NCBI GenBank assembly: GCA_966250335.1
Contig: CBINGZ010000009.1
Span: 54,120 to 118,119 of the forward strand
Length of the DNA: 64,000 nucleotides
Direction: 5' to 3'
Source of the DNA: an uncultured bacterium
GTDB lineage: Bacteria; Bacteroidota; Ignavibacteria; OLB7
The notes under the pieces were generated by a model. It did not search any database and was not told the DNA's origin. It saw only the letters and a program-made list of their open reading frames with translations. The translations under genes were made by a program, and so were the position numbers. How positions within the stretch are numbered: position 1 is the stretch's first letter; every line of letters starts with the position of its first letter. Below are positions 1 through 64,000 of the stretch, piece after piece.

Positions 1-299
1 GCACCGTTGCCGGGTCCGAACTTCACCCGGTTGTTGTCGATCGCCGAGTACACGAAGACCTGGAATTTGTCCGCGATGGTCGGCGCAAATCGGGCGTCGA
101 ACGTGTTCATCGTCGTATCCGGGTAGGCCAGAATGTACTTCAGACCGCCCTGACATTCGGTGATCGCATCCTCGGGAAGTTCCTGCGCCTGCAGTACCGA
201 GGGGAACACGAACGCTAGAGCGAAGAAGGCCATTAAGGCCGAGAGTACCCGGAAGCGACGCTTGCATGCAGTAGGTCTGCCCATGCCGTTGTCCCTCAT
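1..299 (-). CDS. Hypothetical secreted protein, N-terminal fragment (gene runs off left edge of window)
   Basis: Minus-strand reading from ATG at 299 (alt. ATG 284) gives MRDNGMGRPTACKRRFRVLSALMAFFALAFVFPSVLQAQELPEDAITECQGGLKYILAYPD... with no stop down to base 1. Basic n-region, hydrophobic core and an LQA/Q cleavage-like site indicate a Sec signal peptide. Missing from the ORF track only because it is truncated. Confidence 0.45.
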   Translation of the reverse strand, partial: MRDNGMGRPTACKRRFRVLSALMAFFALAFVFPSVLQAQELPEDAITECQGGLKYILAYPDTTMNTFDARFAPTIADKFQVFVYSAIDNNRVKFGPGNG

Positions 300-554
300 G
301 CTTTGGGTAATTGGAGAGTGAATAGAACTGCTTGATCCGAAACTTTATTCTCGCCTTGATTCCCTGTGGCGCTTCCTGCGGTGGAATCCGCAGAAAAACG
401 AGGGAAGATCGGTGCCCGGCCATCTGGCGGAAGCCGGGCGGTTGATCGGTAAATAAGACCCTGTATCGGGGAAAGTGTTACCGGGGGAGGAAAAAAAGTC
501 GAAGAAGGGAAGGAAGCAAGGAAGAACCGTGATCCCTGCCGTTTTCCCACCTTC

Positions 555-1031
555 TCAACTTCCCTGACCCCAGCTCAGAACCTCCAGCCGGACCGGTCCG
601 ACCCCTGCCTTGATCAGGTCGATCCGCTCCGCCGCCCCCCGTGAAAGGTCGATGATCCTGGAACGCTTGAACGGCCCCCGATCGTTGATCCGAACCGTCA
701 CTTCGAGCCCGTTCCTGACGTTCACCACCCGGACGATCGTTCCGAACGGGTAGTCCCGGTGGGCCCCGGTAAGTTCCGACTGCCTGAAGATCTCCCCGCT
801 TGCCGTCGTTCTCCCCTCGAACACGTCGGCGTAGTACGATGCCTCACCCTCGGCCACGGCGGCCGACGAGGAGCCGCTTCCCGCTCTCTCCGTCGTCCGT
901 CGGGTTGCCGGAAAGCAGCCGGAGAGAAGGAGGAGGCAGAGGAGCGAATACCGTATGAACCTGAAATCGGGATGGAGGATTCCCAGAACTGACAACGACC
1001 TCTCCTCAATTGAAACGGTGATTCGGGGCAT
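555..1031 (-). CDS. rlpA: Septal ring lytic transglycosylase RlpA-like lipoprotein (DPBB domain)
   Basis: YYADVFEGRTTASGEIFRQSELTGAHRDYPFGTIVRVVNVRNGLEVTVRINDRGPF is the RlpA double-psi beta-barrel signature. Lipobox LLLLSGC lies upstream. Start uncertain: ATG 1031 chosen, the track ORF extends to 1082, and a TTG closer to the lipobox is possible. Confidence 0.85.
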   Translation of the reverse strand: MPRITVSIEERSLSVLGILHPDFRFIRYSLLCLLLLSGCFPATRRTTERAGSGSSSAAVAEGEASYYADVFEGRTTASGEIFRQSELTGAHRDYPFGTIVRVVNVRNGLEVTVRINDRGPFKRSRIIDLSRGAAERIDLIKAGVGPVRLEVLSWGQGS

Positions 1032-1218
1032 GCCGCGGTGTGCGACCGCGGGGGATGGAAGAGGAGGCGAGACGATCGACACGGCGCCCCGTGGAGGGGC
1101 GGATCGATCGGCTAATATAGCGAGGAGATATTAGATATCGTAACGATTTGCCGGGGCGGGGGAGAATTTTCGAGGGATTCGGCGGCCGGCGCCGGTTGAG
1201 GGGGCGCCGGCCCCCGCG

Positions 1219-2304
1219 TTACAGCAGACTGTTGATCTTCTTTCGGCGGAGATAATCGACCACCGCCTGGACCCGCTGCGATTCCCCGCGCCGGCAGATC
1301 AGCAGGGCGTCCGGCGTGTCGACGATGATCAGATCCTTCACGCCGAGCGTGGCGATCATCTTGCCGGCCGTCCTGATGAAGCTCCCCTCCGTGTCGATCG
1401 TCACCACATCCCCCACGATGGAGTTGCCGTTGTTGTCCTTGCGGGAGAGGCGGTAGGTCTCGTCCCAGCTCCCCACGTCGCTCCAGCCGAACTCGCACTG
1501 GGTGACGTAGACGTTCTCCGACTTCTCCATGATGCCGTAATCGATCGAAATCGGGTGGATCTGTCCGTAGACGCTCTCCAGCCGGTCCTGGTAGTAGTCG
1601 GCCCCCAGCGCGGCATGGATCGATTCCACCTGGTCGTAGAGGTCGGGGAGGTGGCGGCGGATCTCCTCGGCGATCGTGTCGACCCGCCAGACGAACATGC
1701 CGCTGTTCCAGAGGAAGTCGCCGCTGGAGAGGAAGCGTTCGGCCGTCGGCAGATCCGGTTTCTCGGCGAAGGTGAGGACGGGACGGAGCCCCTGGTCGAA
1801 GAAACGGTTCTCCCCCTCGCGGCGGTCGCTCCACTGGATGTAGCCGTAGCCGGTCTCCGGGCGGGTGGGGGTGATTCCCATCGTCACCAGGCAGCGCATC
1901 TCGAACGCCGCCTCGCACGCCAGCCGCAGTTTCTGCTGGAATTCGCCGACATTCTGGATCCAGTGGTCGGCCGGCAGCACCACCATCACCGCCTCCGGAT
2001 CACGGTCGCGGATCATCGAGGCCGCCAGCGCGATGCAGGGGGCGGTGTTCCGTCCGAACGGTTCGGCGATCAGGTTCCCGACCGGGACCTGCGGCACCTG
2101 TTCCCGCAGCCCGTCCACCTGGGTCTTGTTGGTGACGATGATGATATCCTCGTGGGGGATCATCGGCTGCAGACGGGCGATCGTGTTCTGGATCATCGTC
2201 CCTTCGCCCAGAATGTGGAGAAGCTGCTTCGGGGAGGCCTCGCGGCTTCTGGGCCACAGGCGTGATCCGACGCCGCCGGCCATGATGATTGCGTATATCT
2301 TCAT
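1219..2304 (-). CDS. manC: Mannose-1-phosphate guanylyltransferase (GDP-mannose pyrophosphorylase)
   Basis: N-terminus MKIYAIIMAGGVGSRLWPRSREASPKQLL is the sugar-nucleotidyltransferase glycine loop. Length and downstream blocks (VVLPADHWI, GYGYI, FAEKPD, WNSGMFVW) fit the ManC family. Confidence 0.88.
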   Translation of the reverse strand: MKIYAIIMAGGVGSRLWPRSREASPKQLLHILGEGTMIQNTIARLQPMIPHEDIIIVTNKTQVDGLREQVPQVPVGNLIAEPFGRNTAPCIALAASMIRDRDPEAVMVVLPADHWIQNVGEFQQKLRLACEAAFEMRCLVTMGITPTRPETGYGYIQWSDRREGENRFFDQGLRPVLTFAEKPDLPTAERFLSSGDFLWNSGMFVWRVDTIAEEIRRHLPDLYDQVESIHAALGADYYQDRLESVYGQIHPISIDYGIMEKSENVYVTQCEFGWSDVGSWDETYRLSRKDNNGNSIVGDVVTIDTEGSFIRTAGKMIATLGVKDLIIVDTPDALLICRRGESQRVQAVVDYLRRKKINSLL

Positions 2305-2372
2305 GTAGGAATGAAAAGTAAGGTTCGTTCAGTTGCCGTGTCGCGTCCCTCCCCGCGGTCTCCTCTCTTCGA

Positions 2373-3536
2373 TCACCTCTCCACCGGAACCCGGGGGACA
2401 CGGGCGGAGATATGGGTGCAGATCTCGTATGGAATGGTCTCGATCGCCGTCGCCAGTTCCCAGGCGTCGATCCGGTCGGTTCCGTCCGTGCCGATCAGCA
2501 CCGCCTCGTCGCCGATCTCGACGTCGCTTTCTCCCCCCAGATCGATCATCACCTCATCCATGCAGATCGTGCCGACGATCGGATAGCGGCGTCCCCGCAC
2601 CAGGACCCGGAGCCTGTTGGTGAGGGAGCGCATGAGGCCGTCGCCGTAGCCGATCGGGATCGTGGCGATCCGGGTCGGGCCGGTCGTGTAATAGCGGCGG
2701 CCGTAGCTGATCGAAACCCCGGCCGGCATCGGCGTGATGTTGGAGAGAGTCGTCCGGAGGGTCATCACCGGCTCCAGCCCGGAGTCGTTCTGGAGCGCGA
2801 CCGTGGGATGATACCCGTAGAGGGCGAGCCCCGGCCGCACCAGCGTGAAATGCGACGCGGGAAGATTGAGAAGCCCGCCGCTGTTCGCCAGGTGGATATC
2901 CTCGAACGAGTATCCGGCGTCCAGCGACCGGCGGAGCAGTCCCTCGAAGAGCTCGAGCTGTTCGACCGCGAAGCCGCTGCCGAGCTCGTCGCTGGTGGCG
3001 AAGTGGGAGGCGAAGCCTCTGATCGAAATGTTGTCGTGGGAGGAGGCGGCGCGCAGCGTCTCGGCGACATCCTCCGGCCGGGCGCCGTTCCGTCCCATCC
3101 CCGTGTCGACGAAGAGATGGGCCGTGACGCGGGTTCCTGGGGGAGTTGCCTCTGCAAGCTCCCGGGCCATCCTCGGCGTGGAGATCATCGGCTCCAGGTC
3201 GAAGGCGCCGAACTCCTCCATCTGCCCCTCGATCGGCGGGCTCAGCACTACGATCCTCCGTTCCACCCCGAGGCGCCGCAGAAGGCGTCCCCCTTCGACG
3301 GTGGCGACGCCGAACATGTCGGCCCCCGCCTTCACCAGTTCCGGCACACAGAGGGTTGCCTCATGCCCGTAGCAGTTCGATTTGACCACGGCCATCATTC
3401 TGACGCCGGGGGCAAGACGGCTCCGGAGGGTCGCGACGTTCCGTCGCAGCGCCCCCAGGTCGATCCGCGCCTGGGTGGGGCGGAATCGCGGCCCGGGGGG
3501 TCCGGAGCGCGTGTCGGTCGATGTCGGGTCGATCAT
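2373..3536 (-). CDS. alr: Alanine racemase
   Basis: IDLGALRRNVATLRSRL...MMAVVKSNCYGHEA contains the PLP-lysine motif (VVK-x-N-x-YGHG type), with the C-terminal beta domain ...GYGDG...TICMDEVMIDLG. The track ORF (to 3833) overlaps the upstream DUF971 gene, so the internal ATG at 3536 is used; it forms an ATGA overlap with that gene's stop. Confidence 0.9.
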   Translation of the reverse strand: MIDPTSTDTRSGPPGPRFRPTQARIDLGALRRNVATLRSRLAPGVRMMAVVKSNCYGHEATLCVPELVKAGADMFGVATVEGGRLLRRLGVERRIVVLSPPIEGQMEEFGAFDLEPMISTPRMARELAEATPPGTRVTAHLFVDTGMGRNGARPEDVAETLRAASSHDNISIRGFASHFATSDELGSGFAVEQLELFEGLLRRSLDAGYSFEDIHLANSGGLLNLPASHFTLVRPGLALYGYHPTVALQNDSGLEPVMTLRTTLSNITPMPAGVSISYGRRYYTTGPTRIATIPIGYGDGLMRSLTNRLRVLVRGRRYPIVGTICMDEVMIDLGGESDVEIGDEAVLIGTDGTDRIDAWELATAIETIPYEICTHISARVPRVPVER

Positions 3537-3859
3537 GCCGCTGCCGTTCCTTCCGGGGTCGGTTCTCCCGGCGGCGCGATCTGCCGGAGATAGCCGTAGG
3601 GATAGATCCCCCACGAGTGCCCGTCCTCCCAGGTGACCTGGAGCGAATGACTCCCGATCAGGGTCAGTTCGCGGATTGTGACCGCCGCCTGCGGAAGGAG
3701 GGGGATGTAGGTCGCGCTCCGGCTCCGGGCGGCCGACGTGCAGGCCGTGCAGGGACAGTTCAGACGAAGATCGCGTGTCGAAATCCTCGATTCCGTTCCT
3801 CCCTGCCAGAAGATCGCCAGCTCGTCGCGGCATGGTTGATATATTCTCAGTGGATGCAA
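3533..3859 (-). CDS. DUF971 family protein (gamma-butyrobetaine hydroxylase-like N-terminal domain)
   Basis: LAIFWQGGTESRISTRDLRLNCPCTACT ... LQVTWEDGHSWGIYPYGYLR matches my memory of the DUF971 pattern. There is no ATG after the upstream gene's stop (3862-3864), so TTG at 3859 is proposed as the start. Confidence 0.6.
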   Translation of the reverse strand: MHPLRIYQPCRDELAIFWQGGTESRISTRDLRLNCPCTACTSAARSRSATYIPLLPQAAVTIRELTLIGSHSLQVTWEDGHSWGIYPYGYLRQIAPPGEPTPEGTAAA

Positions 3860-3861
3860 GC

Positions 3862-4203
3862 TCAGAAAATCCGTTTCCGTTCCGCCGGCTGAACCATGAG
3901 GACGATGAGAAGCAGGAGGGAAAGGATGCCGAGGATCGACATCAACCCGCTCCACATGAACGTCCCGTCGCCGAAGAAGTATGTTCTGCCGAACTGTCCC
4001 AGGATCGCCAGCGTGGCGATCAGCGACATGTAGATCCCGGACTTCTTCCCCTTCTGCATGGTCAGCCCCGCAACGATGAGAAGCAGTCCCAGAAGACCGC
4101 CGGCGATGAGTGAAATGACGCTATCCTTCTGGACGAATCCGACGATCCCTCCGACAAGCGTCACGATGCCGAACAGCATCTGGTACAAAGCTACTGTTCT
4201 CAT
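3862..4203 (-). CDS. Small TMEM14/UPF0136-like four-helix membrane protein
   Basis: MRTVALYQMLFGIVTLVGGIVGFVQKDSVISLIAGGLLGLLLIVAGLTMQKGKKSG...: four hydrophobic helices with the GG-x-x-G-(F/Y) pattern of the TMEM14 family. ATG at 4203 chosen; the longer track ORF adds an unlikely Pro/Arg-rich leader. Confidence 0.6.
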   Translation of the reverse strand: MRTVALYQMLFGIVTLVGGIVGFVQKDSVISLIAGGLLGLLLIVAGLTMQKGKKSGIYMSLIATLAILGQFGRTYFFGDGTFMWSGLMSILGILSLLLLIVLMVQPAERKRIF

Positions 4204-4319
4204 TCCCTTGTAATCTGTATGAGAGTTGTTGTTCCCTGCTTCGGACCGGTCGGGATCGGTGGCGTCGATGGGAGGAATCCCGGGTCGCGACCGGCCCGGG
4301 TCGACCGGAGAGATCAAAC

Positions 4320-5234
4320 TTAGGCATTTGATCGGAAATCGTCGGCCCCCTCCGGATGGCCTTCCAGCCCCACCCCGTAAAAGACGTCGAAGAATTCGCG
4401 CGCCGGGCGGACGTCGTGGACACGGAGGATCGAGGCGCCGTTGATCGCGGCGATGGCGTGCGCCGCCAGCGTCCCGTTGACCCGCGCGCCGGGGGGAGCA
4501 CCTCCGAGCAGGGCGCCGATGAACGCCTTCCGTGAGGCCCCCACCAGCATCGGAACGCCGAGGTCGAGAAATTCCCTGTGGCGGCGGAGCAGCAGGGCGT
4601 TTTCTCCGCCCCCCTTGGCAAAGCCTATTCCTACGTCGGCGATGATCCTTGATACCCCCGCGTTCCGCGCGGAAGCTATCCTCTCCTGAAGAAACCTGTA
4701 CACCTCGCCGATCAGGTCACGATAGATGAAGGTATCGGCCGGCCGCAGATCGGCCGGGTCGTGCCCATGCATCAGGATGTACGGAACATCGAACTTCGCC
4801 GCGACGTTCCTGATCACGGGGTCGAATCTTCCCGCGCTGACGTCGTTGATGATGTCGGCTCCCGCCTCAAGCGCCTTCCGCGCGACCTCCCCCTTCATGG
4901 TGTCGACGGAGATGACGGCGTCCGGCCGGGCCGAGCGGATCAGTTCGACGACCGGAACCACGCGCCCGACCTCCTCCTTCGCGTCGACGCGGAGGGAGCC
5001 CGCGCCGTAGCTCCGCCCCGGCGGGCGCGTCGACTCGCCGCCGATGTCGACGATATCGGCCCCTTCCTCCAGAAGCCGCAGCGCGTGGGCGGCCGCGGCC
5101 TCCGGGTCGGCATGGAGTCCCCCGTCGGAAAAGCTGTCGGGGGTGACGTTGACGATCCCCATCAGGATCGGTCGCAGGAGTGTGTCGGCGCCGGGGCCGC
5201 GCGCCGGGAAGAGGAGAGAAACCGGTGGCCTCAT
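4320..5234 (-). CDS. folP: Dihydropteroate synthase
   Basis: ILMGIVNVTPDSFSDGG, DIVDIGGESTRPG-like (DIGGESTRPPG), INDVSAG and ILMHGHD blocks are canonical pterin-binding DHPS motifs. Confidence 0.92.
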   Translation of the reverse strand: MRPPVSLLFPARGPGADTLLRPILMGIVNVTPDSFSDGGLHADPEAAAAHALRLLEEGADIVDIGGESTRPPGRSYGAGSLRVDAKEEVGRVVPVVELIRSARPDAVISVDTMKGEVARKALEAGADIINDVSAGRFDPVIRNVAAKFDVPYILMHGHDPADLRPADTFIYRDLIGEVYRFLQERIASARNAGVSRIIADVGIGFAKGGGENALLLRRHREFLDLGVPMLVGASRKAFIGALLGGAPPGARVNGTLAAHAIAAINGASILRVHDVRPAREFFDVFYGVGLEGHPEGADDFRSNA

Positions 5235-5256
5235 ACGTGAGATGCGGGATTACGGG

Positions 5257-6348
5257 TCATCGGGTTGAGAGTTCGGCGTCGGGGAAGTAGTAGCGGAGAA
5301 TCTCCCGCGCCTCCCTGCCGTTGCGTGCCAGCCGGGCGGCTCCTTCGGCGCACATCCCCACGCGGTGGCCGAACCCCCGTCCGTGGAAGATGTAGCGGCC
5401 GTCGCGCCGTTCTATCCGGTCGACCGTATTGCTCAGTACGATATTGAATCCTATCAGCCGTCCCACGCTCATCTTGAAGTCGTCGTTGACGAACGGGGGA
5501 GTCGGGGCGTCCCCCATGCGCGCTTCCAGTGCGGGAGTCGCGGGGGTGGAGCGGGTCCAGGAGTGCCATTTCCCCTGCCGGCAGTGGCCGCAGACGATGT
5601 TGCCGTAGCCCGGCTCGAACCGTCCCCAGACCTGTTCCGGCGTGAGGGTCGAGCCGCCGCAGTTGGCGGAGTAGTAGCAGGGGAAGGCGTCTCCCGCTCG
5701 CAGTCCGATCCTCATCGCCTCATCGACGGCGGCGCTCACGGCGGGGCGGCGTTCGGGGAGGCTTGCGACCTGGCAGTGGGTGTTGTCGCACAGGTCGGCG
5801 AAGGGGGCGTGCCTCTTCCGGTGCGTGGTCAGGTAGTTGTGCTGGAGGACCGAAAGCGCGGTCAGAAATTCATCCGGATCGCCGGTCACCGTCTCGGCGG
5901 CGAGCGCGGCGGCGAGATAGTCGCGGACCGGCATCGTCGCCACGGCGTGGAGCAGCCCCTCGGCCGCGACGATCTCCAGACGGCCCGATACCCGCCGCAG
6001 ACGGCTTCCGGATCGCAGAACGATAATTCTGCCGGGCGGCGCCGTGGTTTTATATGTATCGCTTCGCGATCCGTCGATCAGAAGCGCCCCGTTGTCGGGC
6101 GCGATTGAAATATCATGCCGTGATCCTCGGCGGTCTCCTCCCTCGACGGTGATCTTCCGTATAACCCCCTGCGCGAAGAGGAGGAGCCTGACCGAATCGG
6201 GAGCGACGGCCGAGGCATCGCGCACGATCCCCGCCGAATCACTCTCTGCGATATGAACGGCGGAAGCGCGGCCGGGAAGAGGGGAGAGGTCCGACGGAAG
6301 CGTCAGGGCCGCAATCGCGAGAGAGAAGATGGCGACGAAGGAGCTCAC
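5257..6348 (-). CDS. SpoIID/LytB-domain protein (amidase enhancer / lytic transglycosylase family)
   Basis: Signal peptide, then ...DLCDNTHCQVAS..., CYYSANCGGSTLTPEQVWG and GFGHRVGMCAEGAARLARNG, which are characteristic SpoIID blocks. Confidence 0.8.
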   Translation of the reverse strand: MSSFVAIFSLAIAALTLPSDLSPLPGRASAVHIAESDSAGIVRDASAVAPDSVRLLLFAQGVIRKITVEGGDRRGSRHDISIAPDNGALLIDGSRSDTYKTTAPPGRIIVLRSGSRLRRVSGRLEIVAAEGLLHAVATMPVRDYLAAALAAETVTGDPDEFLTALSVLQHNYLTTHRKRHAPFADLCDNTHCQVASLPERRPAVSAAVDEAMRIGLRAGDAFPCYYSANCGGSTLTPEQVWGRFEPGYGNIVCGHCRQGKWHSWTRSTPATPALEARMGDAPTPPFVNDDFKMSVGRLIGFNIVLSNTVDRIERRDGRYIFHGRGFGHRVGMCAEGAARLARNGREAREILRYYFPDAELSTR

Positions 6349-7226
6349 ATCAGCTCCTGAAGGATCTTGCCGGCAACGACCGCCGCATCGGCTCCCTTGC
6401 CGTCATGCAGCAGGACCGTCACGACGTAGCGCGGCTGGTCGGCCGGAGCGAATCCGACGAACCATCCCACTGTTCTGGTGGAGGTCCCCTGTACGATCGC
6501 GGTGCCGGTCTTCCCCGCAACCGTATATCGTCTCGACCAGGCTCCCTTGCCGGTTCCCTCCCTGATACAGTAACGGAGGCCGTCGTAGAGCGGAAGGAAC
6601 CGACCCCCGGCCATTCCCGTGGGGGGAACTCCCAGGCGTCCCCGCGAGGCGAGGAGGAGCCCGGTGCGAAGCATCTGAGCGGGAGATACCGTGAACGCCT
6701 CCCCAAGGAGCGTCTCGCGGGTCAATGAGAGGGCGGGGGCCGCCGAGACCGGATCGCCCGGAAATCCGGAGCCTTCGGTCATCCCCAGGGCAGCCGCCGA
6801 TCGTAGAATACCGGCCGTCGACATCGACGACGCAAGGCGACGGAAATAGAGGTTGCACGAGACCCCCAGCGCCTCCCGGAACCGCAGGCTTCCGTGGCCC
6901 GAGCCGAGCCAGCACTCCTCCGGCACGCCGTCGATCGTGTCGACGCCGCGGCATCTGTATCGGAGCGTGGTTCCGGTTCCGCCGTCGGTGAGGGCGCAGT
7001 GGGCGATCGCCAGCTTGAAGAGCGACGCCGGATGGTAGCGCCGCTCGAACGCCTGTTCGGTCCGTACTCCTCCGAGCATGCGGCCGGTGGATGCGTCGGC
7101 CACCAGAACCACAGCATCGTAGCTCGATGCGATCCTGGGGAACGTCGGATTCCCCCCGCCCCTCTCCCCTGAAGGGGAGGGAAGCGAGCAGAGAAGAGCT
7201 GCGACGATATGAAGAATGGATCTCAC
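6345..7226 (-). CDS. Small penicillin-binding transpeptidase / class-D beta-lactamase-like protein
   Basis: Signal peptide plus the three penicilloyl-serine transferase motifs SLFK (SxxK), SCN (SxN) and GKTGTA (KTG). 4-bp overlap with the SpoIID-like gene. Confidence 0.75.
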   Translation of the reverse strand: MRSILHIVAALLCSLPSPSGERGGGNPTFPRIASSYDAVVLVADASTGRMLGGVRTEQAFERRYHPASLFKLAIAHCALTDGGTGTTLRYRCRGVDTIDGVPEECWLGSGHGSLRFREALGVSCNLYFRRLASSMSTAGILRSAAALGMTEGSGFPGDPVSAAPALSLTRETLLGEAFTVSPAQMLRTGLLLASRGRLGVPPTGMAGGRFLPLYDGLRYCIREGTGKGAWSRRYTVAGKTGTAIVQGTSTRTVGWFVGFAPADQPRYVVTVLLHDGKGADAAVVAGKILQELM

Positions 7227-7340
7227 GATGAGCGTTCACGCTGCGACGGGGCCGATTATAGGGATAGCGCGCTTCTTCGGCAAGCCGCTTCCGACGGCGT
7301 AACGGCCGATACCGAACGTTGCCTGTGCTGACGGGTTGCA

Positions 7341-8429
7341 ATGTTATCTTTACCGGACACTTTTTACTTGACGATGACTACTCCACGCAAGGGATCGGAC
7401 AATCGCCCCGGGAAGAGAACGGGGGGAACGACCGGCGGGCGCCGAAGCGCGGCCGGCGGATCGGGAAGAGAGACGACCGGAACGGCCCGCGGAAGCGCGA
7501 GCCCCGGCAGAGCCACGGGCAGATCGTCCGGCGCAACGTCGGAGAGAGCCTCGCAGGGAGCCGGGGTAAAGCGAACCGCTTCGAAGACGGCGGTCCCGAA
7601 AGGAGCGGTCCCGAAAGGGGCGGCCGCGAAGGGAACCGCTTCAAAGGGAATTGCCTCGAAAGGAGCTTCTTCCAGGGGGGCGGCTTCGAAGGGAGCCGAG
7701 CAGGATGGGTTCAGGATCAACAAGGTTCTGGCCGATGCCGGCGTCGCCTCAAGGCGTGCGGCCGACGCGATGATCGCCGAGGGGCGGGTCCAGGTCAACG
7801 GCAAGGTCGTGACCGAGCTGGGAACGCGGGTCACGATGACCGACAGGGTCTCCGTCGACGGCAAGATCATCGCCGATCCCGCGCGCCATGTCTATATCCT
7901 GCTCAACAAGCCGAAGGATACGATCACGACCACGAAGGACGAGCGGGGACGACGCACCGTCCTCGATCTCGTTGAATATCATGACAGGATCTATCCGGTC
8001 GGACGGCTCGATCGCAACACGACAGGAATCCTCCTGCTCACCAACGACGGCGATCTGGCCCACAGGATGATGCATCCGCGCTACCAGGTGGAGCGCTTCT
8101 ACGAGGTCGTGCTGGACAGACCGCTGGAGCAGAAGCACGCAAAGAAGATCGCGGCCGGAGTCGAACTCGATAACGGCGACACGACGCAGCCGTGCGATCT
8201 GTTCGTGGAGGAACGGGACGCGAAGCATGTCTCGATCCTGCTGCGCGAGGGGAAGAACCGCGAGGTGCGCCGTCTCTTCGAGGCGTTCGACTACGAGGTG
8301 ATCAGACTTCATCGCTCCATGTATGCGGGGCTGACCACGCGCGGCCTTGCCCGCGGCGAATGGAGATATCTCACCCGCAAGGAGCTCTCGGCGCTGCGCC
8401 GTCAGGTCAATCTTGCGGACAATGCCTGA
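7341..8429 (+). CDS. rluB: 23S rRNA pseudouridine synthase RluB/RsuA family with long basic N-terminal extension
   Basis: S4 domain (FRINKVLADAGVASRRAADAMIAEGRVQVNGKVV) and catalytic block VGRLDRNTTGILLLTNDGDLAHRMMHP. About 120 aa of Gly/Ser/Arg/Lys-rich leader precedes them. Start is 7341 or 7374. Confidence 0.88.
   Translation: MLSLPDTFYLTMTTPRKGSDNRPGKRTGGTTGGRRSAAGGSGRETTGTARGSASPGRATGRSSGATSERASQGAGVKRTASKTAVPKGAVPKGAAAKGTASKGIASKGASSRGAASKGAEQDGFRINKVLADAGVASRRAADAMIAEGRVQVNGKVVTELGTRVTMTDRVSVDGKIIADPARHVYILLNKPKDTITTTKDERGRRTVLDLVEYHDRIYPVGRLDRNTTGILLLTNDGDLAHRMMHPRYQVERFYEVVLDRPLEQKHAKKIAAGVELDNGDTTQPCDLFVEERDAKHVSILLREGKNREVRRLFEAFDYEVIRLHRSMYAGLTTRGLARGEWRYLTRKELSALRRQVNLADNA
7590..7694 (+). 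repeat. Seven tandem 15-bp (pentapeptide x-x-x-K/R-G) repeats inside the rluB leader
   Basis: Translated: AVPKG AVPKG AAAKG TASKG IASKG ASSRG AASKG. The nucleotide units (gcggtcccgaaagga / gcggtcccgaaaggg / gcggccgcgaaggga ...) are visibly related. Confidence 0.8.
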
Positions 8430-9795
8430 GCCCTCCCGGTCGGCCGGGCCGAGAGTCGCCGTCGTCGGAGGGGGCGCGGCCGGGATCTTCGCCGCGCTCT
8501 CGGCGGCGGAGGGGGGCGCCCGGGTCGTCATCTTCGAGCGGAACGACCGGATCGGCATCAAGATCCTGATATCGGGGGGAGGGAAGTGCAACATCACCCA
8601 CCGCGCCGCGCCTGCGGAGGTCGAAGCGGGGTTCATCAGGGGGGAGGCCCGCTTCCTCCGGTACGCGCTGCACGAGCTGACGGCCGAGGATCTGATTTCC
8701 GCTCTTGAGGCCGAGGGAGTTGAAACCTACACCCGCCCGAACGGCCGGGTCTTTCCGGTAAGCGGCCGGGCCGACGACGTCCTTTCGGCGTTCGAGCGGA
8801 TGCTGGCCCGGAGCGGCGTGGAGATCAGAACCGGATGCCGGGTCGGAGAGATCGTCGTCGAGGAGGGGCGCGCCGTCGGCGTCCGGCCGGAGGGGGAGGA
8901 AAACGCTCTCCGTTTCGATGCGGTCATCGTGACGACCGGGGGGATCTCCTACAGGAAGGTCGGGACCACGGGTGACGGCATACGCTGGGCGGAGAGGCTG
9001 GGACATACGATCGTTCCCCTCCGCGCGGCTCTCGCTCCGATCTATTTTGCCCCGCCTCCGCATCCCCGGCTGCAGGGGGTGGCGCTGCGCGATATATCGC
9101 TCTCGGTCGATCCCGGTCCCGTCGCGCCGGGACGTGCCCGCAGGGGGATCTATCCCGAAACATGGCGTGACGATCTTCTCTTCACCCATCGCGGCGTCAG
9201 CGGGCCGGCGGTGCTGGAGGTGAGCAGAAGCGCGGCCCTCTCGCTGGAGAGCGGCGCCGAGGTACGGCTGCTGGTCGATATCCTCCCCGATCTTTCGATG
9301 GAGGAGCTGACCGAGGCCTGGAACCGCCGCACCGCCGAATCGCCGAAAGGGGAGGTGCAGACCTTTCTGGAGGGATACATGCCCCGCGGGGTGATTCCCT
9401 TCCTTCTCGAGTCCGCGGGGGTTCCCGACGGGACGAAGACGGCGCGGACGACCCGCGAGGAGCGGGCCCGGCTTCTGGCGACGATGAAGGGATGGGCCCT
9501 CGGTCCCGTCGGGGAGGTTCCGATCGACCGGGGAGAGGTCACGGCGGGGGGAGTGGCGCTCTCCGAAGTCTCTCCCGTCACAATGGAATCGAAGCGCGTT
9601 CCGGCGCTCTATTTCGCAGGGGAGGCGCTCGACATCGCCGGGAGCGTCGGAGGATACAACCTGCAGGCCGCGTTCGCCACGGGACGGGTCGCCGGCCGTG
9701 CCGCCGCGGGCCGGGAGACCTCGGGCAGGGGCCCTGAAGCATCGAGCGGCGATTCATCGAACTCAGCCACGTCGAAGACCCCTCAACCCTCATGA
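8422..9795 (+). CDS. NAD(P)/FAD-dependent oxidoreductase, HI0933/BaiN-like flavoprotein
   Basis: VAVVGGGAAGIFAALSAAEGGARVVIFERNDRIGIKILISGGGKCNITH is the dinucleotide fold plus the GGG(R/K)CN motif of the HI0933 family. C-terminal FAGEALDIAGSVGGYNLQAAFATG. ATG 8422 overlaps the rluB stop by 8 bp. Confidence 0.85.
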   Translation: MPEPSRSAGPRVAVVGGGAAGIFAALSAAEGGARVVIFERNDRIGIKILISGGGKCNITHRAAPAEVEAGFIRGEARFLRYALHELTAEDLISALEAEGVETYTRPNGRVFPVSGRADDVLSAFERMLARSGVEIRTGCRVGEIVVEEGRAVGVRPEGEENALRFDAVIVTTGGISYRKVGTTGDGIRWAERLGHTIVPLRAALAPIYFAPPPHPRLQGVALRDISLSVDPGPVAPGRARRGIYPETWRDDLLFTHRGVSGPAVLEVSRSAALSLESGAEVRLLVDILPDLSMEELTEAWNRRTAESPKGEVQTFLEGYMPRGVIPFLLESAGVPDGTKTARTTREERARLLATMKGWALGPVGEVPIDRGEVTAGGVALSEVSPVTMESKRVPALYFAGEALDIAGSVGGYNLQAAFATGRVAGRAAAGRETSGRGPEASSGDSSNSATSKTPQPS

Positions 9796-10625
9796 CCTTT
9801 CAGGATCTCTTCAAGGCGCATGTCCGAATCGAACGCGATATCCGCTACGATTCCCGGAGCGATCATCCCCGCCACACTCTCGACATCTATGCGCCGACGG
9901 GAGAGGGGCCGTATCCCGTTGTGATCTATCTCTACGGAGGGGGCTGGCGGAGCGGGGACAAGCGACTCTTCGAGCATCTGGGACGCGCGTTCGTCGTGCG
10001 GGGGATCATCGCCGTCACCGTGAACTACAGGCTGACGCCGGAAGTGTCGCATCCCGAGCATGCCGAGGACGCGGCGAACGCCGTCGCCTGGACCGTTGCG
10101 AATATCGCGTCGCGCGGCGGCGATCCGAAGAAGATGTTTCTGATGGGACATTCCGCCGGCGCGCATCTTGCGGCGCTCCTGGCGATCGACGGCTCCTATC
10201 TCAACGGAGCGGGGGCGCCGGATGCAGTGCGGGGGGTGGCTGTCGTCAGCGGCGTCTACGATCTTCGCTCGCATGCGGAGAGCCCGGGGTTCACCTCTCG
10301 CGAGATGATTCACGAGGCGTTCGGCTCCACGCCGTCGGAGCTTGGAAGCGCGTCTCCCGTATCCCATCTCCGTCCGGGTCTCCCACCGTTTCTGGTGCTG
10401 GTGGCGGAGGATGATCCCGAACGGATGAGAGAACAGGGGAAGGAGTTCTCGACGGCGCTTCGCGAGCTCGGCACCGATGTCTGGTTCGCCAGCATCAAGG
10501 AGCGGGATCATTTCTCCATCGTGCGGAGGTTCGGTCCGTCGTCCGATCCCACCGCAGGCGCCGTCGCGGACTTCATTCATCACGTCGCCGGAACATCGCC
10601 CGGCGGAACCGATCCCGCCCGATGA
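9792..10625 (+). CDS. Alpha/beta hydrolase (esterase / arylformamidase-like, Abhydrolase_3 type)
   Basis: YLYGGGWRSGDK (HGGG-type oxyanion loop) and nucleophile elbow GHSAGAHLAA, with later D and H candidates (AEDDPE, RDHFS). ATGA overlap with the upstream gene. Confidence 0.8.
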   Translation: MTFQDLFKAHVRIERDIRYDSRSDHPRHTLDIYAPTGEGPYPVVIYLYGGGWRSGDKRLFEHLGRAFVVRGIIAVTVNYRLTPEVSHPEHAEDAANAVAWTVANIASRGGDPKKMFLMGHSAGAHLAALLAIDGSYLNGAGAPDAVRGVAVVSGVYDLRSHAESPGFTSREMIHEAFGSTPSELGSASPVSHLRPGLPPFLVLVAEDDPERMREQGKEFSTALRELGTDVWFASIKERDHFSIVRRFGPSSDPTAGAVADFIHHVAGTSPGGTDPAR

Positions 10626-12379
10626 GCTGGATCTTCGGCGTCGTCTCCTCCGGACCCGGAGGAGATGCCGTGCGGCGCGCGGCGACGATCCACCATGCTC
10701 CGATATTTCAGTTCGATCGCGGGCCGATCTACATAGCCGCCGGGGGGATTCCCGAGACGCTCTTCTCGAATATCGATCCGGTCTCCTCCCCCTTGCGGCG
10801 GGAGGCCGGTGTCTCCGGCGATTCCTGGAACTGGGTCGCTGCCGGCATCGGGCTGGAATATCGCGAAGATCGTGTTGCGATGCTGGGGAGGGAGGGATGG
10901 AACGTCGTCGTCGAGTCGGCTCCCGACTCGGTCGACCGGATCGACGGACATTTCGCGATGGTCCGATGGAAGGGGGAACGGGTCGAGCTCCTCTGCGACC
11001 GTCTCGGAATGAGGACCCTCTACTACTCGCAGAGCGATACGGGGTTCGTCTTCTCCACCCGTCTCGACTGGGTCGCGCGGTTCAGGGGAGCGAACAGGAT
11101 CGATCTCTCGTCGTTCGGTCCGCACTGGCTGACGTTCAACCAGTGGCTCTGCGAGACCCCGCTTGTCGGAGTCGACCGTCTCGGTCAGCGCGGCCGGGCG
11201 ATGATCGAGCGGGGAAGGATCGACGTTGAAGAGAAACTCTGGTCCCCTTCGTCGTTCCAGGGGGCGCACGATCTGGAGCGGACGTTGAAGTCGTTCGTGG
11301 AGCCGGAGATTCCGGAGGGGTTCCGTCTCTCGCTCGGGCTCTCCGGCGGGTTCGACTCGCGCCTGCTCCTTGCGATGCTTCTCGGTGGGGAGCGGCGGCC
11401 GATCCACGTCCACATCTTCGGCGCCGAGGAGGAACTGGATGTCACGATCGCGAAGAGAGTGGCGGCGGGGGAGGGGCTTGAAGTCACCTATTACGATAGT
11501 GTCGGGGAGCGTCCCGCGATAGATCCGGCGGGGCTTACCGAATATGCGGGGCAGGTCTCCGTGGCCGAGCCGGTCTCCTCCATCACCAAGCTCGGGCATT
11601 ACCCCAGGCTGGGGGGATCACGGGCGGTGATGATCGACGGGGGCTACGGCGAGATCGGTCGACGCCAGTTCTTCAACAGGTTTCTCAAGGGGGGGAAGGG
11701 GGTCATCCGGTCGGGGGACCCGAGGGCCCTGCTCCCCTACGTCGCGCTGCATCGTTCCGGGATATTCAACGCCGATGCTCTTGCCGCGATGCATCGGGGG
11801 ATCGACAGGCAGATCGAAACGCTCTGGGGGACGATGCCGCGTGTCGATGAGATAGGGGTCGGCAACTTCCTCGATCTCCTCATCGTCAGGGCGCGATTCC
11901 CGAACATCGGAGGGATCGAGCAGGCCCGTGTCGACTCCATGATCGCCAACTACATGCCGTTCGCGCAGCCTTCCTATCTCGATACGGTCTTTCGCGTCCC
12001 CCTCTCCCGTCGGAAGAACGCGCGCCTCTACCGTTCCATCCTCCACAGGGTCGCGCCCCGTCTGGAGCGGTATCCGCTCGTGAAGAGCAACATGACCTAT
12101 CCCTATCGTCTTACGACTCTCTCGTCGTGGTTCTGGACCAGGGGGAAGTCGATGCTCGGCCTGGCCGGTGCCGACCCGACCTCTCCGACCTTCCTGCACG
12201 CGCTCCGCGAGTTCGTCGTCGATACGGCGCACTCGGAGGAGGTCCGGTCGTTTCCTCTCTACGACCATCGCGCCGTGATTGATCGTGTCGAGAGATTCTA
12301 TGCCGGTGAAACCGGGCTGGCCGGCGAGGTCGACTGGTGGCTGACCTTCGAGCTGTGGCGCCGCGCGGCAGGGGCGTAG
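10622..12379 (+). CDS. Asparagine synthetase B-like adenylating enzyme lacking the N-terminal Cys nucleophile
   Basis: PP-loop GLSGGFDSRLLLAML. The N-domain retains AsnB-like blocks (DGHFAMV, DRLGMRTLYY), but the protein starts MSWIFG rather than MCG. ATGA overlap with the hydrolase gene. Confidence 0.75.
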   Translation: MSWIFGVVSSGPGGDAVRRAATIHHAPIFQFDRGPIYIAAGGIPETLFSNIDPVSSPLRREAGVSGDSWNWVAAGIGLEYREDRVAMLGREGWNVVVESAPDSVDRIDGHFAMVRWKGERVELLCDRLGMRTLYYSQSDTGFVFSTRLDWVARFRGANRIDLSSFGPHWLTFNQWLCETPLVGVDRLGQRGRAMIERGRIDVEEKLWSPSSFQGAHDLERTLKSFVEPEIPEGFRLSLGLSGGFDSRLLLAMLLGGERRPIHVHIFGAEEELDVTIAKRVAAGEGLEVTYYDSVGERPAIDPAGLTEYAGQVSVAEPVSSITKLGHYPRLGGSRAVMIDGGYGEIGRRQFFNRFLKGGKGVIRSGDPRALLPYVALHRSGIFNADALAAMHRGIDRQIETLWGTMPRVDEIGVGNFLDLLIVRARFPNIGGIEQARVDSMIANYMPFAQPSYLDTVFRVPLSRRKNARLYRSILHRVAPRLERYPLVKSNMTYPYRLTTLSSWFWTRGKSMLGLAGADPTSPTFLHALREFVVDTAHSEEVRSFPLYDHRAVIDRVERFYAGETGLAGEVDWWLTFELWRRAAGA

Positions 12380-12385
12380 GCCGGG

Positions 12386-12838
12386 TCAGCGGGTCTCGGA
12401 GGTCCTGTCGAATATCAGACGGTCCAGGCTGAAGCGGCCCGGTCCCGTCAGAAGAATGACGCATGCGATCCCCAGATAGAGGAAGGCCAGTTCCTTCTTT
12501 CCGAACGGGTCGGCCGCATGACGGATGAATCCCGCCGTGACCATGGTCAGCGCGATCACGAACGCCGAGGGGCGTGTCGCGAACCCGAGCGCCAGAAAGA
12601 TCCCTCCGACGAACTCCCCGTACGCCGCCGCATACGCGAAGAATCCCGGAGCCGGGAAGCCCATCTCCGCGGCCCGGCCCGTAAGGCCGGTCAGGTCGCC
12701 CGTCACTTTCGAAAGCCCGTGCCCGAACGCCATGAAGAGCCCCGTGACCAGGCGGAGCATCAGGAGTCCGAGGTCGGTCGACCAGGGTCTGACCAGGGCC
12801 CGGTAGAGGCCGTTCATTCTATCGCCGGAACCGTTCAT
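12386..12838 (-). CDS. DoxX family membrane protein
   Basis: DLGLLMLRLVTGLFMAFGHGLSKV...GFPAPGFFAYAAAYGEFVGGIFLALGFATRPSAFVIALTMVTA: the typical DoxX helix pattern. Start is 12838 or 12817. Confidence 0.8.
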   Translation of the reverse strand: MNGSGDRMNGLYRALVRPWSTDLGLLMLRLVTGLFMAFGHGLSKVTGDLTGLTGRAAEMGFPAPGFFAYAAAYGEFVGGIFLALGFATRPSAFVIALTMVTAGFIRHAADPFGKKELAFLYLGIACVILLTGPGRFSLDRLIFDRTSETR

Positions 12839-13049
12839 GTCGTATATCTCGCAGTATATGATGTTCGGAAGAGAGAGGATTATCCAAGGACGGACGATAC
12901 GGAACATGAGTCGGAACATCAACGCATATTCGATTGTTCCGGCGCTTCCTGACGGTAAAGCTCAGGGGGACCGGTCGTGAATAACGATTTGGTGGTATCA
13001 TGCGACATCCGAACGCCTGCGAACACCATGGACGGTTATCGCCGAGAAG

Positions 13050-14324
13050 ATGAATCCCAACTTCGTCAAGCGCACCCTGATGGCGGCTCCCGCCGCCGAA
13101 CTCTTTGCATGGCATGAACGGCCCGGCGCCTTCCTGCGGCTTTCGCCTCCCTGGACCGATCTGGAGGTGATCGACAGCACCGGAGGAATCCGCGACGGCG
13201 ACCTCGTGAATCTTGCCATGCGCATGGGGCCGATCACCCTGCCGTGGAGGATCAGGCATGGAAACTATATCGCAGGGAGGCAGTTCGAGGATCTCCAGGT
13301 CAGAGGTCCGTTCACGCATTGGGTTCACCGGCATCTGGTGGAGCCGGCCGGGGAGAGGAATGCCTGGCTGGAGGATGCGATCGAATACGAGCTTCCTCTG
13401 GGCATTGCGGGACGGGTTGTCGCGGGGAGACCGGTTCGCGCGGAGCTGGAGCGCCTGTTCGAATATCGCCATGCGATCACTTCCGACGATCTTCGGGATC
13501 ACATGCTCTATGCGGACCGGCCGCGACTTCGGGTTCTGATCGTGGGGGAGGGACTACTGGCGAGCGGACTTTCTCCATTCCTGACCACCGGAGGGCATAC
13601 CGTCGTTTCCGTTTCCGCTGCCGATCTGGTCGCGGGGCGGGTGCAGGATCATGCCGTGTTCGATGCGGCGGTATATCCGATCGAGGAGGATATTCTTCAT
13701 CGTGATGCGACTCATGCAGCACAGCGGAACGGACCGGATGCGATCCGTTCGGTAAGCGCCGCTCTCGCCCGGCTCCCCGTGCCTCCACGTCGGGCGGTCA
13801 TCGCGGTTCCTCTGGGGATGATTGCGACTTCCGCCGATCGCGCGGTCGTGGCGGATGCGGTTTCGATTGCAAGGCAGGCAGGCATAAGTGCCGTTATTGC
13901 AGGGACGGCGCCTCTCCTGACGCCGAAGGCCGGGCTGCTGAAAGGGCTGGCCGCGGCCTCCTGGTTCGGGAAGGATCGGGGGCTCGGCGCGCATATCCCC
14001 TGGATATCGTTCGACGATGCGATCGGCCTGCTCCATCACCTCGTCATGAACGGGGATGAGGGAACGGTGAAGATCGCCGCTCCGTCAACCGTCTCGATGT
14101 ACGATCTGATGGAGGCCACCGCGGCCGCGGCGGGAAGGCCGGTCAGGTTCCCTTCGTCGCTTGCGAAGGTGGGAGGGCTCTTCGGGGTTCCCCCGGCCGA
14201 TGAGCTGCGCGGGATCGTCGCCGAAACCTCGGATGCGCCTGATGTCCCCGGCTATCGGTTCCGCCATCCGAAGCCGGCCGGAGCATTGGCGTTCATGTGG
14301 GGACGCGGGAAGAGGGGAAAATAG
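13050..14324 (+). CDS. SRPBCC (cyclase/dehydrase-like) domain fused to YfcH/TIGR01777-like epimerase fold with DUF1731-like C-terminus
   Basis: N-terminal LFAWHERPGAFLRLSPPWTDLEVI...FEDLQVRGPFTHWVHRH is the SRPBCC pattern seen in 'cell division inhibitor'-type fusions. C-terminal ...VPGYRFRHPKPAGALAFMWG resembles the DUF1731 end. The Rossmann glycine motif is degenerate (VLIVGEGLLASG). Confidence 0.6.
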   Translation: MNPNFVKRTLMAAPAAELFAWHERPGAFLRLSPPWTDLEVIDSTGGIRDGDLVNLAMRMGPITLPWRIRHGNYIAGRQFEDLQVRGPFTHWVHRHLVEPAGERNAWLEDAIEYELPLGIAGRVVAGRPVRAELERLFEYRHAITSDDLRDHMLYADRPRLRVLIVGEGLLASGLSPFLTTGGHTVVSVSAADLVAGRVQDHAVFDAAVYPIEEDILHRDATHAAQRNGPDAIRSVSAALARLPVPPRRAVIAVPLGMIATSADRAVVADAVSIARQAGISAVIAGTAPLLTPKAGLLKGLAAASWFGKDRGLGAHIPWISFDDAIGLLHHLVMNGDEGTVKIAAPSTVSMYDLMEATAAAAGRPVRFPSSLAKVGGLFGVPPADELRGIVAETSDAPDVPGYRFRHPKPAGALAFMWGRGKRGK

Positions 14325-14404
14325 GCGCCGGGAGGTGTCGGTGACGTTGCGGCGCAGGAAGGCGGGATTCTGAACGATGCGTCGTCGCTGCTCTCTCGCT
14401 TTCT

Positions 14405-15274
14405 TCAGAAATGAATCCCGTACCACACCACCTCCGGCGTGATCCGTACGGCGGGCGCCGGAAGATGATAGAGGTTCAGGTTCCGTTTCAGGAAACGAAG
14501 GATGGGGGAATCCCCCGGCAGTTTTCTCGGGTCCAGATCGAGACTCAGATAGATCTCGTGCTTCCCGCCCCCCCTGCCGTCCAGGTCGCGGACGCTGTGG
14601 CCGATTGCGATATTGATGTAGGGGGGATAGATCTCCCGGAGCCCCTCCGGCAGCAGTTCATGGAGGTCGATGCTCAACCAGTGGAAGGTGCTCTCGTAGT
14701 CGTCGATGATCGCCCCGAACCCGCCGTTCCGGAACTTCGTGCTGGGATAGAAACTGATTTTCGGCGAGACGATGCGCGCCTCCGGCACGTAATGCCGGAT
14801 CACCGGAAGAGCGCTTCCCACGATGTTCGCGCCCATGTCTCCCCAGCTGAACCCCCAGTCGCGGGAGAATCCGTCCCGCACCTCGATGTACGTCTGATAC
14901 GCGAGCGCCACGCCGGAGCCTCCCCAGACCGCCGCCGTCGAATCGATCCCGGTCCATTCCAGCGCCTGGGAGTAGAGGGTCGCCGCGGCGTAGGGGAAAT
15001 AGGCGTGCCCGGCCTTGTCCGCTCCCAGAGCGTAGAGGCGGTCGTGGTCCCAGTCGACATGAAAATCGGATCGTTCCCCTTTCCACCATAGGTCGTTCAG
15101 CATCACGTGACCTACCACGAACGCTCCGGTCGTGACCCCGGCCACGACTCCCAGACGCGCGCAATCGATCGACGAAGAGTCGCTCCGTTCGGTCTGTCCC
15201 GCCCCCGAAACGGGGAGGAGGGGGAGGGTCGCGATCATGAGAACCGTCTGCCGTATGACGGATTCGATTTTCAT
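14405..15274 (-). CDS. Hypothetical secreted/envelope protein (DUF2279-like, tentative)
   Basis: Signal peptide MKIESVIRQTVLMIATLPLLPVSGAGQ. Block NDLWWKGERSDFHVDWDHDRLYALGADKAGHAYFPY recalls DUF2279 periplasmic lipoproteins. Coding-like composition. ATG 15274 chosen over the track start. Confidence 0.5.
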   Translation of the reverse strand: MKIESVIRQTVLMIATLPLLPVSGAGQTERSDSSSIDCARLGVVAGVTTGAFVVGHVMLNDLWWKGERSDFHVDWDHDRLYALGADKAGHAYFPYAAATLYSQALEWTGIDSTAAVWGGSGVALAYQTYIEVRDGFSRDWGFSWGDMGANIVGSALPVIRHYVPEARIVSPKISFYPSTKFRNGGFGAIIDDYESTFHWLSIDLHELLPEGLREIYPPYINIAIGHSVRDLDGRGGGKHEIYLSLDLDPRKLPGDSPILRFLKRNLNLYHLPAPAVRITPEVVWYGIHF

Positions 15275-15375
15275 CGGTCGTGTCGGGATGGTATTATACG
15301 CCGCTCGGTCGCCCCGCATGAGACGGGAAGCGCCGTGAAGCCGGGATCGATCATCCTCTGGAAGCCTCAAGCTAC

Positions 15376-17661
15376 ATGACAAAAAAGCCGAACGATCATA
15401 ACATATCGCCGGGCGATGCTCAGAAGGAGCACGCCGAACCTGCAGCATCCGGTACGTCCGGAGGGGCGCTGGTGGACGACCTGCGGCGCCGGTTCGAGTT
15501 CCTGGAAACGGCGAGCGAAATGCTGGCGAGCTCGCTCGATTTCAAGACGACGCTCGCCAACGTCGCCCGGCTTGCCGTCCCCCATATCGCCGACTGGTGC
15601 GCCGTCGACATCTGCGGCGGTCCCTACTGCGACGATCGCTCGTCGGTCCAGCGGCTGACGGTGGCGCATGTCGATCCCGAAAAGGTCGATCTGGCGTACG
15701 AACTGGAGAAGAAGTATCCCCCCGATCCCGATGCCCCGATCGGCCTGCCGAACGTTCTTCGCACGGGGAAGTCGGAGTATATGGGGGAGATCCCGCAGGA
15801 GCTTCTGACCGGCGCCGCCGTCGACGAAGAACATCGCAGACTGATTGTCGAGCTGGGGCTCGTCTCCTACATGGTGGTGCCGCTGATCGTTCATGAGCGG
15901 GTGCTCGGGGGCATCAGCTTCGTCTCCGCCGAGTCGGGGCGGCACTACGACGAGGAGGATGTGGCGCTCGCCGAGGATCTCGCCCGCCGCGCCGCCGTCG
16001 CCATCGACAACGCCAATCTGGTGAAGCGTGTCCATCTGGCCGAGTCGGCGCTGCGCGATCAGCTCGACTTCATGAACTCGATCATGTCGAGCCTCGGCGA
16101 CGGCGTCTGCGCCCTGGACGCCGAGGGAAGGGTGACCTACCTGAACCCCGCCGCCGAACGGATGCTCGGCAGGTCGAGCGGGGAGATCATCGGAAAGGGG
16201 TTCCACGATCTGGTCCATACTCGTCCCGACACCGGTGAGCATATCCGCGGCGGGGAGTGCGCCCTGATGAAATCGCTCCGCAGCCACGCCGTGAACCGGA
16301 ACGACGACGCCCTCTTCCTCACGGGCGAGGGATCCCTGCTGCCGGTGGAATACACCGCCTCACCGGTGCTGAAGGAGGGGGCCTTTTCCGGAACGATCAT
16401 CGCGTTCCACGATATATCGGAACGGAAGAGACAGGAGGAGGAGCTCCGCGCGCAGCGCGAATGGTTCCAGGTCACCCTCGCCAGCATCGGCGACGCCGTC
16501 ATCGCCGCCGATGTTCACGGCATGGTGACGTTCCTGAACCCGGTGGCGGAGGAACTGACCGGATGGCGGCTGGAGGAGTCGAGCGGGATTCCGCTGACCG
16601 AGGTCTTCAGGATCGTCAACGAGACGACGGGGGAGCCGGTCGACAACCCGGTGGCCGAAGTTCTCCGCTCGGGACAGATCGTCGGGCTGGCGAACCATAC
16701 GCTCCTTCTGGCCAGGGACGGACGCGAGATTCCGATCGCCGACAGCGCCGCGCCGATCCGCGATCCCCTGGGCAGGATCATCGGCGTCATCCTCGTCTTC
16801 CACGACGTCACCGAACAGCGCCGGGCGGAGGACGCTCTGCGCCGCTCCACGCAGAAGACGCTCAGACTGCTGGAGAGCATCGGCGACTCCTTCATCGCGC
16901 TCGACGCCGAATGGCGCTTCTCCTACGTGAACCAGAAGGCGGCCGAGCTCTTCTCGCGGCTCGGGCTGGAGGTCACCGACATCATCGACAGAAATATCTG
17001 GGCGGTGATCCCGGATATGATCTGGACCGAAGCCTACGAGCGGTTCCATCAGGCGAGCCGCGACCAGCAGCCGGTCCAGTTCATCTTCCAGTATCCCGAA
17101 CTGGGGGGGTGGTTCAACGTCTATGTCTATCCCTCGTACGAGGGCCTTTCGATCTTTCTGCAGGATATCAACGACAGGATGCTGCGGGATGAGGAGCGGA
17201 ACCGGCTGCTGGGGGAGGCGGAAGATTCCGAGCGGAGATTCCGCGATCTGGTCAACACGCTCGCGGGGATCTTCTGGGAGGCGGACCCGACCACCGAACG
17301 GTTCCTCTTCGTCAGCAGAAGGGCGGAGGCGATCCTCGGCTACTCGATCGACGACTGGCTCTCGCGGCCGAACTTCTGGGCCTCGATCATCCACCCGGCC
17401 GATCGTGAGAAGACCGTTCAGGCGAGAAAGGCCGCGGCGTCGGCGGCAATGGATCACGATCTGAGATATCGGGCGATCGCCGCCGACGGACGCACCGTCT
17501 GGCTGCGCGATATCGTCTACGTTGCGCGCAACGAAAACGGACGCGCCGAACGACTCAGAGGGGTGATGGTCGATGTGACCGACGACAAGGTGATCGATCT
17601 GCACGATTCCCGGGTCGACGAGGGACCGGACGCCGGGCCCGACACGACGGGAGGGGAGTAA
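15376..17661 (+). CDS. Cytoplasmic GAF + four PAS domain sensor protein without recognisable output domain
   Basis: GAF-like N-region (LASSLDFKTTLANVARLAVPHIADWCAVDI ... MVVPLIVHERVLGGISFVS). Four PAS cores follow: LGDGVCALDAEGRVTYLNPAAERMLG; IGDAVIAADVHGMVTFLNPVAEELTGW; IGDSFIALDAEWRFSYVNQKAAELF; LAGIFWEADPTTERFLFVSRRAEAILGY. No HisKA/HATPase, GGDEF, EAL or HTH motif seen. Confidence 0.8.
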   Translation: MTKKPNDHNISPGDAQKEHAEPAASGTSGGALVDDLRRRFEFLETASEMLASSLDFKTTLANVARLAVPHIADWCAVDICGGPYCDDRSSVQRLTVAHVDPEKVDLAYELEKKYPPDPDAPIGLPNVLRTGKSEYMGEIPQELLTGAAVDEEHRRLIVELGLVSYMVVPLIVHERVLGGISFVSAESGRHYDEEDVALAEDLARRAAVAIDNANLVKRVHLAESALRDQLDFMNSIMSSLGDGVCALDAEGRVTYLNPAAERMLGRSSGEIIGKGFHDLVHTRPDTGEHIRGGECALMKSLRSHAVNRNDDALFLTGEGSLLPVEYTASPVLKEGAFSGTIIAFHDISERKRQEEELRAQREWFQVTLASIGDAVIAADVHGMVTFLNPVAEELTGWRLEESSGIPLTEVFRIVNETTGEPVDNPVAEVLRSGQIVGLANHTLLLARDGREIPIADSAAPIRDPLGRIIGVILVFHDVTEQRRAEDALRRSTQKTLRLLESIGDSFIALDAEWRFSYVNQKAAELFSRLGLEVTDIIDRNIWAVIPDMIWTEAYERFHQASRDQQPVQFIFQYPELGGWFNVYVYPSYEGLSIFLQDINDRMLRDEERNRLLGEAEDSERRFRDLVNTLAGIFWEADPTTERFLFVSRRAEAILGYSIDDWLSRPNFWASIIHPADREKTVQARKAAASAAMDHDLRYRAIAADGRTVWLRDIVYVARNENGRAERLRGVMVDVTDDKVIDLHDSRVDEGPDAGPDTTGGE

Positions 17662-17668
17662 ACGAACA

Positions 17669-17704
17669 GGGAGGGATATCGCAATCGGATGCGATATCCC
17701 TCCC
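17669..17704. terminator. Bidirectional stem-loop terminator between convergent genes
   Basis: Perfect 15-bp stem GGGAGGGATATCGCA / TGCGATATCCCTCCC with the 6-nt loop atcgga, followed by cggctttcttct. It sits in the 62-bp gap between the stops at 17661 (+) and 17724 (-). Confidence 0.75.
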
Positions 17705-17723
17705 CGGCTTTCTTCTATCCTGT

Positions 17724-18479
17724 TCAGATAAGAACCACCTTCCGGGCCCGCTGCTGCAGGTTCAATCCCTCGTTGTCTCCCCACGCCGTCTCGTAGTTCT
17801 GCGAGAACCCGAGCACGCCGTATCTGCTGACCGTCTCGGTCACGGCCTCCTCGTCCAGATCCTCGAAATCCTCCACCGTCTCCGAGAACCTCGGGTGTTC
17901 GTCGTACTTGACGGGATTGACCACGGAGAAGACCTGGGGGGTGTCGAGCGGGGTATTCTCGCTGTCGCCGTAGAGGTCCTCGCGGTGGACGAAGACCTCG
18001 CCGTTCCTGAACATCGCTCTGCGAGCCAGAACGAACCGTCCCTCGTCCTCGACGTGGAACGAGACGTTCGGCGCCAGCACCGAGCATTTCAGCAGGAACT
18101 CGCAGAGGAGGTAGGCGTTGAACTCGTTGTCGGCCACATGGGTGATCCCGCTGGCGATCGAGTCGTCGCGGACCCCTCCCCAGCGGACCGTGAAGAGTCC
18201 TTCCTCCTCCATCGCCCTGATGGCGGCGATCTCATCCTGCAGCTCGATCTTCTTGGCGAGGAGTCGTTTCCGGAAATGGTAGCGTGCCGTGTGGTACGGC
18301 ATCTCCGGGATCTTGTCGTAGTTCGGGAAGAGAATGTATCGTTTCAGTCCGATCTTGTCGCAGCTCCAGATGAACTCGGAGTTGTACCAGTGCTGCATCT
18401 TCACGATCTCCGTCCAGATCTGAGTTGTTACGTCGCTCTCCCCGGTGTCCGGGATATAGTATCGAAGCGCTCGTGGCAT
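17724..18479 (-). CDS. Hypothetical protein (no recognisable family)
   Basis: 251-aa ORF with balanced, protein-like composition (MPRALRYYIPDTGESDVTTQIWTEIVKMQHWYNSEFIWSCDKIGLKRYILFPNYDK...). The opposite-strand ORF is Arg/Gly/Pro junk. Visibly less GC-rich than its neighbours. Confidence 0.6.
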   Translation of the reverse strand: MPRALRYYIPDTGESDVTTQIWTEIVKMQHWYNSEFIWSCDKIGLKRYILFPNYDKIPEMPYHTARYHFRKRLLAKKIELQDEIAAIRAMEEEGLFTVRWGGVRDDSIASGITHVADNEFNAYLLCEFLLKCSVLAPNVSFHVEDEGRFVLARRAMFRNGEVFVHREDLYGDSENTPLDTPQVFSVVNPVKYDEHPRFSETVEDFEDLDEEAVTETVSRYGVLGFSQNYETAWGDNEGLNLQQRARKVVLI

Positions 18480-18541
18480 CTGACGACATCATCAATAATT
18501 GTGAGACGGCGCAGCGGTTGTTCCCTCAACGCCGATGCGGA

Positions 18542-19174
18542 TCAATATCCCAGTTCCCGCATCCGTTCCGGTGTGAGTCCCGCGGCGGGCGGGCTCACGA
18601 AATTCCGGATATACTTCCCGATCATATCGAACTCCAGGTTGACCCGGTCTCCCCGGGCGATCCGCTTGAACATCGTAACCTGATACGTATGCGGTATGAT
18701 CGAGACCATGCAGCGGTTCTCCCGTACGTCGGCGGCCGTCAGCGACACCCCATCTATCGCAATGGAGCCGACCGGAATCACGAGCGGGGCGAACCTGTCG
18801 GGATATTCCACCCAGTAGACGTGGGAACTCTCCCGTTCGTACATTTCGACCACGGTTCCGACGCAGTCCACATGTCCCTGTACGAAATGTCCCCCCAGCC
18901 TCTCCCCCACGCGCAGGGCCCGTTCCAGATTAACGCTCATTCCGGCGGCGAACGTTCCGAGCGTGGTTTTCGCCAGCGTCTCCTCCACGGCCACGACGGT
19001 GAACGCCCCGTCGCGGCGTTCCACCACGGTCTGGCAGCAGCCGTTGAGCGCCACCGAGTCGTCGATCTTCAATCCCTCCATGACGATCCCCGCCGCCACC
19101 GTGATCCGGAGCGCGCCGCCGTCGCGGCGAACCTCCTCGATCCTCCCCGTCTCCTCGACCAGACCAGTAAACAT
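18542..19174 (-). CDS. ribE: Riboflavin synthase alpha chain
   Basis: MFTGLVEETGRIEEV...GDSVALNGCCQTV... with a second lumazine-binding repeat GGHFVQGHVDCVGTV...GSIAIDGVSLTA: the canonical duplicated domain. Confidence 0.92.
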   Translation of the reverse strand: MFTGLVEETGRIEEVRRDGGALRITVAAGIVMEGLKIDDSVALNGCCQTVVERRDGAFTVVAVEETLAKTTLGTFAAGMSVNLERALRVGERLGGHFVQGHVDCVGTVVEMYERESSHVYWVEYPDRFAPLVIPVGSIAIDGVSLTAADVRENRCMVSIIPHTYQVTMFKRIARGDRVNLEFDMIGKYIRNFVSPPAAGLTPERMRELGY

Positions 19175-19236
19175 TGCGATCCTTTTGGATAAGCGCCCCG
19201 GCCGCCTCTTCGCGATCGGGGCGCGGGTGTACGGGG

Positions 19237-19500
19237 TCAGTGGGAGTGGAGGCTGACCTCCTCCTCGATGATCTCCCGGATTGCCGGTTTGACGTAGACC
19301 GATTCGAGCCCGGCCTTGTGCAGAGCGCGGGCTATCACGCTCAGGCGGCGGCCCATGTCGTGCCGCCGGTTCACCAGAATCACTCTCTTCTCCTTCACCA
19401 CGCAGAGTCCCCCTTCAAAATCACCGAGTTCCAGACGCACCGCCAGTCCGAGCTGATCGGCGACCGCCTTCAGCTCTTCATACATCTCTTGTTGAGTCAT
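19237..19500 (-). CDS. Small hypothetical protein (87 aa)
   Basis: MTQQEMYEELKAVADQLGLAVRLELGDFEGGLCVVKEKRVILVNRRHDMGRRLSVIARALHKAGLESVYVKPAIREIIEEEVSLHSH. Protein-like composition with an ATG at 19500. The upstream part of the track ORF overlaps the methyltransferase gene and is rejected. Confidence 0.5.
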   Translation of the reverse strand: MTQQEMYEELKAVADQLGLAVRLELGDFEGGLCVVKEKRVILVNRRHDMGRRLSVIARALHKAGLESVYVKPAIREIIEEEVSLHSH

Positions 19501-19591
19501 GCGATAAAGGTACGACAAGTGGAAGCGCCCGTGCCGGGGCGAATCCACTACAGTTTGCAAAAACGAAGCAGGCCCGGGCGGCCCCCCGCGA

Positions 19592-20248
19592 TCAGCCGCG
19601 TTCCACCACCCCGATGCACATCCCGTCCCCCACGGGAACGATGCTCGACCTGATGGAGGGGTGATCCGCCATCGCCCTGTTGAACGCCTGCATGCCGCGC
19701 ACATCCAGGTCGTCGGTCCCGGCGTCGGCGATTCTTCCCCAGGCGAGCGCGTTGTCGCCGGCGATCATCCCGCCGTTCCGGACAAGAGGGAGCGCGAGTT
19801 CCAGATAGCGGACGTAGGCAGGTTTGTCGGCGTCGATGAAGACAAAGTCGAACGGTTCGGCGCCGGCGAGATCCCGTTCCAGCACGTCGATCCCGGAGCC
19901 GGTGCGGACCTCGATCACTTCTTCCAGTCCCGCTCTGCGCGCCCAGAGCCGCGCGAACTCGGCGCGGAACGGATCGCGCTCGACGGTGACGAGCCTGCCG
20001 CCGGGGGGGAGGACACGCGCCATGATGATCGCCGAATAGCCGCCGAGCGTGCCGATCTCCAGCACGCGGCGGGCGGCGATCCCCTTCAGCAGGACCTGCA
20101 TGAACGCTCCCTGCTCCGGGCTGATCTGGATCTCCGGGATCTCCGCCTCGATCGCGGCGCGGCGCAGATCGCGCAGCAGGTCGTCCTCGGCCGGGAAGAG
20201 ATCGATCATATAGTCGACGATCGGGTCGGTCAGGGGTGTACCTTTCAT
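19592..20248 (-). CDS. Class I SAM-dependent O-methyltransferase (family 3, caffeoyl-CoA OMT-like)
   Basis: ISPEQGAFMQVLLKGIAARRVLEIGTLGGYSAIIMA (SAM motif I), FDFVFIDADKPAYVRYLE and LVRNGGMIAGDNALAWG are typical Methyltransf_3 blocks. Confidence 0.85.
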   Translation of the reverse strand: MKGTPLTDPIVDYMIDLFPAEDDLLRDLRRAAIEAEIPEIQISPEQGAFMQVLLKGIAARRVLEIGTLGGYSAIIMARVLPPGGRLVTVERDPFRAEFARLWARRAGLEEVIEVRTGSGIDVLERDLAGAEPFDFVFIDADKPAYVRYLELALPLVRNGGMIAGDNALAWGRIADAGTDDLDVRGMQAFNRAMADHPSIRSSIVPVGDGMCIGVVERG

Positions 20249-20515
20249 CTGAATGCTCCGGTATCTGTTTGGGGTCGGCGGCGCCGACGAAACGGGAAAC
20301 CGCAAAGATAGCGCGTGGAGGTCGATCGCACATCCTCCGCCGGTCCGGTAACGGAGAGCGCTCTATTGTGTGAAAACGTAGCGCGCGAGGACCGCTGCGG
20401 AGGCACTAAACTGTCCGGAGGGCTGTTGTGTCTCAGGGTCCGATTATGCCGATAATCTCTATTTTCCTCCGTTTCAATCGGAGGAATATCTTAACGAACT
20501 TCAATTGGAATCGAC

Positions 20516-22312
20516 GTGTCCGACACAATTCCACGACCCGGAGACCTGCGACCGACACGGCGTGTTGGCAACTACGAACTGCGCGAGGAGATCGGCGCCG
20601 GCGGCATGAGCCGTGTCTATCGTGCCGTGAAAACGGGGAGCGATACGAGCTATGCCGTCAAGGTGATCCGGATCGAGGATATGGCGTCCGATTACGAGCG
20701 GCGGCTGCGGCGCGAGCCGGAGGTGCAGCGGGGGATCGGGCATAGGAATATCGTGGAGCTGATGGACTGGTTCCGTGAGCACGACGAGTTCTATCTGGTG
20801 ATGGAGTTCGTCGACGGCCGTTCCCTCTCCTCCATCATCTATCGTGAATCGGGCCCCATGCCGTTCGCCCGCGCGCGGGAGTATATGCGGCAGACGCTGG
20901 CGGCCGTGGAGCATCTTCATACGCTCGGGATCATCCATCGCGACATCAAACCTTCCAACATCCTCGTGGCCCGCGACGGCACCGTGAAGCTGGCCGACTT
21001 CGGCATCGCCAAGTTCGCCTGGCAGCAGGGGGAGACGAAGACGCAGAAGGGGCTCGGCACGCCGGAGTATATGTCGCCGGAGCAGGCGCGGGGGAAGGAG
21101 ATCGATTCGCGTACCGATATTTATTCGCTGGGGATCACCCTCTTCGAGATGCTCACGGCGCGTAAGCCCTTCTCCCGGCAGGAGCAGACGCCGATGGCCT
21201 ATGTGGAGGTGATCCAGAGCGTTCTTACCGAGCCGCTCCCCGATCCGCGGGCGTTCCAGCCGGGGCTTCCCGCGTCGGTCGTCGAACTGCTGACGAAGGC
21301 GACGGCGAAGAACCCGAGCGAACGGTATCAGACCGCCGCGGAGCTGCTGGCGGCGCTCGATGCCGTCGATGAGAACGAGATGTCGCCGCCGACCGTGGTC
21401 GGGGCCTCGGTTCCGGTCGGAGGTCGAAGGGAGAATCGTGTCGACTCCTCCGCTGCTTCCCCGAGACTGGGACAGGATGAGGAGGAGAAAAAGGTGAGCA
21501 GCGCCCCGATCTGGATCATGCTCGCCCTGGTGATCCTGGGGATCGGCGGATACTTCGGATACCGATGGTATCAGGAGAACCGCGGCGTGCAGGTCACCGC
21601 GACGCTGAACGATGGGAGCGCGATGGAGGTTACCAGAAGCGTCGTGGCGGACTACACCCGGTTTGCCCGTCAGCATATCGTGCCGGGACTTGCCTCGCTC
21701 TACGGCGAACGGAACGTGGAGTACTTCAGGTTCAAGAAGGCGACACGGAAGATGATCGAGGACGACTCGCGGAAGTTCTACAACGAGATCGAGAGAACCG
21801 ACAGAATGGATGTGGAGATCAAGAGCGCCCGCGCGCTGAACGACTCCACGATCCAGTCGGAATGGTGGATCGGTTACGACAGATTGAAGGATGACGGCAC
21901 GCGGCTGCGCGGCCTGACCTCCAACCTGATCACCCTCTCCCGACAGGGGGAGGGGGGAGAGTGGCTCATCACCCGTCAGGTCCAGAAATGGATCAACAGG
22001 GAGAACACCCCGCCCCCCGCCGCCGACACGGCGTCGGACATCGCCCCGGTCCCGTCGACTTCGGAGACTCCCCAGGAGACGCCGAGCGATCAGGTGCCGG
22101 AGCCGACCGTCAAGGATGTCAACCCGCCGCCGGCCGACACGGCAAGGGTCCGCGAGCCGCAGCGCGACGGAGGGTCGATCTTCAACAGGAACCCGCCGGA
22201 GTCGCGCGTGCGCCGCAGAAACCCGGACGGCAACGGCAACGGGAATGTCTTCTCTCCCGCCAGACAGAAGGTCGACGCCAAGAAGGAACGAGTCAACAAG
22301 AACAAGGACTGA
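20516..22312 (+). CDS. Hanks-type Ser/Thr protein kinase, single-pass membrane, non-PASTA extracytoplasmic domain
   Basis: GAGGMSRVYRAV (G-loop), YAVKVI (Lys), HRDIKPSNILV (catalytic loop), DFGIAK, GTPEYMSPEQ. TM segment IWIMLALVILGIGGYFGY. The C-terminal ~150-aa domain has no PASTA-like repeats and is followed by a Pro/Thr/Asp/basic tail. GTG start. Confidence 0.92.
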   Translation: MSDTIPRPGDLRPTRRVGNYELREEIGAGGMSRVYRAVKTGSDTSYAVKVIRIEDMASDYERRLRREPEVQRGIGHRNIVELMDWFREHDEFYLVMEFVDGRSLSSIIYRESGPMPFARAREYMRQTLAAVEHLHTLGIIHRDIKPSNILVARDGTVKLADFGIAKFAWQQGETKTQKGLGTPEYMSPEQARGKEIDSRTDIYSLGITLFEMLTARKPFSRQEQTPMAYVEVIQSVLTEPLPDPRAFQPGLPASVVELLTKATAKNPSERYQTAAELLAALDAVDENEMSPPTVVGASVPVGGRRENRVDSSAASPRLGQDEEEKKVSSAPIWIMLALVILGIGGYFGYRWYQENRGVQVTATLNDGSAMEVTRSVVADYTRFARQHIVPGLASLYGERNVEYFRFKKATRKMIEDDSRKFYNEIERTDRMDVEIKSARALNDSTIQSEWWIGYDRLKDDGTRLRGLTSNLITLSRQGEGGEWLITRQVQKWINRENTPPPAADTASDIAPVPSTSETPQETPSDQVPEPTVKDVNPPPADTARVREPQRDGGSIFNRNPPESRVRRRNPDGNGNGNVFSPARQKVDAKKERVNKNKD

Positions 22313-22315
22313 CCG

Positions 22316-23521
22316 GTGTCACAGAACGAGAATCTCTCCGCGAACGAGTCGGGAGCATATCGCATCGGGACCAAGACCGACATCGGACTGCGCCGTGTGC
22401 GGAACGAGGATTTTCTCGGAATCGACCATACCCGGCACGGCCTGCTCCTGGTGGTCTGCGACGGCATGGGGGGACATCAGGGGGGGGAACGCGCAAGCCG
22501 CCTCGCTGTTGAAGTCTTCACGCAGAGCGTACACGACGGGGAGGGAGCGGATGAGAGCTCCGCGACCTCGATCCTTACGCTCGCTGCCGGCCGGGCCAAC
22601 CGCGCCGTCTACGAGGAGTCGGTCGCTCATCCCGAATTCCGGGGGATGGGAACCACGCTCGTTGCGGCGCTCGTCGTCGGGGGAGAGTGCACGCTCCTCA
22701 ACATCGGCGACAGCCGCGCCTATCTGATGCGCGATGACGGGCTCCGCCGGATCACGAACGATCACTCCCACGTCGGCGAACTGGTGGCGAGGGGAGAGCT
22801 GACCGAAGAGGAGGCGATGATCCACCCGCAGCGGAATCTCATCACCAGAGCTCTCGGCGTCGGTTCGGCGGTGCGTCCCGATCTGTTCGATCTCGATCTC
22901 AGGAAGGGAGACAGACTCCTGCTGGCGACCGACGGGCTGCACGGGCTCATGTCGGACGAGGTGATCCGATCGATCCTCGCCCGCACCTCGAACCCGGAGC
23001 ACTCCTGCGATGCCCTCGTGGAGGAGGCGCTGGCGCGCGGAGGCGTCGACAACGTGACGGTGGCGCTGCTCGCCGTGGCGGGGAACGACCAGGCGTTCGG
23101 CGGCGGGCCGGTCACCGATCCCGACACGATCCCGGGTCCGGCACGGAGAGGCTGGAACTTCCTCTATCTCTTTCTGATAATGACCGCCGTCGCGGGACTC
23201 GTCTGGCTTGTGGCCGGCAACGTCCCGGGCGGCTCCGATGAACGGACCCTCTCCGATTCGCTGCGGGAGGGGGGAGAGCTTCAGCGGTACGAGCGGCTCG
23301 GGTTCGACTCGGCGGCGCCGCAGCTCACCCCCGGCGATCAGGCGGTCGATTCCGCTCCACGGCTCGGGCCGGGAGGGGATTCCGCCGGATCGGGGAGCGA
23401 CACGACCGACAGCATCACGCTGGAGTCTCCGAGCCGGGTCGGCAACCCGCCGGACGGAAGCGGTGTCCGCTCACAAAGCGGGCGCTCGGGCTCCGGAAGT
23501 TCCGAGACAGGGGAGCGGTGA
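22316..23521 (+). CDS. PP2C-family Ser/Thr phosphatase with C-terminal membrane anchor
   Basis: LLLVVCDGMGGHQGGERAS, NIGDSRAYL, LLLATDGLHG and RGGVDNVTV are PP2C metal-binding motifs. TM FLYLFLIMTAVAGLVWLVAG. Starts 4 nt after the kinase stop. Confidence 0.9.
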   Translation: MSQNENLSANESGAYRIGTKTDIGLRRVRNEDFLGIDHTRHGLLLVVCDGMGGHQGGERASRLAVEVFTQSVHDGEGADESSATSILTLAAGRANRAVYEESVAHPEFRGMGTTLVAALVVGGECTLLNIGDSRAYLMRDDGLRRITNDHSHVGELVARGELTEEEAMIHPQRNLITRALGVGSAVRPDLFDLDLRKGDRLLLATDGLHGLMSDEVIRSILARTSNPEHSCDALVEEALARGGVDNVTVALLAVAGNDQAFGGGPVTDPDTIPGPARRGWNFLYLFLIMTAVAGLVWLVAGNVPGGSDERTLSDSLREGGELQRYERLGFDSAAPQLTPGDQAVDSAPRLGPGGDSAGSGSDTTDSITLESPSRVGNPPDGSGVRSQSGRSGSGSSETGER

Positions 23522-23577
23522 GAAGGAGATCGCTGTACGATTGATTTTTTCTTAGGACGAACACGATATATCAGACC

Positions 23578-24402
23578 ATGGCAAAATCGGGATTCCGCAC
23601 TCTTATCGACCGCATCTTTCCGACCGAGGATTCGCAGCAGGGGACCAGCGAGTTCGTGACCCGCGGACTGGAGGCGCTCCGGATGGTGCGCGACGAGCAT
23701 GCGTTCGGCATGGGGGAGGTCCGGCGCGTCCCCTCGCATCTGGAGCTTCGCGTCTCCGGCGAACGCTACGACGAACTGGTCCGGATGCAGGCGATGCGCG
23801 ACCTGGAGTATTTCTTTACCGATGAGCTGATGAAGGATCTGGCGGCCGAGGGGATGAGAACCTTCGGCGATCATGCGATCCGTGTCGCCATCGGCTCCGA
23901 CGAACAGCTCGGTCCGGCCGAGCTCTACGCGGCGGTGGTCACGCCGGAGAAGAGCGCTCCCTCGTCGAAGGGGGGGAGCGCGGCGCCCCCCCCCGTCTCC
24001 GATTCCACCCGCGTTCTCGACGCCGAGGAGTCTCCCACGGCGGTCATGGCTCCGCCGGAGCAGACCCTTGCCCCCGACCGCTACAACCTTGTCGTGACCG
24101 GCCCGAACGGGTTTCGCGGAGAGGAGGTCCTCTCCGGCGACAGATGGATCGTGGGACGCCGGGGGGGGAGCGGACGTCCGATCCCGGTCGGCTACCGGAA
24201 GCTCGATCTGAATCTGCGCGAGACGATCTCCCGCGAGCAGGCCAGGGTCGATCTCTCCGGCGGGCGGATCACCGTGCAGCGGATCGGCAAGGCGCCGATG
24301 TCGATATCGAAACGCGATACGCTCGGCGAGGGGGAGAGCCGTACGCTCGAGATGGGAACCCCTTTCTACATCGACGACTATGAGATCACGATCACGAGCT
24401 GA
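23578..24402 (+). CDS. FhaA-like protein (DUF3662-like N-domain + C-terminal FHA domain)
   Basis: The N-terminal ~120 aa resembles the FhaA N-domain (RVPSHLELRVSGERYDEL...). C-terminal FHA core WIVGRRGG...ISREQARVDLSGGRITVQRIGKAPMSI...PFYIDDYEITI. Confidence 0.75.
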   Translation: MAKSGFRTLIDRIFPTEDSQQGTSEFVTRGLEALRMVRDEHAFGMGEVRRVPSHLELRVSGERYDELVRMQAMRDLEYFFTDELMKDLAAEGMRTFGDHAIRVAIGSDEQLGPAELYAAVVTPEKSAPSSKGGSAAPPPVSDSTRVLDAEESPTAVMAPPEQTLAPDRYNLVVTGPNGFRGEEVLSGDRWIVGRRGGSGRPIPVGYRKLDLNLRETISREQARVDLSGGRITVQRIGKAPMSISKRDTLGEGESRTLEMGTPFYIDDYEITITS

Positions 24403-24414
24403 CGGAGCCGGTTC

Positions 24415-25044
24415 ATGGCGTTGACCACACTTTTCGGCACCGTCCAGCTTACTCTGCAGCAGGCGATCGGCAACGGCCTCACGATGCGGGGAGGGATCCC
24501 CCAGGCGCCGAACTTCGCGGTCGTCTCCGTCAGGCGCGACCGTTTCGTGGCCGAACATCGGGGGCCGTTCGCCGAGGAGGCGTCGCGCTTCCGGCGCGAG
24601 CTGCATCAGCGGGCGGTGGAGTATGTGGAGGCGAGCGGATGGCGCTTCGCCGGGTTCGGGTCGTTCGTGATGAATTTTCTGATCCGCACCATTCCGCAGG
24701 ACTGCCTTGTGCAGGTCCGCCCGGCCGAATCGCTCTACGATCTTTCGATCGTCGACGGAAAGGGGGAACGGCAGGTCGCGGTGAAGAACACGGTGATCGT
24801 GGTAGGACGCGATCACCCGGAGCGGCCCGGGGCGTTCATCTCTCTGGACGACCCTGAACGTGTCGTATCGCGACGTCATCTTTCACTCGAGTTCGCCGAC
24901 CTTACCCTCAAGGGAAAACTGCTCGGGAGGAACCCCACGACCGTGAACGCGGTTCCGATCACGGAGCCGGAGTTCATGCTGAACAACGGCGATCTGATAC
25001 GGTGCGGCGGCTGCGGGATCAGGGTCGTCCGGATCGGTGTCTGA
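24415..25044 (+). CDS. FHA domain protein
   Basis: C-terminal VIVVGRDHPERPGAFISLDDPERVVSRRHLSLEFADLTLKGKLLGRNPTTVNAVPI...LNNGDLIRCGGCGI fits the FHA pattern (G-R...S-x-x-H...N-G). Confidence 0.75.
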   Translation: MALTTLFGTVQLTLQQAIGNGLTMRGGIPQAPNFAVVSVRRDRFVAEHRGPFAEEASRFRRELHQRAVEYVEASGWRFAGFGSFVMNFLIRTIPQDCLVQVRPAESLYDLSIVDGKGERQVAVKNTVIVVGRDHPERPGAFISLDDPERVVSRRHLSLEFADLTLKGKLLGRNPTTVNAVPITEPEFMLNNGDLIRCGGCGIRVVRIGV

Positions 25045-26665
25045 CGTACAACGGGTAATCCGCATGACATTTCTCTCGACCATCGTCCTGGCTCTCTTCG
25101 CGCTCCTCATGGTCGTCATCCTGATTCAGAACGGCGGCTTCATCGACAGCATCCGGAGGCTGGAACGGATCGGCCCGAAACTGATCGCGGCGATACTGAC
25201 CGTGGGTGTGCTCGGGGCGCTTTATTATCGTGGGACGATCTACATGAACCCCGAGCGGGAAGGGTGGGTCGTCACCGGACCGACGCCGGCGGACTCCGTC
25301 TCGTCCGGGTTCGACACCAAGTCCCGGTTCAGAAGCATGGCGCAGCCGCTCGGTCGCGTCTTCGACAGAACGGGGAAGCAGCTTGCAGGGTATGGGATGA
25401 TCGACGGGCATCTGCGCCGTACCTATCCGGCGGGGGAGGCGACGGCGCATCTTGTCGGATACTGGACCGGCCCCCTGCGCGACGGCGTCGGCATCGAGAA
25501 GGGGCTGACCCTGCTGAACGATTCCCTGAAGGATGACCGTCCCCACGACGTCAATCTCACGATCGATCTGCGGCTGCAGCGGGACGCCGTGGCCGCTCTG
25601 GGACGGAAGATCGGGGCGATCGTCGTGATGGACCCGTCGAACGGAGAGATCCTCACCGCCGCCAACTACCCCAACTACGATCCGAACCGCATCTGGAACG
25701 ATACTGCCTGGCGGCGCTACGTCCTCGATCTCAAACTCCGTCCCCTTACCTCGCGCGCCATCAAGGACAACTTCTCCCCCGGCTCCTCGGTGAAGCCGTG
25801 GGTGGCGCTCACGGCGCACGATCTGGGGACCGAACTGCCGGAGGAGCAAGGGTTCGTCTGCAACGGGTCGTATAGCCCTTCCTCCAGAATCAAGCCGATC
25901 GGCGATCACGGCAGCTCGCACGGGCGGCTCGACATCGCCCGTGCCATGCGCGTCTCCTGCAACGTCTACTTCTCCTATCTCGCCTACAAGCTCGTCACGT
26001 TCGACGCGATGGCGCGATACCTTGACTCGCTCGGCTTCAACGAACGGTTGAGATGGAACACCGGGATCTTCCTCAACGAGTATTCCACGCTTCTGCCGGC
26101 CGTGAGCTGGACACGGGCGCGGGATGAGATCGCCAAGACAAGGGTCGGCATCGGGCAGGCCTCGATCAAGACAAACCCGCTCCATGTGGCGGCGCTCCTT
26201 GCCGGTATCGCGAACGGCGGCGTCTTCATGCGTCCGACACTGGAACGGGGGAGGGAGGCGGACACGCTCCCCTGGAGGATCTCCCCCTCCGCGGCGCAGT
26301 GGCTCGAGGGTCTGCTCCGCGAGCCGCTTCTCCCCGGAGGGACCGGCGCGGGGGCGTTCGCCGGGTTCGACCAGAAGGGGTTCACCGTCTACGGCAAGAC
26401 CGGCACCGCCGACATGGAGCCGGACGGCCGCGAACCGTCGTGGTGGATATCGTACGCTGAAAAGAACGGAAAGCGATATGTCGTGATCGTCGCGATCCAG
26501 AACCGTGAGGGGAAGTATGCGGGAGAGGTGAACGCCCCGATGGCGCGCAGGCTCTACGAGTCGCTGGACGCCTACGGCTATTTCACACCGGCTCCCGCGG
26601 CTCGGCCCGCCGATTCCACCGGGGCCGGATCGAGCGGCGTCCCGGAAGGGATACGACGGAAGTAG
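25037..26665 (+). CDS. Class B penicillin-binding protein (PbpA/PBP2-like transpeptidase)
   Basis: N-terminal TM, then SPGSSVKPW (SxxK), RVSCNVYF (SxN) and YGKTGTA (KTG). The start may be 25037 or ATG 25064. Confidence 0.88.
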   Translation: MSDVQRVIRMTFLSTIVLALFALLMVVILIQNGGFIDSIRRLERIGPKLIAAILTVGVLGALYYRGTIYMNPEREGWVVTGPTPADSVSSGFDTKSRFRSMAQPLGRVFDRTGKQLAGYGMIDGHLRRTYPAGEATAHLVGYWTGPLRDGVGIEKGLTLLNDSLKDDRPHDVNLTIDLRLQRDAVAALGRKIGAIVVMDPSNGEILTAANYPNYDPNRIWNDTAWRRYVLDLKLRPLTSRAIKDNFSPGSSVKPWVALTAHDLGTELPEEQGFVCNGSYSPSSRIKPIGDHGSSHGRLDIARAMRVSCNVYFSYLAYKLVTFDAMARYLDSLGFNERLRWNTGIFLNEYSTLLPAVSWTRARDEIAKTRVGIGQASIKTNPLHVAALLAGIANGGVFMRPTLERGREADTLPWRISPSAAQWLEGLLREPLLPGGTGAGAFAGFDQKGFTVYGKTGTADMEPDGREPSWWISYAEKNGKRYVVIVAIQNREGKYAGEVNAPMARRLYESLDAYGYFTPAPAARPADSTGAGSSGVPEGIRRK

Positions 26666-26699
26666 TGAACGGAAGGATCACAAGGAACAATCAATCCGC

Positions 26700-28487
26700 A
26701 TGAAGAGAGCGATAGCCTTTCCGATTCTCGCACTGCTGGTGATCGCCCTTACGGCGGCCGCGAACTATGCGGTCTATCAGGCCGGGTACGAGTGGTTCGT
26801 GCAGCGCCCCTCCATGTTCACGGTGACCCGGAACACTGCGGCGGTCGCCGTTGCGCTCCTCGTGGGGTGGCTGATGATCCCCTCCGGGGGACGGCGCCGC
26901 AACACCGAGGCGGTGATGCTGATCGCCGGGGCGCTCTTCGGGATCGGCCTGGCCGTGCAGTTCAGGCTGGGACACGACGCCCCGCGCCAGCTCTCCAACG
27001 ATGAGATCGACGCGATCCGCGACTCCGTGACCGCATCGATGCCGGACGTTCCGATCGACTCGGCCCGCAGGGTCGCCACCGCCGTCGTGCGGCGAGAGAA
27101 CGCGATACTCCGGCGGGACTTCGAGGCCGCGAGAGTCGACACCCGGCTGGCCCAGGCGCTGAAGGCGGAGTACGGCGAGACCGAGATGACCCGGCGGATT
27201 CTGGAGAACAGGGAGGAGGCGGTCACCGACAATCCCTTCATCCGTCTCCTTCCCGTCTTCGTCTTCATCGGGGTCGTGGCTCTTTTCGCGCGCTCCAATC
27301 TTCCCCTGATTCTTTCGGCCAGATGGCGGCTCATCGGGTTCTACGGGAGTCTGCTTCTCTGCGTCGGGGTCTTCTTCTATCTCTCCGGGGCGGGCGGCAT
27401 CCGTGGGGCGAACTTCGCGCCGCAGGAGCTGCTGAAGCTCGCCGTTCCGATCGGCTGGGCCGGGTTCCTGATCCACTACCGCGATGCGCTCCGCTCCGGC
27501 TCGCGCGAGATCTTCACCCGGAACCCGATGGCGATCTGGCTCTACGTCCTGGCGCTCCTCACCTTCCCGCTGATTATCTTTATCGTGATGAGAGATTTCG
27601 GTCAGTTCCTCACGATCGGGATCGCGCAGGTGCTCCTTCTTGCCTACTTCACCCGGAGCGCTCTTTATATCGTGATGGCGCTTGCGGCGCTGCTGGTGAC
27701 GGCGGTGGTCGTGATGGGGGGATCGCCCGTCGGCGGAACAACGCCGCTGACGCTGCTGGCGATCCTGGTGGCGGCCGTGCTGATCATCGCGTGGCTGGAA
27801 CGCTTCCGCCGTCGCGACGTCCTCTGGACCTCCGGCGCGCTGGTGCTGGCCGGATACACGGTCGTCGCGTTCCTGGCGGCCCAGCTTCCGTTCGTGCGCC
27901 AGGCGATGGAGACGCCGAGGGAGAGATTCCTCCTCTGGGCCGATCTCTTCAACCGCCACGGCGACTCCGGATGGTGGGACAGATCGCGGCAGGTGATAGA
28001 ATCGCTCTACGCCTTCGACGCCGGCGGCCTGCCGGGACGCGGCCTGGGGCACGGCACGCCGTTCCTGATCCCGAAGGCGAGCTCCGATTTCATCTTCGCC
28101 GCGATCGGCGAGGAACTCGGGATCATCGGCGCGGGACTGATCGTCCTGGCGTTCGTGTCGCTGGCGGTGATCGGGCTGAGAACGGCGAAGGAGATAGGTG
28201 AGGACTCGTTCGCCGGTCTCCTCGTGACGGGATATATCCTTCTTCTCTCCTCCCAGGCGTTCGTCCATATCGCCGGCACCATGAACATCCTCCCGATGAC
28301 CGGCATCACCCTGCCGCTCGTCTCCAGCGGAGCAAGCTCGCTGCTGGTGATGTGGGCCCTGGTCGGCGCCGTCGTCGGCCTCGGATCACGGAGCCGCATC
28401 GCGATGGAAGGGGTCGCAATCCGCCGCGACCTCCAGTCGAAGAAAAGCGGCGGCGTCACCGAATGGGGAAGAACCGACGAAGGCTGA
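26700..28487 (+). CDS. SEDS-family peptidoglycan polymerase (FtsW/RodA/SpoVE), unusually long (595 aa)
   Basis: SDFIFAAIGEELGIIGAGLIVLAFVSLAVIGLR and HIAGTMNILPMTGITLPLVSSGASSLL are hallmark SEDS blocks. Multiple TM helices. An extra hydrophilic ~100-aa segment (DEIDAIRDSV...ENREEAVTDN) lies near the N-terminus. Confidence 0.9.
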   Translation: MKRAIAFPILALLVIALTAAANYAVYQAGYEWFVQRPSMFTVTRNTAAVAVALLVGWLMIPSGGRRRNTEAVMLIAGALFGIGLAVQFRLGHDAPRQLSNDEIDAIRDSVTASMPDVPIDSARRVATAVVRRENAILRRDFEAARVDTRLAQALKAEYGETEMTRRILENREEAVTDNPFIRLLPVFVFIGVVALFARSNLPLILSARWRLIGFYGSLLLCVGVFFYLSGAGGIRGANFAPQELLKLAVPIGWAGFLIHYRDALRSGSREIFTRNPMAIWLYVLALLTFPLIIFIVMRDFGQFLTIGIAQVLLLAYFTRSALYIVMALAALLVTAVVVMGGSPVGGTTPLTLLAILVAAVLIIAWLERFRRRDVLWTSGALVLAGYTVVAFLAAQLPFVRQAMETPRERFLLWADLFNRHGDSGWWDRSRQVIESLYAFDAGGLPGRGLGHGTPFLIPKASSDFIFAAIGEELGIIGAGLIVLAFVSLAVIGLRTAKEIGEDSFAGLLVTGYILLLSSQAFVHIAGTMNILPMTGITLPLVSSGASSLLVMWALVGAVVGLGSRSRIAMEGVAIRRDLQSKKSGGVTEWGRTDEG

Positions 28488-28520
28488 TCGGCTCCCGCAG
28501 GGAGCATCCGGACATTGAAC

Positions 28521-28560
28521 GGCCCCGCGATTCCCGGATCTCTCCGGGAGCCGCGGGGCC
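28521..28560. terminator. Nested stem-loop between convergent SEDS and S8-peptidase genes
   Basis: Outer stem GGCCCCGCG / CGCGGGGCC enclosing inner stem CCCGGA-tctc-TCCGGG. Located in the 116-bp convergent gap and followed by ggttcgttc. Confidence 0.6.
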
Positions 28561-28603
28561 GGTTCGTTCATGATCTGCGGCATCGTATGCGGGTTCCGTT
28601 CAT

Positions 28604-31504
28604 CTATCGCTGCACGTTCAACCTCTGCGTCAACCATCGTCCGTCGACCCTGATCCGGATCAGATAGGCTCCGTCCGGGAGCCCGGCGACGGGGATCTCG
28701 GCCCGCGTCTCGCCGGCGCTCGTGACCAGGATCCGCCTTGTCAGTTCGCTCCCCGTCATATCGTAGAGCGTGAGTTCGGCCGGCTCTCCGGCGGTTTCGG
28801 AGGTGAAGAGCGCCGTCGCCGACTCTCTCGCCGGGTTCGGGTAGAGCTTCAGAGCGCCGATCGCTCCGGAGCCTTCATCCTTCCCTTCGGACCCTCTTCC
28901 CTCGGCCTTGCGCGAGCCCCCTTTCCCCGGGGCCGCGAGGAACGGGATGTTGCTCGTCTGCGCCAGGATCCAGTACTCCTCGCTCTCGTGATAGATCGTC
29001 GCGGGATCTGTCGACCAGACCTGGATCCAGTAGTCGTAGTTCTTGAAGTCCGCGCCGTTGACCGTCATGACCTTCTCGCCGATCCCCGCCGGCGGCGATC
29101 CCGGGATGGCGGTGACGTTCCCCCCCGACTTGGCCCGGCGATAGAGGGTCAGCCTGTACGGCTTCGAGTGTTCGTAGAGCACCACCTGCAGGTTGGTCGT
29201 CGTCTCCGTATGCTTGATCTGGAGCCAGTCCTCCTTGTCATTCTTGCAGAGCAGTCCGATATAGTATTCGTTGGTCGGAATCCTCCGCGCCTTGTCGAAG
29301 GTGTTGTCCGGTTCGTACGAACCGCAGTCGACCGTGGTGTAGAAGGCGGCGCCGGGGCTCCAGTCGCTGTAGAGGTTGTTCGAATACTTGGAGCGGACGT
29401 AGCAGGCGTACCGCTGATCCGGCTGCAGAAGGGTGAGGATGACCGATGTCCCGTTCACGGTGCGATATGTCCAGGGGCTGAGCGCCGTCCCGTTCTGCGA
29501 GACACGCGCGGAGATCATCTCGTACTGCGTTACACCGGGAACCTGCGTCCAGTTCAGCTTTGCCGTCGTCGGCGTGATCGTCGAAGCCCAGAGCTCTTCG
29601 GGCTCCACCGGGTTCCCCCCGAAGAACTGAACGAGCGCTGTGTAGGCGCTGAAGGTGTTGCCGTTCCGCGCCCTGATCCGCACCTGATAGTTCGCCTGCT
29701 CCAGATTCTCCAGCTTCGCCTCGTTCAGGGTTACCTGACCGATCGTCGTCCAGCTCGCGGCCCCGACCTTTCTGTACTGCACCTCGTAGGCGGTGGCGCC
29801 CGCCGACCTGGTCCACTTCACCACCGCCGTGTTTCCGGCCTGCGGGGTCTCCGATCTCTTGCGTGTGATCCCGGCCGAAGCGACGGTCACGCCGGTCGGA
29901 GGCATGAGATACTGCGACAGACCGTTGATGCAGATCGAATACGCCTGGCTTCCGCCGCGCAGAGTCCCCTTGCCGGTCACCGTGACCTTGTAGATATGCG
30001 CGAAGGTCCCGAGGAACGAAAGATCGGCCGACTTGAAGTAGATCTGCTCGACGTTGTCGACCTTGTTGTCGTCGTGCTTCGCCTCGGCGGTCGGGCTGGC
30101 CGGGTCGAGCGCGTAGGGGAGGATCGGGAGAACGGACTGCATGCCGTTGATGATCGGGTAGAGCTTCAGGTCGAGGTCGTTGACCAGCATCCGCTTCCTG
30201 TCGTTCAGCGGGAGGTAGGTTCCGATCTTGTCGGCGGGTGTTCCCTCGGGGTCGGTCCATGCGATCGTGATCCTGCCGAACTGGTTGGGGTTGCCCCTCA
30301 CATAGAACTCGACAACTTCATTCTGCGATAGAGTATCCTGCCTGACCGAGAACCCGCCGTTGGTCGTGCTCTGCGTGATCAGGTCGACGGCGGCCTTGAC
30401 GTCGACCTGGCCCCAGCCGTAGAGGTAGTCGGGGCCCGGCCTTCCCAGGTCCTTCGCCGTGTGGATCAGCAGGCCGCGCGCCGTGGAGGCGAGCATGTTC
30501 GGGAAGGGGATCTTCTTCTCCCACTGCTGCTTCATCAGCAGAACGGCTCCCGCCACGGCCGGTGTCGCATACGATGTTCCGTCGACGCTGGAGTCGTACT
30601 GCACCATCGAGCTCGGTTTTCCACAGACGGTGACATCGACTCCGAGGGCCACCACATCGGGCTTGATCCGGCCGTCGTCGGTGGGCCCTGTGCTGCTCTG
30701 GGGCCAGAGAAGACCGTTCCTGTCCACCGCCCCGACCACGATGGCGTTCTTGGCGGTCGCCTGCGACACCAGCACGTCGTAGCCCCCCTCGCCGCCGTTC
30801 TTCGGGTGGAGCGTGCTGCTCCTCACGAAGGTCCCGTCCGATTTCGCCGCGTCGTACTCGGTGCCGGGGGAGGGGGCGAGCCAGCGCTGGTTGCCGGCGG
30901 CCACCACCGGTATCTGGGTGCGATATTTGAAGATCACCGAGTCGAGCTTTTTGGCCCATGTATCGTAGTAGCCGAACGCCCGCTCCTCCGACCCTGCGAC
31001 GTTCAGCTCGTTGAGTCCTTCAAGCGTTCCGGTCCACTGCCACTGGGTGGGGCCGACCTGGCGCCACCCCCGGTTGATGCCGTAGGAGTGACAGCTCACA
31101 TCCCATTCCCATCCCCCCACCTGATCCAGAAACATCTGGATCGAGCCGTCGACGATGAACATATCGCCACGCGATGCGCGAGCGATCCCCCGCGCCCTCG
31201 GGTGCTTCCCCTGCGCCAGGATCAGCCCGGTGACCTGGGTGGGGTGGAGCCCCGTGATGCCGATCGTCGGGGCGGCGTAGACGAAAAGATTCGTGACCCC
31301 CTTGAACTCCGGATGGGTCTTGGTGGGGGAGCGCTGGAACTCGAAGATGCCGACCCGCTGTCCCTCGCCGTTGAGCTTGTACGGGGCGTTCCAGAGCGTG
31401 TGGGCGTTGATCGCCGTCGCATGGTCCGCCGGCTGCGCGGCGGCCTGAAGCGCCGCGAGAGCGCAGAGGCAGAACGTTGAAACGATCCTGTTGTATGCGT
31501 TCAT
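28604..31504 (-). CDS. Secreted subtilisin-like (S8) peptidase with FN3-like modules and T9SS C-terminal sorting domain
   Basis: Signal peptide. S8 motifs GLHPTQVTG (His), VVAAGNQ (oxyanion Asn), DGTSYATPAVAGAVLLM (Ser). Mid-protein FN3-like modules (TAYEVQYRKVGAASWT..., TQYEMISARV...). C-terminal LKLYPNPARESATALF...LTLYDMTGSEL...GAYLIRIRVDGRWLTQRLNVQR is a T9SS CTD. Confidence 0.85.
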   Translation of the reverse strand: MNAYNRIVSTFCLCALAALQAAAQPADHATAINAHTLWNAPYKLNGEGQRVGIFEFQRSPTKTHPEFKGVTNLFVYAAPTIGITGLHPTQVTGLILAQGKHPRARGIARASRGDMFIVDGSIQMFLDQVGGWEWDVSCHSYGINRGWRQVGPTQWQWTGTLEGLNELNVAGSEERAFGYYDTWAKKLDSVIFKYRTQIPVVAAGNQRWLAPSPGTEYDAAKSDGTFVRSSTLHPKNGGEGGYDVLVSQATAKNAIVVGAVDRNGLLWPQSSTGPTDDGRIKPDVVALGVDVTVCGKPSSMVQYDSSVDGTSYATPAVAGAVLLMKQQWEKKIPFPNMLASTARGLLIHTAKDLGRPGPDYLYGWGQVDVKAAVDLITQSTTNGGFSVRQDTLSQNEVVEFYVRGNPNQFGRITIAWTDPEGTPADKIGTYLPLNDRKRMLVNDLDLKLYPIINGMQSVLPILPYALDPASPTAEAKHDDNKVDNVEQIYFKSADLSFLGTFAHIYKVTVTGKGTLRGGSQAYSICINGLSQYLMPPTGVTVASAGITRKRSETPQAGNTAVVKWTRSAGATAYEVQYRKVGAASWTTIGQVTLNEAKLENLEQANYQVRIRARNGNTFSAYTALVQFFGGNPVEPEELWASTITPTTAKLNWTQVPGVTQYEMISARVSQNGTALSPWTYRTVNGTSVILTLLQPDQRYACYVRSKYSNNLYSDWSPGAAFYTTVDCGSYEPDNTFDKARRIPTNEYYIGLLCKNDKEDWLQIKHTETTTNLQVVLYEHSKPYRLTLYRRAKSGGNVTAIPGSPPAGIGEKVMTVNGADFKNYDYWIQVWSTDPATIYHESEEYWILAQTSNIPFLAAPGKGGSRKAEGRGSEGKDEGSGAIGALKLYPNPARESATALFTSETAGEPAELTLYDMTGSELTRRILVTSAGETRAEIPVAGLPDGAYLIRIRVDGRWLTQRLNVQR

Positions 31505-31549
31505 GATATCCGGTATGATATTGTTTGATGGATCGCTGCGCGATGAATG

Positions 31550-33349
31550 TTATCTGATGACGGTGATCATCTTCGTGGTGCTGAGGGTTCCGGTCGTGAT
31601 CCGGCAGCAGTAGATCCCGGCGGCCACGCCGTTCAGGGGGATCGTCAGTCCGGTCGAACCGGCGCTCCGGCCGGTGAAGGTTCCTCCGGTCACGCGGTTC
31701 CCGGCCAGGTCGTAGAGCTCGATCAGCACCTCGGCCGACTCGCCGCAGTGGACCTGCACCGTCATATCGTATGCCGCCGGAATCGGATAGATCTTCGCCG
31801 CCGGCGGCGCCGCCGGAGCCTCCGTCTCCACGTCCGACGTCCCCGCCTCCGTGGTGAAGCTCCAGACGTCCGACCAGGCGCTCGGCCCGCTCTCGTTCAG
31901 CGCCCGCACCCGCCAGCGGTAGGTCGTTCCCTTCTCCAGATCGGCGGCGACGGCCGTCGGCTCCAGCGCGGCAAGCCGGGTCGATTCCTCCCCGAAGCTC
32001 TCATCGGGAGATATTTCGACGATGTAGGAGGTGGCGTTCTTCGCCCTCTCCCAGACCAGCTCCGTCGGGAGCGTCGCGTCGCCGGAGGCATCGGCCGGGG
32101 AGATCAGGAGCGGCTTCGACGGAGTCTCCGCCTGCGCCGTCTTCGTGCTGAAGCTGAAGGGACGCGACCAGGCGCTCTCGCCGACGCCGTTCTCCGCGCG
32201 GACCCGCCAGTGATAGGTCGAATCGAGGGTCAGTCCGGAGATCTCGTAGGAGGCGGTCGTCGTCCTCCCGCCGCCGGTCAGGAGGGCGAACTCCGGGTCG
32301 TGGGAGAGCTGGAGGGTGTAGCCCGTCGCGTCGGGGATGCTGTCCCAGGAGAGCATCACCGTTTCCGGGATGTAGGTCGCCCCGTTCGCCGGCAGCAGAA
32401 GCTGCGGCGCGACCGGGCCGGAGGGCTTCGGCGGGGCTGTCGAGAAGCTGAACTCCTTTGTCCACTCGCTTCTGCTCTCGTCGCCGGAGCTTCGCACGCG
32501 CCAGAAGTAGGTCTCTCCCGGCGTGAGGTTCACCGCGTCGAACGCCGTCGAGTCGAGATCGGCCGCCGCGGCCACGAGCTCGGTGAAGTCGTTCGTTCGC
32601 GCGACCTCGACGTCGTACCGGACCTTCATGGCGGCCGTTCCGCTCCAGATCAGCGCCACGTCGCCGGGGAGCGAGGCGGCGCCGTCGGCGGGGGAGATGA
32701 GAACCGGAGTCGGGAGGGGCGCGGGGGCCGGCCATGCCGTCGTGAAGGTGAACCAGCGCGACCAGACGCCGGGGGCGGCCGCGCCGACCAGCCGGGCCCG
32801 CCAGAAGTACTGCGTCCCCTGCTTCAGCCCGGTCAGGAGCTTCTCAGGCATGGTGGTCTGCGCCCGTTCGGAAGGTCTGAACTCCCCGTTCTCCGCCCAT
32901 TCCACCTCATAATCTCCCGCCCCCGCGATCGCCGTCCATTCCAGCTTCACGGCTCCCTCCATGTCGGTCGTCCCGTCCGCCGGGAGAAGGAGCTGGGGGA
33001 TGCCGGTCGAGGGGCGGGTCGTAAAGGTGTTGACCGCCGACCAGGGGGTGGGATTTCCGAGAGGATCGAGACCCCTGACCCGCCAGTGGTAGCTCTTCTG
33101 GAAGAGGAGATTCGTGAAGCCGGCGGTCGACTCGCCGACCGTCGCCTCTTCGTACTCGGTGAAGTCGTCGGTCATGGAGAGATGGACCTCGTAGGCGCTC
33201 GCCGTTGAAAGGGGGCGCCAGGAGAGGGTGACGTCGATCGGCTGATCGGTCGCTCCGTTCGGGGGAGCGTTCGGGACCGGCTGTGCCGCCAGGCTGCCCG
33301 CCACCAGCAGCGCCAGCCCTGCAATCGTGAGGATGTTCCTGTTCGTCAT
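31550..33349 (-). CDS. Secreted protein of five tandem FN3-like modules plus T9SS C-terminal sorting domain
   Basis: Signal peptide MTNRNILTIAGLALLVAGSLAAQ, then five ~95-aa modules sharing P-x-(D/N)G...L-x-W...Y-(E/D)-V...T-Y-(H/F)-W-R-V-R...W-S...F-(S/T)-F-(S/T)-T. The CTD is KIYPIPAAYDMTVQV...LYDLAGNRV...GIYCCRITTGTLSTTKMITVIR. Confidence 0.85.
   Translation of the reverse strand: MTNRNILTIAGLALLVAGSLAAQPVPNAPPNGATDQPIDVTLSWRPLSTASAYEVHLSMTDDFTEYEEATVGESTAGFTNLLFQKSYHWRVRGLDPLGNPTPWSAVNTFTTRPSTGIPQLLLPADGTTDMEGAVKLEWTAIAGAGDYEVEWAENGEFRPSERAQTTMPEKLLTGLKQGTQYFWRARLVGAAAPGVWSRWFTFTTAWPAPAPLPTPVLISPADGAASLPGDVALIWSGTAAMKVRYDVEVARTNDFTELVAAAADLDSTAFDAVNLTPGETYFWRVRSSGDESRSEWTKEFSFSTAPPKPSGPVAPQLLLPANGATYIPETVMLSWDSIPDATGYTLQLSHDPEFALLTGGGRTTTASYEISGLTLDSTYHWRVRAENGVGESAWSRPFSFSTKTAQAETPSKPLLISPADASGDATLPTELVWERAKNATSYIVEISPDESFGEESTRLAALEPTAVAADLEKGTTYRWRVRALNESGPSAWSDVWSFTTEAGTSDVETEAPAAPPAAKIYPIPAAYDMTVQVHCGESAEVLIELYDLAGNRVTGGTFTGRSAGSTGLTIPLNGVAAGIYCCRITTGTLSTTKMITVIR
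31850..33280 (-). repeat. Five tandem ~285-bp coding repeats (FN3-like modules); boundaries approximate
   Basis: Protein-level periodicity as listed for CDS 31550-33349. The modules are diverged at nucleotide level. Confidence 0.6.
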
Positions 33350-33421
33350 GTCTCGTATCTCGGAATGTTGTTGAGGTCGATTGAAGCGTTCGTTGAAGGT
33401 CGTTTGGTCGGTTGCGGCCCC

Positions 33422-33664
33422 TTATCCGCTCCCGTTCCGGGGGATCTGCGAGCCGGGCGTGCGGGGCGATCCAAGGGAGGCGCCGCACCTGGAGCAGAAG
33501 AAGGCGATGGCGTGGCGGATCATCTCTCCGCAGGTTCCGCAGCGGCGCACCAGCGGCGAGCCGCAGTTGGGGCAGAATCTATCCTCGTCGTAGCCGGCGG
33601 TCCGGCAGAGAGGACAGTGGGGGACTGTCCCGAGGTACGGGGGGGCTGTCAGCGGAGTGTTCAT
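33422..33664 (-). CDS. Double zinc-ribbon mini-protein (80 aa)
   Basis: MNTPLTAPPYLGTVPHCPLCRTAGYDEDRFCPNCGSPLVRRCGTCGEMIRHAIAFFCSRCGASL has four CxxC pairs. Only the last 80 codons of track ORF 33422-34630 are credible, because the remainder is antisense to the regulator gene. Confidence 0.6.
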   Translation of the reverse strand: MNTPLTAPPYLGTVPHCPLCRTAGYDEDRFCPNCGSPLVRRCGTCGEMIRHAIAFFCSRCGASLGSPRTPGSQIPRNGSG

Positions 33665-33827
33665 GGTTCGACGCCGGTCCTTGTTTTCGCCTGCCGCGCT
33701 ATCTTGTCCGCGGCTGTCATCGTTCTTCAAGGTATTCCCGACCGGGGACAAAAGCCGGCGACGGCGGGGACAGTTCGTCGAAATCGCGCGGAGAACCGAC
33801 TTCGCCCCCTTTTTTCTCCTCAAGCTC

Positions 33828-36800
33828 ATGTCGTCCACACCTCTTTTCATCGAGTTCCTGAACCACGGGACCCTTCCGTTCGTGGGGCGCAGGGCCGAGC
33901 GCGACAGGATCGTCGCCTTCTGGCGGGGAGCGCCGGAATCGCACGGGCTGCGCGCGTTCCTGGTGATCGGCGAGGCGGGGTCGGGGAAGAGCAGGCTTCT
34001 GGATGAGACCTTCCCGGCGGTCATGGCCGCCGGCGGCGCGGTGGTGCATGTCAGGCTTCGTCCGGAGGGAGCGGTCTCGATCGCCCCTCTTCTGGCGCAG
34101 GGACTCTGGCGCTCGGAGATCGGCAGGCAGATCCTCCGGCAGCCCCCCGACGAAAGCCTTCCGGCGGTCATCGCCCTCCTCAGAAGGCTCTGCGGCCTGC
34201 GGCGCGTGCTCCTGGTGATCGAGGATATCCATCTGCTGGAAGGGGCGACGCTCCGCGAGTTCGCTCTTCTCGTCGAGGCACTTGCCGATGAACATCTGGC
34301 GCTTCTTGCCGCCGCCCGTCCCGTGGAGATCGCGGCGCGGGGGACGCTGGAGAGCCGTCCGACCGAGGAGATGCGGCTGGGGACATTGACCGGGGAGGAG
34401 ATCGGCGAGATGTGGAGCGGTATCTTCGGCGGCGTTCCGGAACCGGCCATCGTCACGGCTCTGCTGGACGCCACGCGCGGGAACGCTCTGGCGCTCCGTT
34501 CGGTCCTCCGGGGCGCCATCAACGCGGGGGCGATCGGTCCGGAACGTGACGGCGGGTGGCGGGTGCAGGTCTCCCGGGGGGCCTTCGCCGAGCTTGCGGG
34601 GCGGAACGCCCGGCAGCTCACGCTCGGCATGACGAGTCATCTTGGAGATGAGGAACGGAGGGTCGCGGCCCTTCTCTCGGCGCTCGGGGAGGTCTTCTCG
34701 CGCGAGGCGGCGGCGAAACTGATCCCGGACGGGGAGGAAGCTCTTCTCGATTCGCTCCTCTTCCGCGGCGTGCTGGTCCGCTCGACGACGGCGGCCAGCT
34801 CGATCAACGGCGCGCGGAGCGACGGGATGCTTCTCGCCTTCACCCATTCCCTTCTCCATAAAACCTTCGCCGAATCGACCGACCACGACGTCGACCGGCT
34901 GGTCCGGACCGTGCTGTCGCGCGCCCCCCTCTATTCGGTGCTGCCGTTCCAGATCATCGCGGGGTCGGCGGGAGCCTTCACCGGCACGCAGGAGGAGATC
35001 GGGGACGCCATCCAGCTCGCCTACGAGATCACGCGCCACCTGAGCCCCACCCCCGACTGGCAGCTCGTGCGGGAGGCATGGCGCGCCGCCGAACGTCTCA
35101 CCGCGATACATGCCGGAAGATCCGATCCCGCCGCCGTCCGTGAGTACAGCATCCGGCTCATCCATCTCGAGATCTACCTGATCAACAGGGGGCGGAACTT
35201 CGATCCCCTCTCGATCAAGACGATCAAGGAGGCGGCCGGACGACTGATGGAGCTGACCGAGGAGCCGCTGCCGGAGCATCTTCGCCCCGGCCGACTCCAT
35301 GCCCTCGCCTACGCCTACGACATTCATGTCGATGAAACCCAGAAGCCGAGCCCCGAGATCTGGGATCGGGCCGAGGCGCTCCTCGAGCTCGATCCGTCGC
35401 TGATCGTCACCGCCGGCTATCTCAACTTCCTCAGCTTCACGGCGAACGTGACCGAACTGATTCGCAAGGAGGATCACTTCGGGATACTTCGGCAGGTCGA
35501 ATCGCGTTACGAGATGCTGATCGCATGGCCCGACGCGGGCCCGGCCGTCATCCACGAGGCCAGAACCAAGATCGGCTCCCATCTGCTGCAGCTTTATGAA
35601 TCGGAGGAGGAGGTGCTCCGGAGGAAGCGGGAGGCCGTCGCCCTGCTGGAGATCGCCGCCCCCTTCGACTGGCTGGCGCAGTTCAGGGTGATCGAACTGC
35701 ATGTCCATACGCTCGACATCCCCTTCGTCGACCCGATCGTCGACGCCGCCGCCGAGGCGATGCGGAAGCTCGGGGTGATGACCACCTATTTCATCACCCG
35801 TCGCGTCCGGATGGTGCTGGACGGCGCCCGGGGAGAACCGTGGCGGGAGATCGCCGCCGCCGCGCGCGCCCTGGTCGAGACCTGCGTCTACTCCTTCAAG
35901 CCGAGCTTCACGGTCGGCCTGACCGCCGAACTGCTGACGGCCGCGCTCCTCCGGAACGAGATGGAGTGGGTCGACGCGATCATGGAGGAGTATGAGGCGA
36001 GCATCGCCAATCCGATGTTTCCCTTCTGCGAGCTGCTTCTGGCGGCGATCGTCCGGGACCGGCTCCCGTGGGCGTGCGGGATCGTGGTCCGTCACCATGC
36101 GTCGCCGACCGACTGGCTCTACCGCTCGGGACGGAACGACGATCTGGTGGTGCGGATGGCTCTTGCCGCGACCGGCGGGTCGGACCCCGATGGGGCAGAG
36201 GCCGCGATCGCCGATGCGCTCGTCGTGCTCCGGAAGCCGATTCTCAACTACTACGATATTCTTACCGCCCGATGCCTGATCGGGCTCGTTGAATCTATCT
36301 GGAAACGATATCCCGATTCGATCTCCCGGGAATCTCGCGAAACGATCGGATCGTGCGTGGAGGCGATCGTGCTCTGGCTCCATGAGCGAAGGATCGGAGC
36401 GTATATGATCCCGACCCTCGATCTCTGCGGCCGATATCTTCCCCCCGAACAGCTCGAGATATGGCGCGGGCTCGCGAAGGATCTGGAAGGAGCCTGGAGC
36501 GTGACGAACGACGAGCCGGAGCTGAAGGGGGAGAGCCGTCTGACGGTGACGATGCTCGGGGCGATTCAGACGATCCGGCCGGGAGAGGAGCCGCAACGCC
36601 TGCGGGGGGCGCGTCATCAGGCGCTGCTCGGGTTGCTGGTGGCGCAGGCGCTCCTGAAGAAGAAGCTCCAGCGCGCCGAGTTCCTGGCCCTCGCCTCGGG
36701 TGAGATCGATGATCCGGAGAAGGCGCGGCAGTGGACGAACAAGGCGGTGCTCCGGCTTCGCGAGGCGATCGGCAACGAGGCGATCGTCACCGGAGGGGAG

Positions 36801-37208
36801 ACGCCCGGGCTGAACCTTGAACTGGTGACCGTCGATCTGATCGAGGCCGAGTCGCTGCTTGTGAGCGCGGAGCTGGCCCTGCGCGAACGGAATCTCTCCA
36901 GGGGGCGCGAGGCGCTTCTCGCCATGCTCGCCGTCACCCGCGGCGAGGTTCCCTATCCGGGGCTCTACGACAGATTCTTCGAGTCGGCGCGGGAGGAGTT
37001 CGAAAGCCGTTCCAGAAGGGCGATCGTGGAGGCTGCGCGTCGTCTTCTCGCCGAGGAGGATCATGCCGGCGCCGAGGAGCTGCTCGGGGCCGCCTTCGGC
37101 TGGATGAAGGAGGATGAGGAGATCGCCGAGCTTCTCGAGGAGACGCTCCGTGCCGCCGGCAAGGCGACCGAGGCGGTTCGCGTCCGGATGGCGGGGGCGA
37201 CGGCGTGA
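33828..37208 (+). CDS. Large P-loop NTPase (AAA_16/STAND-like) - helical region - C-terminal SARP (winged helix + BTAD) regulator, copy 1
   Basis: Walker A GEAGSGKSRLL and Walker B RRVLLVIEDIHLLE. About 750 aa follow with no catalytic motifs. C-terminal LTVTMLGAIQTIRPGEEPQRLRGARHQALLGLLV...VLRLREAIG...LVTVDL (OmpR/SARP wHTH), then ...AMLAVTRGEVPYPGLYDRFFESAREEFE...EEIAELLEETLRAAGKATEAVRV (BTAD-like). ATG 33828 chosen (MSSTPLFIEFLNHGTLPFVGR). Confidence 0.8.
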   Translation: MSSTPLFIEFLNHGTLPFVGRRAERDRIVAFWRGAPESHGLRAFLVIGEAGSGKSRLLDETFPAVMAAGGAVVHVRLRPEGAVSIAPLLAQGLWRSEIGRQILRQPPDESLPAVIALLRRLCGLRRVLLVIEDIHLLEGATLREFALLVEALADEHLALLAAARPVEIAARGTLESRPTEEMRLGTLTGEEIGEMWSGIFGGVPEPAIVTALLDATRGNALALRSVLRGAINAGAIGPERDGGWRVQVSRGAFAELAGRNARQLTLGMTSHLGDEERRVAALLSALGEVFSREAAAKLIPDGEEALLDSLLFRGVLVRSTTAASSINGARSDGMLLAFTHSLLHKTFAESTDHDVDRLVRTVLSRAPLYSVLPFQIIAGSAGAFTGTQEEIGDAIQLAYEITRHLSPTPDWQLVREAWRAAERLTAIHAGRSDPAAVREYSIRLIHLEIYLINRGRNFDPLSIKTIKEAAGRLMELTEEPLPEHLRPGRLHALAYAYDIHVDETQKPSPEIWDRAEALLELDPSLIVTAGYLNFLSFTANVTELIRKEDHFGILRQVESRYEMLIAWPDAGPAVIHEARTKIGSHLLQLYESEEEVLRRKREAVALLEIAAPFDWLAQFRVIELHVHTLDIPFVDPIVDAAAEAMRKLGVMTTYFITRRVRMVLDGARGEPWREIAAAARALVETCVYSFKPSFTVGLTAELLTAALLRNEMEWVDAIMEEYEASIANPMFPFCELLLAAIVRDRLPWACGIVVRHHASPTDWLYRSGRNDDLVVRMALAATGGSDPDGAEAAIADALVVLRKPILNYYDILTARCLIGLVESIWKRYPDSISRESRETIGSCVEAIVLWLHERRIGAYMIPTLDLCGRYLPPEQLEIWRGLAKDLEGAWSVTNDEPELKGESRLTVTMLGAIQTIRPGEEPQRLRGARHQALLGLLVAQALLKKKLQRAEFLALASGEIDDPEKARQWTNKAVLRLREAIGNEAIVTGGETPGLNLELVTVDLIEAESLLVSAELALRERNLSRGREALLAMLAVTRGEVPYPGLYDRFFESAREEFESRSRRAIVEAARRLLAEEDHAGAEELLGAAFGWMKEDEEIAELLEETLRAAGKATEAVRVRMAGATA

Positions 37209-37269
37209 GATACCTGATCGGATAGCGATGTTCGAACGTGTCGGCCGCCGGGTCCGATACATTTTCCGT

Positions 37270-37288
37270 CGGGGGGATCAGGCCCCCG
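37270..37288 (+). terminator. Weak candidate terminator after regulator copy 1
   Basis: CGGGGG-gatcagg-CCCCCG stem-loop followed by ggaattatttc, 62 nt after the stop at 37208. Confidence 0.35.
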
Positions 37289-37385
37289 GGAATTATTTCA
37301 TGGCTCGGATGTTGTGCAGAAGGATCACCCCGCCGGCCTTCCCGTGAAGGCTTCGCGGCTCTTATCGACAAGCCTTCGATCCTCC

Positions 37386-37967
37386 ATGTTGCTCACCCGG
37401 AATCTCGTTCCCGTTCTTTCGGCGGCACTCCTTCTTCTCTCCGCCTGTTCCGACACCGATACCGACACGGTTCCGCAAACCGATTCGAATATCGTACAGG
37501 GAGATACATCCGCAACCCCGTCCCTCCCGTCGTCCGACTGGACCGTGACGGTCGAGGGGGTCGGCCCCGTCCGGATCGGAATGAGTCTGGCCGAACTGCG
37601 CGGCGCGGTCGAACTCGAGGCGACGGAGATCGATTCCACGGCCTCCTGTTTCCATGTCCGACCCCGCAACGCGCCGGCCGGACTGCTGGTCATGATCTCC
37701 GGCGGCCGGGTCGCGCGGGTCGAGGTGACCGAGGCGGGGATAACGACCGGAGAGGGGGCGGCGGTCGGCGACGAACCGGGCCGGATACGCCAGCTCTACC
37801 CCGGAACGGTGACCGAGCAACCTCACAAGTACACCGACGGGAAGTACCTGATCGTGACCCCGCAGACGCCGGAGCGCCGGATCATTTTCGAGACCGACTC
37901 GACCCGGGTGACCCGTTTCAGGGTCGGGAAGACTCCGGAGGTGGAGTGGGTGGAGGGATGTTCGTAG
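37386..37967 (+). CDS. Hypothetical lipoprotein
   Basis: MLLTRNLVPVLSAALLLLSAC has the lipobox L-S-A-C, followed by an acidic/Thr-rich linker and a ~150-aa domain with no recognised motif. Confidence 0.6.
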   Translation: MLLTRNLVPVLSAALLLLSACSDTDTDTVPQTDSNIVQGDTSATPSLPSSDWTVTVEGVGPVRIGMSLAELRGAVELEATEIDSTASCFHVRPRNAPAGLLVMISGGRVARVEVTEAGITTGEGAAVGDEPGRIRQLYPGTVTEQPHKYTDGKYLIVTPQTPERRIIFETDSTRVTRFRVGKTPEVEWVEGCS

Positions 37968-38614
37968 GAGGGGGGGAGGGGGATTCCGGCGATGTCCGCT
38001 TCCATGGGAGGAAAATTCGTCCGAATTCGCACTTTTTTCTCGAAAAAATCCTCCTCCGATACGTCAAATCCCGTCGAACGCATCGATTTCCGCAGTATCT
38101 TGTTACACGCCGGAACAGGTCGGTTTCCCGGTTTCGACGGCATAGTCGATATCGGAGGATATACATTCCAGCCCATCCTCCCGACCGCCCTGTAACAGTC
38201 GGTACCTCTCACGATGTTGCGGGTCGAACCTCCGGCGGGTTCGATCTGTTGCCCGGGACCTCCTTCGGGGTCGCCTGAAACCGGCGTCCGAGCCGATCGG
38301 GCTCTCCCCGGGCCTTCTTCCTCCACGACTGTGACCGGCCATCCCCGGTGGGACGCACGCCTTTCTCGGGGAACACCAGAGGATCTTCCGAAGAGACGAC
38401 CGTTCACAGCCGACCGAACGTGCAGCGGACCTCCATGCCGTCGTTTCCCGGCGGTAAGTAAATCGACGGACCCCGATCGGCGACGATCACGCAGACCACG
38501 GGTGCGGTGCAGCTCCCGCTTCGGCATCAGGGATGCACACAGGACGCGTGTCTGAACCATACATATCACATCGGGTCGCTCAACCATCCTACAATAAGGC
38601 CTACGGAGAGTGCA

Positions 38615-40843
38615 ATGAACAGAAAGTTCGTCCTTGTGACACTATTTACCCTCATGGCGATGGGGGGAGTCGTAGCACAGGTGCCGCGTCAGATCAGTTA
38701 TCAGGGAATACTGACCGACGCAAACGGTGTCATCGTTCCCGACGGGAACCATGCTCTGGCCCTGAGCCTCTACGACGCGGCAACAGGCGGCACGGCTCTC
38801 TTCTCGGAATCTCATGACGTCGTGGTGAAAAAGGGAGTCTTCAATATCATCATGGGATCGAAGACCCCGCTCCCCCCGACTCTCTCGTTCGATCGCGCAT
38901 ACTTCCTCGGTGTCGCCGTCGACGGCGCCGCCGAGCTCAGCCCGCGCACGGCGCTGACGGCGTCCCCCTACTCGCTCCATGCGACGAGCGCCTCCACGGC
39001 GCAGTTCGCCGACAGCTCGCGCACGGCGGCATCGGCCAACGTTGCCCGCGGCCTTCTTCCCGGCGCCAGCGGCGTCGTGACGTCGCTCAACGGACAGTCG
39101 GGCGCGATCCAGCTCGTCGGCTCAGGCTCCACGACGGTCTCCAGCTCGGGGGGGCAGTTCACGATCTCCTCGACGATGGACAACAGCGGCATCGCCGAAC
39201 TTCGTACGACCAACGGCACGCTGCAGATCACGGACGCCGAGGGACCGCTCACGACGATCAACGTTGCTCCGGGCGGCATCAGCGCGCGTGAGCTGGCCGA
39301 GAATTCGGTCGGAAGCCTGGCGATCACCGACGGCGCCATCACCACCCGCAAGCTCGCCAACGAAGTGTTCGAGGAGCCGAAGATCGCTCCGGGAGCGGTG
39401 ACCGCCAGCAAGCTCGGCCTGAACGCCGTGACGGCGCCCAAGATCGCCGACGGCGCGGTCACGACGGCGAAGCTCGCCGACGCCTCCGTGACGGGAGCCA
39501 AGTTCAACACGACAGGCGCCGTCTCGGGACAGGCCCTGATCTACGACGGGTCGAAGGTCGGTTTCGCGTTCCCCTCGGCAGGCGCTCTTTCGCTGCCGTA
39601 CTCGCAGACCGCTTCCAACCCCAGCCCTCTCTTCTCGATCACGAACAGCGGGGCAGGAGGGGCCGGGAACTTCGCGGTCTCCGGCGCGGGGGGGGGCACG
39701 GCGCTCACCGGCAGCACGGCCGGCAGTGGAACGGCGGTCCTCGGTCTGCAGACCGGCGGCAGCGGTCGCGCCGGCTACTTCCAGTCGACCAGCAGCGCCA
39801 ACAACACGAACACGCTTGAGGCGACGACGGCCGGATCGACCGGCACGGCGATACTCGGCACGGCCACCGGCGGCAACGGCGTCTCCGGTGTCGCCAACAC
39901 CGGCAACGGCGTCAACGCCACAAGCACCAGCGGCAACGGTCTCAACGCCACCAGCACCGGCGGCAGCGCCGTCAACGCCAACAGCACCAACGGCAGCGGC
40001 GTCAACGCCGCGAGCACCAGCGGTCGCGCCGGCGTCTTCACGATCACCAACAGCGGCAACGCGAACGCCGCCCTCGATGCCAGCACGACCGGCACCGGCA
40101 ACGGTATCTCCGGCCTGAGCACCTCCGGTTTCGGTATCGTGGGACGGACGGCGTCGACGGCGCGCGCGGGAACGGTCGGAACGATGCAGACCACGTTCAA
40201 CTACCTCTCGAACAGCGGCGTCGCCGGCTACAGCCCGAACTCGTACGGAGTCAGCGGTGTGTCGGAAACCGGCCTGGCCGTGCTGGGATACGCGAACGGA
40301 GCAGGAGCCGTGGCCGGTTACTTCTTCGGCAACGTGACGGTAACGTCGAACGCGACGATCACCGGAACGCTCGCCAAGGGCGCCGGAACGTTCAAGATCG
40401 ACCATCCGCTCGATCCGGCGAACAAGTTCCTCTATCACTCGTTCGTCGAGTCGCCCGACATGATGAACATCTACAACGGCAACGCGATCCTGGACGGCTC
40501 CGGAAGCGCCGAGGTGACGATGCCGGAGTGGTTCTCGGTCCTGAACATGGAGTTCCGGTATCAGCTCACGGCTGTCGGAGCTCCGGGTCCGAACCTTCAT
40601 GTCGCCGAGAAGATCAACGGCAACCGTTTCCGTATCGCCGGCGGCGCGCCGGGAATGGAAGTCTCGTGGCAGGTGACCGGCATCCGCCAGGATCCGTACG
40701 CCAAGGCTCATCGTGTCCAGGTGGAAGTGCAGAAGTCGGATAAGGAGCGCGGCCGCTACCTGCATCCGGACCTCTACAACCAGCCGCGTGAGAACGCGAT
40801 CTACTACATACCGCCTCCCGTCTCCGGCCAGGCCGGAAACTAG
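38615..40843 (+). CDS. Secreted tail-fibre-like repeat protein with conserved C-terminal domain
   Basis: GGAGAG Shine-Dalgarno, then ATG 38615. Signal peptide MNRKFVLVTLFTLMAMGGVVAQ. N-domain ISYQGILTDANGVIVPDGNHALALSLYDAATGGTALFSESHDVVVKKGVFNIIMG, of the type that opens many Bacteroidota 'tail fiber domain' proteins. ~11-aa repeats (AVTAPKIADGAVTTAKLADASVTGAKF). Gly/Ser/Thr/Asn-rich repeats. C-terminal KIDHPLDPANKFLYHSFVESPDMMNIYNG... domain. Confidence 0.8.
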   Translation: MNRKFVLVTLFTLMAMGGVVAQVPRQISYQGILTDANGVIVPDGNHALALSLYDAATGGTALFSESHDVVVKKGVFNIIMGSKTPLPPTLSFDRAYFLGVAVDGAAELSPRTALTASPYSLHATSASTAQFADSSRTAASANVARGLLPGASGVVTSLNGQSGAIQLVGSGSTTVSSSGGQFTISSTMDNSGIAELRTTNGTLQITDAEGPLTTINVAPGGISARELAENSVGSLAITDGAITTRKLANEVFEEPKIAPGAVTASKLGLNAVTAPKIADGAVTTAKLADASVTGAKFNTTGAVSGQALIYDGSKVGFAFPSAGALSLPYSQTASNPSPLFSITNSGAGGAGNFAVSGAGGGTALTGSTAGSGTAVLGLQTGGSGRAGYFQSTSSANNTNTLEATTAGSTGTAILGTATGGNGVSGVANTGNGVNATSTSGNGLNATSTGGSAVNANSTNGSGVNAASTSGRAGVFTITNSGNANAALDASTTGTGNGISGLSTSGFGIVGRTASTARAGTVGTMQTTFNYLSNSGVAGYSPNSYGVSGVSETGLAVLGYANGAGAVAGYFFGNVTVTSNATITGTLAKGAGTFKIDHPLDPANKFLYHSFVESPDMMNIYNGNAILDGSGSAEVTMPEWFSVLNMEFRYQLTAVGAPGPNLHVAEKINGNRFRIAGGAPGMEVSWQVTGIRQDPYAKAHRVQVEVQKSDKERGRYLHPDLYNQPRENAIYYIPPPVSGQAGN
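39872..40021 (+). repeat. Five tandem 30-bp (decapeptide) repeats in the tail-fibre-like gene
   Basis: GNGVSGVANT / GNGVNATSTS / GNGLNATSTG / GSAVNANSTN / GSGVNAASTS. The nucleotide units ggcaacggcgtcaacgcca... are clearly reiterated. Confidence 0.85.
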
Positions 40844-40866
40844 GGGATTGGTCCCGACCCGATCAT

Positions 40867-40905
40867 GCGACGTGCGGCGCCTCAGAGATGAGCGCCGCAC
40901 GTCGC
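40867..40905 (+). terminator. Rho-independent-like terminator after the tail-fibre-like gene
   Basis: Perfect 14-bp stem GCGACGTGCGGCGC / GCGCCGCACGTCGC with an 11-nt loop, followed by tgttgtatgg. Starts 24 nt after the stop. Confidence 0.7.
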
Positions 40906-41019
40906 TGTTGTATGGAGGATCGTGATGTGATGTGTGGGGGTCGATCGCTCAGGGGTTGTCTTTTCGGTGATTCTTCAGTTCTGTTTGATCGTTGTTGTTC
41001 AAGGAATGAGAAGCGGATC

Positions 41020-41520
41020 ATGAGCACAGTCAGAGAGTTCACCTACAAACCACGCGTGATCCCGATGGTTCTCGGTATCGTATTCTTCGGCGTCTGTGCC
41101 GTCGTTGCCGGCTTCATTGCCCGGAGCGATGAAGAGAGGGTCAGAGTATTCTTCATGGAGCTTTCCGGAGAAAAAGCGGCGATCTTCTACTGGATCCTGT
41201 GCGGATTATCGGTCGGCTTTGTTCTCGTCGCGATATTTGGATTGATGACGCGTCCCCTTCGAAATCATCGCATCACGATTGATAACGCCGCGCTCGCCAT
41301 GCCAAGATTTATCTGGTCGCGCAACGATACGGTTGTTTTACTGGACGAGATCCTTGAGGTCGAAATGATGAAGATCCGAAGGGAACGTTTCATGGTCGTC
41401 CATCACGGGCACGGCAGGTTGAATATATCGCAGTCAATGATGGCCGACAGATCGGAATTCGAGGAACTGTATCGACTGCTCACACAGGCCACAACGGTCG
41501 AAGGGACCACACGATCCTGA
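41020..41520 (+). CDS. Two-TM membrane protein with C-terminal bacterial PH-like (bPH_2/DUF304-like) domain
   Basis: MSTVREFTYKPRVIPMVLGIVFFGVCAVVAGFIA...AAIFYWILCGLSVGFVLVAIFGLM, then HRITIDNAALAMPRFIWSRNDTVVLLDEILEVEMMKIRRERFMVVHHGHGRLNISQ, which fits YdbS/YdbT-type topology. The gene is visibly AT-richer than its surroundings. Confidence 0.55.
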   Translation: MSTVREFTYKPRVIPMVLGIVFFGVCAVVAGFIARSDEERVRVFFMELSGEKAAIFYWILCGLSVGFVLVAIFGLMTRPLRNHRITIDNAALAMPRFIWSRNDTVVLLDEILEVEMMKIRRERFMVVHHGHGRLNISQSMMADRSEFEELYRLLTQATTVEGTTRS

Positions 41521-41621
41521 ACACCCCGCTCCGCGCTCCCGTCCGATTCCTCGATCCGCAGCACCACTTCATTGCATTCCCTCCAATCCATCCCCACGAC
41601 CCGTCATTCCCTCACCGTAAC

Positions 41622-41685
41622 CTGAATGTTAATTTTTATGCATACTATTGCATAAACATACGTGATCGATGCATATTTGCGTAAA
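41622..41685 (+). promoter_or_regulatory. Putative ArgR operator (three ARG-box-like AT-rich elements) and promoter of the arg cluster
   Basis: cTGAATgttaATTTTtaTGCATactaTTGCATaaacatacgtgatcgaTGCATatttGCGTAaa: TGAAT/TGCAT half-sites spaced by 4 nt as in ARG boxes (TGAAT-w4-ATTCA type). It is the only strongly AT-rich stretch upstream of argC, and argR is encoded in the same cluster. Confidence 0.5.
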
Positions 41686-41697
41686 AGCAACGGGGAA

Positions 41698-42741
41698 ATG
41701 CACGTCCAACAGAGAATCAACATCGGAATCGTCGGCGCCACCGGATACGCCGGGGCGGAGCTGACGGAACTGCTCGTCCGGCATCCCGGCGTGCAGATCA
41801 GCAGGCTCTTCGCCGGAAACGGCGCGGGGAGCGAGGCGGCGTCGGTTCATCCCAGGCTCCGCGGACTCGTCGACATGCGATACGAGACCTTCTCGCCGGA
41901 GGCGGCCGCCGACTGCGATCTTCTCTTCACGGCGCTTCCGTCGGGGGAGTCGATGAATGCCGTGGCGGCGCTTGAGGGGAGCGGGATCACCGTCATCGAC
42001 CTGAGCGGCGACTTCCGGCTGGAGCCCGATTCCTACGAGGCCTACTACGGCCATGAGCACGTTGCGCCCCACCTGCTGCCGGGGGCCGTCTACGGTCTGA
42101 CGGAGTGGGCCCGTCCGGAGCTCACGACCTCGACCCTCGTCGCCAATCCCGGCTGCTATCCGACCGGGGCCGTGCTTCCGCTGGTTCCGCTCCTGAAAGC
42201 GGGGCTGCTGGGGGATGGGGGAGAGGCTGTGAAGGATATCGTCATCGCTTCGATGTCGGGCGCCTCCGGGGCGGGACGGAGCGGATCGCTCGCAACATCG
42301 TTCAGCGAGGTGAATGAGAATATCCGTGCGTATCGGGTCGGGAGCCATCAGCATATCCCGGAGATCGAGCGGGCGCTCCGGCGTCTCTCGGGCCGCGATG
42401 TGTCGGTCACCTTTACCCCCCATCTCGTCCCGATGACCAGGGGGATCTACACGACGATCTCCGCCCCGCTCGCCCCCGGCGTCGACTCGGCCGATGTCGC
42501 CGACGCCTACAACGACGCCTACGGGAGCGAGCAGTTCATCCGCGTGCTGCACGACGGGGTTCCGGAGATCGGAAGCGTCGTCCGCACCAACTGCGCGGAT
42601 ATCGGCTACAGGGTGGAGGAGCGTACCGGCCGGATCACGCTCCTCTCGACGATCGATAATCTCATGAAGGGAGCGGCGGGTCAGGCCGTCCAGAATTTCA
42701 ACGTTCTTATGGGTTTTCCCGAGGCACAGGCACTACGATGA
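41698..42741 (+). CDS. argC: N-acetyl-gamma-glutamyl-phosphate reductase
   Basis: INIGIVGATGYAGAELTELL (NAD fold) and active-site ANPGCYPTGAVLPLVPL. ATG 41698 is preferred over track GTG 41662 because the latter would lie inside the operator-like region. Confidence 0.92.
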   Translation: MHVQQRINIGIVGATGYAGAELTELLVRHPGVQISRLFAGNGAGSEAASVHPRLRGLVDMRYETFSPEAAADCDLLFTALPSGESMNAVAALEGSGITVIDLSGDFRLEPDSYEAYYGHEHVAPHLLPGAVYGLTEWARPELTTSTLVANPGCYPTGAVLPLVPLLKAGLLGDGGEAVKDIVIASMSGASGAGRSGSLATSFSEVNENIRAYRVGSHQHIPEIERALRRLSGRDVSVTFTPHLVPMTRGIYTTISAPLAPGVDSADVADAYNDAYGSEQFIRVLHDGVPEIGSVVRTNCADIGYRVEERTGRITLLSTIDNLMKGAAGQAVQNFNVLMGFPEAQALR

Positions 42742-43958
42742 TATCTCAGTACAGCACTCCCTGGCAGGGAGGGGTGACGGCGCCCGCGGGCTTCACGGCC
42801 GGCGGGATTCATTGCGGAGTCAGGCGCCGCAGGAAGGATCTCGCGATCATCCTGTCGGATACCCCTGCTGCGACGGCGGGAGTCTTTACCACCAACCGCG
42901 TGCAGGCCGCGCCGGTGCTCGTCACCAAGGCGCAGCTTCGCAAAGGGGAGGGATGCGCACGGGCGATCGTCATCAACAGCGGCAACGCCAACGCCTGCAC
43001 CGGCGAGCGCGGCCTTGGGGACGCCTGGGCGATGGCGGCCGCGACGGCCGCTTCCCTCGGTCTGTCGGACCATGAGGCTCTTGTCTCCTCCACCGGTGTC
43101 ATCGGACAGTTCCTGCCGATCGAGAAGCTGCTGGTCGGTATCGACGCCCTTGCCCCGCGCCTGACCCCGAACGGCAGCCCGGACGCGGCCGAGGCGATCA
43201 TGACCACCGACACCCATTCCAAGCAGTCGGCGGTGCGGCTGGAGCTGACGACCGGAACTATATATCTTGGTGCGATAGGAAAGGGCTCCGGGATGGTCGC
43301 GCCGAACATGGCGACGACCCTTGCGTTCGTGACCACCGACGCGAACCTTTCGGTCGATGTTCTGAACGAGGCGCTCCGCTACGCCAACGAGCGCTCGTTC
43401 AACAGGCTGACGGTCGACGGCGACACGAGCACGAACGATATGATCCTGGTGATGGCGAACGGCCGCGCCGGTCTGCCGCAGATCGCTCTCGACAGCGAGG
43501 ATTATATCCGGTTCCGAGATGCATTGGAGGGACTCCTCGTGCAGATCGCCAGGATGGTGGCGCGCGACGGGGAAGGGGCGACGAAGCTGATCGAGGTGCA
43601 TGTGGGGGGAGCCGCCGACGAGGCCACGGCCGCCGCCGCCGCCCGTTCGATCGCCAACTCCAACCTGGTGAAGACCGCCATCCACGGCGGCGACGCCAAC
43701 TGGGGACGGATCATCGCCGCGGTCGGCTACTCCGGCGTGGAGTTCGATCCCGAGCGCGTGGAGATCAGGTTGAACGGCGTTCCGGTGCTGGCAAGCGGAT
43801 ATCGTATTGTGATAGATGAGGATGCCGCCGCGGCCGCCCTCAAGCTCGACACCGTCTTCGTCGACGTCCTGCTGGGGCAGGGAACGGCCGAGGCGACCTT
43901 CTACACCTGTGATCTTACCAAGGAATATGTCCACATCAACGCCAGCTATCGCTCGTGA
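42738..43958 (+). CDS. argJ: Bifunctional glutamate N-acetyltransferase / amino-acid acetyltransferase
   Basis: GVTAPAGFTAGGIHCG, NSGNANACTG, autoprocessing site PNMATTLAFVTTDA, and C-terminal CDLTKEYVHINASYRS. ATGA overlap with argC. Confidence 0.93.
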   Translation: MISQYSTPWQGGVTAPAGFTAGGIHCGVRRRRKDLAIILSDTPAATAGVFTTNRVQAAPVLVTKAQLRKGEGCARAIVINSGNANACTGERGLGDAWAMAAATAASLGLSDHEALVSSTGVIGQFLPIEKLLVGIDALAPRLTPNGSPDAAEAIMTTDTHSKQSAVRLELTTGTIYLGAIGKGSGMVAPNMATTLAFVTTDANLSVDVLNEALRYANERSFNRLTVDGDTSTNDMILVMANGRAGLPQIALDSEDYIRFRDALEGLLVQIARMVARDGEGATKLIEVHVGGAADEATAAAAARSIANSNLVKTAIHGGDANWGRIIAAVGYSGVEFDPERVEIRLNGVPVLASGYRIVIDEDAAAAALKLDTVFVDVLLGQGTAEATFYTCDLTKEYVHINASYRS

Positions 43959-44802
43959 GCCGGGAGCCCCGGTCGTCGATGTGGTGATCAAGTGCGGCGG
44001 CGCCGCCATCGAATCGGGAGGGACGGAGCATGAGCTCGTGGGAGCGATCGCCGAGGCCGTCGCCTCCGGAATCCGTTGCGTGGTCCTCCACGGCGGAGGA
44101 CCGGAGACGACGGCGCTCGCGGGAAGACTCGGCATCGAGAGCCGGTTCGTCGCCGGCCAGCGCGTCACCGACGCGGCGATGCTGGAGGCCGCGACCATGA
44201 CCCTTGCAGGCTCCATCAACAAACGGCTTGTGCGGGCGCTCTGCGATGCGGGCGTCCCCGCCGTCGGCCTCTCCGGCGTGGACGGCTCGCTGATCCGGGC
44301 GGAGATCACGGATCGTACCCGGGCGCTCGGCCTGGTGGGCGAGCCCTCAGGGGTGAACGGATCGTTGCTCGATCTTCTTCTCTCGGCCGGCTATCTGCCG
44401 GTGGTCGCTCCCGTGGCGTTCGGGGAGGGGACCATCCTGAACGTGAACGCCGATCTTGCCGCTGCCGCCGTCGCGGGGGCGCTCGGAGCCGGGAGCCTGA
44501 TCTACGTGACCGATGTCCCGGGGATCATGGTCGACGGAGCCGTCGTGGAGCGAATGACGCCGGAGGAGGCGACCGCCCTGATCGACGGCGGGATCGTCAC
44601 GGGAGGGATGATACCGAAGGTGCGGACGGCGCTCGATGCCCTGCGGAAAGGGGCGGGACGCGTGCGGATCGTGCAGGGGAGGGCGGAGTCGCTCCGCCGG
44701 GGACTTGCCGGGGAACCGGTGGGAACGGCCATTGAACTCGGGGACGGGTCGGCCCGGGCCGGCGCGTCGCAGGACCTACACTTAGTCGAGGAACAGGGAT
44801 GA
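43927..44802 (+). CDS. argB: Acetylglutamate kinase
   Basis: VVIKCGGAAIE, VVLHGGGPE, VNADLAAAAVAGALGA, GGMIPKVRTALDAL. Start uncertain: ATG 43927 overlaps argJ, and in-frame GTG codons a few codons downstream are alternatives. Confidence 0.9.
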   Translation: MSTSTPAIAREPGAPVVDVVIKCGGAAIESGGTEHELVGAIAEAVASGIRCVVLHGGGPETTALAGRLGIESRFVAGQRVTDAAMLEAATMTLAGSINKRLVRALCDAGVPAVGLSGVDGSLIRAEITDRTRALGLVGEPSGVNGSLLDLLLSAGYLPVVAPVAFGEGTILNVNADLAAAAVAGALGAGSLIYVTDVPGIMVDGAVVERMTPEEATALIDGGIVTGGMIPKVRTALDALRKGAGRVRIVQGRAESLRRGLAGEPVGTAIELGDGSARAGASQDLHLVEEQG

Positions 44803-45749
44803 ACAAGGATTTTCTGTCGGTATGCGATCTGACACGGGATGAGCTGGAGGAACTCTTCGCCCTGGCGGACGAGCTCAGGCTCAGCAGCGAGTTCAAACCG
44901 CTGAAAGGGATCTCGGCGGCGCTCATCTTCGAGAAGCCCTCGCTCCGGACGCGCGCCTCGTTCGAGCTCGGCATCAAGCAGCTCGGCGGGATGACCACCC
45001 TCCTCTCCGACGACGGCATCGGCATCGATGTGCGCGAGTCGGCGGCCGATATCGCCAGGTTCCTGAACCGATGCACCCAGCTTATCGTGGCCCGCGTCTT
45101 CAGGCACGGCGTCCTCACCGATCTGGCGCGGAACAGCGACGTTCCCGTGGTCAACGCCCTGAGCGATCTCTCGCATCCCTGTCAGATCATCTCCGATCTC
45201 TATACGATACGTCAGCACGGAAGGCTCCGCGAGGGGATGAAGATCGTCTTCGTGGGGGATGGGAACAACGTCGTCAACAGCTGGCTGGAGCTTGCCGCGA
45301 TCTATCCGCTCCATTTCGTTCTTGCCGCGCCGAAGGGATACGATCCATCGGAGACGATACTTCGGCAGGCGTGGAACGCGGGGGTGAGCAGGGTCGAGAT
45401 CGTCCGCGATCCGGTTGCCGCCGTCGCCGGGGCCGATGTCGTCTACACCGACGTCTGGACCAGCATGGGACAGGAGGATTCGGCTGCTCTCCGGAAAACG
45501 GCATTTGAGGGATACCGGGTCGATATGGCGCTGATGAACAACGCGCCCGAGTCGCTCTTCATGCACTGCCTGCCGGCGCACAGGGGAGAAGAGGTCACAC
45601 ACGAGGTTCTGGAGTCTGATCGTTCCATTATCTTTGACCAGGCCGAAAACCGCCTGCACATGCAGAAGGCGCTGCTGACCGGACTGGTGGAACGGTGGCG
45701 CACCGCGGAGCGGCCTCATCAATCCCTCCAAACGGTATTGCGTATCTAG
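44799..45749 (+). CDS. argF: Ornithine carbamoyltransferase
   Basis: FEKPSLRTRASFE (carbamoyl-phosphate site), SHPCQ, canonical ornithine loop YTDVWTSMGQE, HCLPAHRGEEV. Confidence 0.9.
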   Translation: MNKDFLSVCDLTRDELEELFALADELRLSSEFKPLKGISAALIFEKPSLRTRASFELGIKQLGGMTTLLSDDGIGIDVRESAADIARFLNRCTQLIVARVFRHGVLTDLARNSDVPVVNALSDLSHPCQIISDLYTIRQHGRLREGMKIVFVGDGNNVVNSWLELAAIYPLHFVLAAPKGYDPSETILRQAWNAGVSRVEIVRDPVAAVAGADVVYTDVWTSMGQEDSAALRKTAFEGYRVDMALMNNAPESLFMHCLPAHRGEEVTHEVLESDRSIIFDQAENRLHMQKALLTGLVERWRTAERPHQSLQTVLRI

Positions 45750-45751
45750 GC

Positions 45752-46207
45752 TTGAACAAACAGAGCAGACACTTCGTGATCAGGGAGATCATCTCCCAGA
45801 ATATCGTAGGCAGCCAGGAGGAACTCCGATCGCTCCTGCAGGGCCGTGGAATCGAGGTGACCCAGGCCACCCTTTCGCGGGACATGCATGAGCTTGGGGT
45901 GACCCGTGTCCTGGGGAACGACGGCCCCCGCTACATGCTGGAGACGCGGGGATCGGAGAACAGGCTGGCGGCGCTCTTTGCGCTGGAGATCGAGGCGATG
46001 GAGAGCAACGAGTCGCTGATCGTCATTCGTACCCTCCCCGGTCGGGCGCAGGGGGTCGCCGAGGTCCTGGACAGGTTCCGCCATCCCGAGATCCTGGGGA
46101 CGATTGCCGGGGACAACACGATCTTTATCGCGCCGCGATCGGTCGCGAAGATCGACGAGCTTCTGAAGGATCTTCGGAGCATGGTGATGAAGGAAGGGGG
46201 TGGATAA
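45752..46207 (+). CDS. argR: Arginine repressor
   Basis: IREIISQNIVGSQEELRSLLQGRGIEVTQATLSRDMHELGV (winged-helix DNA-binding domain) and a C-terminal oligomerisation/arginine-binding block GTIAGDNTIFI. TTG 45752 proposed, just after the argF stop. Confidence 0.88.
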   Translation: MNKQSRHFVIREIISQNIVGSQEELRSLLQGRGIEVTQATLSRDMHELGVTRVLGNDGPRYMLETRGSENRLAALFALEIEAMESNESLIVIRTLPGRAQGVAEVLDRFRHPEILGTIAGDNTIFIAPRSVAKIDELLKDLRSMVMKEGGG

Positions 46208-46276
46208 TGAGTCACACGGGGGGCATATACCTGCCGGCCCGATACACAACAATCTCGATCTGAATCGGACGAACGA

Positions 46277-47527
46277 GTGAACCATGAGAAAATAGCGCTC
46301 GCCTATTCCGGCGGGCTCGATACGTCGGTGATTCTTCGCTGGCTTCAGGAAAAGTATGGAGCGGAGATCATCACCGTGACAGGTAATCTCGGGCAGAAGA
46401 AGGAGCTGACCGGGGTGGAGGAGAAGGCCCGTCTGGTGGGCGCCTCCGCGATCTATCTTCCCGATCTCCGCACGGAGTTCGTGAACGACTTCGTCTTCCC
46501 CGCGCTCCGCGCCGGAGCTCTCTACGAGGGAGTCTATCCGATGGCGACGGCGCTCGGCCGCCCTCTGCTGGCGCGGACGCTGGCCGAGATCGCCCGTGCC
46601 GAAGGATGCACCGCCGTCGCCCACGGCTGCACCGGCAAGGGGAACGACCAGGTCAGGTTCGAGGCGTCGATCGCCGCGCTCGCGCCGGAACTGGAGGTGC
46701 TGGCCCCGGTCCGCGAGTGGGAGTTCCGTTCGCGCGAGGAGGAGATCGCCTATTGCGAGAAACACGGCATCCCGATCGCCGCCACGAAGGCAAGCCCCTA
46801 CTCGATCGATGAGAACCTCTGGGGGACGAGCATCGAATGCGGGATTCTGGAGGATCTCCGTGTGCCTCCCCCCGCCGACGCCTGGCAGCACACGACCTCT
46901 CCGATGAACGCGCCGGAGACCCCGGCCGAGATCACCGTGACCTTCCGCGATGGAATCCCCGTCGCCCTGAACGGCGCGGCGATCGACGGCGTCGATCTGA
47001 TCGAGGCGCTCAACGAGCTGGGGGCGGCCCACGGCGTGGGGAGGATCGATCTGGTGGAGAACCGTCTGGTGGGGATCAAGTCGCGCGAGATCTACGAGGC
47101 CCCCGCCGCCGTGATCCTGCACAGGGCCCACAGCGAGCTGGAAAGGATCGTGCTCGATCGTGACACGATGCGTCAGAAAATGAGGATCGCCTCCGACTAC
47201 GCCGATCTCATCTACAACGGTCTCTGGTATTCCCCCCTGCGCCTGGCGTTCGACGGGTTCATCCGCGAGACGCAGCGCACGGTGAACGGCTCGGTCTCGC
47301 TGCGGCTCTACAAGGGGACGATGGAGACGATGAGCCGGATCTCGCCGAACTCGCTCTACGATACGAATCTGGCGACCTACACCTCCGAGGATACCTTCGA
47401 CCACAAGGCGAGCAAGGGGTTCATCGATATCTACAGCCTTCCGCTGCGGACCTGGAAGCGGGTCAACGATGCCGTGGCGCAGGCTGCGGCGCTCCCGGAG
47501 CCTGTTGAGGAGAGCCTGGCGGGTTGA
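46277..47527 (+). CDS. argG: Argininosuccinate synthase
   Basis: IALAYSGGLDTSV (PP-loop), VAHGCTGKGNDQVRFE, GRIDLVENRLVGIKSREIYE. GTG start. Confidence 0.93.
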   Translation: MNHEKIALAYSGGLDTSVILRWLQEKYGAEIITVTGNLGQKKELTGVEEKARLVGASAIYLPDLRTEFVNDFVFPALRAGALYEGVYPMATALGRPLLARTLAEIARAEGCTAVAHGCTGKGNDQVRFEASIAALAPELEVLAPVREWEFRSREEEIAYCEKHGIPIAATKASPYSIDENLWGTSIECGILEDLRVPPPADAWQHTTSPMNAPETPAEITVTFRDGIPVALNGAAIDGVDLIEALNELGAAHGVGRIDLVENRLVGIKSREIYEAPAAVILHRAHSELERIVLDRDTMRQKMRIASDYADLIYNGLWYSPLRLAFDGFIRETQRTVNGSVSLRLYKGTMETMSRISPNSLYDTNLATYTSEDTFDHKASKGFIDIYSLPLRTWKRVNDAVAQAAALPEPVEESLAG

Positions 47528-47580
47528 AGGGGATGAACGTCGACGAAGGGGAACCTGTCACTTCCAATACACGTATCGAC

Positions 47581-48966
47581 ATGTCCGGTCAGCGACTCTG
47601 GGGAGGGCGATTCGGCGAGACTCTTGCCGATGTCGCTTTCCGATATTCCTCATCGATCGAATACGACAGGCGGCTTGCCCGACACGATATCCGGGGGAGT
47701 ATGGCGCACGCGTCGATGCTCGGCAGGTGCGGCGTCCTCTCTCCGGAGGAGGCCGATCTGATCGTGGAGGGGCTCGCCGGCATCGGCGCGGATCTCGACG
47801 ACGGCCGGATACGGCTCTCCTCCGACGAGGAGGATGTCCATCTGGCCGTCGAGCGGATCCTGATCGAGCGGATAGGGCCGGTCGGGGGGATGCTCCACAC
47901 GGCGCGGAGCCGGAACGACCAGGTGGCGCTCGATCTCCGGCTCTATATTCTCGGCACGATAGATGATATGACGGCGGCGATCCGCGATCTTCAGCGGGCG
48001 TTCGTCAGGCAGGCGGAGCTTCATCGCGAAACGATGATGCCGGGCTACACCCACATGCAGCGGGCGCAGCCGATTCTGCTGGCGCATCATCTGCTCGCCT
48101 ATGTCTCCATGCTCGATCGCGACGCCGGCAGGATGCTCGACTGCCGGCGCCGCGCCGATCGTTCCCCTCTCGGGGCCGCGGCCCTTGCGGGGACCTCCTT
48201 CCCGATCGACCGGTTCTCGACGGCGCTCGATCTCGGTCTATCGGATATCGATGAGAACAGCATCGATGCCGTATCCGATCGCGATGCGCTGCTGGAGTTC
48301 CTGTCGGCCGCGAGCATCACGATGATGCATCTGAGCCGTGTCGCCGAGGAGCTTGTCCTCTGGTCGACCCGCGAGTTCCGCTACATCACCATCAGCGACG
48401 CCTACACGACCGGCAGCAGCATCATGCCGCAGAAGAAGAACCCTGACATGGCCGAGCTGGTGCGGGGAAAGACGGGACGGGTCTACGGCGCGCTCATGAG
48501 CCTGCTGACGATGATGAAGGGACTTCCGCTCTCCTACAATCGCGATATGCAGGAGGACAAGCCCCCGCTCTTCGATGCGGCCGACACGCTGATGAACTCG
48601 CTGCTGGTGATGACCGGAATGATCGAGGCGACGACCTACCACACCGACCGCATGGAAGCGGCCGCCGCCGGCGAATATTCGACGGCCACCGAGCTGGCCG
48701 ACTACCTTGTCAGAAAGGGAATCCCGTTCCGCGACGCGCACCACGTCGTCGGCCGTATCGTCGCCGAATGCGTGAGGCGCGGCTGCGAGCTGCACGATCT
48801 CTCGCCTTCCGATCTTCAAGAATTCTCCCCCCTCTTCCTCCCGGACGCCGTGCACGTCCTGGACCCGCGCGCGAGCATCAACGCCAAGCGCTCCTCCGGA
48901 AGCACCGGAGGGGAGGAGGTTCTGGTGCAGATCCGGAGGTGGAAGGAGAGACTGGGGATTTACTGA
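47581..48966 (+). CDS. argH: Argininosuccinate lyase
   Basis: LWGGRF...YDRRLARHDIRGSMAHASML, HTARSRNDQVALDLRL, GYTHMQRAQP, and the signature GSSIMPQKKNPDMAELVRGK. Confidence 0.93.
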   Translation: MSGQRLWGGRFGETLADVAFRYSSSIEYDRRLARHDIRGSMAHASMLGRCGVLSPEEADLIVEGLAGIGADLDDGRIRLSSDEEDVHLAVERILIERIGPVGGMLHTARSRNDQVALDLRLYILGTIDDMTAAIRDLQRAFVRQAELHRETMMPGYTHMQRAQPILLAHHLLAYVSMLDRDAGRMLDCRRRADRSPLGAAALAGTSFPIDRFSTALDLGLSDIDENSIDAVSDRDALLEFLSAASITMMHLSRVAEELVLWSTREFRYITISDAYTTGSSIMPQKKNPDMAELVRGKTGRVYGALMSLLTMMKGLPLSYNRDMQEDKPPLFDAADTLMNSLLVMTGMIEATTYHTDRMEAAAAGEYSTATELADYLVRKGIPFRDAHHVVGRIVAECVRRGCELHDLSPSDLQEFSPLFLPDAVHVLDPRASINAKRSSGSTGGEEVLVQIRRWKERLGIY

Positions 48967-49292
48967 TCCGCCCGCTCGACACGCTCCACATCGAGCAGAT
49001 GCGGCTCCGCCGTTCTTCCCTTGATCCGATACTTGTCGGGGATCATTCCGGTGAAGATCCGGCCGCGGATCGTGAGCTCCGCGCCGTCGTTCTCCTCGAT
49101 GAACATATCGGCGAGTTCGTTCTGCGGCACGGAGACCACGATCGTCGTTCCATCCTTCAGCTCCAGCTTGTTCACGGCGAACGCCGGTTCCTTCGGGTAG
49201 ATATATCGGCCCGTGATATCGACCATCTCCCCCTCATGCCCCTCAAGGCATCGACGCGTGCCGCAGGAGGGGGGATCGGTATAATGCTTCAT
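48960..49292 (-). CDS. Small hypothetical protein downstream of the DUF4157 toxin-like gene (candidate immunity/partner)
   Basis: 110-aa ORF MKHYTDPPSCGTRRCLEGHEGEMVDITGRYIYPKEPAFAVNKLELKDGTTIVVSVPQNELADMFIEENDGAELTIRGRIF..., 16 nt after the toxin-like gene's stop on the same strand. Its 3' end overlaps the argH stop by 7 nt. No family recognised. Confidence 0.5.
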   Translation of the reverse strand: MKHYTDPPSCGTRRCLEGHEGEMVDITGRYIYPKEPAFAVNKLELKDGTTIVVSVPQNELADMFIEENDGAELTIRGRIFTGMIPDKYRIKGRTAEPHLLDVERVERADQ

Positions 49293-49307
49293 GATATCGG
49301 GCTCCGA

Positions 49308-50963
49308 TTAGTTGTCGGTGAAGAACTGGTTGAGAATCCAGCCCGATTCGTTCAGCTTCGGTCCGGATGTGACGAGCACCTTCATCCAGCTCTGCCCCTT
49401 CCGGATGATCGTCACCTTGGTATCCTTGGAGAGGGTCTTCTTGCCGGCGGGAGCGGCCGGGTCATCCTCGAAAAAGACCCCGTCCTTGTTGACGATGCCG
49501 TTCAGCGTCTCCGGATGCTGCACCACCATCGTCGTGAACTTGTCGTCGACGGCGTTGACGTTGGAGCTTGCCTCCGCCCACGACTGCTTCTTGCTCTCCG
49601 GGCCGTACATATCGAAGTAGTAGGGGACGCCGGAGCTGTCGTAATCCTCCAGTGTGATATAATCGTGACCGGAGGCCATGATGTTGAACCCGAAGTGGAA
49701 GTTGTATCCCGTCTCGGAGGCGCCCGGCATATCGCGCTCGCTGCCGATCGTGACCCCCTGGCCCACTTTCGGCACCGCGTACTTGTTGATGCCGTACTTC
49801 TCGCTCAACCTCTTCTGCTCGTCCGAGCTCAGTTTATCCCATTCCTTCAGCGCCTCCAGCCGGGTCAGCTTCTTGCCGAACTCGCGATCGAAGATCCGGA
49901 TGTAGATCTCGCCCGACATCTTCTCGGTGGTGGAGACGATCCCCCCGGCCGAGTTGTCGTCGGCGATGTAGGCCGACGGGCCGGTAAACTCCTCGGTCGT
50001 CCCGCGCCTGGTGACGGCGGTGAACGATTCGTAGCCTGCCTTTTCCGATCCGAGGATCTGCTGGCATGCCGTGCCGCAGTCGTCGACAAGGCTCGCCTCC
50101 CCTCCGCCGGCACGGTCGATCACCTTGAACTGCTTGAGCTTCAGCGTCGTCTTGGCCTTGCCGGGGGGAGAGGTCGTTATGTCGCCTCCCGATACCTCCT
50201 GCAGTTTCACCTTCGATTTGATATCGTCCAGCACCTTGTTCGAGCTCGCGATGTTGGCCGATTCGGCCCACGCCTTCCGTTTGTGGTCGAGCACCGCCAT
50301 CTTTCCGTCGTCGGCGAGACGGTCGTAGGGGAGGCCGGTGACCTCCGTGTACTTCTGCACCGGCGCGCCGGTCGATCCGTTCCCGAATCCGCCGAAGCGT
50401 GGGGCGGGGGAGGGAAGAAGATCGGCTGCCGATTCTCCTCTGACGACCCGGTCGGCTACCTCGTCCGCGTTCCGTTCGTAGGTGTCTCCCTTCCGGCCGA
50501 TGCCGTCACCCAGGCGCACGCCGTGCTGCTGCTGGATGATATGGGCCGCCTCGTGCGCGGCAATCCGGAGGCTCGGTGTTCCGCCGAACGCGATATTCTT
50601 CCCCGTGGCGTAGGCTGCGGCTCCCATCCCCCGGGCCGAGCGTGCGGCCTCGGCCCCCGTATGGGCTCTCACGTCGTTCAGCCGGTGCCCCGTGCCGAAG
50701 GAGCGTCCGATCCTCTCCAGATAGGGGAGGGGGCCTCCGGCGCCCGAAGTGCCGCGCCGTGCCAGTCCGTGGGTCTCCTGCGGATGGAGCTCCGGCGACA
50801 TCGGTATCGTGCTGACGTCGTGAGGGTTGGAGTGGGTCGCGCCGGGCGCGGATGCTTCCCGGGCCGTGAAGGGTCGGCTCAACATATCGGAATGAGAAGG
50901 GGCTTGCTGCGTGGCGATGATCCTTCCCGTCTCCCGACTCGGCTTCCGTGCAAACGTACGCAT
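49308..50963 (-). CDS. DUF4157-headed polymorphic-toxin-like protein with C-terminal SH3b-like domain
   Basis: N-terminal LPYLERIGRSFGTGHRLNDVRAHTGAEAARSARGMGAAAYATGKNIAFGG...LRIAAHEAAHIIQQQ...GDTYERNADEVADRVV is the DUF4157 pattern (HExxH-like AHEAAH). The middle ~300 aa is unassigned (contains DDCGTACQ ... ASGHDYITLEDYD). The end TKVTIIRKGQSWMKVLVTSGPKLNESGWILNQFF is SH3b-like. ATG 50963 (MRTFARKPS...). Confidence 0.75.
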   Translation of the reverse strand: MRTFARKPSRETGRIIATQQAPSHSDMLSRPFTAREASAPGATHSNPHDVSTIPMSPELHPQETHGLARRGTSGAGGPLPYLERIGRSFGTGHRLNDVRAHTGAEAARSARGMGAAAYATGKNIAFGGTPSLRIAAHEAAHIIQQQHGVRLGDGIGRKGDTYERNADEVADRVVRGESAADLLPSPAPRFGGFGNGSTGAPVQKYTEVTGLPYDRLADDGKMAVLDHKRKAWAESANIASSNKVLDDIKSKVKLQEVSGGDITTSPPGKAKTTLKLKQFKVIDRAGGGEASLVDDCGTACQQILGSEKAGYESFTAVTRRGTTEEFTGPSAYIADDNSAGGIVSTTEKMSGEIYIRIFDREFGKKLTRLEALKEWDKLSSDEQKRLSEKYGINKYAVPKVGQGVTIGSERDMPGASETGYNFHFGFNIMASGHDYITLEDYDSSGVPYYFDMYGPESKKQSWAEASSNVNAVDDKFTTMVVQHPETLNGIVNKDGVFFEDDPAAPAGKKTLSKDTKVTIIRKGQSWMKVLVTSGPKLNESGWILNQFFTDN

Positions 50964-51100
50964 CGGTGATCTCCTGCGGTTTGGTTCACAGTGGGTGTTG
51001 TCACAGATTCGGAGCCTCTGCATGCTCCCGGGGGGCGATACCGGGCGGCCCGAACATACGGCATCGACGGGAACGAGTCAACAGTGGGATGATTCGGCGA

Positions 51101-51649
51101 TCAGCGCGCGGCAGGATATTTCGCGACGAGCTTTCGGACGGTGGTGATGTTGCGCACGGTGACTTTTGCCTTCAGGGTGCGCTCCATCCGGTCTCCGGAG
51201 AATTTCGGGTCGTTGACGCCGGGGCGGCGGAGCCAGTAGAGCTCCCGGCCGTGCGGGCCGAAATCGTTCAGATCGCTCCGGCAGCTCATGAGCCGGGCGA
51301 TCGCCTCGTCGTCCGGCTCATCCTTCAGGAACGCCACCCAGAGGACCCGTCCCTCCATCTCCTCCTCCGACAGATCGAACGCCCTGTACTCCGCGACCCC
51401 GGCAAGCTGCGCCGGGGTTCTGAGAAAGGTCTCGACCTCGTACCCCAGGCTCTTCTTCAGATGTTCCTCTATCCGCCGTTCCAGCGCGGCGGCCCCGCGG
51501 GCGGGGGAGTCGAAGATCACATTTCCGCTGGCGATGAAGGTCGCCACATCGGTGAACCCCAGCTCCTCGAAAAGAGTCTGAAGACGATCCATCTTGACGG
51601 TACGACCGCCGACGTTGATGGCGCGGAGAAAGGCTATATATCGTGGCAT
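51101..51649 (-). CDS. DUF1697 family protein
   Basis: MPRYIAFLRAINVGGRTVKMDRLQTLFEELGFTDVATFIASGNVIFDS is the characteristic DUF1697 N-terminus. Confidence 0.85.
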   Translation of the reverse strand: MPRYIAFLRAINVGGRTVKMDRLQTLFEELGFTDVATFIASGNVIFDSPARGAAALERRIEEHLKKSLGYEVETFLRTPAQLAGVAEYRAFDLSEEEMEGRVLWVAFLKDEPDDEAIARLMSCRSDLNDFGPHGRELYWLRRPGVNDPKFSGDRMERTLKAKVTVRNITTVRKLVAKYPAAR

Positions 51650-51739
51650 GCCGGATCGTGCGGGTGACGGTTGCTTCTCTGTGCGGCAATAATAGCATCC
51701 GCACGGGGAGCAGCGCAATCGGACCCGGGGGCTCACCGG

Positions 51740-54235
51740 TTACTGCGAGCCGCCCCCACCGCCGCCGCCTCCCTTCGTCTCCGACTTCTCCTGCCTGTGC
51801 GTCTCCATGCGCGGCGTGGTGCCGAAGGTATAGTTGAGGTAGAGGCCGACCCTGCGCGAGGTCCAGGTGCCGCTGGAGAGCGTGTAGAAATCGGGGGAGT
51901 CGTTGATGAACTCCCATCCCTGGAGGTTCAGGGGATCGCTCGCCTGGAGCGTCACGGTCAGCTTGTTGTCGAGCAGCCGCTGACGCAGCGAGACGTCCAT
52001 GTGGAAATGTCCCTTCCGCTTCGTTGCGCCGACCTTCGGCTGCTGGTTGAAGTAGTTGCTCAGGCTGAGGGTCATTCCCTCCCACAGGGTCGCCGTCACG
52101 AACCCGTTCCCCTGGTAGCCGACGCCGGAGCTGGGGAGGTCGCCCGGAATATCGCTTCCCCTGTTCACCTTGTTGTAGACCGAGCCGGAGAGACGGAGAT
52201 CGAGCCACGATAAGGGCTTCACGCCGACCGACATGCTCGTTCCGAGATTATAGGCGCCGTTGAAGTTCTCCGACCGTGAATAGGTCACACCGTTCACCAG
52301 CCGCTCGCTCCGTTCGATGTTCCCCCTGGTCGTGCCGTAGTAGGGGGTGACGGTCAGCGAGCTTCCCGATTCCCAGAACGCGCTGTAGCTCATCTCCATC
52401 GTCTGGGAGAACTCCGGTTCCAGATCGGGGTTGCCGGAGAACTCCGCGAAGTCTCCCCATTTGATCCTCGTCGGGTTCAGCGCGTCGATGTCGGGGAGCG
52501 CAATGCTCCGCCTGTAGGATAGCGTCAGGCTGTGGGCGTCGGTGAAGTTGTAGCCGATCGAGCCGCTGGGGAAGAGGTTCGTGTAGTCACGCGATATGAT
52601 CTCCGAACCCGAGGCATACTTGGCCGAGACGTTCGCCGCCTCCAGCCGCACTCCCGCCTGCAGGCTCAACTCCTTGATCGGCCTGTACGAAGCGTTGCCG
52701 TAGAGCGCATAGATCGTGTTCCGAGGGAGATAATGGTTCGTCTGCACCGTGTCCGGCACGAACTCTCCCGTCATCCTGTCTCTGTTGCTGACCGAGGTGT
52801 TGTTGTCGATCCAGTTGATCTCGTTCCTGGCCCCGAGCGAAAGCGTCAGTGTGTCGCTGATCGGATTTTCGTAATCGAGCGAGGTGATGAACGACGCGTT
52901 TCTGTTCTCGTTCGAATAGGTACGGCGGGAGCTTCTGAGGGAATCGAACGAATCGTCGGCCCGGAAATACTTGATGTCGTACGTGTTGCCGCCGTTGTAC
53001 GCGTGTTCGTTGTACGCGGCGTCGAAGCTGATCTTGTGGTCCTGACCGAAATCGTGTCGCAGAAGGATGGAGGCGCTGCTGAAGCCCCCCGATCCGCCGT
53101 CGGCGTCCGGTGTGGTCGTATCACGATAATATCCTATCCGCTGATCGGCCGCGTTGTAGAGAGAGTGGGCTCCGTACGACGTATAGTCGTTCATCCAGCG
53201 GTTGCTGTTGAACGAGAGGGAGACCAGATCCTTCTCGGTCAGCTTGTAGTCGACCTGCCCGTAGATATAGTAGGACTGGTTCTCGGACGCGGTCGTGCCC
53301 GTTCCCTGATCGCGCCGTTCATTCGTGTCGCGATAGTTTATGCGGATGCTCCTGTTCGTCCCCTCTCCCGGATCGTAGTTGTACCCTCCGCCGATCGATG
53401 CGTTCAGATCTCCGCCGTTGTAGAAGAGACCGCCGTTTGTTCTGGCCCCCACCCGTGTATCGACTCCCCCCGAGACGTTCCCGCCGAACATATCGCTCAT
53501 CGTCTTGACCGAGACGATATTGATGATCCCTCCCTGATTCTTCGCCTCGAACTGCGCCCCCGGGTTCGTTCGTATCTCGATATTCTTCACCATGCCGGAG
53601 GGGAGCGACTGGAGGAACTTGTTCCGCTGCTCGACCGGCATCGTCAGCGGGCGGCCGTTCATCATGATCGTCACGTTCTCCTCTCCGCGGAGCGACACCT
53701 TCCCCTCCTCGTCGACCTCCACCTGCGGGAGCTGTCCCAGAAGCTCGCTCACGTTGGTCGCCGTATAGGAGGGATTATCCTCCACATTATAGATCGTCTT
53801 ATCGGCCTTTACCACCACCTGCTGCCGCTCCGTCGTCACCTCCACTTCCTTCCCCTCGACCGCGCCCGGCTGCAGTTTGATCTCCCCGAGGCTCAGGTTC
53901 GGCTTCGCGGCCGTGACCGTCACCTTCTCCACCGTATGCTTCTCGTACCCCACGTAGACGACCTCCAGGGTCCAGCTCCTGCCGAGCGGGATCTGGTCGA
54001 TCGAGAAGGCTCCCTTCGCGTCGGTGAGATCCCCAAGGATCCTCGCCGTCGAATCGGCCGGGTCGCGGAGCTTCACGCTGGCCGAGACCATCGGCGACCC
54101 GGAAACGGCGTCCCTGACGGTGCCGGTGACGGTGCCGGTCGACTGGGCCAGCGCCACGATCGGCGCCAGGAAGAGGGCCATGAAGATGAGAACATCGGTC
54201 GACGGTCGGGTCGGAGGGTGTACGGGACGGCTCAT
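51740..54235 (-). CDS. Outer-membrane beta-barrel protein with N-terminal carboxypeptidase-regulatory-like domain (TonB-dependent-receptor-like)
   Basis: Signal peptide, then GTVTGTVRDAVSGSPMVSASVKL (CarboxypepD_reg-like) and a plug-like segment (VSELLGQLPQVEVDEEGKVSLRGEENVTIMMNGRP). A long region of alternating-residue Tyr/Gly/Asn/Ser-rich strands follows, ending ...LYLNYTFG plus a basic/poly-Gly tail. Confidence 0.8.
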   Translation of the reverse strand: MSRPVHPPTRPSTDVLIFMALFLAPIVALAQSTGTVTGTVRDAVSGSPMVSASVKLRDPADSTARILGDLTDAKGAFSIDQIPLGRSWTLEVVYVGYEKHTVEKVTVTAAKPNLSLGEIKLQPGAVEGKEVEVTTERQQVVVKADKTIYNVEDNPSYTATNVSELLGQLPQVEVDEEGKVSLRGEENVTIMMNGRPLTMPVEQRNKFLQSLPSGMVKNIEIRTNPGAQFEAKNQGGIINIVSVKTMSDMFGGNVSGGVDTRVGARTNGGLFYNGGDLNASIGGGYNYDPGEGTNRSIRINYRDTNERRDQGTGTTASENQSYYIYGQVDYKLTEKDLVSLSFNSNRWMNDYTSYGAHSLYNAADQRIGYYRDTTTPDADGGSGGFSSASILLRHDFGQDHKISFDAAYNEHAYNGGNTYDIKYFRADDSFDSLRSSRRTYSNENRNASFITSLDYENPISDTLTLSLGARNEINWIDNNTSVSNRDRMTGEFVPDTVQTNHYLPRNTIYALYGNASYRPIKELSLQAGVRLEAANVSAKYASGSEIISRDYTNLFPSGSIGYNFTDAHSLTLSYRRSIALPDIDALNPTRIKWGDFAEFSGNPDLEPEFSQTMEMSYSAFWESGSSLTVTPYYGTTRGNIERSERLVNGVTYSRSENFNGAYNLGTSMSVGVKPLSWLDLRLSGSVYNKVNRGSDIPGDLPSSGVGYQGNGFVTATLWEGMTLSLSNYFNQQPKVGATKRKGHFHMDVSLRQRLLDNKLTVTLQASDPLNLQGWEFINDSPDFYTLSSGTWTSRRVGLYLNYTFGTTPRMETHRQEKSETKGGGGGGGGSQ

Positions 54236-54345
54236 GGGGATTCGGGGAATAGGTTGTTGAAATCGATCCCCTGACGAACAAGGGAGAGAAGAGTTTCATC
54301 CGACTCGGTCGATGGAGGACAAGACGACAAATAGACGCACGCCCT

Positions 54346-54373
54346 CCGGCCGGGTTCCCTGCAACCCGGCCGG
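54346..54373 (-). terminator. Stem-loop terminator after the 2H/NUDIX gene
   Basis: Perfect 11-bp stem CCGGCCGGGTT / AACCCGGCCGG with a 6-nt loop, ~45 nt downstream of the stop at 54417. The minus-strand continuation is T-containing (gtctatttgtcgtcttgt). Confidence 0.6.
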
Positions 54374-54416
54374 TACATGGAATGAACCCTCGATTCGAAC
54401 CGGGCGAGCCGCCCGA

Positions 54417-55478
54417 TTATCGTTGTGTGATCCTGTCGTGGGGTGTTCTCCGCAGGGTCAGCGCCCCCGCCACGGCCCACTGCTGGCTTTCGTGACGGAG
54501 AAGGGAGATCGCGACGGAGGGGGGGATCCAGAGAAGCTCATGATCGGATTCGCCGATTCCCGACGGTTCCAGCGGCTCGGCCAGAAAGAAGGCGCATCGT
54601 TTGCGGTAGCGGGCGGGCTCGTCGAGCGGGTCGACAAGCTCGTCGCAGAGGCCGATCCTTTCGCCGAGCGCGATCATCAGACCGCATTCTTCAAGGGTTT
54701 CGCGGATCGCGGCATCTTCAGGCGTTTCCCCCGGTTCCTGGCCTCCGCCCGGCAGAGCGATTCCCTTCGGCGTCGAGACGACCGCCACTTCTCCCTGGGC
54801 GTTGAAGATCACGGCGTACCCTCCCGGCCGGAGGATGTAGTCGGAGCCCGGCGTCGACCGGCCGAATTCGAGGATCGGTGCCGGGGAGGAGATCTCCCCG
54901 TTGAGCGCCCCCAGCGGCCAGGAGGCGAGGAGTTCGGCGGCATCGGGTGTGCCGTGCAGCACCGAGAGCCGCGTGGCCCTGCCGACGATGCGGGTCGCCG
55001 ACCTGTGGCATTCGGCGACGACGGCCGACAGTTCTCCGGTCGTCAGTCCATGTCCGATCGTGCAGTGCGGCACCCATCGTCCGGGCGTGTAGTAGGCGAG
55101 CGGCTCGGTCGCCGCGTTCAGGAAGATGGGGTAGATCTCACGATGGAACGCCACCAGTTCCCCGGTCACGACGGGCGCCAGATAGACGACCCCGTCGGCG
55201 GTGGGGAAGATCCCGATGCCGGAGAAATCGAGTTCGAGAGAGGGACGGACCCGGCCGTTCATGGAGAGATATCGGGTCAGCCGCTCCACGTCGAGCTCCC
55301 GGCAGACGCCGAGCGAGAGGTGGGGAGGGGCGGCCCCGGCGTGCATGGGGCTGCCGAGTCCCATCGACGCAAGGCGGTTCCGGAGAGAGTCGATCTCCCG
55401 TTCCGAGTCCGGGTCGAGCTGAAGAACAAGAGCGTAGCGAAGAGTCTCCATAACCATAGTGTTCAGATTATTCAACAT
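54417..55478 (-). CDS. Fusion protein: 2H phosphoesterase (LigT/2'-5' RNA ligase-like) + NUDIX hydrolase
   Basis: The N-half has the two H-x-(S/T)-x motifs PHLSLG and PHCTIG at the expected spacing. The C-half has the Nudix box GGGQEPGETPEDAAIRETLEECG. Start is one of three nearby ATGs (55478/55457/55451). Confidence 0.75.
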   Translation of the reverse strand: MLNNLNTMVMETLRYALVLQLDPDSEREIDSLRNRLASMGLGSPMHAGAAPPHLSLGVCRELDVERLTRYLSMNGRVRPSLELDFSGIGIFPTADGVVYLAPVVTGELVAFHREIYPIFLNAATEPLAYYTPGRWVPHCTIGHGLTTGELSAVVAECHRSATRIVGRATRLSVLHGTPDAAELLASWPLGALNGEISSPAPILEFGRSTPGSDYILRPGGYAVIFNAQGEVAVVSTPKGIALPGGGQEPGETPEDAAIRETLEECGLMIALGERIGLCDELVDPLDEPARYRKRCAFFLAEPLEPSGIGESDHELLWIPPSVAISLLRHESQQWAVAGALTLRRTPHDRITQR

Positions 55479-55663
55479 CTCACCCGGTCATCCGGTGCCC
55501 GGCGGGCGCTCTCTGCGGCGGGGGAGTATAAGAAGGTTGAGGGGATGGGACGTCGCGCGGTCGTCGAGAAATCTCCGTGAAATCGCCGCGACAGGAATGG
55601 AGACTTTCGTAGGTTGACGGCTTCATTTTCGATAGACCTGCTAGATATTATCGTTGGACACTC

Positions 55664-56678
55664 ATGAATCGCAGAGCCGTTCGGATCATTATTCCAATGC
55701 TTCTTCAGACCCTTGCCGTGACGGCATCCCGGGCGCAGGGAACCGTCACCCCCAGCCCGAATCTTGTCCGGCTGACCGAGTTGTGGAGGAAGGCCGGGGG
55801 ACCGGTTGAACGGTTCGGGGGAGGGATCGGCGGGCGGGTCGATGTGAACGGGGATGGATACGGCGATTTCTTCGGCGACGGTCGTCCGATGATCGGATTC
55901 GGAGGGTATCGGGAGGATATGAGCGACCCGAATCAGCCGCAGAGGTTCGACAGGTTCATGTTCCATGAGGTGAAATCGGGGGCGATTGCCGATATCGGCT
56001 ACGACACCACCGGCGATCTGCGCTGCGTCGTCGATGCATACGCGATAGATCTCGATCGCGAACCGGGGGATGAGCTTGCAATCGTGGAATCGTGCGAGGG
56101 TGAAGCATCCGCATCGCTTTTTATAAAGGGGGAAAGGAATTCTCCCTGAAGAATCCGACAGCGACATTTGTCGACGACAGACAGCTCTTCGTCTCGACGG
56201 GACATGTCGAATTCGGAGATATCGACGCCGACATCCGATTGTCCCTTCCGGACGCGTCGATCCCATCCCCCGGCGGGTATCTGAACGACCGGGAAAGGCG
56301 CTATGAGACCCTGCTCATGACCGGCAGCGCGCAGGGATTCTGGTTCAGCGGCGGCATCAACGGGGTCGACTCGCTCTACGATGCGGTCTACCCGGATGTC
56401 GATCAGGTATCGGAGGTCTTCGCGTTCAGGAGACCGATCGGAGATGTCAACGGTGACGGATGGGAGGATTTCGGAGCCGGCAACCCCGCCTTCTCGATCA
56501 CCGACGGGGGAGCGTCGTGCATGACCTGCTCGGTCGCACGGTCGCCGAGGGCCGGGTCGAGCCGTAGCGTGGGTCGGCCCTCTGGAAACCGGGGGAGATC
56601 GGGCCGGGCGCCTATATCGTATCGATATACGATGCCGACGGTCTGCCGGTGACCGCCGTGAGCGTCGTGAAGCAGTAG
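55664..56678 (+). pseudogene. Decayed FG-GAP/VCBS-repeat T9SS cargo gene (two frameshifts + in-frame TAG)
   Basis: Signal peptide and DVNGDGYGDF in frame 2 (55664-56149). The sequence continues sensibly in frame 1 from ~56104 (AFYKGGKEFSLKNPTATFVDDRQLFVSTGHVEFGDIDAD...GDVNGDGWEDFGAG). A T9SS-CTD-like end lies in frame 0 (VHDLLGRTVAEGRVEP*RGSALWKPGEIGPGAYIVSIYDADGLPVTAVSVVKQ*), interrupted by TAG. Confidence 0.6.
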
Positions 56679-56691
56679 CGGCGGGGCCGGG

Positions 56692-59600
56692 TCATGCGAC
56701 ACGTGCTGTCAGCCGTTCGGCCTCGGCCCGTCGGTTCATCGTTCTGAGAGCTTCCGCCAGAAGGTCGGCGAGCTCCTCGTCGCCGGGGAGCGCCGCGACT
56801 CCCGGGCGGAGCACCCGTTCGGCCCCGTCGGGATCGTCGCGCCGCAGCGCGAGCCGGGCCGTGTTCAGGGTCGTCGCCCGCAGGCGGTTCTCCAGATCCT
56901 CCCGCATCGCCTCGAAGAATCTGTCGTAGAGCCCCGGAAACGGCGTCCTGCCGTCGATGATCTCGAGCGCCTCGGTGATCGCGGGGACGGCTCGCGCCAG
57001 ATCTCCGTTGAAGAGATGTCGATCGGCCCGTCGTGCGAGAGCGTCGGCTTCCAGCAGGTCGATCCGGACACGCCCGGTGTTCAGACGAGGTGTATCGGAG
57101 TCGGTCAGCACCGCGTCGGCGCCCAGCGCCTCGCGCAGACGGAAGACCGTCAGATTCATCACCTTCCTCGGATGCTCCACCGTCCCCTCCTCTCCCGCGA
57201 TCAGTTCGATGAAGTCGTTGTGGGAGAGAGGATGCGTCATCATTCTGTCGGCCGTCATCAACCCCAGCAATGTCCGCATGCGGGCGCCGCGCAGCGGGTC
57301 GACCTCTCTTCCCGGACGAACGATTCCGATCGTGTCGAGCATCGAGACCTCGATCCGCGCGTCCGATTCCGTCGCGAGTCGCGCGCGCCGTTCCCGTTCC
57401 ATCGCCTCGGCGCGTGAGAGGAACGATCCGATCGAGGCGGCGTCGAGATACGTTCCGTACCGCTCGATCAGCAGCCTGATGTAGACGAAGAGGGAGCGTT
57501 CCGCCAGCCACTCCAGCCATCGCCGGAGCGCCGACCCGACGATCGGCGCGGCGCGTTCCGCCAGTTCGGTTCCGTACGACGATTCCCGGCAGCGTTCGAT
57601 CAGCGCGATGATCGCATGCAGATAGACCATGGTTGGCAGCCTCACGATATCCCGTTCGAAGAATTCCGCGAACGAACGGAGCGCCGTGTCGACCTCGGCG
57701 CGCTCCTCCAGCACGTCGATCATGGAGAGGAGCAGAGCGTGAAGCGGAGCCGGCAGATCGCCCCGCGATGCGTCGAGATCTTCCCGCATCCCCGATGCGT
57801 CGAGGGAGAGGACGTTCATCTGGAGCCGCTGGAGCGAGAACGCCTTCTGAAACTCCACGCCGGGGGAGAGGGGGCGGCTCGATATCTCCTTCAGCCATGC
57901 GGTCTCCCCCCGCATCAGTCCCACGGCGATAAGAGCGATGGAGACGATCATCGCCGTCTTCCCTTCGCGATGGACGAATCGATCGTGCAGCTCCCGGATA
58001 TCGGTCTCGACCCTGGTCAGATCCGGTTCGAAGCCGGAGAGGGCGATCGATCGCATCGAGAGGATGTTCAGCATGCCGTATCCGTTCGCCTCGAAACCTG
58101 CAAGCTGTCGGGCGAGCGCCGTTGCCACCTCCGCCGCGTCCTCCAGCCGTCCGGTGAATCCCAGAAATCGGCACCGCGCCACGGCCGTGGCCTCATGTTC
58201 GGGCCCGAGCTCCCGGATGAGCGCCCCGAGCTGCTCGCGGCGAAGCTCCATTTCCCCGCGGCTCTCATAAAGGTTGAGGAAGGATAATCGGAGCGCGTTG
58301 ATTTCCGTACGGTACCTGTCGAACCGCGATCGATCGGCCATGAACTCCATCAGACCCTGTTCGAGTCTCCGAGCGGCCGGGGGATCTCTCTGTATCGTAA
58401 TGAGTGCCATCATTTTGAGATAGAGAAGATATTCGCTCCCCGCTCTCAGTTCCGGGAACCTTGCCAGCATCGATTCGATGTCGCCGGCGATGAGGTCGGA
58501 GACGTTCACGACCGGTCCCATCCAGATACGGGAGTTGTACATCGCGAATCGATAGGATGCCATCTCCGCCGAGGTCGGATCGGCGGTGAGCCGGTCGAGG
58601 CGTTCGTACGTCGGCTGGTAGTCGGGATCGGTGAAGGATCGCCGGCGGGTGATGAGGTGAGCAAGGAGGAGTTCGGCTTCCATCAGGTCCCGATATTCGG
58701 GCCACAGATCGGGTCTGCCGTTGAGGATCGTCCCCGCCGCCTCTGCCTGGTCGACGGCGGATCGCCACCCCGGTCCCTCGTTCAGATGATGAGAGATCAC
58801 ACATATCCGATGGAACGCCAGGCGCAGATCCTCCGGGTCGGTCCCGTCCGATCGGATCATCTCGCCGACGTACTGGGTCGGGACAAGAGAATAGAGCGGC
58901 ATGTTCCGCGCCACGGCCCGCGCCAGACGGGGCCACGACGGCGGCCCTTCCGCCAGCAGCTCTCTATGGAGCAGGGTGTGGGTGAAGGAAAGAAGGAGCG
59001 AGCCGCTCGTCGGCGTGGGATAATCGCACCTCCTGTCGAACGGTCTCCCCGCCTCGATGAAGCCGACCAGCGGCATGACCGGTCGTTCCATCGTCGATAC
59101 GATCTGTTTGTCGATCAGCCGCGCGAGCATGGCGTCGGCATCCGGCAGCAGCATCTCCGCCGTCTCACGCGCAAAGACTTCACCAAGATGAGCGAGCGCC
59201 GCCGCCGCGTTCTTCTCCTCCGGCGTCAGATGTCCCATCAATCCCTTCGCGAACAAACTGACCTTCCGTCGCGCCACATGCGTGAAGAGGGGGTCCGCGA
59301 CGACGGCGCCGTGATCCCCGAGCGTAAGCGCGCCGGATTCCACGACCCCTCTGAGCGCGGAGCGGACGGCGAGGCTGTTGCCGCCGGTGGTCTCCAGGAG
59401 CCGTTCGATCAGATGACTATCGGCATCCGATCCGAATACACGGAGCCAGAGATCGGTCAGATCGGCGCGGCCCAGTCCCCTCAGATCGATCCGTTCGACC
59501 GTGAGATCCTCCAGCAGCGGCCCCATGTTCACTCCCGTCGGCCGGGCGGCACAGAGTATCGCAATAGGATCGTCCGCGATCGAGCGGACCAGGTTTTCCA

Positions 59601-60027
59601 GCAGGCGCCTCCCTTCGGCTTCCAGAAGATGGAGATCCTCGAGAACCAGGAGCGTCCTTCGCAGGCGGCTCAGGCGGCGCAGCTCCTCCGTGACGGCGGT
59701 CGGGCCTCTCCCGGGCTTCCGCGCGGGGAGGCGTCTCCGGATCTCCGATGTCGTCACGGCGCGTCCTATCAGCTCCACGATATCGGTGGAGGAGTGGGGA
59801 TAGAGCTTGGCGTGAACCACCGCGCCCCCCGCCCGTTCGATCGCCGGGAGCGTCTCCTGCAGCAGTCGGCTCTTCCCGACGCCCGCCTCCCCGGTCATCA
59901 GCCCCAGGTATGCGCCGTCCGCATAGCGGGAGCGGTCCCAGAACGCCGTCAGCCGTGAACATTCCTCAAGCCGCCCGACGAACGGGAGGGGGGCGTTCAG
60001 ATCGTATATCTGTCGTGGATGATTCAT
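56692..60027 (-). CDS. Large P-loop NTPase - helical region - C-terminal SARP (winged helix + BTAD) regulator, copy 2
   Basis: MNHPRQIYDLNAPLPFVGR..., Walker A GEAGVGKSRLL, Walker B RRTLLVLEDLHLLE. C-terminal IEVSMLDTIGIVRPGREVDPLRGARMRTLLGLM...VFRLREALG...RVRIDL (wHTH) and ...IIDGRTPFPGLYDRFFEAMREDLE...EELADLLAEALRTMNRRAEAERL (BTAD-like). Colinear with copy 1. ATG 60027 preferred over TTG 60039. Confidence 0.8.
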   Translation of the reverse strand: MNHPRQIYDLNAPLPFVGRLEECSRLTAFWDRSRYADGAYLGLMTGEAGVGKSRLLQETLPAIERAGGAVVHAKLYPHSSTDIVELIGRAVTTSEIRRRLPARKPGRGPTAVTEELRRLSRLRRTLLVLEDLHLLEAEGRRLLENLVRSIADDPIAILCAARPTGVNMGPLLEDLTVERIDLRGLGRADLTDLWLRVFGSDADSHLIERLLETTGGNSLAVRSALRGVVESGALTLGDHGAVVADPLFTHVARRKVSLFAKGLMGHLTPEEKNAAAALAHLGEVFARETAEMLLPDADAMLARLIDKQIVSTMERPVMPLVGFIEAGRPFDRRCDYPTPTSGSLLLSFTHTLLHRELLAEGPPSWPRLARAVARNMPLYSLVPTQYVGEMIRSDGTDPEDLRLAFHRICVISHHLNEGPGWRSAVDQAEAAGTILNGRPDLWPEYRDLMEAELLLAHLITRRRSFTDPDYQPTYERLDRLTADPTSAEMASYRFAMYNSRIWMGPVVNVSDLIAGDIESMLARFPELRAGSEYLLYLKMMALITIQRDPPAARRLEQGLMEFMADRSRFDRYRTEINALRLSFLNLYESRGEMELRREQLGALIRELGPEHEATAVARCRFLGFTGRLEDAAEVATALARQLAGFEANGYGMLNILSMRSIALSGFEPDLTRVETDIRELHDRFVHREGKTAMIVSIALIAVGLMRGETAWLKEISSRPLSPGVEFQKAFSLQRLQMNVLSLDASGMREDLDASRGDLPAPLHALLLSMIDVLEERAEVDTALRSFAEFFERDIVRLPTMVYLHAIIALIERCRESSYGTELAERAAPIVGSALRRWLEWLAERSLFVYIRLLIERYGTYLDAASIGSFLSRAEAMERERRARLATESDARIEVSMLDTIGIVRPGREVDPLRGARMRTLLGLMTADRMMTHPLSHNDFIELIAGEEGTVEHPRKVMNLTVFRLREALGADAVLTDSDTPRLNTGRVRIDLLEADALARRADRHLFNGDLARAVPAITEALEIIDGRTPFPGLYDRFFEAMREDLENRLRATTLNTARLALRRDDPDGAERVLRPGVAALPGDEELADLLAEALRTMNRRAEAERLTARVA

Positions 60028-60564
60028 GACGATTCGCAATCGATGTCTCTCTTAAGATCGAAACAGGATGGTCGGTATGAAACCGTGTTCCTCTCCGATC
60101 GAAACCGCTCCGCGATACATTGAAGCGGTATGCCTGCTCGGTTCCGGCGTCGACATCCGGGATGCAACAGTCGTGCCGTCTCCGTGCGCCGGTTGGCGCA
60201 TGAAAGTACCTATAAGGACAGGAATCCGGGAGAGATCCTTACCGGCCGTCGTTTCCGGGCTCGACCCGATATTCGCTTCGGACAGTGCCGGACCGTGAGA
60301 GGGTGTGTATGGGGGGAGAAGGGGATGAAGTCTACGGAGTGCGGAAATGGTGGTTCGGAGTTGTCGGCAGGCCGTCGAGCTACCGTGTTTGGTGGATGAT
60401 AGATCGGATCTCCGGACTACTCCGGCACGACGATTGAGGTGAACAGGGGACGACCGGTTCTGCACTCTCCGGTCGCCCTGACCCGGGCGCCCCCGTCTGC
60501 ACCCTTCGGGGGCGCCTTTTCTACTCCACGACCGGAGCCGTTCGTTGTAGAGTCTAGAGTTTCT

Positions 60565-60592
60565 GCCGCGGATCGCGACGACGATCCGCGGC
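60565..60592 (-). terminator. Candidate stem-loop terminator after the 587-aa T9SS cargo gene
   Basis: Perfect 11-bp stem GCCGCGGATCG / CGATCCGCGGC with a 6-nt loop, 35 nt downstream of the stop at 60627. No U-tract follows on the minus strand, hence low confidence. Confidence 0.4.
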
Positions 60593-60626
60593 TCGGCTGC
60601 GGCAGGGGAGATCCCTTCGCCCGGTT

Positions 60627-62390
60627 CTATCGCTGGCGGATATGGAGCGGAAGGTGGAAGACCTCCCCCGATTCGGGGACCACACGTACCATGTAGAGAC
60701 CCGGGGCTTCGCCCTCCGCCTGCAGGGGAACCTCGGCCGTCCCCTCGACGTAGGTTTCCACGGGAGTCGAGATCCTTCTCCCAAGCATATCGTAAAGCGA
60801 AACTGTGAAGGTGCCGTGCCCGCTGATCGTCACGCGAGCTTCATCCGGTCCGGCCGGATTCGGAGTCACGGAGACGATATCCCCGGTTTCCGAAACATCG
60901 ATGCCCGATGTCGTCTGCATCCTGAACGTAGAGAAGACGGTGTCGCGTCCGATGCCGTCGGATGTGACCAGGACGGTCATTCCGTACACCCCTTCGAGGG
61001 TGGGATGGAACCGTGCAAGGTCGAGCGTCTTCTGCTCCAGCGGCGGCAGATTGAACGGAGTGGGATTGCTTCTGTAGAGCCTTGTGCCCGCCATGTCGGT
61101 GATCGCCACCGATATCGTCACGAGGGATGCCAGCTCCTCGCCGCCGTTGTTCACCGTCACCCTGATCGGAACGCCCTCCTTCAGCAGATGGATGCTTTTA
61201 TCGGCAGGGCTGTAGGAGAGCTCCCCCTCGGTGACCAGCCGCACGTAAAAGCCTCTGCCGCTGTCTTCGACCACCCGGTAGGTCCAGGTGGTGCTGTCGA
61301 ACGGCACGGCGCGATGGAACAGACGGTAAGTGATGCGATACGTTCCGGTATCCTGCTGAGTGATGTTGCTGACCCCTATCCGAACGGTCGGCTGCGCTTC
61401 GATCTTGTGGGTGTTGATCTGCCAGGAGCCGACCCGGGTTCCGGCGGAGTTGACGATCTCGGCGACGAGTGACGTGCCCGGCATATCGGCAAGGGCGTTC
61501 GGGTTCCGAATCCCGGCGATGACGGAATATTCGACCCCCTTGCGCTGAAGGGAGCCGGCCCACGGCACTGCCGTGGTGTCGCCCGGTTCGACAAGTCGTA
61601 TATCGATATTCGACGGTTTCGTGTAGTTCACGCCGAAGCATCCGCTGAGGGTATCCGACAGTTCGGGTATGCTGAGATTGATCCTGAAGCACTTCGAGTA
61701 GCCGCTTAAATCTCGCAGCTGGATATGCGGAAGAATCACCTCCCGGGTGGCTCCCGGCTCCATATTCGTCGAGACGTGGGACATAGAGGACTCGAACCGT
61801 CCGTCGTTTCTATATATCGCCAGGTTGACGGTGGCGTTGGGGACCGTGACGTTCCGTTCGTTGGTGATCCAGAGGCGTACCGGAATCGAGTCCTCGCTCC
61901 CGTATGTCGTGCCGCCGACCGGGGTGAAGTCCTGCTTTTTCGACTTCGTGAAGAGAACCTTCCCCTTGATGTCGGCCGTCGTTCTGAACGTCCAGCCCAG
62001 GGAATCGTATGAGCCGTCCATCTCGCTTGCGATGATCAGTTCGACCCGGTGCAGCCCCGTATCGGTCGGCGTAAAGGCCAGTTGCGACTGGATCTGCTTC
62101 TCATCCCAGGCGCCCGTGAGCGGAATCGTCGTCTCATATTTACTGATCTCTCCATGATAGACGCGGGCCGTCATGGTATAGTCCTCCGCCGCATCGATCG
62201 CCTTCTTGCTCATGTGCGTTCCGATAAAGAAGGGGATGCCGACCCCATAGAGCGCTCCGGGGACCGGGCTCTGCCACAGCTCGGGGCGCATGACGATACG
62301 GGGCGTCCGGGCCCCGGCATGAGCCGTGGCGGCGATAAAGAGGAGGAGCAGCAGACCGAGGCGAATGGTAGGGAGTAGGATCTTTTTCAT
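60627..62390 (-). CDS. Secreted multi-domain (CARDB/Ig-like) protein with T9SS C-terminal sorting domain
   Basis: Signal peptide MKKILLPTIRLGLLLLLFIAATAHA. Repeated beta-rich modules (e.g. VTVPNATVNLAIYRNDG...EPGATREVIL). CTD VTPNPAGPDEARVTISGHGTFTVSLYDMLGRRIS...PGLYMVRVVPESGEVFHLPLHIRQR. Confidence 0.8.
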   Translation of the reverse strand: MKKILLPTIRLGLLLLLFIAATAHAGARTPRIVMRPELWQSPVPGALYGVGIPFFIGTHMSKKAIDAAEDYTMTARVYHGEISKYETTIPLTGAWDEKQIQSQLAFTPTDTGLHRVELIIASEMDGSYDSLGWTFRTTADIKGKVLFTKSKKQDFTPVGGTTYGSEDSIPVRLWITNERNVTVPNATVNLAIYRNDGRFESSMSHVSTNMEPGATREVILPHIQLRDLSGYSKCFRINLSIPELSDTLSGCFGVNYTKPSNIDIRLVEPGDTTAVPWAGSLQRKGVEYSVIAGIRNPNALADMPGTSLVAEIVNSAGTRVGSWQINTHKIEAQPTVRIGVSNITQQDTGTYRITYRLFHRAVPFDSTTWTYRVVEDSGRGFYVRLVTEGELSYSPADKSIHLLKEGVPIRVTVNNGGEELASLVTISVAITDMAGTRLYRSNPTPFNLPPLEQKTLDLARFHPTLEGVYGMTVLVTSDGIGRDTVFSTFRMQTTSGIDVSETGDIVSVTPNPAGPDEARVTISGHGTFTVSLYDMLGRRISTPVETYVEGTAEVPLQAEGEAPGLYMVRVVPESGEVFHLPLHIRQR

Positions 62391-62896
62391 AATAACCTGC
62401 TGAAATGTTGCAGAGTAGAGAGAGGAATGATCGAGAGAGGTTTTGCCCGTTCCCCTGAAATCGGGTTATCGGGCCGCGCCAGCCCCTCGACACGCACGGG
62501 AACCCGCGTCCGGGCATCGACATCTACGGAGACCGGTTCCGCTGCCTGTCTGCCAAGAATATCGTGGAGAGATATCGTGAAGTGTCCATCTTTTCCGATC
62601 TCCACGGTCATCCGGTCGTCATCGATCACAGGGTTCGGAGACACGAGGGCAACCGGCTCCATATCCGAGTATGCATCGGTCGACAAGATTGAAGTCTCGA
62701 TCCTGAATTCCGATTCGAGGAGTTCCTGACCCGGCGCCGCGGCGTTCGCCGTCGGTTTCGACCAGACCTCCGGGCGCATTACCATTACCACCGTGGACGA
62801 CTGCGCGTGCGCGGCGAATGCAATGAAGAGGAACTGAAGAAATGAGAGGAGAATTGCAGAGCGTCGCATTCTTACCATAAGATAATTATTGAACAT
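62387..62896 (-). CDS. Mini T9SS-CTD protein (signal peptide + short linker + CTD-like domain)
   Basis: MRRSAILLSFLQFLFIAFAAHAQ signal, then VVMVMRPEVWSKP (matching RIVMRPELWQSP of the downstream gene) and VSPNPVIDDDRMTVEIGKDGHFTISLHDILGRQAAEP (CTD-like). ATGA overlap with the next gene. The start is 62896, 62878 or 62869. The last ~30 aa look atypical for a CTD. Confidence 0.6.
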   Translation of the reverse strand: MFNNYLMVRMRRSAILLSFLQFLFIAFAAHAQSSTVVMVMRPEVWSKPTANAAAPGQELLESEFRIETSILSTDAYSDMEPVALVSPNPVIDDDRMTVEIGKDGHFTISLHDILGRQAAEPVSVDVDARTRVPVRVEGLARPDNPISGERAKPLSIIPLSTLQHFSRLL

Positions 62897-63290
62897 GATA
62901 CGATATATCTATGCTGGAAGCGGCTTGCCGACATCCGGACGATGAAGGATGGAATCAGTCCCCGCGAACAACCTCCTAACCCGTTTCGGGGATAGTTTGT
63001 TAGCGAACGTCCGGGCCCGGTGGCCTGGGGACCCATCCGAAAAACATCTTGTATGTATCGCGAATGTCCCCTACATTGACGGCCGTTCGTGTCACTCTAC
63101 GCGATAGAATAATCGGTCAGGAATGACCAACGGGGGGATCATGCCACGACTCGTTGTTCCCGCTTTCGCCGCAGTTTCGTTTTCAAGCCGCCATCTCCGT
63201 CACGGAATCCCCGGTTCACAGCAGTAACGCAGAGACGTACGTCCGCATCCCCTTATCCGGTAACGTTTCATTCAATGGAAGGGCCGGTCA

Positions 63291-64000
63291 ATGATTCCTT
63301 TCTTCCACCTTCGCGGGTATCCGGGCGTCGATCCGCTCGACCATGTGTCGCAGACCGTCCGGACCGTCGTTCCCATCGTCGTCACCGCCGTCATCAGCAC
63401 GGCGCTCGTCTACGCGCTCGATCCGGGGCTCCGTCTTGTGCAGTTCGTCTCGATCTGGATGATGATTGCGGAAGTCGTGGGGTACTCGCTCTTCGTCGGG
63501 TTCGTTTCGGTGTCGATACGGAAATCGAGCTCGATCGTGCAGTCGGTGCTCATCCTGATTCCGATATTTCTCCTGGAGTTTTATCTGCAGTCGCATGTAC
63601 GTGAGGAAGGAGGGAACGCGCTCTGGGTCTACTACCCCGGAACGTTTATCGATGCGATACGATTTCTTCCGCTTCGATTCTTCCTCACGATCGGGTTCGA
63701 CGCCGTGCTGATCGGCCCGGGATGTCTCTGGCTGAGCCGGTTGCTCGTCACGATGTTCCGTACCGGGGAAGAGAACAAGGAGTGGGAGCTTGCGCGGAAG
63801 AAGCTGGAAACGCCCGTTCCGTCGGCTCCGGAATGGGGGGATGAAATCGTGCCGAAGCCCGCGCGAAGCCGGCAGTTCCGGGTTCTGAGACTTCTGGGGA
63901 TCGGCTATCTCATCTATCTCCTCTTCCTCTTCGTCGGAGCGTTCGGCGCCTCGTCGTGGCCGGAACAGGTCCGCAATCTGTTCGATACCGTCTTCGCCAA
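63291..64000 (+). CDS. Hypothetical multi-pass membrane protein, 5' part (runs off right edge)
   Basis: From ATG 63291 the frame is open to the window end: MIPFFHLRGYPGVDPLDHVSQTVRTVVPIVVTAVISTALVYALDPGLRLVQFVSIWMMIAEVVGYSLFVGFVSV...LILIPIFLLEFYL...FFLTIGFDAVLIGPGCLWLSRLLV...VLRLLGIGYLIYLLFLFVGAFG. Several hydrophobic helices. Not in the ORF track because it lacks a stop. Confidence 0.6.
   Translation, partial: MIPFFHLRGYPGVDPLDHVSQTVRTVVPIVVTAVISTALVYALDPGLRLVQFVSIWMMIAEVVGYSLFVGFVSVSIRKSSSIVQSVLILIPIFLLEFYLQSHVREEGGNALWVYYPGTFIDAIRFLPLRFFLTIGFDAVLIGPGCLWLSRLLVTMFRTGEENKEWELARKKLETPVPSAPEWGDEIVPKPARSRQFRVLRLLGIGYLIYLLFLFVGAFGASSWPEQVRNLFDTVFA

Follow-up and report, generated by a model that had tools for sequence, protein, structure and literature searches.

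SARPs are regarded as actinobacterial regulators of antibiotic clusters that carry their effector at the N-terminus, and MalT and LAL proteins have LuxR at their C-terminal end. All described SARP classes (small, medium, large or AfsR-type, and SARP-LAL) place the SARP module N-terminally (PMC10972967, PMC12224297, bioRxiv 10.64898/2026.09.02.748808). SARPs bind direct repeats 4-15 nt apart that overlap the -35 region (PMC10972967), those of AfsR lie 8 nt ahead of the -10 element (PMC11301090), and the small gene afsS is turned on by AfsR (bioRxiv 10.64898/2026.09.02.748808). Here, a regulator is described from a 64,000-nucleotide stretch of DNA of an uncultured bacterium (the window), in which the parts of AfsR stand in the order of MalT, as a sequence-only reading had accurately put it. 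Its domain order is reversed relative to described SARPs. Our main reading, to which we give a probability of roughly 0.65, is that this protein is a signal-gated activator of a neighboring double-zinc-ribbon (DZR) gene, combining a MalT-type STAND ATPase with a C-terminal SARP output in parallel to the AfsR-afsS pair.

MalT-type STAND proteins share with the regulator an AAA_16/MalT core, a helical-repeat sensor and a C-terminal DNA-binding output, but that output is a LuxR/GerE helix-turn-helix associated with MalT boxes, whereas here it is a SARP unit (OmpR-type winged helix plus BTAD) associated with putative operator direct repeats at 22 bp. AfsR and other large SARPs (SARP-NB-ARC-TPR) are built from the same three parts, namely a SARP effector, a STAND ATPase and a helical-repeat sensor, and the C-terminal module of the regulator is homologous to the AfsR SARP. 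The proposed logic is also parallel, with binding to direct repeats that end ∼8 nt from a -10-like box and activation of an adjacent small gene (afsS there, DZR here). Unlike AfsR, however, the regulator carries its SARP last, has an ATPase of the AAA_16/MalT clade rather than NB-ARC, resides in Kapaibacteria-like Bacteroidota rather than Actinomycetota, lacks a biosynthetic gene cluster context, and is paired with repeats spaced by 22 bp in place of adjacent 11-bp units. SARP-LAL proteins such as PimR, SanG and FilR have the same inventory at the clade level (SARP, an AAA_16/guanylate-cyclase-LAL-type ATPase and a helical region; PMC10972967, PMC12224297), but with the SARP in first place, like a circular permutation of shared parts, and they are actinobacterial and cluster-situated. 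Mycobacterium tuberculosis EmbR (SARP plus FHA) matches the winged helix and BTAD fold of the regulator (2fez and 2ff4, E 1e-5 to 7e-5, TM ∼0.64), but is without an ATPase and is controlled by Ser/Thr-kinase phosphorylation via its FHA domain.

Features of the regulator locus. Positions are those of the window; strands are given relative to the window, and the last column lists the size, evidence or location of each feature.
Feature	Position	Strand	Details
Divergent 80-aa double-zinc-ribbon (DZR) gene	33422..33664	-	Pfam DZR E=4.8e-10, 39.9 bits vs cutoff 27.3
TACCTTG, -7/-10-like box facing DZR gene	33728..33734	-	63 nt upstream of DZR ATG
DZR-proximal direct repeat	33743..33750	-	CGGGGACA on the + strand, TGTCCCCG toward DZR; repeat search
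Distal direct repeat	33765..33772	-	identical 8-mer, 22 bp from proximal copy; repeat search
STAND-SARP regulator gene	33828..37208	+	1126 aa plus stop codon; ORF and translation
Nucleotide-binding domain, aa 1-185	33828..34382	+	Pfam AAA_16, family alignment, model, Foldseek
Helical and winged-helix domains of STAND core, aa 186-365	34383..34922	+	conservation, secondary structure, Foldseek
All-helical repeat sensor, aa 366-893	34923..36506	+	∼28 helices in model; ∼530 residues
Flexible linker, aa 894-902	36507..36533	+	pLDDT <50 in model; column identity 0.09
Predicted OmpR/SARP-type winged-helix DNA-binding domain, aa 903-1002	36534..36833	+	AfsR profile match; Foldseek AfsR/EmbR
BTAD-like helical bundle, aa 1003-1126	36834..37205	+	collinear with AfsR BTAD; Foldseek AfsR, EmbR
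Terminator-like hairpin	37269..37289	+	60 nt past regulator stop; 7-bp stem, 6 GC pairs (consensus scan)
Second full-length paralog	56692..60027	-	1111 aa, 30% identity; tblastn, translation, BLASTP E=7e-95

The open reading frame proposed by the sequence-only reading is real, its start codon agrees with where over 50 full-length homologs begin, and every string quoted from it (GEAGSGKSRLL, LLVIEDIHLLE, LTVTMLGAIQTIRPGEEPQRLRGARHQALLGLLV, LRLREAIG, VTVDL, VPYPGLYDRFFESAREEFE and LLEETLRAAGKATEAVRV) was found in the translation. An N-terminal AAA_16/STAND-like ATPase was recovered as a Pfam AAA_16 match at aa 17-158 (E=2.3e-11, 44.9 bits against a cutoff of 32.6), while the sole NCBIfam match for the ATPase, to the kinase/cyclase-fused TOMM_kin_cyc model, covered the NTPase part only and fell far under the model cutoff. 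The NTPase motifs are intact, with a Walker A of the GxxxxGK[ST] type (GEAGSGKS, K54), a Walker B of the hhhh[DE][DE] type (LLVIED, E132 and D133) and a sensor-1-like R164-P165; G51, G53, K54, E132 and D133 are invariant in an alignment of 53 homologs. Strands and helices alternate in the AlphaFold2 (AF2) model of this domain, which by Foldseek matches PH0952, MalT, CED-4 and ORC/Cdc6, and the matches of the STAND core include plant NLRs. The model shows a three-part STAND core (NBD 1-185, HD 189-232, WHD 236-350). The middle of the protein had been called motif-less, which does not hold for aa ∼186-365, where the helical and winged-helix domains carry the conserved motifs GNALAL (family consensus GNPLAL, a GxP-type motif) and FTHSLLH (family FTHxLLH), the latter with H340 and H344 invariant across homologs. 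In aa 366-893 of the window protein Pfam gave no match, repeat models included. By Foldseek these residues resemble superhelices of the TPR type as well as the TPR sensor of PH0952, and they form the most divergent region of the family, with a mean pairwise column identity of 0.23 as compared to 0.40-0.50 in the STAND core and SARP module. The full-length model (pLDDT 89.2, pTM 0.67) finds its best PDB matches in the STAND-TPR protein PH0952 (6mfv, 1.5e-9) and MalT (8bob, 2.6e-7), followed by CED-4 and NLRs. As modeled, the regulator is thus a MalT/PH0952-type STAND protein with an NBD-HD-WHD core, a helical-repeat sensor, a flexible linker and a SARP module. The earlier idea that the protein may be a nucleotide-switch activator whose large middle region senses a ligand or partner is consistent with this fold and with the fast-diverging sensor.

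Pfam Trans_reg_C and BTAD models found nothing in the window protein, whether it was searched whole or as isolated pieces, a result that taken literally tells against the C-terminal SARP proposed from sequence; it was overturned by a more sensitive profile, by structure and by the BTAD matches of relatives. A profile built from 40 family C-termini matches the AfsR SARP (8hvr_I, E=1.3e-6), collinearly across winged helix and BTAD (profile positions 3-223, chain residues 40-256). Modeled by AF2, aa 898-1126 reach a pLDDT of 95.5, and the six top PDB matches of this model are all AfsR and EmbR (E 6.5e-8 to 7e-5, TM 0.63-0.66); these are the only proteins at E<1e-4, and the matches that follow are generic TPRs at E>0.02. 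Among the 40 relatives, Pfam BTAD was found in 32 at E≤1 (best 1.3e-8), TPR_19 in 34 and Trans_reg_C in none. The predicted recognition helix (...ARQWTNKAVLRLREAIG) is well conserved, with R967 invariant and R976, L977, R978 and E979 nearly so. A Pfam search of the window protein for the GerE/LuxR helix-turn-helix that closes LAL/MalT-type proteins gave no match. On the profile, structural and family evidence, the C-terminus of the regulator is a SARP module with a predicted OmpR-type winged helix, and it occupies aa 903-1126 of 1126 rather than the N-terminus.

This architecture is not peculiar to the window. More than 120 full-length homologs were found at 31-40% identity, and they belong to a discrete family that comprises at least 338 clusters when grouped at 50% identity; in all of the 150 best hits of an exhaustive search the SARP module ends at the protein C-terminus. 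Profile, structure and family evidence together back the domain order first proposed from the window sequence, in which a P-loop STAND NTPase comes first, a large helical region follows and a SARP closes the protein. The sequence-only reading could not place this arrangement in a named family, and a literature search found no study of an ATPase-first, SARP-last arrangement or of this family. Source labels of the homologs are mostly Kapabacteria, Chlorobiota and Bacteroidota with a few Armatimonadota, as opposed to the actinobacterial hosts usual for SARPs, and the regulator belongs to an uncharacterised family in Kapaibacteria-type Bacteroidota. Some members already carry the label 'DNA-binding SARP family transcriptional activator' in the JGI pipeline.

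Around the regulator gene lie genes for T9SS cargo, for arginine biosynthesis and for the cell wall, in place of the secondary-metabolite cluster usual for SARPs, and the T9SS cargo noted earlier was borne out by Por_Secre_tail matches. The region 37209-38614 had been taken as intergenic, but gene calling predicts two ORFs within it, of 193 and 254 aa, and Pfam matches neither of them. The terminator-like hairpin downstream of the stop codon lends weak support to a monocistronic regulator gene, as 0.4 such hairpins are expected per region and this one is within chance. On the other side, 163 bp separate the regulator gene from the divergent DZR gene. Homologous small genes were found in the same divergent position at L089 (twice), L010, L005/6, L097, L098 (twice), L096 and L105, and in total ∼11 of the ∼24 family genes have such a divergent DZR gene upstream. 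The remaining half or so, including the window paralog (AAA_16 plus a faint BTAD match in its gene call), has neither a DZR neighbor nor 22-bp repeats upstream; no DZR ORF was found upstream of that paralog. DZR thus cannot be a universal target. Apart from this pairing, the other family loci inspected showed no conserved neighbors.

Within the intergenic region of the window, the proximal of two direct repeats sits 8 nt upstream of the TACCTTG box, and the repeats lie 55 nt from the regulator ATG. A TAnnTTG box facing DZR recurs 6-11 nt past the proximal repeat in the window and in L010, L098a, L098b and L096, with TACATTA in L097. This putative promoter box is similar to the sigma-A -7 box of Bacteroidota (TAnnTTTG, variant TAnnTTGY; PMC9723704) but is one T shorter than the consensus. 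In five loci, which were inspected only once the 22-bp hypothesis existed, the best 10-nt self-matches at spacing 22 summed to 45, as compared to a mean of 31.5 (sd 2.4) over spacings 4-60 and 36 for the runner-up spacing, and none of 2000 shuffles reached 45. Eleven family genes without a DZR neighbor gave no spacing-22 signal (72 against a mean of 73). In the window itself the repeat is an exact 8-mer pair only, and the 8-mer is not over-represented, with 5 matches in the whole window against 4.35 expected. The repeats keep a constrained distance to the DZR ATG but stand anywhere between 43 and 495 nt from the start codon of the regulator. Together, repeat and box have the classical geometry of a SARP operator and make up a statistically robust DNA feature that we regard as a putative operator. 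What is new here, as read from sequence, is the DZR pairing at about half of the loci and the paralog-specific 22-bp repeats found only there. The repeat sequences vary between paralogs; L005 and L098a share a repeat type and a recognition-helix motif (RKALN[DE]AVYRLRE), although this sharing may simply reflect close kinship.

These observations suggest that the regulator probably turns on the adjoining DZR gene through the 22-bp-spaced repeats. By analogy with studied STAND proteins, an ADP-closed to ATP-open multimerisation is its likely working model (PMC6468293, PMC4381067). In the resting state, the core (aa 1-365) would hold ADP and be closed by contacts with the sensor. Binding of a ligand or protein to the sensor would allow exchange of ADP for ATP and multimerisation, which would gather the C-terminal SARP modules on their flexible linkers. 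Two SARP modules could then occupy the two TGTCCCCG repeats on one face of the DNA, and the BTAD positioned next to the TACCTTG box would recruit RNA polymerase and activate the DZR gene. Two T9SS cargo genes downstream of the DZR gene may be co-activated in this genome.

An alternative that we consider unlikely is that the regulator is indeed a transcription factor of the STAND-SARP kind, but that the DZR protein or another regulator acts at the 22-bp repeats as its operator, the true regulon of the STAND-SARP lying elsewhere, for example among T9SS-secreted proteins or distant genes. The family members that have neither DZR nor repeats favor this view, as do the T9SS cargo genes adjoining three inspected family genes (the window gene, its paralog and P0037), and the connection between SARP domain and repeats is a predicted one. 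However, the repeats are confined to intergenic regions where a family gene is paired with a DZR gene, they change from paralog to paralog as would those of a cognate paralog-specific binder, and same-face direct repeats ending ∼8 nt from a -10-like box are a SARP signature. The T9SS association is also offset by the lack of a conserved neighbor at the other loci, and T9SS cargo is abundant in these genomes.

Less probable again is that the regulator binds the repeats as a repressor or as a pure autoregulator of the divergent promoter pair. The repeats do lie between two divergent genes and close to the regulator start in the window, and a site at about -21 to -50 could block RNA polymerase, but the conserved BTAD argues for activation, as the AfsR BTAD contacts RNA polymerase for that purpose (PMC11301090). 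Inspection, albeit unsystematic, noted no -33/-35-like element at DZR promoters, which would suggest activator dependence. General autoregulation is further opposed by the absence of the repeats from family genes without DZR and by the unconstrained distance to the regulator start. That the regulator is not a transcription factor at all, its winged helix and BTAD being an interaction or TPR-like module of an NLR-like STAND protein (an Avs-like antiphage sensor or scaffold, with tandem diverging paralogs as the mark of an arms race), is very improbable: tandem paralog arrays, the fast-diverging sensor, the TPR-like structure of BTAD with TPR_19 in most relatives and the undetected Trans_reg_C speak for it, but PADLOC defence models gave no hits for the regulator, its paralog or the DZR protein, Pfam found no nuclease, protease or other enzymatic effector domain for killing, AfsR and EmbR superpose on the entire unit of winged helix and BTAD, the family keeps its RLR-type recognition helix, and an operator-like DNA feature adjoins the gene.

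The operator, promoter and target gene predicted here make the STAND-SARP family directly testable, and this would give a first handle on signal-dependent activation in Kapaibacteria-type bacteria. These bacteria are known chiefly from metagenomes. A sizeable unstudied family in a different phylum joins the SARP to the C-terminal side of its MalT-type switch, and the SARP output thus appears portable between STAND scaffolds. The paralog-specific repeats would also constitute a natural set of orthogonal regulator/operator pairs.

A more tentative extension, possible though on balance doubtful, is that the STAND-SARP/DZR pair is a self-contained, insulated sensory cassette that has multiplied and diversified, with up to three in tandem, and that DZR is both output and physical partner. 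Each cassette would have its own sensor, operator sequence and small zinc-ribbon gene in Kapaibacteria-like Bacteroidota, and the zinc-ribbon protein would partner the ATPase or the sensor, in feedback or as a co-sensor. Such a cassette, if real, would parallel the AfsR/AfsS pair by convergence, though put together with its domains in reverse. In other phyla, the DZR domain is found fused N-terminally to related cyclase-AAA_16 STAND proteins, which hints at a DZR-STAND partnership.

The regulator gene is an uninterrupted ORF encoding 1126 aa, and every motif string quoted by the sequence-only reading is present in its translation. The ATG at 33828 is in agreement with over 50 full-length homologs, whose N-termini have the consensus MMxxLxDFLNHGxLPFVGR. 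The N-terminal ATPase claimed earlier was recovered when the whole protein was scanned with Pfam: aa 17-158 matched AAA_16 (E=2.3e-11, exceeding the curated cutoff), and no other match was significant. A full-length model built on an alignment of 53 sequences (A1) reached a pLDDT of 89.2 and a pTM of 0.67. Foldseek on this model ranked the STAND protein with TPR sensor PH0952 (6mfv) at the top with E=1.5e-9, followed by MalT (8bob, 2.6e-7), CED-4, ORC/Cdc6 and plant NLRs, and the SARP domain of AfsR was recovered again as a local match. In the family alignment, STAND landmarks coincide with invariant residues (see table). The middle region of about 750 aa had been described as motif-less; its first ∼180 aa are instead part of a STAND core with motifs, while the remaining ∼530 aa do consist of helical sensor repeats. 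This sensor is the fastest-evolving part of the protein, with a mean pairwise column identity of 0.23, whereas the core has 0.40-0.50 and the SARP module 0.47-0.48. A part in antiphage defence was considered and rejected, as PADLOC matched no model.

Features of the regulator, the window and related loci (nucleotide positions are those of the window or, for L-numbered loci examined elsewhere, of the locus; a and b are separate cassettes at one locus)
Feature	Position	Strand	Detail
Regulator gene	33828-37208	+	1126 aa
Nucleotide-binding domain	aa 1-185		alternating strand-helix, full-length model
Helical domain	aa 189-232		full-length model
Winged-helix region	aa 236-350		full-length model
Repeat region	aa 372-893		about 28 helices, full-length model
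Linker	aa 894-902		low confidence, full-length model
SARP module	aa 903-1126		full-length model
Walker A	G51, G53, K54		family-invariant
Walker B	E132, D133		family-invariant
Arg-Pro pair	R164-P165		family-invariant
GNPLAL motif	helical domain		GNALAL in window protein
FTHxLLH motif	winged-helix domain		two invariant histidines
DZR gene	33422-33664	-	80 aa, divergent, upstream of regulator; double zinc ribbon, Pfam DZR E=4.8e-10, above cutoff
T9SS fn3 protein and T9SS S8 peptidase	28604-33349	-	599 aa and 966 aa; directly downstream of DZR gene
193-aa ORF	37386-37967	+	no Pfam match
254-aa ORF	37823-38587	-	no Pfam match
742-aa ORF	38615-40843		no Pfam match
Arginine operon	from about 41698	+	argC, argJ, argB, OTCace (ornithine carbamoyltransferase gene), argR, argG
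eCIS_core protein	about 49308-50963	-	551 aa, Pfam match
Second STAND-SARP paralog	56692-60027	-	full-length, 1111 aa, 30% identity, 20 kb away
T9SS protein	60627-62390	-	587 aa
160-aa ORF	about 62387-62872	-
L089 paralogs, three in a row	6268-9585, 10281-13589, 16727 onward
Box in window	33734-33728	-	TACCTTG
Box in L010			TACCTTG
Box in L098b			TACCTTG
Box in L098a			TACATTG
Box in L096			TATATTG
Box in L097			TACATTA

The C-terminal SARP proposed by the sequence-only reading had been staked on matches to Trans_reg_C and BTAD, and Pfam found neither in the whole protein or in isolated C-terminal pieces; this outcome, which taken literally counts against the proposal, required more sensitive tests. 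Likewise, phmmer against PDB sequences gave no match for the regulator, and the sole NCBIfam match was to the NTPase part of a TOMM kinase/cyclase fusion model, far under the model cutoff. As searches by profile and by structure gave positive results, these negatives were not taken to refute the proposal. A profile from 40 family C-termini (A2, query aa 898-1126) matches the AfsR SARP domain (8hvr_I) with E=1.3e-6 in a single collinear stretch that spans both winged helix and BTAD (profile 3-223 against chain residues 40-256), and AfsR was also matched by the full-length family profile (E=0.0088). AlphaFold2 on A2 gave a model (pLDDT 95.5, pTM 0.90) with an N-terminal sheet, three helices, a wing hairpin and a helical bundle. 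All six Foldseek matches of this model in the PDB with E<1e-3 are AfsR (8k60, 8hvr; E 6.5e-8 to 4.4e-7, TM 0.63-0.66) or EmbR (2fez, 2ff4; E 1e-5 to 7e-5), the next being generic TPR proteins with E>0.02. Structure prediction and Foldseek, the checks proposed earlier for the middle of the protein, returned a helical-repeat STAND sensor there; at the C-terminus they returned an AfsR/EmbR fold. When the family C-termini were scanned singly with Pfam, BTAD was detected in 32 of 40 at E<=1 (best 1.3e-8) and Trans_reg_C in none of the 40. The predicted recognition helix retains the OmpR-type RLR motif, with R967 invariant and R976, L977, R978 and E979 nearly invariant in the family alignment. Since the family profile, the predicted fold, BTAD in relatives and the RLR motif agree, assignment of the C-terminus as a SARP module is sound at the level of fold and profile; the window protein's own C-terminus has diverged too far to be matched by the Pfam models.

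Regulators of the MalT/LAL type carry the ATPase first and a LuxR domain at the end. Described SARPs comprise small, medium (SARP-NB-ARC), large (SARP-NB-ARC-TPR) and SARP-LAL (SARP plus AAA_16-type ATPase) classes, in all of which the SARP module is N-terminal, and are essentially actinomycete regulators (PMC10972967, PMC12224297, bioRxiv 10.64898/2026.09.02.748808). The window protein has the same parts list as AfsR and the SARP-LALs, but in the order of MalT. It is filed under neither SARP nor LAL because it differs from the former in the C-terminal position of the SARP module and in lineage, and from the latter in its kind of DNA-binding domain; in function it most likely resembles both. 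A literature search for C-terminal SARPs or for SARPs in Bacteroidetes found none. The ATPase-first, SARP-last order is borne out by profile, predicted fold and relatives, and the regulator belongs to a sizeable, unstudied family of predicted STAND transcription activators with a SARP-family output module.

A search of 5.8 billion proteins found at least 120 relatives that are full-length (about 1100 aa) and 31-40% identical; a few have precomputed BTAD matches, and several were named 'DNA-binding SARP family transcriptional activator' by JGI. An exhaustive HMMER search with the SARP profile against 1.84 billion cluster representatives returned 338 matches with E<=1e-30 and 406 with E<=1e-10, rising to 4137 with E<=1e-3. 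The family is considered discrete because the first two counts stand apart from the far larger body of weak matches. Among the matches listed, the match ends at the protein C-terminus in 150 of 150; full-length members have 1075-1238 aa, and shorter ones resemble contig-end fragments. By source, members are labelled Candidatus Kapabacteria, Chlorobi/Chlorobiota or Bacteroidota, and a few are labelled as Armatimonadota MAGs; Kapaibacterium is classified inside Bacteroidota. A contig scan with the full-length alignment provides no usable taxonomic census, because the matches listed are predominantly generic AAA_16 patterns, with at least four true family loci among them. Paralogs are common and often tandem, with three at L089, two in a row at L088 and three on one soil contig, L096 and L098 lying on the same contig (three). 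Family genes often form arrays that run head-to-tail; small DZR genes are interspersed on the other strand, and every cassette has a repeat sequence of its own.

The DZR gene recurs divergently at other loci: L089 (two of three paralogs), L010, L005/L006, L097, L098 (twice), L096 and L105. Of about 24 family genes whose upstream sequence could be read, about 11 have it as a neighbour, and no other conserved neighbourhood was found among the loci compared, whose contexts vary. In the window, the fn3 protein and S8 peptidase on the DZR strand confirm that the genome encodes T9SS cargo, as had been stated. Short gaps of 72 and 45 nt, without a terminator-like site, separate DZR and the two T9SS genes, so the three may be co-transcribed in the window genome; the arrangement is not conserved at other loci, and adjacency to T9SS cargo, seen at three loci, is likely coincidental. 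Downstream of DZR, the ORF lists of L097 and L105 contain nothing clearly conserved. Elsewhere, the generic scan identified large proteins from other phyla (L074, L066, L051, L060, L085 and L049) with an N-terminal double zinc ribbon, an adenylate/guanylate cyclase-like region and an AAA_16 ATPase, so the zinc ribbon, a separate gene here, is joined to related ATPases elsewhere. Such fusions hint that DZR and this ATPase clade may work together, which is only a lead because the DZR domain is promiscuous. Downstream of the regulator, ORFs without a Pfam match precede an arginine biosynthesis operon that looks unrelated to it. The stretch 37209-38614, previously called intergenic, in fact contains the 193-aa and 254-aa ORF calls; these overlap, so at least one is doubtful, and the 193-aa ORF has a lipoprotein-like signal (MLLTRNLVPVLSAALLLLSACS) at its start.

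The divergent intergenic region of the window is 163 bp long and has two copies of CGGGGACA, at 33743 and 33765, with a spacing of 22 bp. Direct repeats spaced by 21-22 bp are also present at the first four other DZR loci. When spacings from 4 to 60 were scanned, the maxima lay at 21 and 22. In an independent test on five DZR-containing regions from new metagenome loci, unused in forming the hypothesis, the summed best 10-nt self-match was 45 at spacing 22, as compared to a mean of 31.5 (sd 2.4) over spacings 4-60 and a next best of 36. None of 2000 shuffles reached the observed value in the new, old or combined sets. The 400 nt upstream of 11 DZR-less family genes show no signal at spacing 22 (72 vs a mean of 73), indicating that the repeats accompany the DZR gene and not the regulator gene as such. 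For the same reason, autoregulation through the repeats was judged unlikely. The classical SARP unit of 10-11 bp was not enriched in any locus set, and CGGGGACA was rejected as a regulon-wide motif, with 5 occurrences in the window against 4.35 expected and no second 22-bp pair.

Read toward DZR, the two repeats are separated by 12 nt, and TAnnTTG follows 6-11 nt after the second; in the window, 8 nt separate the proximal 8-mer from the box, and DZR transcription would be predicted to start near 33722 on the minus strand, some 7 nt beyond TACCTTG. Exact TAnnTTG boxes (window, L010, L098a, L098b and L096) lie 54-110 nt upstream of the DZR ATG, and the distance from the repeats to the regulator ATG ranges from 43 to 495 nt across loci. 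The box resembles the -7 element TAnnTTTG of Bacteroidota/Chlorobi sigma-A promoters and its variant TAnnTTGY (PMC9723704); a canonical sigma-70 promoter scan of both flanks found no sites. Direct repeats bound by SARPs have 4-15 nt between them, which gives units of 11-22 bp, and they overlap with the -35 region (PMC10972967), a description with which the repeat and box geometry agrees. The window has the repeat type TGTCCCCG; L097, L010 and L089a have AACTGCAATC-like repeats, L098a and L005 have ATTACGACC-like ones, and L098b and L105 have ATCGTAAGAC and CTCGTTAT, respectively. A common recognition-helix motif, RKALN[DE]AVYRLRE, is found at the two loci with ACGACC-type repeats, which fits cognate recognition but may also reflect their relatedness. 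Several cassettes (L098a, L098b, L105, L010 and L089a) have a stretch of 6-8 T (toward DZR), 10-20 nt upstream of the distal repeat, that is absent in the window; this stretch might resemble an UP element or belong to the divergent promoter of the regulator. Just before the regulator ATG, a weak terminator-like hairpin at 33788-33805 (+) is followed by CCCCTTTTTT; such a hairpin is no more than expected by chance (0.6 per region).

Domains, motifs, folds, the conserved pairing with DZR and the conserved DNA geometry are established. For the signal, nucleotide switch, binding and activation, we infer a course in which the sensor would keep the core closed and ADP-bound until a signal acts upon the sensor, the divergent part of the protein. 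ATP binding would then be followed by multimerisation, the tethered SARP modules would bind both repeats on one DNA face, and BTAD would bring RNA polymerase to an activator-dependent DZR promoter. AfsR activates the adjacent small gene afsS (bioRxiv 10.64898/2026.09.02.748808), and the parallel with the regulator-DZR pairing is an analogy, not evidence. The DZR-less half of the family must act on other targets, and this includes the second paralog of the window, which has neither a DZR gene nor 22-bp repeats in its ∼600-bp upstream gap. Upstream of this paralog, on the same strand, lie the 587-aa T9SS protein and the 160-aa ORF. A few genes away is the eCIS_core protein, near which a TonB-dependent receptor and a 2',5'-RNA-ligase/NUDIX fusion protein are encoded.
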